A stretch of DNA of 46,484 bases from Pseudomonadota bacterium (GCA_046050825.1 JBJOPJ010000001.1:1-46484), one strand, 5' to 3'; shown: positions 1 to 46,484, counted from the first letter of the stretch. The notes: a model not told the origin generated them from the sequence alone. Numbers and translations are program-made.

Positions 1-1131
1 ATGCGCCGCGCGATCGATGCTGCCGGCTACAAAGAGGTCAAGACCCCGCAGGTGATGGATGCGCGCCAGTGGGAACAATCGGGCCACTGGGGCAAGTATC
101 GCGAAAACATGTTCGTGATCCCCGATGAAGTGCCCAACACCGAGGACGACGGCCCGGTCATTTCGGGCGAAGCGGACTGGATGGCGCTTAAGCCGATGAA
201 CTGTCCGGCGCACGTCCTGATCTTCCGCCAGGGGATCAAGAGCTACCGCGACCTGCCGCTGCGCCTGTACGAAAACGGCTGCTGCCACCGCAACGAACCG
301 CACGGCGCGCTGCACGGGCTGATGCGCGTGCGCCAGTTCACGCAGGACGATGCGCACATCTTCTGCCGCGAAGATCAGATCGTGGCCGAAGTGCAGGCGT
401 TCTGCGCGCTGGCTGACCGGATCTACAAGGACTTTGGGTTCACGTATTCGATCAAGCTGGCGCTGCGCCCCGAAAAGCGGTTCGGCAGCGAAGCAATGTG
501 GGACAAGGCCGAAGCCGAACTGCGCGATGCGGTGGTGCGCGCGGGGCTGGCCACTGCGGACTATGGCTGGGAAGAGCTACCCGGCGAAGGCGCGTTCTAT
601 GCCCCCAAGCTGGAATGGCACCTGACCGACGCGATCGGTCGCACGTGGCAGGTTGGCACGATCCAATCAGACCGGGTGCTGCCCGAACGGCTCGATGCCA
701 GCTACATTGCCGAAGATGGCGAAAAGCATCGCCCGGTGATGCTGCACCGCGCGATCTTCGGTTCGTATGAACGCTTCATCGGCATCCTGATCGAACACTA
801 TGCCGGGCGCCTGCCCGCATGGCTGGCCCCGGTGCAGGCGGTGGTGGCGACGATCGTTTCGGATGCCGATGGCTATGCCCACGATGTGGCCGCGCAGTTG
901 AAAGCGGCGGGCATCCGGGTGGAAACCGACGTGCGCAACGAAAAGATCAACTACAAGGTGCGCGAACACTCGTTGCAAAAAGTTCCGCACCTGCTGGTGG
1001 TGGGCAAGCGCGAGGCCGAAGAAGGCACCGTGGCGGTCCGCACCCTTGGGGTGGAACACCAGAAAGTGATGCCGCTGGCCGAAGCCATCGCGCTGCTGCA
1101 GGGCGAAGCCACCGCTCCGGATTTGCGCTGA
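1..1131 (+). CDS. thrS: Threonyl-tRNA synthetase, C-terminal part (5' end lies outside the window)
   Basis: Class II ThrRS motifs [59 protein letters not shown]; anticodon-binding domain KINYKVREH. Confidence 0.98.
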
Positions 1132-1162
1132 CCTGCGTGCTTATGCCTGTGATCGCGTGTCT

Positions 1163-1909
1163 ATGATCGCGGGCCTGACGCTGGCCCAACTGGGCGTGGC
1201 GCTGTTCGCCACGCTGGCGGCGGCATTCGTGCGGGGGCTGGCCGGGTTCGGCATGGCAATCCTGCTGGTGCCGGTGCTGGGCCTGGCGGTGCCCCCGCGC
1301 GAAGCGGTGGTGGTGGCGAACTGGCTGGGGCTGATGATCGGCCTGGTCGGCCTCAAGCAGATCATCGGACAAAGCGAACGCAGCGCCTTTGCGATTGCGG
1401 CGCTGGCCGTGGCGGCAACGCCGCTGGGCGTGTGGTTGCTGGCGGTGACCGACCCCGCGCTGGCGCGGATGCTGATTGCGCTGATCGCGCTGGTTTCGTT
1501 CGTGCTGGTGCTGTTGCCCAAACGGCCCGCGCACCACGCGCCGGGCGCGGTGGAAACCGGCACGACCGGGGTGCTGTCAGGCGTGCTGACCGGGTTTGCC
1601 GGAATGCCGGGGCCGCCGGTGGTGCCCTATTACTTGCGCCGCGAAATTCCCGCGCAGCTGGCCCGCGCTTCGATGATGACGATCTTTCTGGCCACGTCGG
1701 CTGCCGGGGTAGCCTCGTCGCTGGCCCTGGGTGTGGCAACGCGGCGCGAGCCGGTGCTGGCGGGCCTGCTGTTTCCCGCGGTGCTGCTGGGCAATTGGCT
1801 GGGGCACCTGGCTTTTGGCCGGATCAACGACACGGCATGGCGGGTGTTCACCGGGTTCGTGCTGGGGGTATCGGCGCTGGCGGCGCTGTGGCGCCTGTTG
1901 CAGCTTTAG
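1163..1909 (+). CDS. Sulfite exporter TauE/SafE family membrane protein
   Basis: Very hydrophobic; duplicated motifs AAFVRGLAGFG and SGVLTGFAGMPGPP; start ATG 1163 or GTG 1157. Confidence 0.85.
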   Translation: MIAGLTLAQLGVALFATLAAAFVRGLAGFGMAILLVPVLGLAVPPREAVVVANWLGLMIGLVGLKQIIGQSERSAFAIAALAVAATPLGVWLLAVTDPALARMLIALIALVSFVLVLLPKRPAHHAPGAVETGTTGVLSGVLTGFAGMPGPPVVPYYLRREIPAQLARASMMTIFLATSAAGVASSLALGVATRREPVLAGLLFPAVLLGNWLGHLAFGRINDTAWRVFTGFVLGVSALAALWRLLQL

Positions 1910-2013
1910 AACGGTAGGGCATGCCCGGCGCAGATCAGCGCGATCGCGCAGCCGCAGACCATGACGCGGCGCAGCGTTTCGGGGGTTGCGGCTTGAGCTA
2001 GGATCCGGGCCAT
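1906..2013 (-). CDS. Putative 35-aa small membrane protein MARILAQAATPETLRRVMVCGCAIALICAGHALPF (not in the ORF track)
   Basis: Manual translation from ATG 2013 to TAA 1906; fills the intergenic gap; single hydrophobic segment; CtrA-like box just upstream. Confidence 0.6.
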   Translation of the reverse strand: MARILAQAATPETLRRVMVCGCAIALICAGHALPF

Positions 2014-2037
2014 GGACCAACTGTGCGCCCAGCCTGC

Positions 2038-2052
2038 TTACCAAAAGGTTAA
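2038..2052 (-). promoter_or_regulatory. CtrA-like binding box TTAA-N7-GTAA (TTAACCTTTTGGTAA)
   Basis: One mismatch to the alphaproteobacterial CtrA consensus TTAA-N7-TTAA; AT-rich patch ~25 bp upstream of the small ORF. Confidence 0.55.
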
Positions 2053-2062
2053 GCGCGCGGCC

Positions 2063-3817
2063 CTATCCCTGATCGGCGAACAGGACTTTCAGATCTTTCT
2101 TCAGGATCTTGCCATTGGCGTTGCGCGGCAGGGTTTCATCCATGAACAGGATCCGCACCGGCACTTTGAACGCGGCCAGCCGGGCGGCCACCCAATCTTG
2201 CAATTCGCGTTCGCTGGCCTGCGTGCCGGGCGCCAGATGGACCACCGCGGCGGGTTCTTCGCCCAGCGTCCGGTGCGGAATGCCAACGATCGCGGCGTCC
2301 ATCACTGCGGGGTGTTCGTAGAGCGCGTTTTCCACTTCGGATGAATAGATGTTCTCGCCCCCGCGCAGGACCATGTCCTTGGCCCGGTCAACGATGAAGC
2401 AGAACCCTTCGCTGTCCAGATAGGCCAGATCGCCAGTGCGCACCCAGCCCTGCACGAACGTTGCGGCACTGGCTTCGGGGTTCTGCCAATAGCCCTTCAC
2501 GATCATCGGGCCGCGCGCCCACAGTTCGCCCACTTGGCCCGCGGGCAGCACGGTAACACCATCTTCGCCGCGGATTTCCAGATCGGCCACCGCCACGGCC
2601 GGGCCGCAACTCGTGGGCCGGTTGAGGTAGTCTTCGGCCGAATGGGTGGTCACGGTGGCGGTGGTTTCGGTCATCCCCCAGCCGTTGCCGGGCAGCGCGC
2701 CAAACACTTCATAGATCTTGCGGACCAGTTCCGGCGCGGAGGGCGCGCCGCCATAGCCGATCGATTCTAAGCTGGAGAGATCGTACTTGGTGCGATCGGG
2801 ATGTTCGATCATTTGCCACGCGATGGTGGGCACCCCGCCCGTGGCGTTGACCTTTTCGCGCTCGATGATTTCGAAGGCCTTCACCGGGTCCCATTTGTAC
2901 ATGAAGATCATGGTGTGGCCGGCGGCGATGGCGCCCATCAACGTGGCGCTGCACGCGGTGGCGTGGAACAGCGGAATCACGGTCAGCAGCACCTTGCGTT
3001 CGGGATCGGGCAGGGCATCGCCCCGGCGCAGCACGGCGCGGGCGGCGGCATAGCCCGATGACAGGATGTTGCTGGCAAAGTTGCGGTGGGTGCCAAGGGC
3101 GCCCTTGGGGTGGCCGGTGGTGCCCGACGTGTAGAGGATCGTGGCCGGATCATCCGGCAGGATGGTTTCGGCGGGCAGTTCGCGTTCGGGCAGGGCGGAC
3201 CAATCGCGCGGTGCGCCGATCACGCTTTCCAGCCGGGTCACGCCCGCCGGTGGTTCGGCACAGCGGGCCACAATGGTCTGTTCCAGCGCGGGCAGATCGG
3301 GCCGGTGTGGCAAGATGCGTTCCAGCCGCTCTTCATCGCAGATCAGCATTTTGGCGCCGGAATTGGTCAGGCCATAGGCCAGTTCCTGCCCCGTCCACCA
3401 CGCGTTCAGTGGCACGCAGATGGCGCCGATGGTCACCGCGGCAAAGAACGCCACCGGCCATTCGGGCAGATTGCGCATCGCCAGCGCCACCCGATCGCCC
3501 TTGGTCACGCCCGCGCTGCGCAAATGCTGCGCCAGGGCGGCTACTGCCCGGAACCACGCCGCATACGTGATGCGCTCATCTTCATAAATCAGGAACGTGG
3601 CATCGCCGTGCGCCCGTCCGGCCTGTGCCAGCAGGGCAAGGTTGGCCGGAGCGTTCTTCCACACGCGGGTATCGATCCCGTCGATCACGGCGTGGTCCAT
3701 TTCGAACTTCGCGCCGGGCGCACACAGCGCGGCTTCGACTTGCCCCAGCGACATCGCCGGCCAGCCTGCCGGAATTGCGCCTTCGATCAGTTCGTCCTGC
3801 TTCGTGGTATCCGCCAT
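2063..3817 (-). CDS. Class I adenylate-forming enzyme, long-chain acyl-CoA synthetase-like
   Basis: AMP-binding motif YTSGTTGHPKG, GWGMTET, RTGD, RGGENIY, C-terminal NGKILK; start moved to MADTTK (3817). Confidence 0.9.
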   Translation of the reverse strand: MADTTKQDELIEGAIPAGWPAMSLGQVEAALCAPGAKFEMDHAVIDGIDTRVWKNAPANLALLAQAGRAHGDATFLIYEDERITYAAWFRAVAALAQHLRSAGVTKGDRVALAMRNLPEWPVAFFAAVTIGAICVPLNAWWTGQELAYGLTNSGAKMLICDEERLERILPHRPDLPALEQTIVARCAEPPAGVTRLESVIGAPRDWSALPERELPAETILPDDPATILYTSGTTGHPKGALGTHRNFASNILSSGYAAARAVLRRGDALPDPERKVLLTVIPLFHATACSATLMGAIAAGHTMIFMYKWDPVKAFEIIEREKVNATGGVPTIAWQMIEHPDRTKYDLSSLESIGYGGAPSAPELVRKIYEVFGALPGNGWGMTETTATVTTHSAEDYLNRPTSCGPAVAVADLEIRGEDGVTVLPAGQVGELWARGPMIVKGYWQNPEASAATFVQGWVRTGDLAYLDSEGFCFIVDRAKDMVLRGGENIYSSEVENALYEHPAVMDAAIVGIPHRTLGEEPAAVVHLAPGTQASERELQDWVAARLAAFKVPVRILFMDETLPRNANGKILKKDLKVLFADQG

Positions 3818-3956
3818 GCCCTGTCCCGTTCGCATTATTTTGTTATGGAACCAGCGTAACGCAAAGCGCCGCGCACTCAAGCCTCGCAGATGCCGCTTGC
3901 GCACATAGGCATTTTGCTGCGAACCTTGGCGGATAACGACGACAGGGAGGACGTGG

Positions 3957-4646
3957 GTGTTCAATACGGCAGCTTATGATGAAGTGGTGCGCGGACGGCG
4001 GAGTATTCGCGGCTACAAGCCCGATCCCGTGCCCAAGGCCCTGATCCGCGAAGTGCTGGAAGTGGCGATGCGGGCGCCGTCCTCGCTTAACACCCAGCCG
4101 TGGAACTTTTATGTCCTGACCGGTGCGCCGCTGGATCGGATCCGCGCGGGCAACACCGAACGCAACCTGGCCGGGGTGCCGTCCTCGCGCGAGTTCAAGG
4201 GCCACGAAAACTATGCTGGCGAACACCGCGAACGGCAGGTCGAAATCGCCAAGCAACTGTTCGGCGCGATGGGCATCGCCCGCGAGGACAAGGATGCCCG
4301 GCTGGGCTGGGTGCTGCGCGGGTTTCGCCAGTTCGATGCCCCGGTTTCGATCGTGGTTACGTATGACAAGGTGATTCAGGGCAGCGATATCGCCCCGTTC
4401 GATTGCGGCGCGATCGTCAATGCGATCGTCAACGCCGCGTGGGCGCGCGGGCTGGGCTGCGTGATCAACAGCCAGGGGATCATGCAATCGCCGGTAGTGC
4501 GCGAACACGCCGGGATTGCCGATGATCAGGTGATCATGATGTGCATCGCGATGGGGTGGCCGGATGACAGCTTTCCCGCCAACGCCGTGGTGTCGCAGCG
4601 CAAAGCGGTGGACGATGCCGCCCGCTTTGTGGGGTTTGACGACTGA
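3957..4646 (+). CDS. Nitroreductase family flavoprotein
   Basis: RRSIRGY, RAPSSLNTQPW, FDAP, ARGLG motifs; SD GGGAGG upstream of GTG. Confidence 0.9.
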   Translation: MFNTAAYDEVVRGRRSIRGYKPDPVPKALIREVLEVAMRAPSSLNTQPWNFYVLTGAPLDRIRAGNTERNLAGVPSSREFKGHENYAGEHRERQVEIAKQLFGAMGIAREDKDARLGWVLRGFRQFDAPVSIVVTYDKVIQGSDIAPFDCGAIVNAIVNAAWARGLGCVINSQGIMQSPVVREHAGIADDQVIMMCIAMGWPDDSFPANAVVSQRKAVDDAARFVGFDD

Positions 4647-6518
<1,872 letters not shown>

Positions 6519-6577
6519 CGGGGCTGCTCTTTGGTTTTCGATTGGGTGGTCATGTAGGCTCCGTTGGGCAACGGGTG

Positions 6578-6608
6578 CGCCGCGCCTTGATGCGGTTCAA
6601 GGGCGGCG
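6578..6608. terminator. GC-rich hairpin, possible terminator of the MFS remnant
   Basis: CGCCGC(G)CCTTGA / TCAAGGGCGGCG stem with a 6-nt loop; no clear U tract on the minus strand. Confidence 0.35.
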
Positions 6609-6624
6609 TTTCCCCGCAGGGCGA

Positions 6625-6723
6625 TTAACCGTCGAGGTTGCGCTTGTAGGTTTCAGGCAAGACGAAGATCCCGATCACCACGGCCAGCGCCGCACCAACC
6701 CGTCCCGCGACAGGATAGGCAAC
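6625..6723 (-). pseudogene. 3' remnant of an MFS (MHS/sugar-porter-type) transporter gene
   Basis: Manual translation VAYPVAGRVGAALAVVIGIFVLPETYKRNLDG*: last TM helix plus the LPET(K/Y) MFS terminal signature; no start codon. Confidence 0.6.
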
Positions 6724-6724
6724 C

Positions 6725-7885
6725 TCAGTCGAACAGGCTTTGATACTTTTGCGAAAACACGTCGCGCCCGATGATCAGGCGCATGACCTCGCTTGATCCG
6801 GCGAGGATGCGATTGATGCGCGCGTCCGAGAACATCCGGCTGATCGGATATTCGTCCATGAAGCCGGCCCCGCCATGCAGCTGCACGCCCAGGTCGAGCA
6901 TCTTCCATTCCACTTCGCTGGCGACCATTTTGGCCTTGGCGCCCATGTTGCTGGTCAGCAGCCCGGCGTTGTGCTGCGTCACGCAGTGATCGATGTAGAC
7001 TTGCGCCAGTTCGATCTCAGTATCCATTTCGGCCATGCGGAACTGGGTGTTCTGCTGATCGGCCAGCGGCTGGCCGAAGATCTGGCGCTGCGACACGTAA
7101 TCGCGGGTGATGTCAAAGGCCTTGCGCGCGTTGGCAGCGCAGCCCACGGCGGAAATCAGCCGTTCTTCGGCCAGCCCTTCCATCAGGTAATAGAACCCCT
7201 TGCCGGCTTCGCCCAATTGGTTGGCCTTGGGAACTTTGACGTTGTTGAAGAACAGTTCGGCGGTGTCCTGTGCAGGCATCCCCATCTTCTTGAGGTTGCG
7301 GCCGCGTTCGAACCCGTCCATCCCGCGCTCAAGGATCAGCAGCACCATGGCATGTTTCTTGTCCGCGCCGGCCACTTTGGCGGCCACGATCACCACATCA
7401 GCGTTGATCCCGTTCGAAATATAGGTCTTTGACCCGTTGAGCAGCCAGTGATCGCCCATGTCCTGGGCATTGGTGCGCATCCCGGCAAGGTCCGAGCCGG
7501 CGCCCGGCTCGGTCATTGCGATCGCCAGGATCGTTTCGCCGGATACGCACTTGGGCAGGAATCGGGCGCGCTGTTCTTCGGTCCCGAACCGCTGGAAATA
7601 GGGGCCAACCAGCCGGCTGTGCAGCGTGTTGTAGAATTGCTTGCAGCCAACGCGGGCGGTTTCTTCGATGATGATCTGTTCATAGCGGAAATCGCCATCG
7701 CCCATGCCGCCGTACTTTTCTTCGGGCCAGATCATCAGAAAGCCAAGGTCTCCGGCTTTCTTGAAGGCGCTGCGATCAACGATCCCGGCTTCGCGCCAAT
7801 CCTCCATATGCGGTGCGATCTCGCTGGCGAGAAATTTGCGATAGGCATCGCGGAACATGATCTGGTCTTCGGTAAACTGGCGCAT
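6725..7885 (-). CDS. Acyl-CoA dehydrogenase (long-chain type)
   Basis: IAMTEPGAGSDL, NGSKTYISNG, EERL, QLHGGAGFMDEY, ILAGSSEVM. Confidence 0.93.
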   Translation of the reverse strand: MRQFTEDQIMFRDAYRKFLASEIAPHMEDWREAGIVDRSAFKKAGDLGFLMIWPEEKYGGMGDGDFRYEQIIIEETARVGCKQFYNTLHSRLVGPYFQRFGTEEQRARFLPKCVSGETILAIAMTEPGAGSDLAGMRTNAQDMGDHWLLNGSKTYISNGINADVVIVAAKVAGADKKHAMVLLILERGMDGFERGRNLKKMGMPAQDTAELFFNNVKVPKANQLGEAGKGFYYLMEGLAEERLISAVGCAANARKAFDITRDYVSQRQIFGQPLADQQNTQFRMAEMDTEIELAQVYIDHCVTQHNAGLLTSNMGAKAKMVASEVEWKMLDLGVQLHGGAGFMDEYPISRMFSDARINRILAGSSEVMRLIIGRDVFSQKYQSLFD

Positions 7886-8172
7886 GGTTGCAACCCTTCC
7901 CCTGAATCGGTTTTGCCCGATTAGGCAGGTATTTTCGGGCTTGTGAAGGGCATTGCGCCGGTTGATCCGAAATCCGCCACCCAGCGGGGCGTCATTCCAT
8001 GCCGTGGCGGGCCAGATAGTTGTTAGATTGCTGTGATTCCGCAGGGATTATTGACCATCCTCCCCAATCCGGGGGTTGGGCGGGCCGGGGGCGTGATAAG
8101 CTGCGCCAAACGGGTCCAGTCCGGGCGTGCGCCGCGCGGCACGCCGGGGTTTGGAAATCAAGGGAACATTTG

Positions 8173-8658
8173 ATGAACGGCGATGCAAGTTCACTGGCGG
8201 CGCAGATTGTCGCCGCTTATGTCAGCCATAATGAGATTTCTCCCCGCGAAGTGGTTGAACTGCTGCGCTCGCTCCGCACCGAACTCAACACCCATGGCGG
8301 CGTGGTGAACGTGCTGCCGGTGGCGCGGATCAAGCCTGAAGCGCTGCGGCCAGCAGTGTCGGTCGAACATTCGATCCAGCTCGATGCACTGGTCTGTCTG
8401 GAATGCGGGGCGGCGGTCAAGCTGCTCAAGTCGCACATCCGCTATCGCCATAACTTGTGGCCCCAGCAATATGCCGAACGCTGGGGGCTGCCGGCAGATT
8501 ACCCGTTCGTGGCCGCAGAACTGTCCTCAAAGCGCCGCAGTGTTGCGCTGGTATCGGGGCTGGGCAAGACCGACCATGTCCGCCACCCTGCACGGCCGCC
8601 ACGTCTTAGCGGCAAGGGCGCGCCAGCGGGGGTCGAATTCAAGACGGTCAGCCGTTAA
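8173..8658 (+). CDS. MucR/Ros family transcriptional regulator (divergent paralogue)
   Basis: N-terminal AAQIVAAYVSHN, RPAVSV, Zn finger CLECG...LKSHIRYRH, YAERWGLPADYPFVA, GLG; start ATG 8173 after AGGGA. Confidence 0.88.
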   Translation: MNGDASSLAAQIVAAYVSHNEISPREVVELLRSLRTELNTHGGVVNVLPVARIKPEALRPAVSVEHSIQLDALVCLECGAAVKLLKSHIRYRHNLWPQQYAERWGLPADYPFVAAELSSKRRSVALVSGLGKTDHVRHPARPPRLSGKGAPAGVEFKTVSR

Positions 8659-8695
8659 TTGGACTGGCGTTAATTCAACTGGCGCTAGTTCAACC
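8651..8695. repeat. Imperfect 15-bp tandem repeat, three copies
   Basis: GCCGTTAATTGGACT / GGCGTTAATTCAACT / GGCGCTAGTTCAACC. Confidence 0.7.
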
Positions 8696-8736
8696 GGGTT
8701 CAAGGGCGGGGCAGGTCCCAGCGCCAACCTGTCAAT

Positions 8737-10242
8737 TTATACTGTGCCCACCACCGGCAGCACCATTTCAATGATGGTGCCTTGCCCGTTGATGTCGTTG
8801 GGCGTGGCCCGGATCGTTCCATTCCAGCTTTCGACGAACACTTTTACCATGTAGAGCCCGAAGCCCGTGCCATCGGATTTGCCGGATTTCAGCAGTTCGA
8901 AGATTTCATCGTGGCGCGTGTCTTCGGGAATGCCGGCACCGGTATCGATGAACCGGATCACAAGGCTTGGCCGGGCAGCGGATTGCGTCAGGTCCGCCGA
9001 TACGGTCAGCGTGCTTTTGATGCCCGGGCGATTGGGGCCAATGCCTTCGAAGGCTTCGATGGCATTGGCGGCAAGGTTGAACATCACCCGCTCCAGCATC
9101 ACCGGATTGACGCGCACCAATTGCTTGGCCGCGGCCGGTGCGATCGTGCAGGTGGCATCCAGGCCGCGCCGCCGGGCTTCAGAGCGGAAGATCGGAAAGA
9201 TCCGGCGGAGCAACTGGGCGCAATCGACTTCGCGAACGTCGATCGTCTTTTCGCGCATCAGCTGCCGCAGGCTTTCGACAATGTCTGAAATCTGGTCGAT
9301 CAACTGCTGGATGTCCGCGGCGTAACGCTTCACCTCGGCGGCGGACAGATCCTTGCTTAGCGTCAGGATGTCCACCGCCGACCGGGCGGCCTGCAGCGGC
9401 TGAACGATTTCGTGGACCACCCCGCCGCCAACCAGCGAGATGGCGCTCATCGTGGAAAACCGTGAGTTCAGGATCATCATGTGATCCCGTTCAGCCACCA
9501 GTTGCTGGGTTTTTGCCGCGTGTTCCTCGGCCAGGCGGTGCCTGACCCGCAGCTGCGTGGCTTCAAGCTGCATCTCCAGTTCACGGGCCTCGGCCCGCTG
9601 GATCGAAAGGCCGATGTAATAAAAGCAGCAGAAGATGATCGTTACCGTCTGCAGCGACAGGACGACGACGATATAAATCGAAAACTCGGCGTAGCGCAGC
9701 AATTGCGCATGGGTGGTGAAGTAGGCGATCCGCGCCAGCCCAGCCACGATGGCCGCGCCAAACGCGAATTCGGCCAGCACCGTTGCCGCCAGTCCTTCGG
9801 CGTGCCGCAAGCGCCGCAAGGTGGCGACGATCGCGACTTCGATCAGTATCGCTGCCGTAGTTACGAACATCAGCGCCAATTCGGGCTGCCGGGCCAGCCA
9901 GAATAGTCCCGTATAAATCGCAAAATGGCCAAGCCAGAAGGCGGCCAGCGGCTTGGCCGACTGGGTCTTGCCCAGCATCAGACGGGCGGAATAGAGCGTG
10001 AGGTACAGCGCGGAACCCACGACGATGGTTCCGAGGAAATACGCCCATTCGCGCCAGGCGCTGTCCATGGCGAACAACACCAAGCCGGCGCTGACCTGAA
10101 AGGCCAGCGCCGCGAACCAGAGGCGGGCGGCGCGGTCGGCGGTTTTGCGGACGAAAGCCCACGAAACCAGCGTGACCAGCCCGGCGATAATCAGCAGTGA
10201 GATTGCCAGATACCGAAAGTATTCGGTCGTCGAGATGTGCAT
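8737..10242 (-). CDS. Sensor histidine kinase with a multi-pass (about 7 TM) N-terminal domain
   Basis: H-box VHEIVQPL, N-box NLAANA, G1 DTGAG, G2 GTGFGL; first ~215 aa are hydrophobic helices. Confidence 0.88.
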   Translation of the reverse strand: MHISTTEYFRYLAISLLIIAGLVTLVSWAFVRKTADRAARLWFAALAFQVSAGLVLFAMDSAWREWAYFLGTIVVGSALYLTLYSARLMLGKTQSAKPLAAFWLGHFAIYTGLFWLARQPELALMFVTTAAILIEVAIVATLRRLRHAEGLAATVLAEFAFGAAIVAGLARIAYFTTHAQLLRYAEFSIYIVVVLSLQTVTIIFCCFYYIGLSIQRAEARELEMQLEATQLRVRHRLAEEHAAKTQQLVAERDHMMILNSRFSTMSAISLVGGGVVHEIVQPLQAARSAVDILTLSKDLSAAEVKRYAADIQQLIDQISDIVESLRQLMREKTIDVREVDCAQLLRRIFPIFRSEARRRGLDATCTIAPAAAKQLVRVNPVMLERVMFNLAANAIEAFEGIGPNRPGIKSTLTVSADLTQSAARPSLVIRFIDTGAGIPEDTRHDEIFELLKSGKSDGTGFGLYMVKVFVESWNGTIRATPNDINGQGTIIEMVLPVVGTV

Positions 10243-10286
10243 CTATCGCTCCTCGACTCTGCCGGCCTGTGTGTTTGCCCGCGGCC

Positions 10287-10799
10287 CTAAGGTGCCGTCG
10301 GCGTACCGGCGTCGGGCGTCACCGGCAGTTCCGGTTCAAGCCCGACGCTCTCGATCCGCTTGAACAGATAGCGATACATCTGCGGGTCCGACACGATCAG
10401 TTCGGTTTCCGAATTGTTGAGCACGGCGCTGCGGCGGATGATCTGCACGATCTTGACGTGGACTTCGCTGCCGGTGCTGGTGCCCGGAAGGACGAGCGCA
10501 TAGAATTTCAGGCCCTTCTGGTCTCCGGCATCGCGATCGCCGGTCCGGCCCCGCGCCCCGCTGATCTGACCGGTCGCGCGATCGGCGACGTCAAGCTTGT
10601 AGCCGCCTTCGCGAAACACGCGGACGGTCCGGTCGAACGTATCTTCGACTTTGAAGCCATAGGCATATTGCTGATAGCTGGAATCGATGTTGAACAGCAG
10701 GCGGTCGGGCTGGATCGTTGCGCCGCCGCCGGCGCAGCCACCCAGGCTGCCGGCCACCATCATGGCGCAGATCAGGGTGCGGGTGAACTTGGCGTTCAT
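10287..10799 (-). CDS. Lipoprotein of unknown function
   Basis: Signal MNAKFTRTLICAMMVAGS plus lipobox LGGC; SD GAGGA; start ATG 10799. Confidence 0.75.
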   Translation of the reverse strand: MNAKFTRTLICAMMVAGSLGGCAGGGATIQPDRLLFNIDSSYQQYAYGFKVEDTFDRTVRVFREGGYKLDVADRATGQISGARGRTGDRDAGDQKGLKFYALVLPGTSTGSEVHVKIVQIIRRSAVLNNSETELIVSDPQMYRYLFKRIESVGLEPELPVTPDAGTPTAP

Positions 10800-10808
10800 C
10801 TGTTCGTT

Positions 10809-10836
10809 CCTCTTATGGCCGGCCCTCTTATGGCCG
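10809..10836. repeat. 13-bp direct repeat CCTCTTATGGCCG, two copies with a 15-bp period
   Basis: Exact copies at 10809-10821 and 10824-10836, overlapping the lipoprotein SD. Confidence 0.8.
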
Positions 10837-10846
10837 TTTGGGCCTG

Positions 10847-11524
10847 TCATGGTTTGGGCAGTGCCCGATTTTCCTGGAAGCTGGCAGTTTCGACCAGTTC
10901 GCGCGACAATTCTATGAGCCTGGCGGTGTCTTTTACCAGAAATTTCTCGCAGATTACTGCGCGGTGCTTTTTCACCGTATCCGCCTGGATGCCAAGCCGT
11001 GCGGCGATCTGCCGGTTCTGCAGGCCGTTGAGCATCAGGTCATAGACTTCGCGTTCGCGGTTGCTCAACTGGCCAAGGCCGTCGCGCATCCTGGCCATGC
11101 GGCTGAAACGCAGTGTGGCCAAGCGTGAACGGGCCATGCCGGCGGCCACCGCATCGGCCAGTTTTTCGCGCGAAACCGGTTTCCAGAGAAAGTCCGAAGC
11201 CCCCGCCTTCATGGCATCGATGATGTCTTGCCGCTTGCTGTTGCCGCTGAGGTAGATGATCGTGGCCAGCAATTCCGGATCGGCCAGCCGCTTTTGGGTT
11301 TCAAGCCCGCTCATCCCCGGCATGCACATGTCGAGGATGATGACGGCGGGATAGTCCATGGCGGCATTGCCCAGAAAGGCCGCGGCATCGCCGAATGTGC
11401 GAACATCGTATCCCAGCAGCCGAAGCAGGGCGCCAACGTGCGTCCGGATAGCCTGATCGTCGTCGATTAGGTAGACGTGCCCCAGCCCGCCATGATCCTG
11501 ATCTGACTGATCTGACAATGCCAT
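10847..11524 (-). CDS. FixJ/NarL-type response regulator (REC + LuxR HTH)
   Basis: IDDD, ILDMCMPGMSG (phospho-Asp), DFLWKP; LSNREREVY...NRQIAARLGI...TVKKHR; start probably 11524. Confidence 0.92.
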   Translation of the reverse strand: MALSDQSDQDHGGLGHVYLIDDDQAIRTHVGALLRLLGYDVRTFGDAAAFLGNAAMDYPAVIILDMCMPGMSGLETQKRLADPELLATIIYLSGNSKRQDIIDAMKAGASDFLWKPVSREKLADAVAAGMARSRLATLRFSRMARMRDGLGQLSNREREVYDLMLNGLQNRQIAARLGIQADTVKKHRAVICEKFLVKDTARLIELSRELVETASFQENRALPKP

Positions 11525-11668
11525 CGATAGCCGAACCTGACTTGGAAGTTGGACCCGGGCCTGATCGCTCCGCTTGCGGAGTGCTGCCTCTGATGCGGAT
11601 ACTGGACCCAAGCGACAAATTGCGCAAGCGGTCGCATGTGCGCAGTTGGCGCTAGTAATCGTCGATGC

Positions 11669-11697
11669 GTGACATTTCCGGCGTTGTCGCCTATATG
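11669..11697 (+). promoter_or_regulatory. Putative sigma70 promoter of the DEAD-box helicase
   Basis: GTGACA-N17-TATATG about 120 bp upstream of ATG 11819. Confidence 0.5.
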
Positions 11698-11818
11698 GAG
11701 GCAGCCGGTCATGTTCATCGGGCTTCACGATACGAAGTCAGGCAGCCCCGCACCGCGTTTCCATTTCCAGTTGGCCCTCCGGTTGCGGAGCCGGGCCAGC
11801 GCCTCCCTATCGAGATCC

Positions 11819-13690
11819 ATGCCCTTTTCCGAACTCCCCCTTCCGATTTCCGAAGCCCTGTCGCAGCGCGGCTATGCCGAGCCCACCCCGGTGCAGGCCG
11901 CCGTTCTCGAGCCTGAGGCCCGCGGCCGCGATTTGATCGTTTCGGCGCAGACCGGGTCTGGCAAAACCGTGGCTTTCGGCATGGCGATCGCCCGCGAATT
12001 GCCGTTCGATGATCGGCCAACAGCCGCGGCGCCGCTGGCCCTGATCATCGCCCCAACCCGAGAACTGGCGCTGCAGGTCAGCCGCGAGCTGGAATGGCTC
12101 TATGCAAAAACGGGGATGCGGATCACCACTTGCGTCGGCGGGATGGACCCCAGCCGCGAACGCCGTGCGCTTTATGCCGGCACTCACTTTGTGGTCGGCA
12201 CGCCGGGGCGTTTGCGCGATCACCTTGAACGCGGCGCGCTGGACCTCTCGGCGCTGGCGTTCGTGGTGCTCGACGAAGCGGACGAAATGCTCGACATGGG
12301 GTTCCGCGAAGACCTTGAGGAATTGCTGGATGCCACCCCGGAAGGGCGGCGCACCATGCTGTTTTCGGCCACCATGCCCAAGCCGATCGTGGCGCTGGCC
12401 CGGCGCTATCAGCAAGACGCGCTGCGCATCTCCACGATTGATGACAATCGCGGGCACGGCGATATCAGCTATCAAACCGTGGCGGTTTCGCCCGCCGACA
12501 TTGAAAACGCGGTGGTCAACCTGCTGCGCTTCCACGAAGCCGACACCGCGATGCTGTTCTGCGCCACGCGGGATAATGTCCGCCACTTGCATTCCACGTT
12601 GGTCGAGCGCGGCTTTGCGGCCGTGGCGCTATCGGGCGAGCACAGCCAGAACGAGCGCAATTCCGCCATGCAGGCGCTGCGCGATGGGCGCGCGCGCGTC
12701 TGCGTCGCCACCGACGTTGCCGCGCGCGGGATCGACGTTGCCACGCTGAGCCTGGTGATCCACGTCGAAGTGCCGCGCGATGCCGAAACGCTGCAACACC
12801 GTTCGGGCCGGACCGGCCGCGCCGGGCGCAAGGGCACCGCGATCGTGGTGGTTCCTTTCCCGCGCCGCCGCCGGGTTGAGGAAATGCTGCGCCGCGCGCG
12901 CATCGCCGCGCAATGGGTGGAAGTGCCCAGCGCGGCCATGATCCGCGAACGCGATCAGGAACGCCTGATGGCAGCACTGGTGGAACCGGTTGAAGCCGCC
13001 GACGATGATCGGGCGTTGGCCCAGCGCCTGCTGGAACAGATGGAGCCGATCGACGTGGCGGTTGCGCTGATCCAGAGCCACCGCAAGGCAATGCCGCAGC
13101 CCGAAGAATTGATCGACCTGTCGTCTGATGCCGGGGCGGATCGGGCCAAGTCGCATCACCGCGCCGGGTTTGAGGATGTGGTCTGGTTCCGCATGGACAT
13201 CGGCCGCCGCCACAAGGCGGATCCGCGCTGGATCATGCCGTTGCTGTGCCGCCGGGGCCACATCACCCGCAACGAAATCGGGGCGATCCGGATCGCTGCG
13301 AACGAAACTTTCTTCCAGGTGCCGCGCGCGATCGAGGCCCGCTTCCGCGCCGCCTTGCAACGCACCGCTCAAGACGGCGCCGAGGACGAAAGCGGCATCC
13401 GCATCGAGCCGGCGCCCGATACCCCGCGCGATGCCGCCCGCACCACTTCGCGCCAGCATCGCGATGGTCCCAACCAGACCGGCGGGCCAGCCCCGCAGGG
13501 TCAGCGCGCCCCGCAGGGCGAACGCCGTCCCTACGGCGATCGCGGCCCGCAGGGCAATCGCGGCCCACAGGGCAATCGGGGGGCCCAAGGTGATCGTGGC
13601 CCCCAGGGTGATCGTGGGACGCGCCCTGGCCGGCCCAAGCCGGGCGGTCCGCGTGTGCATCGCAAAGGTCCCCCGCGCGACCGCGGTTGA
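11819..13690 (+). CDS. DEAD-box RNA helicase with DbpA-type RNA-binding domain and low-complexity tail
   Basis: Q motif PTPVQ, AQTGSGKT, PTRELA, TPGR, LDEADEM, SAT, TDVAARG, HRSGRTGRAG; RBD WFRMDIGR...EIGAIRI. Confidence 0.95.
   Translation: MPFSELPLPISEALSQRGYAEPTPVQAAVLEPEARGRDLIVSAQTGSGKTVAFGMAIARELPFDDRPTAAAPLALIIAPTRELALQVSRELEWLYAKTGMRITTCVGGMDPSRERRALYAGTHFVVGTPGRLRDHLERGALDLSALAFVVLDEADEMLDMGFREDLEELLDATPEGRRTMLFSATMPKPIVALARRYQQDALRISTIDDNRGHGDISYQTVAVSPADIENAVVNLLRFHEADTAMLFCATRDNVRHLHSTLVERGFAAVALSGEHSQNERNSAMQALRDGRARVCVATDVAARGIDVATLSLVIHVEVPRDAETLQHRSGRTGRAGRKGTAIVVVPFPRRRRVEEMLRRARIAAQWVEVPSAAMIRERDQERLMAALVEPVEAADDDRALAQRLLEQMEPIDVAVALIQSHRKAMPQPEELIDLSSDAGADRAKSHHRAGFEDVVWFRMDIGRRHKADPRWIMPLLCRRGHITRNEIGAIRIAANETFFQVPRAIEARFRAALQRTAQDGAEDESGIRIEPAPDTPRDAARTTSRQHRDGPNQTGGPAPQGQRAPQGERRPYGDRGPQGNRGPQGNRGAQGDRGPQGDRGTRPGRPKPGGPRVHRKGPPRDRG
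13535..13624 (+). repeat. 18-bp coding tandem repeat giving 10 consecutive Gly-X-Y triplets
   Basis: GDR GPQ GNR GPQ GNR GAQ GDR GPQ GDR GTR. Confidence 0.85.
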
Positions 13691-13812
13691 CCTTGCGCGC
13701 AAGAAACGGCTGACAGTTGCGGGGGAGGGCTTGCGGTGCCGCCCCCGGCAATGCTTCATGCGCGGGGATATAGCCTTGCGATCCGTCGCAAAGGGGATTT
13801 CACCGGCCGCCA

Positions 13813-16161
13813 ATGCGATTAAGTTTGGCGGCTTTCTCGATTTTGCCCGGCATTGCACGGGCAGAAGGACGCAATTTGGGCCGGTCGTTCAAATATACCG
13901 CGCTGGCGGCGCACCGCAGCATCCTGCCGGGCCTGACGGCGCTGCTGGCCACTTGCGCGCTGCCCGCGCTGGCCGCCGCGCCGCCCGATCCGGCGGCTGA
14001 TCCCGCCCCTGCCCAGCCGTCAAACGATAGCCTGCAAGCTGGGACCATGGCGCTGCCTTCCGCCCAGCAGGCTGGACTGCCGCCGGTTGAACCGATCATT
14101 TCCGACGCCGAATTTAATTCCGCAATTCCGCCGATCAGTGCGGAGGATGACCCGGAACTGGCGCACCCGTTGGAATCCATTTCGGCGTTTGAGCAGCGGG
14201 TCGCAGCCGAACAGGCGCTGGCAGCTGGTGCTGGAAGCAGCCCCGCTCCCCCCGCAGCTCCTCCCACCGCTCCTGAGCCGCCGCCTGCCGCGGCCCCCGT
14301 GCGCGATGCCGAACTTGCCGCACCGCTGCCCCCGCTGGAAAGCTTCAAGCTGGAACAGACCAGCTTTGCCCAAGCCGAGGCAGGCAATCGCGCCGTTGAA
14401 ATCGGCTATCAAACCCGGATCGAAGGGCTGGCCGCTGCCGATCTGGCCGCCTCATCCGATCTGGACGGCGAATTTTCGCGGCTGTCTGGGTTGAGGCAGG
14501 GCAAAGGGCGGGCGGCCAATTTGGCGCAGCTTAACAGCCGCCTGAGCGAAGACGCGCTGCTGATCCGCAAGCTGCTGGCGGGCGAGGGCTGGTTCGATGC
14601 CACGGTCACCACGCGGGTCGATCGCGCCAATACCCCCGATGGCCAGCCGTTGACAGCGGTGATCGCGATCAATTCGGGCCAGCGGTTCGCCATTTCCGAG
14701 ATCACGGTGATCGCCGATCCGACCGACCCGCCAGACCTGATCCGCCGCAACCTCGATCTGGCACCCGGGCAGCCGGTAATCGCGGAACGCGTGCTTGCCG
14801 CCGAAGCGAAAGTGACGCTGGTCCTGCCGGAAAGCGGGTATCCGTTTGCTGAAGTGGGGCAGCGCGATATTGTGCTGGATCCGCGGACCGGCGCGGCGAC
14901 CTATACCCTGCCGGTCACGGTCGGGCGGCGCGGACGCTATGGCGCCATCACCACCGAAGGCCATCCGGCGATCGGCACCGATCACATCGCGGTGCTGGCG
15001 CGGTTCAAGCCCGGTCAGCTGTATGATAGCCGGCAGGTGGATGATTTGCGCCAGGCCTTGATCGCCACCGGGCTGTTCAGCGCCGTGGCGGTAGAGCCGC
15101 GCCATTCCGGGCAGCAGACCGATGCTGCCAATCAGACCGATGGCAGCGAAGCGGTGACGATCGCGGTGCGGCAGGAAGCCGGGCCGCCGCGCGTGCTGGC
15201 CGCTACGGGCGGTTATGGCACGGGCGAAGGGCTGCACGCGGAAGTCAGCTGGACGCACCGCAATATGTTCCCGCCCGAAGGGGCCTTGATCGTCAGCGGA
15301 CGCATCGGGACGCTTGAGCAAGGCGGCGGCGTGACCTTCCGCCGCTCGAATGCGGGCCAGCGCGATCGCAGTTTCGAATTGGCGGCCGATCTGCGCCATT
15401 CGGATTACGATGCCTTTTCCGCCTATACGGGCCGGGTCGCCGGCTTGATCAGTTATGGTTCAACGCCGCTGTGGCAAAAGCGGGTAAGCTATTCCTATGG
15501 CGTCCAGTTGCTGGGCACCAACGAAAGCGTGTTCGATCCGGCGCGCCTGGCCCGCACCCGGCGCACTTACGGGATTGCCGGGCTGATCGGAGAGATCAAG
15601 CTTGATACCACCGACAGCCTGCTCGATCCGGCGCGGGGCATCCGGCTGGGCGCATTGATCGAACCGGAAGGATCGCAGCACAATGGCCTGTCGCATTATG
15701 TGCGGGTGCGGATCGATGGGTCCGCCTATCAACAGCTGGCGCCGGGCCTGATCGTGGCCGGGCGGCTTCGCGTGGGCTCGATCCAGGGGGCCAAGCTTGA
15801 TGACCTTGCGCCGTCGCGGCGGTTCTATGCGGGTGGGGGCGGGTCAGTCCGCGGGTTTGGCTATCAGGACCTTGGCCCGCGCGATATCAACAACGATCCC
15901 AGCGGCGGGCGCAGTATCAACGAAGGCGCGCTGGAACTGCGCTATCGCTTTGGCGATTATGGGATCGCCGCGTTTACCGATGTCGGGCAGGTCTACCAGC
16001 GATCGCTGCCCGATTTTTCGCACTTGCGCCTGGGCGTGGGTTTGGGCGCGCGGATCTATACCAACTTCGGCCCGATCCGGTTCGATTTCGCCACGCCGCT
16101 CAGCCGCAACAAGGGTGAAAGCCGGTATAATATCTACGTTTCGATCGGGCAGGCGTTCTGA
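13813..16161 (+). CDS. tamA: TamA (Omp85 family) outer-membrane assembly protein
   Basis: Signal peptide, POTRA-like repeats, RFYAGGGGSVRGF lid motif, terminal YVSIGQAF; start position uncertain. Confidence 0.9.
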   Translation: MRLSLAAFSILPGIARAEGRNLGRSFKYTALAAHRSILPGLTALLATCALPALAAAPPDPAADPAPAQPSNDSLQAGTMALPSAQQAGLPPVEPIISDAEFNSAIPPISAEDDPELAHPLESISAFEQRVAAEQALAAGAGSSPAPPAAPPTAPEPPPAAAPVRDAELAAPLPPLESFKLEQTSFAQAEAGNRAVEIGYQTRIEGLAAADLAASSDLDGEFSRLSGLRQGKGRAANLAQLNSRLSEDALLIRKLLAGEGWFDATVTTRVDRANTPDGQPLTAVIAINSGQRFAISEITVIADPTDPPDLIRRNLDLAPGQPVIAERVLAAEAKVTLVLPESGYPFAEVGQRDIVLDPRTGAATYTLPVTVGRRGRYGAITTEGHPAIGTDHIAVLARFKPGQLYDSRQVDDLRQALIATGLFSAVAVEPRHSGQQTDAANQTDGSEAVTIAVRQEAGPPRVLAATGGYGTGEGLHAEVSWTHRNMFPPEGALIVSGRIGTLEQGGGVTFRRSNAGQRDRSFELAADLRHSDYDAFSAYTGRVAGLISYGSTPLWQKRVSYSYGVQLLGTNESVFDPARLARTRRTYGIAGLIGEIKLDTTDSLLDPARGIRLGALIEPEGSQHNGLSHYVRVRIDGSAYQQLAPGLIVAGRLRVGSIQGAKLDDLAPSRRFYAGGGGSVRGFGYQDLGPRDINNDPSGGRSINEGALELRYRFGDYGIAAFTDVGQVYQRSLPDFSHLRLGVGLGARIYTNFGPIRFDFATPLSRNKGESRYNIYVSIGQAF

Positions 16162-19100
16162 TGGACGAAGGGGCGTTGCCGGATGCGCCAGCGCCGGTTG
16201 GCGTGGGGCTGACCTGGTCTCGCGCGCTGCGCTGGGCGCTGGCCGCGCTGGCCGCATTTGCGGTGTTGCTGGGGCTGGCCCTGGCCGGTCTGAATACCGG
16301 GCCGGGCCGGCAATTCGCCGCACGGCAGATTTCGGGCATCATGTTCGCCAACGGGCTGCGCCTTCACATCGGCGGGATCGACGGTTCGCTGTATGGCGCG
16401 GCGCGGCTGCGCGATGTGCGCGCCTATGACCCGAAGGGCCAGTTCCTGCACGCGCCGGCCGTCGAACTGGACTGGCGTCCGTTTGCCTGGCTGCTGAACC
16501 ATGTTGATGTGCGTTCGGGCCATGCCGGATTGGTGGTGCTGGAACGGGTTCCGCACTTCACGGCCAGCCGGAGCACGGGGCCACTGCTGCCCGATCTTGA
16601 TATCGATGTGGCGCGGCTGCGGGTCGACCGATTGGTGGCCGAGCGCGCGGTTTCCGGCCAGCAGCGGGTCTTGCGGCTGGCCGGCCATGCCCGGATCGCC
16701 GACGGTCGCGCCGAAGCGGCGCTGCAAGCCGAAACGCTGGCGGCGCCCGCAGGTGGCAGCGGGGATCGGATCGACCTGTTGCTGGATGCCGTGCCCCAGC
16801 AGGATCGGCTGGCGATCAAACTGGCGCTGGATGCACCCCGCGGCGGCGTGCTGGCCGCGCTGGGCGGCTGGCACGAGCCGCTCTCGCTGCGCATTGCCGG
16901 GGCCGGCGATTGGCGCAAGTGGGATGGCACGTTCAACGCCGATTTTGGCCGTATCGCACTGGCGCGGCTGAGGCTGGCCGCCCGCGATGGAACGCTTGGC
17001 GCCGCGGGGCCGGCGCGGATCGGGCGCTTGCTGCGCGGCACCCCGGCTGCGCTGCTGGGCGATGCCACCCGGCTGGATCTGGCCGCGACGCTGAACCAGC
17101 GCCGCGCCCGGTTGAGCGGTACGCTGCGGTCCGATGCGCTGGTGCTGGCCCCATCGGGGGTCATCGATCTGGGGCGCGGCCGGTTTGACCGGCTGCGGAT
17201 CGATCTGCGGCTGCTGCGACCGGGCGCGCTTGCCCCGAACCTGTCGGGCCGGGGATTGCAGGCGCAACTGCAGCTCGATGGGGCCTTGGCGCGGCCCACC
17301 GCCCGCTATCGGATCAGCGCGGCAATGCTGGCCAGTGGCGACACTGTGCTGGAAGGGTTCAGCGCGCAAGGCGAGGCACGGGTCGGCGCGGATCAGATCG
17401 TTGTACCGGTCAAGGCCGGAATTGCCCGGATCAGCGGGCTTGATGCGATCGCTGGCGGCACATTGGCCAATGTCAGGCTGGATGGAGACATGGCCATTCA
17501 GGGGCACCGGGTCCTGTCAGACAACCTCAAGCTCCGGTCCGACCGGATCGATGCCACGCTGACCCTGATCGGCGATACGGCACGCGGGTTCTATTCCGGG
17601 GCGCTGGAAGGGCGGGTCAACACGTATCGGATTGACAGTGTTGGCGTGTTCGATTTGCGCACCACGGCGCGGTTGCAGCAAACCGCAGGCGCTGTGGCGC
17701 TGACCGGGACCATCCGCGCGCGTTCGACCCAGCTTGCCAATCAGGGGGTGCGCGATTTTCTGGGCGGCAGCGCCACTGCATCGGGCAATGTGGCCTATGG
17801 TCCGGACGGTGTGCTGCGCCTTGCGCAATTGCGGGTTTCGGCGCCGCTGCTGCAGGTGACCGACGGGCGCGGCAGCTTTGCCCCGGGCGGGCAGATCATG
17901 CTGGCCGCCAGCGGGCATATGGTGCGCTATGGCCAGGTGGGGCTGGAATTGACCGGAACGCTTGCCGATCCCCATGCCGTGGTGACCGCGCGCAATCCCG
18001 GCCTGGGATTGGGGCTGGCCGATCTGCGCGCGCAGATTATCGGTGCTGACGGTGGCTACCGGCTGGCTGCGACGGGGCAGACCGATTACGGCCCGCTCAG
18101 CGCCGATGTTACCATTGCGCAAGGCAATGGCCCGCTGGCTTTGTCCATCAACCGGGGCGATCTGGCCGGGATCGGGTTTGCCGGGCACATTGTGCGCACG
18201 GCGGCGGGGCCATTTACGGGCCAGTTGACGGCCAGCGGCCAGGGCGTTTCCGGGCTGGTCCGGCTAAGCGCGGCGGGCCGCTATCAGGAAGTGCTGGTCA
18301 ACGCCCGGGCCACGGACACCGTGCTGCCCGGTGCGGCCAAGCTGGCGATCGGCGAGGCGATCGTTGATGCGCGGGCCGTATTGTATCCCCAGCCGGCGAT
18401 CACCGCCGATATCCAGTTGGCGCAAACGAGGCTGCGCGGGGTCGATTTTGCCGCGGCGCGGGCGTTGATCGCTTATCGCGATGGCCGTGGCCACGCCAAG
18501 CTGCTGGCCGAAGGCGTCAGCGGCGCGCCGTTCCGCATTGCCGCCAATGCCCAGCTGGAGCCGCAATTGTGGCGCGCATCGCTGGATGGGCGGGTGCGCG
18601 GCATTGCGTTTCGCACCGCCAGCCCGGCCCGGATCATTCCAGCGGTGGCGGGTTATGAATTGCTGCCCACCCGGTTCGATTTCGGGCGTGGCAGCGTGCG
18701 CCTTGCCGGCCAGTATGGCACCGGCGTGAAGTTTCAGGGCCGGATGGATTCGTTCGATCTTGCGCTGCTGAATGCGCTGTTCCCCGGCTATGGCGTTGGC
18801 GGGAATGCCACCGGCAGTCTCGATTTCGAGCAGGCATCACCCGATGCCTTCCCGCGCGCTGATGCGCATTTGTCGATCACCGGGTTCACCCGCGCCACGG
18901 CGCTGTCGGTCAGCCAGCCGGTCGATGTGAACATTGCGGGCAAGCTGGTGGTCGATGGCGGCGAGGCGCGCGCGATCATTCGCCGGCGGGGCACCGTGGT
19001 CGGCCAGCTGCAGGCCGGGTTGCGGCCGCTTGGCCCGGGTGCCGGAAGCTGGCAGGCCCGCCTGCTGGCCGCGCCGCTCAGCGGCGGTGTCCGTTATAAC

Positions 19101-20393
19101 GGCCCGGCGGAAACCGCGTGGTCGTTCGCCGGTCAGTCGAACCAGGCCCTATCGGGAGCGCTGGCCATCGGCGCCGATTTTTCGGGCCGGGTGCAGCAGC
19201 CGCAACTGGCCGGGATCGTGCGCGGCGAAAACCTGACTTATGAACATCAGAACTTCGGCACCCGGCTGACCAACTTGGGCCTGACCGGGCGGTTCAATGG
19301 CGACCGGCTTGAAATCGAGCAGCTAACGGCCAGTGCCGGCACCGGCAAAGTTGCGGCGCAGGGCTTTATCAGCCTTGGCGCGGAAGGCGGTTATCCCATG
19401 GACCTGACCGCGCAGCTGGATAACGCGCGGCTGGCGCGCAGCAATGCGCTGTCCACGTCGGCGACCGGCCAGTTGCGGCTGACCAAGGCCGCGGGCGAAC
19501 CGGCGCTGCTGTCGGGCGTGCTGCGGCTGCCCGAAACGCGCTATCAGCTGGTCCGCCAAGGTGCGGCGCAAGTGCCCGAATTGACCGGCGTTCGCTTTGC
19601 CCCGGCACACGTGCGCACCCGGATTTCGGGCAACGAAGTGGCGCCGCCCAAAAGCAGCCTGTTCGATGCGCTGCGGCTGGACATTGCGTTGACGGCGGCC
19701 AACCAGCTGTTCGTTACCGGCATGGGTCTGGACAGCGAATGGAGCGCCCAGCTGCGCGTTACGGGAACGGGCACCCGCCCGCGCCTGACCGGCGAGGTGG
19801 CGTTGGTGCGCGGCAGCCTGGGCTTTGCCGGACGGCAGTTCGAGCTGCAGGAAGGGCGGCTGTTGTTTACCGGCGGCGATGTGGTCGATCCGCAAATCGC
19901 GCTGAGCGCCAGCGAGGACATCAACGACGTTTCTGTCAGCGTGAACGTCTCCGGGCGCTCGCTGAACCCGCAGATCAGTTTTGCCTCGGATCCGGCCCTG
20001 CCGGCCGATGAAATCCTGTCGCGCATCCTGTTCGGCAATTCGGTGGGCCAGCTTTCGCCGCTGCAGGGGTTGCAGTTGGCGGCATCGCTCAATTCGCTGC
20101 GGGCCAATGGTGGGGGACTGAACCCGCTGGGCAAGTTGCGCACCATTACCGGTGTGTCGCGGCTGCGTATTCTGGCGGCTGATGAACAGGCGACCAATGG
20201 CGTGGCGCACGGCACGGCCGTTGCGGCGGGGCGCTACCTTACCAACAACATCTATCTTGAACTGATCACCGATGCGCGGGGCTGGACGGTAACGCAAGTT
20301 GAAGTGAGCCTGAGCAAGGTCTTGTCGATCCTGAGCGAAGCTGGCGGAACCGGCGTGAACAGCTTCAACGTGCGTTACAAGAAGCGCTATTGA
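16161..20393 (+). CDS. tamB: TamB translocation/assembly module protein (DUF490)
   Basis: N-terminal TM anchor, long beta-rich body, C-terminal LPADEILSRILFG...GRYLTNNIY...YKKRY; TGATG overlap with tamA. Confidence 0.9.
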   Translation: MDEGALPDAPAPVGVGLTWSRALRWALAALAAFAVLLGLALAGLNTGPGRQFAARQISGIMFANGLRLHIGGIDGSLYGAARLRDVRAYDPKGQFLHAPAVELDWRPFAWLLNHVDVRSGHAGLVVLERVPHFTASRSTGPLLPDLDIDVARLRVDRLVAERAVSGQQRVLRLAGHARIADGRAEAALQAETLAAPAGGSGDRIDLLLDAVPQQDRLAIKLALDAPRGGVLAALGGWHEPLSLRIAGAGDWRKWDGTFNADFGRIALARLRLAARDGTLGAAGPARIGRLLRGTPAALLGDATRLDLAATLNQRRARLSGTLRSDALVLAPSGVIDLGRGRFDRLRIDLRLLRPGALAPNLSGRGLQAQLQLDGALARPTARYRISAAMLASGDTVLEGFSAQGEARVGADQIVVPVKAGIARISGLDAIAGGTLANVRLDGDMAIQGHRVLSDNLKLRSDRIDATLTLIGDTARGFYSGALEGRVNTYRIDSVGVFDLRTTARLQQTAGAVALTGTIRARSTQLANQGVRDFLGGSATASGNVAYGPDGVLRLAQLRVSAPLLQVTDGRGSFAPGGQIMLAASGHMVRYGQVGLELTGTLADPHAVVTARNPGLGLGLADLRAQIIGADGGYRLAATGQTDYGPLSADVTIAQGNGPLALSINRGDLAGIGFAGHIVRTAAGPFTGQLTASGQGVSGLVRLSAAGRYQEVLVNARATDTVLPGAAKLAIGEAIVDARAVLYPQPAITADIQLAQTRLRGVDFAAARALIAYRDGRGHAKLLAEGVSGAPFRIAANAQLEPQLWRASLDGRVRGIAFRTASPARIIPAVAGYELLPTRFDFGRGSVRLAGQYGTGVKFQGRMDSFDLALLNALFPGYGVGGNATGSLDFEQASPDAFPRADAHLSITGFTRATALSVSQPVDVNIAGKLVVDGGEARAIIRRRGTVVGQLQAGLRPLGPGAGSWQARLLAAPLSGGVRYNGPAETAWSFAGQSNQALSGALAIGADFSGRVQQPQLAGIVRGENLTYEHQNFGTRLTNLGLTGRFNGDRLEIEQLTASAGTGKVAAQGFISLGAEGGYPMDLTAQLDNARLARSNALSTSATGQLRLTKAAGEPALLSGVLRLPETRYQLVRQGAAQVPELTGVRFAPAHVRTRISGNEVAPPKSSLFDALRLDIALTAANQLFVTGMGLDSEWSAQLRVTGTGTRPRLTGEVALVRGSLGFAGRQFELQEGRLLFTGGDVVDPQIALSASEDINDVSVSVNVSGRSLNPQISFASDPALPADEILSRILFGNSVGQLSPLQGLQLAASLNSLRANGGGLNPLGKLRTITGVSRLRILAADEQATNGVAHGTAVAAGRYLTNNIYLELITDARGWTVTQVEVSLSKVLSILSEAGGTGVNSFNVRYKKRY

Positions 20394-20617
20394 TGCGGCG
20401 CGCGATCATCGCCTTGCTGATGCTGACGGTGCTTGGCGCGTGCCGGCAGGAGCAGGATTTCGATGCGCGCTACCAGCAGGCCCAGACCCGGCTTGAAGGT
20501 AAGGCCCGGGCAATCGATCACGAAATTGCCGTGGCCGCCAGCGATGCCGCCGCTGCCAACGTGCCGCCGCCAGCTGGGGGCAATAATCAGCGCCGCGGGG
20601 ATAATCAGGGGCGGTAA
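20393..20617 (+). CDS. Small lipoprotein, translationally coupled to tamB
   Basis: MRRAIIALLMLTV plus lipobox LGAC, then a predicted helical segment; TGATG overlap. Confidence 0.65.
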   Translation: MRRAIIALLMLTVLGACRQEQDFDARYQQAQTRLEGKARAIDHEIAVAASDAAAANVPPPAGGNNQRRGDNQGR

Positions 20618-20629
20618 ACCCGGCGCCGT

Positions 20630-22189
20630 TTAAACCGCGGCGGTGCTTTGCCCCAGTTCCGGGATACCAATCGAACGCCGGCCCTGAAAATCGGTGCGGA
20701 CCACGATCAGCCCGCTTTTTTCGAAATGCTCCAGCAGGCGGCGAATCCGGCCAGGCGAAGTGGTGCCATAGGCGCGGGCCAGCGCGTCGTCTTCGGGGCA
20801 AGGCTCGCCATCAACCGCCGCGCGCGCGATCAGCAGGAACGGGGCCAGCGCATCGTCGGGCACGGTTTCCGCCAGTGCGCGAAGCGGCGTCCATTCGGGG
20901 GCATCGGGATCGGCAATGCCGGCCACGGCCATTGCAAAGCGTCGCCGAAACCGGGTGACATCGCCCACATGCGCTCCGATCCGCCGCATCCGGCACCGCA
21001 CAGTGAAATCCTGAAACAGCGAAGCGACCTGCTGGAAGGTGGCGTTTTCTTCGGCCGCCATGTCCGCGAAAATTTCGGCCAGAATGGCGCGCACGTCTTC
21101 GGGCGGAAGCGATGGCGGGGCCGGGACCGATGCCGCGTTGAACAAGTCGGCCCCTCCAGCAGAGGTCGCATCGGGCGCGCTATCGGTGCCACCATCCAGG
21201 CCGGGGCCATCGGCCAGCGCGAAATCGGAAATGCGGTTGATCAGCTCGCCCGGATCGATCCGGGCCGGTTCGGCGCGCGCCATCGTGGGGGCGGATTGCC
21301 CCGCTGCCGCCAGTTCTTCCTCGCTCCATTCGGCGTGCAGCAAGGCGTGCAATTCGTCCGAGCCAGCCGAAGGCATCGGCATCAGCCCCTGGATCGTGTT
21401 GCGCGCCGCAGTTCGGACGCTGCCGATCCGCACCGGGATGGCGCGCCGCGAAATCGCCGGGCCAAGCCCCAGGAACTGACCGCGTTCAAGATCGCGGATC
21501 TGTTCGGCCTGGCGGCGGTCCATCCCCAAGAGATCGGCGGCACGGGCCATGTCGATATCCAGGAACGTGCGCCCCATCAGGAAATTGCTGGCCTCGGCCG
21601 CAACGTTCTTGGCCAGTTTGGCCAGCCGCTGGGTGGCGATGATCCCGGCCAGTCCGCGCTTGCGCCCGCGGCACATCACGTTGGTCATCGCGGCGAGCGA
21701 GATCCGGCGCACTTCATCGGACACATCGCCCGCGGCGGCCGGGGCAAACATCTGGGCTTCGTCCACCACCACCAGCGCGGGATACCACTGTTCGTGCGGG
21801 GCATCGAACAGAGCGGACAGAAACCGCGCGGCGCAGCGCATCTGGGCTTCCAGTTCCAGCCCGTCCAGCGCCAGCACCACCGAGGCCCGGTGGCGGCGGA
21901 TGCGCGCCGCCAGTTGCGCGATTTCGGGGCCGTCATAGGCCGCACCGTCGATCACCACGTGCCCGAACGGTTCGGCCAGCGAGACGAAATCGCCTTCGGG
22001 ATCGATAATCACCTGCTGGACCAGCGGGGCGCTTTCTTCGAGCAGGCGGCGCAGCAGGTGCGATTTGCCCGAGCCAGAGTTGCCCTGAACCAGCAGGCGC
22101 GTTGCCAGCAGTTCTTCGATGTCCACGCGGACAGGGGCACCGTCGGGTGCAGTACCGATGACAATCGCGGCGCTCACCCGCGTTCCCAT
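20630..22189 (-). CDS. HerA/FtsK-superfamily P-loop ATPase (DUF87-like) with putative C-terminal winged helix
   Basis: Walker A GNSGSGKS, IDPEGDF, Walker B VVVDEAQ, arginine finger RGRKRG, ATQR. Confidence 0.85.
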   Translation of the reverse strand: MGTRVSAAIVIGTAPDGAPVRVDIEELLATRLLVQGNSGSGKSHLLRRLLEESAPLVQQVIIDPEGDFVSLAEPFGHVVIDGAAYDGPEIAQLAARIRRHRASVVLALDGLELEAQMRCAARFLSALFDAPHEQWYPALVVVDEAQMFAPAAAGDVSDEVRRISLAAMTNVMCRGRKRGLAGIIATQRLAKLAKNVAAEASNFLMGRTFLDIDMARAADLLGMDRRQAEQIRDLERGQFLGLGPAISRRAIPVRIGSVRTAARNTIQGLMPMPSAGSDELHALLHAEWSEEELAAAGQSAPTMARAEPARIDPGELINRISDFALADGPGLDGGTDSAPDATSAGGADLFNAASVPAPPSLPPEDVRAILAEIFADMAAEENATFQQVASLFQDFTVRCRMRRIGAHVGDVTRFRRRFAMAVAGIADPDAPEWTPLRALAETVPDDALAPFLLIARAAVDGEPCPEDDALARAYGTTSPGRIRRLLEHFEKSGLIVVRTDFQGRRSIGIPELGQSTAAV

Positions 22190-22279
22190 AGGTCAGGCGC
22201 GCACGCCGACAAACCGGGGGCGGCGGCTTATCCGCAGCCAAGCGGCCTGAACCGCGCGGATTTCAATGCAACTGGGAAT

Positions 22280-23107
22280 TCAGAGAAAGGTGCGGCGCAT
22301 TCGCTGCCGGTCGGCCTTGTGGCCGGTAAAGATTTCGAACGCCATGGCGGCTTGGCCGATCACCATGCCGCTGCCGTCCAGCACGCGGCAGCCGCGTTCC
22401 CGCGCGATCCGCAGCAGTTCGGTTTCCAGCGGGAAATAGACGATATCGGCCACCCAGTGGCGGGCTTCGATCAGCGCCGGGGCGATCGCGGTGCCGGGCT
22501 TGGAGGCCATGCCCATCGGGGTGGTGTTGACGATGCCGTCGATCGCGGTTGTATCCAGCGCGGCGGCATCGCGGGGCACCGCCCGGCCGGCGCCATAGTG
22601 CGCGCACAGCCGCTCGGCCAGTTCGCTGGACCGGGCCAGATCGACATCGGTGATTTCCAGCTGCCCCACGCCCAGCGACAGGAGCGCGTTGGCCACGGCC
22701 GAACCCGCGCCGCCAGCGCCCAGTTGCAGCACCCGGTCAAGCTTGGCGCCGGGCAGGCCATCGGCCAGGCTGTCTTGAAATCCGGTCTTGTCGGTATTGT
22801 AGCCGATCAGGCGGCCATCACGCATCGCCACGGAATTGACCGCGCCAACGGTGGCCGCACATTCGGCCAGTTCATCCAGCAGCGGCAGCACCGCCTGCTT
22901 GAACGGGAAAGTAACATTGACCCCGCAATAGCCTTCGCCGGCAAGGCGGCGCAGCAGGGGGCCAAGCTGCGCATCATCAAGGCCGCGATCGGTGAAATCG
23001 AACAGCTCGTAAGTCAGTTCGAGGCCCTGCGCGCGCGCTTCCTGCTCGTGCAGCCATGGCGAGCGTGAGGCGAGGATGGCGCGACCGAGGAGGCCGGAAC
23101 GAAACAT
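22280..23107 (-). CDS. aroE: Shikimate/quinate dehydrogenase, probably NAD-preferring catabolic type
   Basis: SRSPWLH, NVTFPFK, AVN, NTD, GAGGAG, NTTPMGM, DIVYFPLET; DVD in place of the NRT NADP motif. Confidence 0.9.
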   Translation of the reverse strand: MFRSGLLGRAILASRSPWLHEQEARAQGLELTYELFDFTDRGLDDAQLGPLLRRLAGEGYCGVNVTFPFKQAVLPLLDELAECAATVGAVNSVAMRDGRLIGYNTDKTGFQDSLADGLPGAKLDRVLQLGAGGAGSAVANALLSLGVGQLEITDVDLARSSELAERLCAHYGAGRAVPRDAAALDTTAIDGIVNTTPMGMASKPGTAIAPALIEARHWVADIVYFPLETELLRIARERGCRVLDGSGMVIGQAAMAFEIFTGHKADRQRMRRTFL

Positions 23108-23120
23108 AAGACCCTTTAGG

Positions 23121-23157
23121 AAAAAAGAGGCCGGCGCCGCACAGGGCGGCGCCGGCC
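23121..23157 (-). terminator. Rho-independent terminator after the TonB-dependent receptor
   Basis: Perfect 12-bp stem GGCCGGCGCCGC/GCGGCGCCGGCC, 5-nt loop, followed by TCTTTTTT on the minus strand. Confidence 0.85.
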
Positions 23158-23169
23158 ATCAAGGGTGGA

Positions 23170-26166
23170 TCAGAAGCCGAACTTCAGGCCGAGGTAGTAC
23201 GAGCGGCCAATCGGATCATACAGCGCGGTATCGGTGCCGTTCTGCGAGCTGGCCACGAAGGGCAGGCTCTTGTTGAACAGGTTGTTCGCACCCATGCGCA
23301 GTTCGAAGTCCTTGGTCACCTTGACGTTGGCGAACAGGTCAAACAGCGAATAGGCAGACACGCCGACTTGCGCATTGGCGGGGGTCAGAACGGCCGAGTT
23401 GTCCTTCAGCGCGCTCTGGTAACGCCAGCGCAGACCGCCGCTGACCACGTCCGACTTGTAGCCGAAAGTGGTCAGACCCTTCCACCGCGGGGTGGCGCGC
23501 GGCGGGATCGAACCCGGGCTGGTGCCACCGACGCTGACGCCCGTGTAATCGAGGAACGCGGCGCCCGGCAGCAGCTGCACCTTGTAGCTGTTCAGCCAGC
23601 CGATCGCGGTGTCGACATAGAGCTTGCCCGACTGCGCGATGAACGGAGCCGGCACGCCCAGGTGGGCCTGCACTTCGACGCCGTCGGTCTTCAGTTCGCC
23701 AAGGTTGAGGTAGGGCGTGGCGACGTTCAGGATCTGGCCGGTCGATGCATCGCGGCTGATCAGCCCGCAATAGCTGTTCGTTGCGCTGTAGGTGGGGTTC
23801 GAACCATCAAGGTTGAAGCACTTCGACAGCACGGTCAGGCCCGGAACGCTCGAGATCACGTTCTTGATCTTGATGTTGTAGTAATCGACCGAGAGCGAGA
23901 AATCGCCCAGCAGGCCGCTGCCACGCGGTGCGTTGAACACGAAGCCGAGGTTGAAGGTATCGGCCCGTTCCGGCGTCAGCCCGGTGTTGCCCGCCACGAC
24001 CTGGCCGGTCGCGGTGGTCGGGAACTGGTAGCTGCTGATCACTGCCGAAGGCACGCCCTGGGCAACGCACAGCGCCGAAACCTGGGCGCCATTGGCACCG
24101 GTGCGGGCACCGGTGCGAACGTCGCACGGATCGCCCAGCGAGCTCGGCGGAGTGCCAATCACCAGCTGCGTGCCCTGCGGCGGCGAGAACAGTTCGCCGA
24201 TGTTGGGCGCACGCACGGCGCGCTGGTAGCTGCCGCGGACCAGCAGGTTGTCAACCGGGCGCCAGCGGGCGTCGGCTTCGTAGCTGGTTACCGAACCGGT
24301 CACCGAATAGTCCGAAACGCGGACAGCCGCACCCACGCCCAGTTCACGGGCAAAGGGCTTGTCGGCCAGCAGCGGAACGTCGACCTGTGCGGCGAATTCC
24401 TTGACCGAAACCGCCTTCTTGGCGACCGGCAGGGTGTTGACCACGCCTTCGATGTTGGCGGCGGTGTTGGTCGGCGCATAGATGTTGAACGCGTTCGGCG
24501 CGACCAGATCGCTATCGGGCGAGTACGAGTAGCTGTTGCGGCGATAGTCGGCGACCAGCGCGATCTGGGCCGGACCGGCGCCAAGATCGAACAGCTTGCC
24601 GTTGACCTGGCCCTGCACCTGCACCTGACCCAGCTTTTCGACGCTGCGGGCATCCTTCGTGATGAAGGCGATGCACTGCGGCGAAAGCGAGCGGGCGTTG
24701 GCGTCGCCAAACGGGTTGAAGCCACCGGCGCAGAGCGAACGGCCGCCGTCAGCCGCGTTCAGCAGCTGCTGAACCTGGCTTTTCAGCACGGCGTTGTGCA
24801 TCGTCTGGTTGTGGTGCGATTCATCGTAGCTGGTGAACAGGTCGAAGTTCCAGCCGTCGGCGATTTCGCCCTTCACGCCGGCCAGGTACTGCAGGACCTG
24901 GTAGTTTTCATCCCAGTTCTTCCAGGGAACGCCCACATAGCGCGCGTTCCAGTTGAACGTGGCCGTGGCATTCGGGCGCGAAGCCAGAATGGTGCGCAGA
25001 TCGGCGGGGATGAACGGGTTGGTGGTGGGGATGGTCGTCGTTGCCGGGAACTGGGTCAGGCTGCCGCCGCTGGCGGTGTTGACCGACAGGTCGACGTACA
25101 TGAACTGGCCATAGACGTTCAGGCTGGGGGTCAGGTCATAGTCGGCCTTGACGAAGGCGGTCTTGCGCTCAAGCGAATTGAGCAGCTGGGCCTGCTGGCC
25201 CACCGGCATGCGAACGTTGCCGCCCACCACCATGTAGCCGTTGCCGTCGGTCGGACCCTTGTAGTTGACGGCGCGGGTCTGCGTGAACAGGGTGCCATCA
25301 TTGTTGAAGCCGAAATTGCCCAAGCCAGCGCCAGAGGTCACACCGGTGAGGTTCAGCGGGGTGTTGTAGCTGGTGAACAGGGTTTGGAGCGCGGTCAGGC
25401 TGGGCGCATTGGTGGCGCTGGGCACGAACGTGCCGGTGCCGATGAACGAAGACGGCGTCTTGTCATGGAAGAACGAACGCGCGGTGCCGGCCAGCGGGTC
25501 TTGCTTGGCATAGCTGAACGCAGCGGTCACGTGGCCGCGGCCGTCGCCAAAGCTGGAACCGAACGCAACCGAGCCGTTGAACTTGTAGGCATCACCGCGC
25601 TCGCTGAGCGAGTTGAGCAGGTCGATCTTGACGCCTTCGAACTTCTTGATGGTCTTGAAGTTGACCACGCCCGACATGGCGTCCGAACCGTAAACCGCCG
25701 AAGCGCCGCCGGTGATCGTGTCGATCCCGCCGATGATGGCATCGGGCAGGATGTTGATGTCAACGTTGCCGGCGATGTCCGAAACGGGCAGGCGCTTGCC
25801 GTCAAGCAGCACGAGGTTGCGGTTGGTGCCCAGGCCGTGAAGGTTGATCGAAGCGCGACCGCCGGTGCCCTGGCCGCCCGTGCCGGCGTTGCCGCCAACA
25901 GTGAAGCTGGGGATCTGGTTCAGCGCATCGTTCAGGTTGGCGGCGCCGCTTTCCTTGATCGCGGCCTCAGACACGGTGACGATCGGGCTGACCGCGGTGT
26001 TGTTGGGGCGCTGGATCAGCGAGCCGGTGACGACGATGACTTCGTTGTCCTTGGCGCTGGTGGCGCTGTCCGTGGCGGCATCTTGTGCCAGAGCCGGAGT
26101 CGCAAGGGCGACGGCGAATGAAAACAGCGATGCGGAAACCGCAAGGCGCGAGCCAAACTTGTGCAT
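23170..26166 (-). CDS. TonB-dependent receptor
   Basis: Signal peptide ending ALA-Q, TonB box VIVVTGS, plug motifs NLVLLDGKR and GGASAVYGSDAMSGVVNF, RAPNIGELF, terminal YYLGLKFGF; SD GGGAGG before ATG 26166. Confidence 0.96.
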   Translation of the reverse strand: MHKFGSRLAVSASLFSFAVALATPALAQDAATDSATSAKDNEVIVVTGSLIQRPNNTAVSPIVTVSEAAIKESGAANLNDALNQIPSFTVGGNAGTGGQGTGGRASINLHGLGTNRNLVLLDGKRLPVSDIAGNVDINILPDAIIGGIDTITGGASAVYGSDAMSGVVNFKTIKKFEGVKIDLLNSLSERGDAYKFNGSVAFGSSFGDGRGHVTAAFSYAKQDPLAGTARSFFHDKTPSSFIGTGTFVPSATNAPSLTALQTLFTSYNTPLNLTGVTSGAGLGNFGFNNDGTLFTQTRAVNYKGPTDGNGYMVVGGNVRMPVGQQAQLLNSLERKTAFVKADYDLTPSLNVYGQFMYVDLSVNTASGGSLTQFPATTTIPTTNPFIPADLRTILASRPNATATFNWNARYVGVPWKNWDENYQVLQYLAGVKGEIADGWNFDLFTSYDESHHNQTMHNAVLKSQVQQLLNAADGGRSLCAGGFNPFGDANARSLSPQCIAFITKDARSVEKLGQVQVQGQVNGKLFDLGAGPAQIALVADYRRNSYSYSPDSDLVAPNAFNIYAPTNTAANIEGVVNTLPVAKKAVSVKEFAAQVDVPLLADKPFARELGVGAAVRVSDYSVTGSVTSYEADARWRPVDNLLVRGSYQRAVRAPNIGELFSPPQGTQLVIGTPPSSLGDPCDVRTGARTGANGAQVSALCVAQGVPSAVISSYQFPTTATGQVVAGNTGLTPERADTFNLGFVFNAPRGSGLLGDFSLSVDYYNIKIKNVISSVPGLTVLSKCFNLDGSNPTYSATNSYCGLISRDASTGQILNVATPYLNLGELKTDGVEVQAHLGVPAPFIAQSGKLYVDTAIGWLNSYKVQLLPGAAFLDYTGVSVGGTSPGSIPPRATPRWKGLTTFGYKSDVVSGGLRWRYQSALKDNSAVLTPANAQVGVSAYSLFDLFANVKVTKDFELRMGANNLFNKSLPFVASSQNGTDTALYDPIGRSYYLGLKFGF

Positions 26167-26212
26167 GGTTTTCCCTCCCATTGCCGGCGCGTTTGCCGGC
26201 CTGCGATGTTTC

Positions 26213-26240
26213 ATTTATGTTACGAACTAGTTCCTGTCAA
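26213..26240 (-). promoter_or_regulatory. Sigma70-like promoter of the TBDR with an operator-like motif (26222-26239) in the spacer
   Basis: Minus strand TTGACA-GGAACTAGTTCGTAAC-ATAAAT; palindromic core GAACTAGTTC. Confidence 0.7.
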
Positions 26241-26241
26241 T

Positions 26242-27480
26242 TTATTCAGAAACGCGGTTTTCCGAAATGCGACGAACTGCAACCACGCAGGCCGCGCACA
26301 GCAGCAGTGGCACGCAGTAGCTCGCGAACAGGATCGGCAGCGCAACTTTGGCGGCCATCAGGTATCCGCCCAGCATCGGGCCGATGATCGCCCCGCTGCG
26401 GCCAATGCCGATCGCCCAGCCGATTCCGGTTGCCCGGAACGCCGCGGGATAGACCGATGCCGCCAGCGGCCAGACCCCGTTGTATCCACCTTGCAGCAAG
26501 ACCCCGATCAGGAACGCCACCGCCAGCGTGGCGCCTACCGACATGCTGACCGAACCGAACACCAGCATTGCGGCTGCCGCGCCGGTCAGCATCGCGGGAA
26601 CCAGTCGGCCCAGCGGCACGCGCACGGCCAGTACGCTCATCGCGCTGGTGCCGATGAACGCGCCGAAGCTGTACAGCGACCCGGCGTAAATGCCGTTGGT
26701 TTCGGACAGCCCGGCCTCGATCGACAGCTTGGGGATCCAGCTGACGATGAAGTACAGCACCATCAGGCCGAAGAACACCGCGCCCCACAGCGCCAGCGTG
26801 CTGAGCCGGAAGGCCGGCACGAACAGCGCGGCCACGCGGCCCGCGGGCGCGCCATCGGCATCAACATGGGCCGGGGCGCTGGCATCGCTCAGCATTTTCC
26901 AGGCGAACGGGAACAGCGCCACGGTGATCGCGCCGGCGCCGGTCAGAATGTGCTGCCAGGAATAATGGGGCAGCAACCGGGCCACGATCAGGCCGGTGAA
27001 CGCGGCCGCGAACGGATAGCCCGCCTGGACCATCCCCACGGCAAGGTTGGCGTGATGCGGCGGGGCGCTTTCAGCCGACAGCGCCGCCATCGATGCCAGC
27101 ACCGTGCCAATGCCAGCGCCAACCAGCACCCGCAGGCCGAACAGCTGCGCGGCGTTGCTGGCCAGGCCGCTGGCCAACATGCCCAAAGACATCAGCGCCA
27201 GCGCGATCAGGATCACTTTGCGCCGGCCAAACCGATCCGCCAGCGGGGCGATGCCCATTCCGCCGATCGCCATGCCCAGCAATCCGGCGCTGAACAGGTT
27301 GCCCATCACATCGGAACCGATCTGCCAGTCATTCTGGATGCGCGGCGCGATATAGGACAGGATCGTCACGTCGATCCCGTCGGCCATGTTGATCGCAAAG
27401 CACAAGGCCACGATCCCGAATGCGCGCCGCGTCCAGTTCGCAGGCGCGCCGGCAGGCGCGGTGATAGGGGTTGCAGCCAT
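26242..27480 (-). CDS. MFS transporter, aromatic acid:H+ symporter family
   Basis: DGID in TM1, LADRFGRR, YPAAFRATGIGWAIGIGRSG. Confidence 0.9.
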   Translation of the reverse strand: MAATPITAPAGAPANWTRRAFGIVALCFAINMADGIDVTILSYIAPRIQNDWQIGSDVMGNLFSAGLLGMAIGGMGIAPLADRFGRRKVILIALALMSLGMLASGLASNAAQLFGLRVLVGAGIGTVLASMAALSAESAPPHHANLAVGMVQAGYPFAAAFTGLIVARLLPHYSWQHILTGAGAITVALFPFAWKMLSDASAPAHVDADGAPAGRVAALFVPAFRLSTLALWGAVFFGLMVLYFIVSWIPKLSIEAGLSETNGIYAGSLYSFGAFIGTSAMSVLAVRVPLGRLVPAMLTGAAAAMLVFGSVSMSVGATLAVAFLIGVLLQGGYNGVWPLAASVYPAAFRATGIGWAIGIGRSGAIIGPMLGGYLMAAKVALPILFASYCVPLLLCAACVVAVRRISENRVSE

Positions 27481-27555
27481 TGTCCTCTTTCCCGGTTTAT
27501 TGGCCGGGATGAAACGACAGGACAGGCTGCGAAGGGCGCGGCGGCCCGGCGCAGG

Positions 27556-28314
27556 TCAGCCCTGGCGCATCACCCAAGCGATGATGATGTCCGCCACCTG
27601 GCTCGCCCGGCGATCAACGGCTTCGGGGCTCGACATGTCGATCCCGAAGTTGTGCGCGAAAGTGAACTGATTGGAGACGTTGTAGAAACTCAGCGCGGTC
27701 ATGTTCATGTGCAGTTCGACCGGGTCGATGCCGGGGCGGAAACTGCCTTCGGCTTCGCCGCGCTCGATGATCCGCGACAGGATTTCGATGACCTTGCGGT
27801 TGCCTTGCGGCAGCCCTTCGATCTGCTTCAGGTGATCGGCGCGGTGGATGTTCTCGTTCATCACCAGCCGCACCAGTTCGGGGTGCTGCGAGTGGTAGCG
27901 CACATCGTGTTCGATCAGGCGGCGAAGGGCATCGATCGCGCTGCCGGCCTCGATATCGACCCCGCTTTCGCTGTCGCGGACCCGCTGATAGGCGCGTTCC
28001 AGCACGGCGCGGTACAGTTCGTCCTTGCCGTCGAAATAATAGTAGATCTTGCGCTTGGTGGCCTTGCCCGCAATCTCGTCGATCCGCGCGCCGGCCAGGC
28101 CCTTTTCGACGAATTCGTCGGTGGCGATGTCGATGATCTGATTGATTGCCTGCTCGCGCGCTTCGGCATGGCTGCGGCGCGGCGGCTTTTCAGGCTTGGT
28201 CAACGGTGGAACTCCTTCGGCTGCCCCGCGATGCGCGCAATCGGTCGCTGCCGCCGGCGTATCTGCCCGGTCGTTAGCGGCTATTGGCCGTTGCGTCTCT
28301 AGGGCAGTGCGCAA
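27556..28314 (-). CDS. TetR/AcrR family regulator
   Basis: EFVEKGLAGARIDEIA...IYYYFDGKDELY HTH; LVMNENIH, FYNVSNQFTF C-terminal domain; start uncertain. Confidence 0.9.
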   Translation of the reverse strand: MRTALETQRPIAANDRADTPAAATDCAHRGAAEGVPPLTKPEKPPRRSHAEAREQAINQIIDIATDEFVEKGLAGARIDEIAGKATKRKIYYYFDGKDELYRAVLERAYQRVRDSESGVDIEAGSAIDALRRLIEHDVRYHSQHPELVRLVMNENIHRADHLKQIEGLPQGNRKVIEILSRIIERGEAEGSFRPGIDPVELHMNMTALSFYNVSNQFTFAHNFGIDMSSPEAVDRRASQVADIIIAWVMRQG

Positions 28315-28363
28315 AGTTCCTCCAAAATGTGTGGCCCGGAATGTACGGCCGGAAATTTGTGGG

Positions 28364-28381
28364 ACGAACTAGTTCCTATCA
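28364..28381. promoter_or_regulatory. Second copy of the putative TetR operator, ACGAACTAGTTCCTATCA
   Basis: 17/18 identical to 26222-26239; lies in the tetR/quiC divergent region next to a minus-strand TTGACA (28392-28397). Confidence 0.75.
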
Positions 28382-28463
28382 TTTTTGCTTTTGTCAATCC
28401 ACGGCCGGTGATAGACCTTTGCGATGACGGCCGGTGAAGCCGGCAATCAACTGGGGAAGCGGG

Positions 28464-30356
28464 ATGAAGACCTCGATCGCGACGGTTTCGATCAGCGGTG
28501 CGCTTGATGCCAAGCTGCGGGCCATCGCCGATGCGGGCTTTGCGGGCGCCGAAATCTTTGAAAACGATCTGCTTTCATCGCATCTTTCCGCCCCCGAAAT
28601 TGCCAGCCTGATGCGCGATCTGGGGCTGGCCTGCACGATGTTCCAACCCTTCCGAGACCTTGAAGGGCTGCCCGACGCGCAGCGGACTCGCGCGTTCGAC
28701 CGGCTTGAGCGCAAATTCGACGTGATGGGTGAACTGGGCACCGATCTGCTACTGGTCTGTTCCAGCTGTTCGCCGCAGGCCGATGGCGATCGTGGCCGAA
28801 TTCTGGCCGATCTGGCCGAAGCGGGCGAACGTGCCGCCGCGCGGGGCTTGCGAATCGGTTACGAAGCTTTGGCCTGGGGCCGCCACGTCAACGACCACCG
28901 CGATGCGTGGGCGCTGGTGCGCGATGTCGATCACCCGGCGCTGGGGCTGGTGCTGGACAGCTTCCATTCGCTGTCGCGCAAGATCCCGTCCAGCAGCATC
29001 GGCGATATCCGCGCCGACAAGCTGTTCATCGTGCAAGTGGCCGATGCGCCGCTGCTCGATATGGATTACCTTGGCTGGAGCCGCCACTTCCGCTGCATGC
29101 CGGGGCAGGGCGAATTCCCGCTGGACGATTGGGCCGACGCGATCCGCAAGATCGGTTACCAAGGGTATTGGAGCCTTGAAATCTTCAACGATCGCTTCCG
29201 CGCCGGTTCGGCCAGCGGGGTGGCGCTGGATGGCTATCGCTCGCTGCGGCTGCTCGAAGGCGGGGTTGCCCGGCCCGCTTCGGCCAATGCGGTTTCAGAG
29301 AGTGCTCCGTTGCCCGCCCGTGCAACGCCGGTGGGCGTGGAATTCATCGAATTTGCCGCCAGCCACGAAGAAGCCGAAGCGCTGGGCGCGATGCTGCGCC
29401 CGCTGGGCTTCCGCCCGACCGCGCGGCATCGCTCGAAGGATGTGACCCGGTGGAACCAGGGGCCGATCAACCTGGTGATCAATTGCGAACCCGAAGGCCT
29501 CGCGCACAGTTTTGATATCGTTCACGGTGCTTCGGTCTGTGCGATCGGGCTGGCGGTAAACGATGTGCCGGGCGCCTTGGCGCGGGCCGATGCGCTGCGC
29601 GTGCCGCGCTTCGAACAGGCGATCGCGCCGGATGAATGGCCGATCCCCAGCGTGCGCGGGGTGGGCGGCAGCCTGCTCTATCTGGTCGATGCGGCCACGC
29701 GCGACGCGATGTGGGCGCATGAATTTCCGACCCCGCTGGAACCGGCCGATCCCGCCCCCAAGTTGACCGGGATCGACCACGTTGCCCAGACCATGCAGTT
29801 CGAGGAATTCCTCAGCTGGCTGCTGTTCTATGTCAGCCTGTTCGAGCTGGGGAAGACCCCGCAGCTGGAAATCGCCGATCCGATGGGGCTGGTGCAAAGC
29901 CAGGCGGTGGAATCGCCCGACCGTTCGGTGCGCTTCACGCTTAACGGATCGCTGGCGAACCAGTCGCTGTCGTCGCGCTTCATCCAGAACTATTTCGGGG
30001 CCGGGGTGCAGCATATCGCCTTTGCCTGCACCGACATTTTCGCCGCCGCGGATGCGGCGATTGCCGCGGGCCTGCCCAGCCTGGACATCCCGCGCAATTA
30101 TTATGACGATCTCGAAGCGCGCTGGGGGCTTGATCCTGATCTGATCGAAGCCATGGCCGCGCGCAACATCCTGTACGACCGCACCGTTGAACCCGATGGC
30201 AGCGAAACCGAATACTTCCAGCTTTATAGCCGCGCGTTTGCCCGCCGGGTGTTCTTTGAGCTGGTCGAACGCCGCGGCTATGCCGGGTATGGCGCGGTCA
30301 ACGCGCCGATCCGGCTGGCCGCGCAAGCGCGCTACAAACCGGAATTCCTCGATTAA
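28464..30356 (+). CDS. quiC: 3-dehydroshikimate dehydratase, QuiC1-type (TIM-barrel isomerase domain fused to an HPPD-like domain)
   Basis: MKTSIATVS, EIFEND, FQPFRD, YEALAWG, LDSFH, SLEIFND; C-terminal DHVAQ, GVQHIAF, FFELVERRGYAGYGA. Confidence 0.9.
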   Translation: MKTSIATVSISGALDAKLRAIADAGFAGAEIFENDLLSSHLSAPEIASLMRDLGLACTMFQPFRDLEGLPDAQRTRAFDRLERKFDVMGELGTDLLLVCSSCSPQADGDRGRILADLAEAGERAAARGLRIGYEALAWGRHVNDHRDAWALVRDVDHPALGLVLDSFHSLSRKIPSSSIGDIRADKLFIVQVADAPLLDMDYLGWSRHFRCMPGQGEFPLDDWADAIRKIGYQGYWSLEIFNDRFRAGSASGVALDGYRSLRLLEGGVARPASANAVSESAPLPARATPVGVEFIEFAASHEEAEALGAMLRPLGFRPTARHRSKDVTRWNQGPINLVINCEPEGLAHSFDIVHGASVCAIGLAVNDVPGALARADALRVPRFEQAIAPDEWPIPSVRGVGGSLLYLVDAATRDAMWAHEFPTPLEPADPAPKLTGIDHVAQTMQFEEFLSWLLFYVSLFELGKTPQLEIADPMGLVQSQAVESPDRSVRFTLNGSLANQSLSSRFIQNYFGAGVQHIAFACTDIFAAADAAIAAGLPSLDIPRNYYDDLEARWGLDPDLIEAMAARNILYDRTVEPDGSETEYFQLYSRAFARRVFFELVERRGYAGYGAVNAPIRLAAQARYKPEFLD

Positions 30357-30387
30357 GCCAGCATACCAAACCCAGGGAGAGTATTCG

Positions 30388-31404
30388 ATGATGCACACCA
30401 CGATTGGCCGCAAGCTTGGCCTGCTGGCTGCCCCTGCCGCTATGGCCGCCGCTATGCTTGGCGCCGTGGCCAGCCATGCAGCCACTCCGGCCCCGCGCGA
30501 TTTTGCAGTGGCCGATGCACCGGTCCTCGAAGACCGTTTCCCGGTGCAGCCGGTGGTGTTCCCCGGCGGGGTCAAGGCATACCGCGATGTCGCCTATCAG
30601 CAGCTGCCGGGCTATATCCCGCAAGTGGTCGATATTTACGTTCCCGCCAGCAAGGGCCCGCACCCGCTGGTGCTGTATATCCACGGCGGCGGCTGGGTTG
30701 GCGGGCATACCCGCCATTCGGGCGCGCTGGCCAATTTCCCGGCGGTGCTGGCCAAGCTGGCGGCCGAAGGCTTTACGGTTGCCAGCCTTGAATACCGCCT
30801 GTCGGGCGAAGCCAAGTTTCCCGCGCAAGTGCAGGACGCCAAGGCCGCGCTGCGGTTCCTTGGCGATCATGCTGCCCAGTACAAGGTTGATCCCACCCGC
30901 GTGGGCATCTGGGGCGGATCGGCCGGCGGCCATCTGACCGCGCTGACCGCGCTGAGCTGCCATGACACCACGCTGGACCCCAAGGCTGATAAGGACGTGT
31001 GCGCCACGGCCGCGGTAACGTGGTACGGCGTGTTTGATTTCGGCGCACTGGTGGCGGCGCGCCCCGGTGGGGTGGACGATGCCGCGGTTCGGCTGATGGG
31101 CTGCACCGGCGCCTGCACGCCCGAACAGCTCGCCTATGCCAGCCCGGTTACCTATATCGACGCCAAGGACCCGCCGTTCCTGCTGATCCATGGGGACGAA
31201 GACAAAGTGGTGCCAGTGATCCAGTCGCACTTGGCCGAAACGCGGCTGCGCGCGGCCGGTGTGCCGGTTGAAACGATCTACATCCCCGGCGTCGATCACA
31301 GCTTTATCGGCCATACCCCGGCTGAAACCCGTGCTGCCACGCTGAAGGCCACCAACGCCACGTTCGATTTCTTCCACGCCAAGTTGGGAGTAGCGGGCAA
31401 GTGA
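30388..31404 (+). CDS. Exported alpha/beta-hydrolase (HSL/BD-FAE-like esterase)
   Basis: Signal peptide ending SHA-A, HGGGW, nucleophile GGSAGG, IHGDEDKVVP, DHSF; SD GGGAGA. Confidence 0.88.
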   Translation: MMHTTIGRKLGLLAAPAAMAAAMLGAVASHAATPAPRDFAVADAPVLEDRFPVQPVVFPGGVKAYRDVAYQQLPGYIPQVVDIYVPASKGPHPLVLYIHGGGWVGGHTRHSGALANFPAVLAKLAAEGFTVASLEYRLSGEAKFPAQVQDAKAALRFLGDHAAQYKVDPTRVGIWGGSAGGHLTALTALSCHDTTLDPKADKDVCATAAVTWYGVFDFGALVAARPGGVDDAAVRLMGCTGACTPEQLAYASPVTYIDAKDPPFLLIHGDEDKVVPVIQSHLAETRLRAAGVPVETIYIPGVDHSFIGHTPAETRAATLKATNATFDFFHAKLGVAGK

Positions 31405-33011
31405 TCCGGCGGGCGCTGATTGCGTTGCTCCTGCTGCTGGCCGGGGCTGCCGCCGCTCAGGCGCAGCCCGTGCCGCCAGCGGCCGCGATCCCAGTGGCCG
31501 CGATCCCAGTGGATGGCGGGCTGGTCGAAGGGGCCAGCCTGCCGTCGGGGGTCGATGCGTGGCTGGGGGTGCCGTTTGCCGCCCCGCCGCTGCGAGACTT
31601 GCGCTGGAAGGCGCCGCAACCAGTGGCCGCCTGGCCCGGCGTGCTGCACGCGGATCGCTTTGCGCCCGAATGCCTGCAGCCGCTACGCAGCCCGCGCCAG
31701 AACCACTATTTCGGCAACGAAGCGACCAGCGAGGATTGCCTCTACCTCAATATCTGGGCGCCCCAGGGCGTGCGCCAAAAGCTGCCCGTGGTGGTGTGGA
31801 TCTATGGCGGCGGGTTCAATATCGGTTCGGCCGCGATGGCCAATTATTCGGGCGAGCCGCTGGCCAAGGCCGGCGTGGTGCGGGTCAACATCGCCTACCG
31901 GGTTGGCGCGCTGGGCTTTATGGCCCACCCGCAGCTCAGCGCGGAATCCGGTTACAACGGTTCGGGCAATTACGGCCTGATGGACCAAATCGCCGCGCTG
32001 CAATGGGTGCAGCGCAATATCGCCAAGTTTGGCGGCGATCCGGCCAATGTCACGATTGTCGGCCAATCGGCCGGGTCGATGTCGGTGGCGCTGTTGCAGC
32101 TTAGCCCGCAGGCCAAGGGCCTGTTCCAGCGCGCGGTGGGGATGAGCGGCAGCCCGTTTGGCGGGATGCTTGGCCCGGTGCCGCTGGCCAAGGCCGAAGC
32201 CCAAGGGCTGGCGCTGCAACAGGAACTGGGCGCGGCATCGCTGGCCGATTTGCGGGCGCTGCCCGGTGACCGGGTGGCCGCCGCGATCAGCCCGCGCGAT
32301 CCGATCGTGCTGGATGGCAAAGTGCTGACCGGCAGTGCCGAAGACACGTTCGCCGCCGGGCAGCAAAGCGATGTGCCGGTGCTGATCGGCTATACCCGCG
32401 ATGAAAGCTTCCGACCGCTGGGGCCGGTGGCCAGCGCGGCCGATCTCGATGCGGCGCTGCGCGCGCGCTATCCGCAAACCGCCGCTGCCATTCTGGCCGC
32501 TTATGCCGGGGCCGATCCCGCCCGCGCCGCGGCGGATATCGCGCGCGACAGCACGGTTGGGTTGCAAATGGCGCAGTGGGCCAAGGCGCAGCAGCGCTAC
32601 GGCAAGGCCGCGGCCTATGCCTATCTGTTCACTCGCCGCCAGCCTTATGCCCCCGGCATTACTTTCAGCGATCACGATCCGGCCACCGTCGGGGCCTATC
32701 ACACCGGCGATGTGCCCTATTGGCTGCGGACCCGCGCTGCGCTGAACTTGTTCCGGGTGACGCGGAACTGGGAGCCGGGCGATGTTGCGCTGGAAGGTGA
32801 AATGTCAGCCGCGTTGCTGTCGTTCGCGCGCAGCGGCGTGCCCACTAGCCCGGCGCTGGGGCAATGGCCGCGGTTCGATCCGGCGCGTCCGCGCCTGATC
32901 TGGCTGGGAACCGAAAGCAAGCCGATCAGCTGGCCGCACCTGGCCGATATGGGGCTGTTTGCCGGCAGCGCCGCGCAGACCCGCCCCGCCGGAACCAAGC
33001 CGCGCGATTGA
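31401..33011 (+). CDS. Exported type-B carboxylesterase
   Basis: Signal peptide, GVPFAAPP, SEDCLYLNIW, YGGGF, GQSAG, DE, YHTGD. Confidence 0.92.
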   Translation: MIRRALIALLLLLAGAAAAQAQPVPPAAAIPVAAIPVDGGLVEGASLPSGVDAWLGVPFAAPPLRDLRWKAPQPVAAWPGVLHADRFAPECLQPLRSPRQNHYFGNEATSEDCLYLNIWAPQGVRQKLPVVVWIYGGGFNIGSAAMANYSGEPLAKAGVVRVNIAYRVGALGFMAHPQLSAESGYNGSGNYGLMDQIAALQWVQRNIAKFGGDPANVTIVGQSAGSMSVALLQLSPQAKGLFQRAVGMSGSPFGGMLGPVPLAKAEAQGLALQQELGAASLADLRALPGDRVAAAISPRDPIVLDGKVLTGSAEDTFAAGQQSDVPVLIGYTRDESFRPLGPVASAADLDAALRARYPQTAAAILAAYAGADPARAAADIARDSTVGLQMAQWAKAQQRYGKAAAYAYLFTRRQPYAPGITFSDHDPATVGAYHTGDVPYWLRTRAALNLFRVTRNWEPGDVALEGEMSAALLSFARSGVPTSPALGQWPRFDPARPRLIWLGTESKPISWPHLADMGLFAGSAAQTRPAGTKPRD

Positions 33012-34126
33012 TGCGGCGCGCGGGCCTTGCCCTGCTGGCCGCGCTGGCGCCTATCGGGCTGGCCTGTGCCGGGCTGGCCTGTGTCGCCGCTCCAGCGCGG
33101 GCGCAAGATAGCGCGGTGTGCCCGCCCGATGCTGAGCTGGACTATGTCTGCGGGCCGGAAAAGCCCGAAGACGTGCTGGCTATTCCCGGCACCGATTGGC
33201 TGGTGGCCAGCGGTTTCATGCCCGGCGCGGGGTTGAAGCTGGTCGATGGCAAGGCGCGCAGTTTTCGCCGCTGGTACAGCGCCGCGCCCGCGCAACTGGC
33301 GTGGGACCGGGCGCGCTTTCCCCAATGCCCCGGCCCGCTTGATCCGGCGCTGTTCAACGCGCGCGGGCTGTCGCTGCGGCAAGTTGCGCCGCAGCGCTGG
33401 CAGCTGCTGGCGGTGAATCACGGCGGGCGCGAAGCGATCGAGGCGTTTGACGTTCACACCGACAAAGGCGAACCCCGGTTGATCTGGCGCGGGTGCCAGC
33501 CGCTGCCCGCCGGGCAAGTTGGCAATGCCGTGGCGGCATTTGCCGATGGCACGATTCTGACCACGGTGCTGACCCGGCCCGGCACCACGATCGGCGATTT
33601 CATGCTGGGTAAGATCACGGGCGGGGTATGGCAATGGCGGCCGGGCGATGGGGCTTTCACGCTGCTGCCCGGCACCGAATTGCCGGGCAACAACGGGCTG
33701 GAAATCGATCCCGATGAACAGCGGTTTTATGTGGTGGCGTTCGGCCTGCACGCGGTGGCGGTTTATGATCGGCGCGATACCCGCCAGCCGCAGACGGTGA
33801 TCGCCGCGCCGGATTTCATGCCTGATAACATCCACTGGACCGGCGGGCACTTGTTGCTCGCCGGGATGCGGCTGGATGAACCCGCCTGCGGGGGCCTGCG
33901 CAAAGTGGTGGATGGCAAGGCCGATCCGATGCTGTGCCACCGCGGCTGGGTGGTGGGCGAATTGGATCTGGCGAACCACCGGGTTGCGACGTTCGCCTAT
34001 GGCCATCCCCAGCTGGGCTTCAATGGCGTGTCCGCGGCCGCGCTCAGCGGCGGGGCTTTGTGGCTGGGTTCGTTCCAGTCGGCCCGGATGGCGATCGTTC
34101 GGGATTATCAGGAGACACCACGATGA
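33011..34126 (+). CDS. Exported beta-propeller, SMP-30/gluconolactonase/paraoxonase-like
   Basis: Signal peptide, PED, GLS, VGNAV, NNGLE, PDNIHW metal-ligand pattern; TGATG coupling. Confidence 0.75.
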   Translation: MRRAGLALLAALAPIGLACAGLACVAAPARAQDSAVCPPDAELDYVCGPEKPEDVLAIPGTDWLVASGFMPGAGLKLVDGKARSFRRWYSAAPAQLAWDRARFPQCPGPLDPALFNARGLSLRQVAPQRWQLLAVNHGGREAIEAFDVHTDKGEPRLIWRGCQPLPAGQVGNAVAAFADGTILTTVLTRPGTTIGDFMLGKITGGVWQWRPGDGAFTLLPGTELPGNNGLEIDPDEQRFYVVAFGLHAVAVYDRRDTRQPQTVIAAPDFMPDNIHWTGGHLLLAGMRLDEPACGGLRKVVDGKADPMLCHRGWVVGELDLANHRVATFAYGHPQLGFNGVSAAALSGGALWLGSFQSARMAIVRDYQETPR

Positions 34127-34674
34127 CTGCGCTGCGCCCGTTTTTAGCCGCTATCGCGGCGGCTTTTATCACATCGCCGGTCATGGCTTCGGCCGCGCCC
34201 GATCCGGGCGTTTCGGCCCCGGCGCCGGGGTTGGCTTATGCCTTTTCGGTGCGGGTCACGCTGGCCCCGCCGGTGGAAGTGGGGGATGCCGATGGCGGCC
34301 GCCGCCGCTTCATCGCGATTACTGGCGGCGAAGTTTACGGCCCGCGCCTGCATGGCGCGGTGCTGCCGGGCGGCGGCGATTGGCAAACGATCCTGCCGGG
34401 CGGGCTGACCCGGATCGAGGCCCGCTATTTCCTGAAAGCCGATGATGGCACGGTGATCGAAATCACCAATCCCGGCGTGCGCGTGGCCAGCCCCGAAGTG
34501 ACCCAGCGTTTGGCCAAGGGCGAAAAGGTGGATCCCGCGCTATACTATTTCCGCACCGCGCCGGTGTTCAAAGCGGGCAGCGCGGCCCAAGGCTGGTTGC
34601 AGCGCGCGGTGTTCGTGGGGCGCGGGATCCGCAATCCGGACAGCGTGGTGATCGACTATTACGAAGTGCAATAG
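34123..34674 (+). CDS. DUF3237 family protein with signal-peptide-like N-terminus
   Basis: RRFIAITGG, VLPGGGDWQ, EARY, YYFRTAP, VFVGRG; ATGA overlap with the upstream gene. Confidence 0.85.
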   Translation: MTALRPFLAAIAAAFITSPVMASAAPDPGVSAPAPGLAYAFSVRVTLAPPVEVGDADGGRRRFIAITGGEVYGPRLHGAVLPGGGDWQTILPGGLTRIEARYFLKADDGTVIEITNPGVRVASPEVTQRLAKGEKVDPALYYFRTAPVFKAGSAAQGWLQRAVFVGRGIRNPDSVVIDYYEVQ

Positions 34675-34722
34675 CCGATCCTCCCTACCGCTTCGTTTGC
34701 CGATCCACCCCGCCGGCCCGGC

Positions 34723-36783
<2,061 letters not shown>

Positions 36784-36793
36784 TCAGATCGGG

Positions 36794-37594
36794 TTATTCG
36801 GGGACATAGTTGGGGCGGCGCTTTTCCATGAAGGCGCGCATCCCTTCGGCAAAGTTGGGGCTTTTGCCGGTCATCACCTGGTTGCGGTTTTCGATCGCCA
36901 TCGCGGCTTCCAGGCTGGACGCGTCGATCGCCATTGCCAGCCCCTCCTTGGTCATCCGCAGGCCCATCGGGGACGCGTTCAGCAGATCGTCGATCCATGG
37001 TGCGGCGGCGGCTTCCAGTTGATCGTCCGGCACCACTTCGGCCACCAGCCCCACGGCCAGCGCCCGGTCCGCCTTGATGAACCGCCCGGTCAGCATCAGC
37101 TCCGCCGCGATCGATCCGCCCACCAGGCGCGGCAGGAAATAGCTTACCCCCATGTCGCACGATGACAGGCCGATGCGGATGAAGGCCGCGTTCATCCGCG
37201 CGCTTTCGCCGGCGATGCGGATGTCGCTGGCCAGCGCGAAGGCAAACCCGCCGCCGCAGGCCGGGCCGTGGATCAGCGATACGATCACTTGCGGGCAGCG
37301 CCGCATCTTGATGTAAACATCGGCCAGATAGCCCTGAAAGCCATAGCCCCCGCCGAATGGCACGGCATCGCGGTCGGCGTGTTCCTTGATGTCCAGCCCG
37401 GCGCAGAACGCCTTGCCCGCGCCGCGCATCACCACCACCCGCACGCTGCCATCGTGGTACAGCTTGCCAAAATAGTCGTTCAGTTCGCCGACCATTTCGA
37501 GGCTGATCGAATTGAGCGCATCGGGCCGGTTAAGCGTCAGCCAATCCACTTCGCCCCGCTTTTCGATGGCGATCGTCCGATAGCCTGCAGCCAT
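36794..37594 (-). CDS. Enoyl-CoA hydratase/isomerase (crotonase) family protein
   Basis: LNRPDALN, FCAGLD, GGG, ASDIRIA, LTGR, AFMEKRRP. Confidence 0.92.
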   Translation of the reverse strand: MAAGYRTIAIEKRGEVDWLTLNRPDALNSISLEMVGELNDYFGKLYHDGSVRVVVMRGAGKAFCAGLDIKEHADRDAVPFGGGYGFQGYLADVYIKMRRCPQVIVSLIHGPACGGGFAFALASDIRIAGESARMNAAFIRIGLSSCDMGVSYFLPRLVGGSIAAELMLTGRFIKADRALAVGLVAEVVPDDQLEAAAAPWIDDLLNASPMGLRMTKEGLAMAIDASSLEAAMAIENRNQVMTGKSPNFAEGMRAFMEKRRPNYVPE

Positions 37595-37626
37595 GCCCTC
37601 TCTCCTCGTTCTTGTCGTGTTTGCGA

Positions 37627-37660
37627 TTGCATAACGAACGCTGTTTAGTATGACAAGCGC
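37627..37660 (+). promoter_or_regulatory. Putative promoter for a leaderless tetR, with an imperfect palindrome (operator candidate)
   Basis: TTGCAT-N16-TATGAC-N6-ATG, no SD; GAAC-N3-GTTT in the spacer. Confidence 0.45.
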
Positions 37661-38257
37661 ATGGCTGTGCTGCTAACCGAAGACCAAGTGCTGGGCGTGC
37701 GCGAGCGGATCCGCCGCGTGGCCGAACGCCAGATTGCGCTGCACGGTCCGGGCGCGATTTCGCTGCGTTCGATTGCCGGCGAACTGGGTTGGACGGCGGC
37801 TTCGCTCTATCGCTATTACGCCAGCAAGGCGCAGTTGCTGGAGGCTGTGCGGATCGCGGCGCACGATCGTTTTTCCGACCGGATCGAAGCCGCGCACGAT
37901 AGCACCGATGACTTGTGGGACCGCAGCCGCGCTATCGGCGATGCCTATGTCGAATTTGCCCGGCAGGAACCCGCCGCCTACCAGTTGATGTTCGCGTATG
38001 AACAGGAGGAAGGCGAAAAATCCCCCGATCTGCACCGCGCCGAGCAGCGCTCGAATCGCACGCTGACGGCTTATGTCCGCGAAATGGTTGCAGCCGGGCT
38101 GCTCGATGGCGATCCAGACCTGATCGCGCATGCTTATTGGGCCGCGCTGCACGGGCTGATCGTGCTGCGCATGGCTGGCAAGCTGGACGATGCCCACGCG
38201 TTCGATGCCCTGCGCCACGCCGCGGTGCGCCTGATCACCCGCGGCGCCCGGCCGTGA
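37661..38257 (+). CDS. TetR family regulator with WHG-type C-terminal domain
   Basis: SLRSIAGELGWTAASLYRYYASK HTH; YQLMF, WAALHG; divergent from the crotonase-fadH genes. Confidence 0.9.
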   Translation: MAVLLTEDQVLGVRERIRRVAERQIALHGPGAISLRSIAGELGWTAASLYRYYASKAQLLEAVRIAAHDRFSDRIEAAHDSTDDLWDRSRAIGDAYVEFARQEPAAYQLMFAYEQEEGEKSPDLHRAEQRSNRTLTAYVREMVAAGLLDGDPDLIAHAYWAALHGLIVLRMAGKLDDAHAFDALRHAAVRLITRGARP

Positions 38258-38274
38258 TGGCGTTCGTGCTGTTC

Positions 38275-38340
38275 AAATAACCGCAGGCTAAATCACAGGG
38301 GCCAAATAACAGGGGCCAAATAACAGGTAAGCCAGATAAT
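38275..38340. repeat. Imperfect ~14-bp tandem repeat (AAATAACAGGGGCC), 3-5 copies
   Basis: AAATCACAGGGGCC / AAATAACAGGGGCC / AAATAACAGGTAAGCC plus degenerate flanking copies. Confidence 0.75.
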
Positions 38341-38363
38341 CTGCGCCAAGGCGAACTCGCCCG

Positions 38364-38393
38364 TTGACAAGCCCCCCCACCCCCCGCTAGTGG
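38364..38393 (+). promoter_or_regulatory. Putative tRNA promoter
   Basis: TTGACA, C-rich spacer, GCTAGTGG, then a GC-rich discriminator-like stretch upstream of the tRNA. Confidence 0.6.
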
Positions 38394-38436
38394 CGCCCTC
38401 CTACCCGGCGTAGCGCGCTTTTGCGTTATGCCCCGT

Positions 38437-38523
38437 GCCCAGATGGCGGAATTGGTAGACGCACCAGCTTCAGGTGCTGGCGCTCGCAAGGGCGTGGAGG
38501 TTCGAGTCCTCTTCTGGGCACCA
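38437..38523 (+). tRNA. tRNA-Leu (anticodon CAG)
   Basis: Acceptor stem GCCCAGA/TCTGGGC, D loop GGAATTGGTAGAC, anticodon arm CCAGC-TT CAG GT-GCTGG, long variable arm, GTTCGAG T loop, encoded CCA. Confidence 0.97.
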
Positions 38524-38585
38524 CTACTCAATCTAAGTATCAATAATACCTAGATTTTGTGGCGATTCGCAGAATCGCCGTCCGG

Positions 38586-40295
38586 TCAGTTCTGGCGCTG
38601 CCACACGGTTCGCCCTTCCTTGACCGTTTCCAGCACCTTGATCGCGCGAATCTGGTCGACCGGCGTGGTCAGCGGGTTCTTGTCCAGCACCACGAAGTCG
38701 GCCAGCAGGCCAACCTTGATCCGGCCCTTGCGGTTTTCCTCGAAGATTTGCCAGGCGGGACCGGCCGTCAGCATTTTCAGGCCTTCCCAGGCCGAGAGCC
38801 GCTGGTCGGCGCCGCTGATCACCCCGGTCTGCGAAGTGCGGGTCATGCTGCTCCACAGCTGGGTCATCGGATCGAGCGGGGTCACGGGTGCGTCCGAATG
38901 GTTCGAGGGGTGCAGCCCGGCTTTCAGCGCCGCCTGAAACGGGCTGATGAACGCAACCACGTCTGCCGGGAAGTTGCTGCGGTGAATATCCGCGAAGTAA
39001 TACGTGTGGTTGCTGAAATAGGCCGGCCCAACGCCGATCCGCTGGTACGCGGCCAGCTGGTCCGGGCGCTGGAACTGCGAATGGATCACCACCGGGCGGG
39101 CATCGTCCTTGGCCGTGATCCCGGCCGCGTCAAAGCCCTTGATCGCCATGTCGATCGCCGCATCGCCATTGGCATGGACGAACAGTTGCCAACCCCGGGC
39201 ATGGGCGCGCGCGGCATCGGTATTGAACTGTTCTTGCGTCATGTTCGACGTGCCGTGCCACGGGTGGTGTCCATCGGGCGCGCCATTGGCGTAATCGTGC
39301 GTGAAATAGGCCGTGCGGGCCTGGGGCGAGCCATCGAGGACGAACTTGATCCCCTCCAGCTTGACGTGGCCCTGATACGTGCCGAACTTCACGCTATCGC
39401 GCTGGATCAGCGTGTCGAGGTTCTGGCTGGTGGGCAGCACCGCCAGATCAAGTTTCAGATGCGCCTGCGCCGGTGCGCTTAGGAAGAAGTCTACATCGGG
39501 CAGGTTCGCAGCCCCGTCCTGTGCATGGGTGAAGCCGTTGCGGGCATATTTGCGCTGCGCCGCATCCAGCGCGGCGAGGCGCTGTTCAGGGCTAAGCTGC
39601 GGCACCTTCATGTACACCGGGTAAGCGGCATTTTCGAAAAACACCCCGTTCGGCTTGCCCGCTGCATCGCGCAGGGTCACCCCGCCGGCGGGGTTGGGCG
39701 TGTTGTCGGTGATCCCGGCCAGGGCCATCGCGGCGCTGTTTACGGCCAGTCCGTGGCCGGTGAAATGGATCAGCACCACGTTGTAGCCGGGCAGCGCCGC
39801 GTCCAGCTCGGCGCGGGTTACGTGGCGCTGTTCGGCCAGCTTTCGTTCGTCGTACTGCCAAGCGATCACCCAACCGCCCGGTGCGATATGGCGGGCCTCG
39901 ATCCCGGCGCGGAGCGCGGCCATCAGGCTGGGGATGTCGTGGACCCCGTATTCCGGGTCTTGCAGGTCGATCCCACTGGCAACCTGCATCGCCATGACGA
40001 AGTGGGAATGGGCATCGACAAAGCCGGGCAGCATGGTTGCCCCATGCAGGTCGCGGTCGGCCGCTTGCTTGCCCGCGAGCTTGCGGGCCTTTGCTTCGGT
40101 TCCGGCATAAACGATCATGCCGCCGCGTTCGACCACCGCCTGAACGGTGCGCGGGCGGGGGCTATTCATCGTCAGGATTGGTCCGCCATGCCATAGCGTG
40201 GCCGCGGGCGAACCGGGCGCCTCATCGGCTGCAGCGATCGCCGGCAGGCACAGCGACAGCAGCATCGCGGCGGGAAACGCCTTCATCTTCAGCAT
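38586..40295 (-). CDS. Exported metal-dependent amidohydrolase (Amidohydro_3 / YtcJ-like)
   Basis: Signal peptide, PGFVDAHSH, KFVLDGS, HANGDAA, IHSQ, HSDAPV, GLLADFVVLD. Confidence 0.9.
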   Translation of the reverse strand: MLKMKAFPAAMLLSLCLPAIAAADEAPGSPAATLWHGGPILTMNSPRPRTVQAVVERGGMIVYAGTEAKARKLAGKQAADRDLHGATMLPGFVDAHSHFVMAMQVASGIDLQDPEYGVHDIPSLMAALRAGIEARHIAPGGWVIAWQYDERKLAEQRHVTRAELDAALPGYNVVLIHFTGHGLAVNSAAMALAGITDNTPNPAGGVTLRDAAGKPNGVFFENAAYPVYMKVPQLSPEQRLAALDAAQRKYARNGFTHAQDGAANLPDVDFFLSAPAQAHLKLDLAVLPTSQNLDTLIQRDSVKFGTYQGHVKLEGIKFVLDGSPQARTAYFTHDYANGAPDGHHPWHGTSNMTQEQFNTDAARAHARGWQLFVHANGDAAIDMAIKGFDAAGITAKDDARPVVIHSQFQRPDQLAAYQRIGVGPAYFSNHTYYFADIHRSNFPADVVAFISPFQAALKAGLHPSNHSDAPVTPLDPMTQLWSSMTRTSQTGVISGADQRLSAWEGLKMLTAGPAWQIFEENRKGRIKVGLLADFVVLDKNPLTTPVDQIRAIKVLETVKEGRTVWQRQN

Positions 40296-40438
40296 TTCAG
40301 ATCACTCTCCTCTTCCCGGCAACAGTGCAGTGGCGAGGTCCAATATGCAAGGCGTCGCCAAGCGTGCGTCCAAGCTTTTGCTTCAATGGGGTCCGTGGCG
40401 GCGGCCAGTCTGGTCGCAACTTGCCTGCGTTTGCCGCT

Positions 40439-41326
40439 TTAATTGCAGTTCCGTTCGAGCAGTCCGATCACGGCTTCGGCCAATGGATCCGCAACCTCCG
40501 CAAGCGTTACTGCCGTTAGCACCAGTGGCCGAACCTCGCCGTGAATTTCCCGCGAGACCAGGCCTCCATCCAGGCAGGCCGCTAATGCCGCCGAGCGCGG
40601 TACCATGGTTACGACCGTGCCGCTTTTCGCCAGTTGGATACACGCATTTTGGCTCGACAAGCGAAAGCGGGGAAACCCGGCGCGTCGCAGCGTTTCGCGG
40701 CGGGTCGGATCAAGATTGGCCACAAAGCCGGGATCGAACCCTGCGATCGCCCAGTCATGTTGCAACAAGGCTGCAAAATCACGCTCGGTCGCGGCGGGAT
40801 GCCCCTTCGCGCAGAGCAAGTGGTAAGGTTCGCTCACAATCCGTCTGATCTTGAGATCGCGCCGAACGGCGAAGGCGGCCACCGAATCCTCATGATACAG
40901 CAACAGTTGCGCGCGGCGTTGCAGCAGCCTTTCAACCGCCAGATCGGGTGGCAATGTTTCAGCCTCGACTGTTGCGCCGGGGTGGTCCCGATCCAAGGCT
41001 AGCAATGCGCCCGGGATGAAGCAGTCGATCACGGCCGGGCCGCAGGCTATCGACAGTCGCCGGGCCGCGGCCAGGACACGGTCCTTGCCCTGGGCCGCAT
41101 GGGCCAGCAATTCCGGCGCCAGTTCGGCCAGACGGCGCCCCGCAGCGGTGGGCATGACCGAGCGGGTGGTGCGTTCGAACAGCCGAACACCCCACAGCTC
41201 TTCAAGCGTGGAGATGCTCTTGGTCATGGCCGAATGGGTCATGCCCAATTCTTCCGCAGCCCGCGAAAAGCTGCCGCGCCGATAAACGGCTTCAAACCGC
41301 CGGATCAGCGTAAGATCGAATGACAT
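40439..41326 (-). CDS. LysR family transcriptional regulator
   Basis: GSFSRAAEELGMTHSAMTKSISTLEELWGVRLFERTTRSV; start ATG 41326. Confidence 0.92.
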   Translation of the reverse strand: MSFDLTLIRRFEAVYRRGSFSRAAEELGMTHSAMTKSISTLEELWGVRLFERTTRSVMPTAAGRRLAELAPELLAHAAQGKDRVLAAARRLSIACGPAVIDCFIPGALLALDRDHPGATVEAETLPPDLAVERLLQRRAQLLLYHEDSVAAFAVRRDLKIRRIVSEPYHLLCAKGHPAATERDFAALLQHDWAIAGFDPGFVANLDPTRRETLRRAGFPRFRLSSQNACIQLAKSGTVVTMVPRSAALAACLDGGLVSREIHGEVRPLVLTAVTLAEVADPLAEAVIGLLERNCN

Positions 41327-41415
41327 GTTCCAATTGGTATCAAATTCACGACATCTATTCAATTGATGGACAGTATGTGCTGCGTTACCCTGCCGCTGAA
41401 AACGAGGGTATCGGC

Positions 41416-42354
41416 ATGAGTGCGGCACAACTGATCCACGCCAATATCACGCTATTTTCAGCGTTGGCGTTTCTTGCGCTGATCGTGGTGGAACAGATCG
41501 CGATCCGGGTATTCCGCCGCAAGGGAACAACCCCGTGGCAAGACAGTTTCATGAGCATCGCGCTGGGTTACCTGAGCGAGCCGGCCAATGCGCTGAGCGC
41601 GTTCATCACCCTTGGGATCCTGGCCGCGGTAGAGCCGTTCCGCCTGGCGACCGTGCCGGTTACATGGCTGACTTTTGGGCTGTGTTTCGTGCTCGATGAT
41701 TTGCGCTTTTATGTTCATCACCGCCTTGCCCACCGCGTGCGCTGGGTATGGGCGATGCACGTGGTTCACCATTCGAGCACCAACTACAACCTGCCGATCG
41801 CTCTGCGCCAATCGTGGACCAAGCATTTCACCGGTACGATGCTCCTGAAAATTCCGCTGGTGCTGGCCGGGTTCGACCCGGTGATGGTCACGTTTTGCGG
41901 CATTCTTAATGCCACGTACCAGTTCTTCCTGCATACGGAGACGGTTGACCGAATGCCCCGCTGGTTTGAGGCGATTTTCAACACGCCGTCACATCACCGC
42001 GTGCACCATGGCAACAACCCGCGCTATCTGGATGCCAACTATGCCGGCACACTGATCGTGTGGGACAAACTGTTCGGCAGCTTTGAGCCAGAGCGCGCCG
42101 ATGACCCACCCTGCTATGGGCTGGTCAAACACCTCGATACGCTTAATCCCGTTACGGTGCTGACCCACGAATATATCGGGATTGCCCGCGACGTTGCCCA
42201 ACCCGGCCTGCGCCTGCGCCACAGGTTGGCCTATATTTTTGCCCCACCGGGATGGAGCCACGACGGATCGCGGCAAGACACGGCAACGCTCCGACACGCG
42301 GCCGGTTTTGCTGGCCGCGGGCGCGCATCACCGCTGCCTGACCGGGCGGCCTAG
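41416..42354 (+). CDS. Sterol desaturase / fatty acid hydroxylase family protein, alkylglycerol monooxygenase-like
   Basis: His boxes HHRLAH, HVVHH, FFLH, HHRVHH; ALRQS, YLDANYAGTLIVWDKLFGSF, PPGW. Confidence 0.88.
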   Translation: MSAAQLIHANITLFSALAFLALIVVEQIAIRVFRRKGTTPWQDSFMSIALGYLSEPANALSAFITLGILAAVEPFRLATVPVTWLTFGLCFVLDDLRFYVHHRLAHRVRWVWAMHVVHHSSTNYNLPIALRQSWTKHFTGTMLLKIPLVLAGFDPVMVTFCGILNATYQFFLHTETVDRMPRWFEAIFNTPSHHRVHHGNNPRYLDANYAGTLIVWDKLFGSFEPERADDPPCYGLVKHLDTLNPVTVLTHEYIGIARDVAQPGLRLRHRLAYIFAPPGWSHDGSRQDTATLRHAAGFAGRGRASPLPDRAA

Positions 42355-42356
42355 CC

Positions 42357-42956
42357 ATGCTTCCTGCGCTGCCCGGCCATTATGCGTTGAGCGAGTTGTT
42401 TGTTGCTGCAGCCGGACTGACCGGCGCCTGGCGGCTGCATCAGAAAAGCCCCTTGGCAGCAGTGGGGCTGCTGCCGTTCGGACTGGCCGGACTGGTTGGC
42501 GCGGTCCAGATCGCGGGTGATCTGGGCGGTCTGGTGATTGCCCTGCACCAGTTGCTGTCCCGCGCTGGCGCCGTTTTTGGACTGACCTGCATGGTTTGCG
42601 CCTTACGGCAGCAGAGCCTGAGTAACACGCTGGTCATCAGTGTTATGCTGGCCGTCACCAGTGTGGCTTGGCCCGGCTTGGTCGTCCCCGTTTCCGCCTT
42701 GCTGTTGATTGCGGGAACGGCGCTGACGCTTGGTCTGGGTCAGGGCCGTGCTTATGCCAGCGCCGCCGGATTTTTCCTGCTGCTGCCGGCCCAATTGATC
42801 GCCGCCGCCCTGCGCCCCGCACATCCTGCCATCGCTTGGCACTTGTTCCATGGGCTTGTCGGAATTTGGTTGTTCATCGCCGCACGCGCATTTCTAAAAA
42901 ATGCCATCACGGAAGGTCAGCGCGCGCTGCCATCCACCGCCAACCGGATTGTCTGA
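42357..42956 (+). CDS. Uncharacterised polytopic membrane protein
   Basis: About 6-7 hydrophobic helices with intramembrane His residues (HYALSE, LHQ, AWHLFH); starts 2 bp after the desaturase. Confidence 0.7.
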   Translation: MLPALPGHYALSELFVAAAGLTGAWRLHQKSPLAAVGLLPFGLAGLVGAVQIAGDLGGLVIALHQLLSRAGAVFGLTCMVCALRQQSLSNTLVISVMLAVTSVAWPGLVVPVSALLLIAGTALTLGLGQGRAYASAAGFFLLLPAQLIAAALRPAHPAIAWHLFHGLVGIWLFIAARAFLKNAITEGQRALPSTANRIV

Positions 42957-43197
42957 CGCATTGCGGGTATAAGGCATCAGCTTTGCCTCACGGCGCTGTC
43001 AGCCTAATCGCGACAAGGCTCCGTCCGGCGCAGCGTGGGCCGGCAGCCGCGACGTGCCCTTAGGGCCATATAGAGGCGGGTGCGCGATGGGGTTAATGCC
43101 GCGCATGGTCGCGCTGGAAGTTGTCGGAGGCATGGTGCAAGCAAATCTTCCCCGCAGGCCGGTGCTGGCCGCGTTTTCCACCCGATAAGCAACGACC

Positions 43198-44730
43198 ATG
43201 GCGCGCGTCATCACGCTCATTCTGGGGGACCAGCTCAGCCCGAAAATAGCCGCGCTGCGCGGCTGCGATCCGGCCGAAACGGTGGTTCTGCTGGCCGAAG
43301 TCGGCGCCGAAGCCAGCTATGTGGGGCACCACCAGAAGAAGATCGCGTTCATCTTTGCCGCGATGCGCCACTTTGCCGACGAGCTGCGGAGCGCGGGGTG
43401 GGCGGTGGATTATGTGCAGCTCGATGATCCCGACAACACTGGGACCTTGGGCGGGGAAGTGCAGCGGGCCGTGCGGCGCCACGGCGCCAGCATGGTGCGC
43501 GTGACCGAGCCGGGTGAATGGCGGGTTCTTGCCGATATGCAGGGCTGGGCGCCGACGCCCAGCATTGTCGAGGATGATCGCTTCATTTGCAGCCACGCCG
43601 ACTTTCGCGCGTGGGCGGCGGACCGCAAGACGCTGCGGATGGAATATTTCTACCGCATGATGCGCCGCAAGACCGGGCTGCTGATGGACGGCGACCAGCC
43701 GGCTGGCGGGCAGTGGAATTTCGATCATGACAACCGCAAGCCCGCTGCGGCCGATATGTTCATGCCCCGCCCGCTTCGCTTTGCGCCTGATGCCACCACG
43801 GCGGCGGTGCTGCGGTTGGTGGCAGAACGCTTTGCAACGAACTTTGGCACGCTTGAACCATTCTGGCTGCCGGTGACCCGGGCCGATGTCGAGCAGGCGG
43901 CACAGGCCTTTATCAGCACCGCGCTGCCCCGCTTTGGGGATTATCAGGATGCGCTGCTGACCGGGGAAAAGTTTCTGTTCCACAGCGTGCTGGCGCCGAT
44001 GGTGAATGTCGGCCTGCTTGATCCCTTGGCGCTCTGCCGGATGGCCGAAGCGGCTTACCGGCGCGGCGATGCCCCGCTCAATTCGGTCGAAGGGTTTATT
44101 CGCCAGATCATTGGCTGGCGCGAGTATGTGCGCGGCATTTATTGGCGCGAAGGGCCGGATTACGTGCGGCGCAACGCCTTGGGTGCGCAGCGGCCGCTTC
44201 CGGCAATGTATTGGACCGGGCGCACCGAGATGGCCTGCATGGCGGCGGCGATAGGCCAAACTCGCGAGGAGGCCTATGCCCATCATATCCAGCGCCTGAT
44301 GGTAACCGGCAATTTCGCCCTGTTGGCCGGGGTCGATCCCCATGCCCTGCACGAATGGTATCTGGCGGTTTACGCCGATGCGTTCGAATGGGTCGAGGCG
44401 CCCAATACCATTGGCATGAGCCAGTTTGCCGACGGCGGGCTGCTGGGGTCCAAGCCCTATGCGGCCAGCGGCGCCTATATCGATCGCATGTCGGACCACT
44501 GCCGCACGTGCCGTTACGCGGTGAAGCAGAAGACCGGCCCCACGGCGTGCCCGCTTAATGCCCTGTACTGGGATTTTCTGGCCCGGCATCGCGCGCGCTT
44601 TGAGCGTAATCCTCGGATGGCGCAGATGTATCGGACCTGGGATCGGATCGAGCCGGATCGCCAAGCCGAATTGCGGACCCAGGCCGCCGGCTTTCTGGAT
44701 CATCTGGACCAGCACGGAACCGATTTATGA
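43198..44730 (+). CDS. Fe-S bacterial cryptochrome / (6-4) photolyase (FeS-BCP class, Agrobacterium PhrB / Rhodobacter CryB type)
   Basis: LILGDQL, HHQKKI, WNFDHDNR, RQIIGWREY, YAHHIQRLM, KPYAASGAYI; four Cys (MACM, CRTC, ACP). Confidence 0.93.
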   Translation: MARVITLILGDQLSPKIAALRGCDPAETVVLLAEVGAEASYVGHHQKKIAFIFAAMRHFADELRSAGWAVDYVQLDDPDNTGTLGGEVQRAVRRHGASMVRVTEPGEWRVLADMQGWAPTPSIVEDDRFICSHADFRAWAADRKTLRMEYFYRMMRRKTGLLMDGDQPAGGQWNFDHDNRKPAAADMFMPRPLRFAPDATTAAVLRLVAERFATNFGTLEPFWLPVTRADVEQAAQAFISTALPRFGDYQDALLTGEKFLFHSVLAPMVNVGLLDPLALCRMAEAAYRRGDAPLNSVEGFIRQIIGWREYVRGIYWREGPDYVRRNALGAQRPLPAMYWTGRTEMACMAAAIGQTREEAYAHHIQRLMVTGNFALLAGVDPHALHEWYLAVYADAFEWVEAPNTIGMSQFADGGLLGSKPYAASGAYIDRMSDHCRTCRYAVKQKTGPTACPLNALYWDFLARHRARFERNPRMAQMYRTWDRIEPDRQAELRTQAAGFLDHLDQHGTDL

Positions 44731-45473
44731 CTGCGCTTTCGCTGGCCAGTTTTGCTGCGGGTTATCGCGCACTGGTGTTCGGCAGTACCGGCGGGATTGG
44801 TGCTGCGCTGACCCGGGCGCTGGCGGCAGATCCGCGCTGCGCGCAAGTTTATGCCGCTGCGCGCCACCCCGCGGCGGCCCGGCGCGGGGTGACCCCACTG
44901 GCGTTTTCGCTGGAAGACGAAGCCAGCATCGCAGCGGCCGTGGCTGGCGCCGCGGCAGACGGGCCGATCGATCTGGTAGTCGTGGCAACCGGGGTGCTGC
45001 ATGCCGCAGCACTGCAGCCGGAAAAGTCGTGGCGGGCGATTGATGCCACCGCGTTTGAGCAGGCCTTGCGGATCAACACGATTGGCCCCGCGCTGATCGC
45101 CAAACACGCCTTGGCGCACTTGCCCCGCGATCGGAAAGCCGCGTTTGCGGTGCTTTCTGCGCGGGTCGGCTCGATCAGCGATAACCGCCTTGGGGGATGG
45201 CACGCCTATCGCGCGTCGAAGGCTGCGCTTAATATGCTGGTGCGGACTTGGGCGATCGAATTGGCTCTGCGTCATCCGCAAGCCGTGTGCGTGGCGCTGC
45301 ATCCCGGAACGGTCGCCACGGGCCTATCGGCACCGTTTCAGCGCCACATACCGGCCGGGCAATTGCTGTCTCCCGAGCAGAGCGCGGCAGCGCTACTAGG
45401 TGTGATGGAGCGATTGAATGCGGAAGATTCGGGCAAGCTGTTTGCGTGGGACGGGACCGAAATTCCATTCTAG
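44727..45473 (+). CDS. Short-chain dehydrogenase/reductase, CsgA (C-factor)-like
   Basis: GSTGGIG, SARVGSISDNRLGGWHAYRASKAALN, LHPGTV; ATGA overlap with the photolyase. Confidence 0.9.
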   Translation: MTALSLASFAAGYRALVFGSTGGIGAALTRALAADPRCAQVYAAARHPAAARRGVTPLAFSLEDEASIAAAVAGAAADGPIDLVVVATGVLHAAALQPEKSWRAIDATAFEQALRINTIGPALIAKHALAHLPRDRKAAFAVLSARVGSISDNRLGGWHAYRASKAALNMLVRTWAIELALRHPQAVCVALHPGTVATGLSAPFQRHIPAGQLLSPEQSAAALLGVMERLNAEDSGKLFAWDGTEIPF

Positions 45474-46423
45474 GCGGCGCGTTCCTGCGCGGTTTCAAGG
45501 ATGCGGCGGGCCAGGTGTTGTCCAGATAGCCACGCGCATTCCACCCGCGGACCCAGCAGCCAATCGCCGCACACGCCCAATCCCAGTTCGGCGTTCCAGA
45601 GCGAGCCCAGTCCCAGACCAGCGCTCATCGCATAGCGCCAGCGGTGAGCGCTGGCCATGATCGGGGTGGGGATCGCAGCACCCAGCGTATCGGCCAGTTC
45701 GCGCAGCAAGTGGGTGCAGACCTGTTCGGGATCGTCCTCGAGATGGGCTGTGGACCATTCGGGCCGAGCCTGCACCACCCAGCCTTCGATGGCGCCCCGG
45801 CCGGGCTTGGCAGTGTTGCGCGCAGCCCAGCCTAGCGCGCCCCGATCCCGGATCATCGCGTGATCGCCGGGCAGGGGCTGGGCAAACGTGAACATTGCGG
45901 TCCAGCACGGCTGAGATCGGGCCAGCATCGCTTCGCGGGCCATCAGGAAATCGTGCAGCGATACGAACGGCAAGGCTTGTTCGGCCGGGACGGCGATCAG
46001 CACCGCATCAAACCCTTCGAACTGCGCGTCTCCGGCGCTTACCAGCCAGTGGCCGCCGCACCGTTCGATCCTGTCGACATGGACGCCCCAACGCACGTCC
46101 CGATCGTTCGCCATGTCTTTGATGACGGCGTTCATGCTTGGCGTGCCAACCCAGGCATCGGGTGCCGGCAAGGGCCAGCTGGCGACCACCCCGCGCTGCG
46201 CCCAGCCTGCCACTTGCGCCCGAAAGCCGGGATCGCGCGCGGTAAAATATTGCGCCCCGTGATCGAAGCTGGCTTCGCCCAGCGGCGTGTCGATCCGTCG
46301 GGTAGACATGCGCCCGCCGGGGCCGCGGGCCTTGTCCAGCAGGATGACTTCATGGCCAATGTCGGCCAAGGCTGCGGCGCAGGAGAGCCCGGCCATTCCG
46401 GCGCCAACGATCGCAAATTTCAT
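45470..46423 (-). CDS. Renalase-like FAD/NAD(P)-dependent oxidoreductase
   Basis: GAGMAG, DKARGPGGRMSTRR, FDHGAQYFT, HRWRYA, CGDW, VECAWLSG. Confidence 0.9.
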   Translation of the reverse strand: MKFAIVGAGMAGLSCAAALADIGHEVILLDKARGPGGRMSTRRIDTPLGEASFDHGAQYFTARDPGFRAQVAGWAQRGVVASWPLPAPDAWVGTPSMNAVIKDMANDRDVRWGVHVDRIERCGGHWLVSAGDAQFEGFDAVLIAVPAEQALPFVSLHDFLMAREAMLARSQPCWTAMFTFAQPLPGDHAMIRDRGALGWAARNTAKPGRGAIEGWVVQARPEWSTAHLEDDPEQVCTHLLRELADTLGAAIPTPIMASAHRWRYAMSAGLGLGSLWNAELGLGVCGDWLLGPRVECAWLSGQHLARRILETAQERAA

Positions 46424-46484
46424 AGCGGTCTGCTCGCCTTTCTAACACAAACGGGGAACTGCAACGCAAGGCGGCAGATCGGAA

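What the first reader, a model, noticed from the sequence alone, without database searches (positions are those of the whole stretch)
22280..34674. Candidate TonB-dependent utilisation system for shikimate/quinate esters
Seen: one locus holds a TBDR, an aromatic-acid MFS, TetR, shikimate dehydrogenase and QuiC. Directly behind quiC lie four overlapping, signal-peptide-bearing genes: an HSL-like esterase, a type-B carboxylesterase, a paraoxonase/lactonase-like propeller and DUF3237. Established: shikimate dehydrogenase plus QuiC1 convert shikimate to protocatechuate. Inference: the locus works like a PUL/CUT system for plant cyclitol esters. The intact ester (caffeoyl/coumaroyl/galloyl-shikimate or -quinate, chlorogenate, quinide lactones) would enter through the TBDR, be cleaved in the periplasm, and the cyclitol acid would be imported by the MFS and aromatised. 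I do not know of a described system with this architecture.
Basis: partly seen in the sequence, partly recalled or inferred. Interest (0 to 1): 0.75.

Follow-up and report, generated by a model that had tools for sequence, protein, structure and literature searches.

The report
TonB-linked locus for plant quinate esters
A conserved cluster of bacterial genes, sharing one predicted regulator-binding site, pairs a TonB-dependent outer-membrane receptor and predicted exported hydrolases with quinate/shikimate breakdown enzymes, and likely lets sphingomonad bacteria scavenge plant esters such as chlorogenic acid.

Summary
Observation confirmed. All nine genes are present as described. QuiC keeps 10/10 active-site residues of QuiC1, both esterases have intact Ser-acid-His triads, and the propeller folds like paraoxonase PON1. 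The set is one unit. In an even draw of 300 family genomes, all 8 close TBDR orthologues and all 7 close propeller orthologues lie beside quiC. A 24-bp palindrome scores highly at only two places in the genome: ahead of the TBDR operon and of the quiC-hydrolase operon. In rearranged loci it moves ahead of the esterase. All 14 genomes with esterases beside their qui genes carry hydroxycinnamoyl-CoA lyase (67/300 overall), and five fetched quiC+esterase loci abut such genes. Best reading (0.55): uptake and periplasmic cleavage of hydroxycinnamoyl-quinate/shikimate esters. Caveats: no substrate was tested; a sister TBDR clade sits with the cyclitol genes without esterases, so the receptor may carry the free acid; the propeller has Arg at PON1's catalytic His115; DUF3237 is variable; aroQ is outside the locus. 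It is a TonB version of Acinetobacter's qui-hca cluster: a new variant, not a new kind.

The parts
22280..23107 (-). Second, likely catabolic and NAD-preferring quinate/shikimate dehydrogenase (PRK12549 subfamily)
   Evidence: best PDB hit 3JYO quinate/shikimate dehydrogenase, E 1.6e-68; a separate AroE is on contig C26
23129..23157 (-). Terminator-like 12-bp GC hairpin with T run between the TBDR and sdh; would lower read-through into sdh
   Evidence: consensus scan; 12 terminator-like sites found against 10.8 expected overall, so weak on its own
23170..26166 (-). TonB-dependent receptor, 998 aa, with leader peptide
   Evidence: its clade is tied to qui genes
26217..26240 (.). Predicted TetR operator 1 (palindrome, core ACGAACTAGTTCC), overlapping a TTGACA hexamer on the minus strand ahead of the TBDR
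   Evidence: 36.0 bits
26242..27480 (-). MFS transporter, aromatic-acid-symporter-like, predicted to import the cyclitol acid
   Evidence: replaced by an ACS-family MFS in several related loci
27556..28314 (-). TetR regulator (TetR_C_29); start at 28314 or 28203
28359..28382 (.). Predicted TetR operator 2, between divergent tetR and quiC
   Evidence: 32.6 bits
28464..30356 (+). QuiC1-type two-domain 3-dehydroshikimate dehydratase
   Evidence: R64 L97 E134 L136 D165 H168 Q191 S206 R210 E239 all present
30388..31404 (+). est1: BD-FAE-family (HSL-like) esterase with leader; triad S178-D272-H304
   Evidence: all three invariant in 54 of 54 aligned sequences
31401..33011 (+). Type-B carboxylesterase with leader; S223-E335-H434
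   Evidence: Ser and His 47/47, acid E 32 or D 15
33011..34126 (+). PON1-like beta-propeller with leader; predicted Ca ligands kept, His115 equivalent replaced by Arg118
34123..34674 (+). DUF3237 (UPF0311) protein with leader; variable member

Best explanation
The locus is a conserved gene set with two copies of one palindromic box, and it likely forms a TetR regulon that scavenges plant hydroxycinnamoyl-quinate/shikimate esters (chlorogenate-type). Steps: (1) The TBDR would carry the ester, probably recognising its cyclitol-carboxylate end, into the periplasm (inferred). (2) The exported BD-FAE-type and type-B esterases would split it into hydroxycinnamate and quinate or shikimate (triads shown; location predicted; substrate inferred). 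(3) The MFS would import the cyclitol acid (inferred). (4) The second SDH would oxidise it; quinate needs the genome's single AroQ on another contig, shikimate does not. QuiC then gives protocatechuate (family chemistry, active site shown intact). (5) Protocatechuate would go to the ligABC/IJU 4,5-cleavage genes and the acyl part to the hydroxycinnamoyl-CoA lyase/vdh genes elsewhere in the genome (genes shown). (6) TetR would repress tbdr-sdh, tetR-mfs and quiC-est1-coe-propeller-duf through the two boxes (box shown; binding inferred). The propeller and DUF3237 are accessory, with unresolved roles.
For: Linkage, even draw of 300 genomes of the family (105 genera counting G000's, >=90% complete): QuiC in 19. 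TBDR at >=58% identity in 8, all 8 beside quiC. Propeller at >=53% in 7, all 7 within about 11 kb of quiC, while 8 distant propellers (33-42%) are in genomes with no QuiC match. est1 at >=47% in 10, all 10 QuiC genomes. Named genomes: of the 36 of 78 quiC loci at >=59% identity, 22 hold TBDR plus a hydrolase and 14 hold TBDR, SDH and all three hydrolases; 1 of the other 42 does. Reciprocal metagenome search: of 31 TBDR loci at >=50%, 23 hold a hydrolase and 25 SDH; 0 of 49 weaker ones do. Gene order is reshuffled in Steroidobacteraceae, Caulobacterales and metagenome loci, and L109 fuses the propeller to the carboxylesterase. Regulation: a matrix from 15 relatives' sites scores only two sites above 15 bits in the 2.27-Mb genome, both in this locus. 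The core occurs twice in the window against 0.00 expected. In L185 and L189 the box lies 71 and 64 nt ahead of est1, which there leads est1-coe-propeller-quiC; L212 has a similar box ahead of est1. Acyl group: est1's nearest structures include BD-FAE, a feruloyl/acetyl esterase. Tannase/feruloyl-esterase genes replace or join the set in L173, L176, L179. p-Hydroxycinnamoyl-CoA hydratase/lyase over its cutoff adjoins quiC in L018, L037, L038, L063, L093 and G075. It is present in 14 of 14 drawn genomes with esterases beside their qui genes, 2 of the 5 other QuiC genomes, and 51 of 281 without QuiC. The own genome has it, plus vdh and lig genes. The nearest DUF3237 structure is RPA1785, whose tag lies between TarM (RPA1784) and CouP (RPA1789) of the R. 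palustris coumarate cluster.
Against: No substrate was tested. A well-supported sister TBDR clade (42-43%; L191, L192, L194) lies with SDH, TetR and an ACS-MFS but no esterase within about 10 kb, so the receptor family may serve the free acid. L096 and L115 hold TBDR plus propeller with no qui gene within 10 kb. aroQ is in only 3 of the 36 close loci and not in this one. The propeller lacks the His115 base. No DUF3237 at >=50% in 36 close named loci. The box was not found in several divergent loci (e.g. L036, L042, L093, L106, L109-L112). Aromatic degraders carry many aromatic genes anyway and kin are not independent, so 14/14 overstates the hydroxycinnamate link. BD-FAE-family members also act on acetyl esters. 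The COesterase's nearest structure is a fumonisin esterase, so family gives no substrate. No FerA-type ADP-forming ligase or tannase was found in the own genome; only a 47% AMP-type ligase.
Confidence: 0.55

Rival explanations
1. Same ester-using regulon, but the TBDR scavenges only free quinate/shikimate; esters are cleaved outside or cross by other routes.
For: The sister TBDR clade sits with SDH, TetR and an MFS without esterases. Unrelated TBDR families also sit beside quiC without esterases (L177, L180). The TBDR is co-transcribed with sdh, not with the hydrolases, in this layout.
Against: Within the >=53% TBDR clade, all 16 metagenome loci of 15 kb or more hold a hydrolase. The leaders predict periplasmic enzymes, which need the ester to cross the outer membrane. 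DdvT shows a TBDR carrying an aromatic dimer in a sphingomonad.
Confidence: 0.22
2. The regulon serves other cyclitol conjugates: galloyl-quinates/shikimates, acetylated cyclitols or quinide lactones, not hydroxycinnamoyl esters.
For: Tannase-family genes in 3 of the 19 drawn quiC loci. BD-FAE also has acetyl esterase activity. The propeller is PON1-like with an Arg that could bind a carboxylate. The own genome has a second LigB-family gene (42% on C19) that might cleave gallate (not tested).
Against: Repeated physical joining to hydroxycinnamoyl-CoA lyase clusters and the 14/14 co-occurrence. DUF3237 lies inside a vdh-lyase-ligase operon in G075. The PF07519 family includes feruloyl esterases.
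Confidence: 0.17
3. An ordinary quinate/shikimate locus; the exported hydrolases are passengers carried on a mobile island.
For: Patchy distribution (8 of 300 genomes), integrase genes beside L182, L185 and G099's locus, one copy on a plasmid (L032).
Against: Hydrolases stay with the core through many reorderings, overlap translationally, take the box when they lead the operon, are fused in L109, and are swapped for a different esterase family elsewhere. Flanking fadH, ech, tetR2 and amidohydrolase are not conserved.
Confidence: 0.05

Closest known systems
Acinetobacter baylyi ADP1 pca-qui-pob-hca cluster (chlorogenate, quinate, hydroxycinnamate catabolism)
   Same: Links chlorogenate/hydroxycinnamate genes with quinate-to-protocatechuate genes (passages; Smith 2003 seen as a title only). 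Recalled, not read: an exported chlorogenate esterase HcaG and porins HcaE/QuiX.
   Different: ADP1 converts quinate in the periplasm with QuiA/B/C. Here an SDH and two-domain QuiC1 without leaders are used, a TonB receptor replaces porins, the esterases are BD-FAE and type-B families plus a PON1-like propeller, and the regulator is TetR.
CUT loci of Xanthomonas/Caulobacter (Blanvillain 2007, PMC1790865)
   Same: TBDR, inner-membrane transporter, regulator and degradative enzymes in one locus.
   Different: No glycoside hydrolase or lyase; the target would be a phenolic cyclitol ester, ending in protocatechuate.
Sphingobium SYK-6 DdvT-DdvK-DdvR (PMC6874591)
   Same: Sphingomonad TBDR plus inner-membrane transporter and repressor beside aromatic catabolic genes.
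   Different: The substrate is a lignin biphenyl dimer; no exported hydrolases or cyclitol enzymes in the passages read; MarR regulator. DdvT was not compared by sequence.
C. glutamicum qsuABCD / P. putida QuiC1
   Same: QuiC1/QsuB-type dehydratase with the same ten active-site residues; SDH nearest to 3JYO.
   Different: qsuABCD serves the free acids, in an organism without TonB receptors (recalled); this locus lacks its own dehydroquinase and adds a TBDR and exported hydrolases.
Sphingopyxis MTA144 fum cluster
   Same: A sphingomonad type-B carboxylesterase (FumD, nearest structure 8S6D) frees an acid that a symporter and catabolic genes of the cluster supposedly use. A TBDR in that cluster is recalled, not seen.
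   Different: Different ester (fumonisin tricarballylate); no qui genes.
Paraoxonase PON1 / SGL propellers
   Same: Fold (top ten Foldseek hits PON1, TM about 0.70); predicted metal ligands E53, D54, N172, N228, D272, N273 and the His134 equivalent conserved.
   Different: His115 equivalent is Arg in 25/30 linked orthologues against His in 94/105 distant relatives; 17-18% identity.

Membership tests
CUT locus | TBDR beside an inner-membrane transporter and a regulator | tested here: met
   definition read
CUT locus | Carbohydrate-degrading enzymes and sugar-related regulator | tested here: not met
   No glycoside hydrolase or lyase among the nine genes; only est1 resembles carbohydrate esterases. 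Works like a CUT locus, is not one.
CUT locus | TBDR induced by, and needed for, high-affinity uptake of the substrate | not testable with these tools
   Needs uptake assays
QuiC1/QsuB dehydroshikimate dehydratase | Two domains (TIM barrel + HPPD-like) and the ten active-site residues | tested here: met
QuiC1/QsuB dehydroshikimate dehydratase | NCBIfam NF042435 equivalog cutoff | tested here: not met
   647 bits against 1200
Catabolic quinate/shikimate dehydrogenase (QsuD-like) | Second SDH distinct from AroE, acidic residue in the cofactor loop | tested here: met
   PRK12549 over cutoff; D154 aligns with the Asp of 3JYO; housekeeping AroE has ARN there. The link of this Asp to NAD preference is recalled.
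Catabolic quinate/shikimate dehydrogenase (QsuD-like) | Oxidises quinate as well as shikimate | not testable with these tools
   PRK14027 250 bits against cutoff 515
Acinetobacter qui-hca cluster | Periplasmic QuiA/B/C route and hca genes in the same cluster | tested here: not met
   No PQQ dehydrogenase, dehydroquinase or hca gene in this locus; some relatives have them
Chlorogenate/feruloyl esterase | Alpha/beta hydrolase with intact Ser-acid-His triad | tested here: met
Chlorogenate/feruloyl esterase | Hydrolyses caffeoyl/feruloyl-quinate | not testable with these tools
   Needs enzyme assay
PON1-type lactonase | Propeller fold with Ca-ligand set | tested here: met
   PON1 ligand numbers other than His115/His134 are recalled
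PON1-type lactonase | His115-His134 catalytic dyad | tested here: not met
   Arg118 at His115; role of His115 read
TetR regulon | Conserved palindrome ahead of each operon | tested here: met
TetR regulon | The locus's TetR binds the box and is released by an effector | not testable with these tools
   Needs EMSA

The most novel reading that the evidence does not exclude
A PUL-like regulon for a non-sugar plant metabolite, moving among alpha- and gammaproteobacteria. Its TBDR clade is an outer-membrane receptor for intact chlorogenate-type esters, and its His-to-Arg paraoxonase-like propeller and DUF3237 are new periplasmic activities on cyclitol or hydroxycinnamate compounds (for example a quinide lactonase).
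Probability: 0.3. Interest if true: 0.7.

Novelty: new variant of a known kind. Interest (0 to 1): 0.5.

Why it matters
Chlorogenates and related esters are abundant plant phenolics (own knowledge), and how TBDR-rich sphingomonads reach them is not described in the papers my searches returned. The locus gives directly testable assignments: a substrate class for an orphan TBDR clade, a TetR operator, two candidate bacterial chlorogenate esterases from families not known to me for this role, and context for two uncharacterised families (a bacterial PON1-like propeller with a changed catalytic residue, and DUF3237). It also bears on funnelling plant extracts to protocatechuate in Novosphingobium/Sphingobium hosts.

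Tried and rejected
Single-sequence fold of the propeller failed (pLDDT 34.7); the 30-sequence alignment worked. The single-sequence PDB search for the propeller gave only DFPase at E 0.76. The sigma-70 scan found 0 promoters in 22000-35000. Expression: one RNA run with a 0.10 word share. Its contigs gave a few exact 151-360-nt pieces in the TBDR and est1, but equally sparse pieces on window 1-20000, so nothing can be said on expression or habitat. A phylum-wide est1 search (400 genomes) found 2 besides G000, both in the family. Flanking herA, fadH, ech, tetR2 and amidohydrolase were rejected as members: close matches only in L114 (herA, fadH) and L010 (herA). No earlier scan findings were returned. 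Smith et al. 2003 is not held; its content beyond the title is recalled. The string RPA1785 does not occur in PMC3610893; its place in the cluster is read from neighbouring tags. No complex prediction was run, as no binding is claimed. Gene transfer was not formally tested: the TBDR tree (60 distinct sequences of 66 covering >90% at >=34% identity, FastTree) was only read for esterase co-occurrence. The TBDR genome search scored only 2 candidates per genome and the est1 search 7, and est1 missed G168 (52% by tblastn), so these counts are lower bounds.


Full report
Observation. The region holds, on the minus strand, tetR, an MFS gene, a TBDR gene and sdh, and on the plus strand quiC followed by four genes overlapping by 4, 1 and 4 nt. 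Families: SDH PRK12549 over cutoff, nearest structure the quinate/shikimate dehydrogenase 3JYO. QuiC nearest P. putida QuiC1 5HMQ, with all ten active-site residues listed in PMC7442255 (passages) at the same numbers; it stays under the NF042435 cutoff. est1 is BD-FAE family, nearest 6MLY, 6NKF and BD-FAE itself. The COesterase is nearest fumonisin esterase 8S6D. Both triads are conserved in 54 and 47 aligned sequences. The propeller has no Pfam hit, but its profile finds PON1 (E 1.2e-5), and a pLDDT 94.5 model returns PON1 as the top ten folds; the Atlas agrees. It belongs to a wide family (890 representatives at E<=1e-10). Leaders on the four proteins rest on a crude hydropathy check and on orthologue N-termini. 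The best BLAST hits of QuiC are Novosphingobium and Sphingobium records at 79-85%. The genome has a separate AroE and one AroQ on other contigs, and hydroxycinnamoyl-CoA lyase, vdh and protocatechuate 4,5-cleavage genes.

The genes form one unit. (a) Best 78 quiC loci out of at least 593 in named genomes, biased to close relatives and cut at 10 kb or contig ends. Of 36 at >=59% identity, 23 have the TBDR, 27 est1, 22 the COesterase, 15 the propeller and 14 all of these with SDH; of the other 42 only L063 has TBDR plus hydrolase. (b) Reciprocal TBDR search in metagenomes, best 80 of 174. Of 31 at >=50%, 25 have SDH, 13 QuiC and 23 a hydrolase; of the 16 that are 15 kb or longer, 14, 13 and 16. 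None of the 49 weaker ones has any. (c) Even draw of 300 family genomes: QuiC 19, close TBDR 8 (8 beside quiC), close propeller 7 (7 beside quiC), est1 at >=47% 10 (10 in QuiC genomes, 8 adjacent). Samples (a) and (c) come from the same collection and can overlap. Order is reshuffled repeatedly, including in Steroidobacteraceae (L041, L043) and a Caulobacterales genome (L063). L109 encodes a propeller-carboxylesterase fusion. DUF3237 is variable: none at >=50% in the 36 close named loci, but 56-92% copies in L095, L099, L108, L114, G075 and G099.

Shared regulation. Aligning tetR-quiC intergenic regions showed a conserved palindrome. A matrix from 15 distinct sites of relatives (own site and L114 left out) scores 36.0 and 32.6 bits at 26217 and 28359, and the next site in the genome 14.8. 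The core occurs twice in the window against 0.00 expected. In fetched loci, sites lay ahead of the TBDR 36 times, in the tetR/quiC gap 33-34 times, ahead of an ACS-MFS 3 times, ahead of est1 twice and once unassigned; these counts include training loci and duplicates. The two est1 cases (L185, L189) are loci where est1 leads the hydrolase-quiC operon, so the link survives rearrangement; L212 shows a similar box there. Several divergent loci showed no site. Binding by this TetR is inferred.

Which ester. Hydroxycinnamoyl-CoA hydratase/lyase (NF006588 over cutoff), with vdh, a CoA ligase and/or MarR, adjoins quiC in L018, L037, L038, L063 and L093; L037 and L038 have no esterase in the stretch held. 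G075 carries MarR, MFS, vdh, DUF3237, lyase, ligase, aroQ, sdh, TBDR, tetR, est1, COesterase, propeller, quiC and an ACS-MFS in one run. In the even draw the lyase is in 67 of 300 genomes. It is in 14 of 14 with esterases beside qui genes (12 beside quiC; G087 and G289 in a separate tetR-est1-coe-PQQ dehydrogenase stretch), 2 of 5 other QuiC genomes and 51 of 281 without QuiC. Kinship and general aromatic lifestyle inflate this. Tannase/feruloyl-esterase genes stand in or join in L173, L176 and L179. aroQ and PQQ quinate-dehydrogenase-like genes in some variants point to quinate as at least one product, though this locus alone is complete only for shikimate. DUF3237's nearest structure is RPA1785, between tags RPA1784 and RPA1789 of the R. 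palustris coumarate cluster (passages of PMC3610893).

Against or open. A sister TBDR clade (support 1.0; L191, L192, L194) lies with SDH, TetR and an ACS-MFS and no esterase, so the receptor may recognise the free acid. L096 and L115 hold TBDR and propeller without qui genes. The propeller has Arg where PON1 has His115, proposed as the general base (passages of PMC9607273): Arg 25, His 4, Gln 1 of 30 linked orthologues, against His in 94 of 105 distant ones. It may therefore not be a plain lactonase. The MFS is under all family cutoffs and could carry the aromatic acid instead; its swap for an ACS-family MFS and its presence in esterase-free qui loci (L021, L031, L177) favour the cyclitol. 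The RNA data were too sparse to use.

Comparison with what is known. ADP1's pca-qui-pob-hca cluster already links chlorogenate, hydroxycinnamate and quinate catabolism (passages of PMC4213383, PMC2606687 and PMC2265553; Smith 2003 title only, its esterase and porins recalled). CUT loci (passages of PMC1790865), DdvT (passages of PMC6874591) and the fum cluster (passages of PMC3136697) give the TBDR-transporter-enzyme plan. BD-FAE: abstract and passages of PMC8165983. PMC13741705 and PMC10973024: passages, no bearing beyond background. Seven searches aimed at a sphingomonad TBDR-qui-esterase locus (listings only) showed none. The library lacks most subscription papers, and no supplements were read; SYK-6 or Novosphingobium transcriptome tables could bear on this.

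Verdict. A real, conserved and probably co-regulated locus. It works like a CUT locus and like the ADP1 qui-hca cluster but is a member of neither. New variant of a known kind; interest 0.5; ester-uptake mechanism 0.55; some form of ester-using regulon about 0.9.

Noticed in passing
L109:12805-15297: 830-aa ORF fusing the PON1-like propeller to the type-B carboxylesterase without a second leader.
   Followed up: partly
L010, L020, L095, L182 (e.g. L182:7232-9032): A pair of DUF34/NIF3-like genes sits inside or next to the locus in four relatives.
   Followed up: no
L182:12971-14131, L185:12548-16864, L205:9560-10798; L032: Integrase genes flank the locus in three genomes and one copy is on a plasmid; with the patchy distribution this suggests mobility (not tested).
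   Followed up: no
L093, L099, L108 DUF3237 copies: Their N-termini look like twin-arginine leaders, whereas the window's copy has a Sec-like leader; the own genome has three further DUF3237 paralogues (C2, C28, C145).
   Followed up: partly
L174, L033, L035, L040, L176, L177, L179, L180, L201, L202: Other, more distant TBDR families sit beside sdh/quiC, suggesting repeated recruitment of TBDRs to cyclitol catabolism.
   Followed up: partly
L072: A 55% QuiC homologue on a contig titled Leptospira interrogans, ranked among alphaproteobacterial hits; possibly a contaminant contig.
   Followed up: no
window 34723-40295: FadH-like oxidoreductase, enoyl-CoA hydratase, second TetR and a leader-bearing Amidohydro_3 protein; not conserved with the locus.
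   Followed up: partly
window 20630-22189 and 13813-20393: HerA/DUF87-like ATPase downstream of sdh, and a tamA-tamB-like pair; not part of the locus.
   Followed up: no
G000: The genome is 2.27 Mb in 197 contigs yet scored 100% complete, small beside most relatives listed, and still holds this locus and many aromatic-catabolism genes.
   Followed up: no
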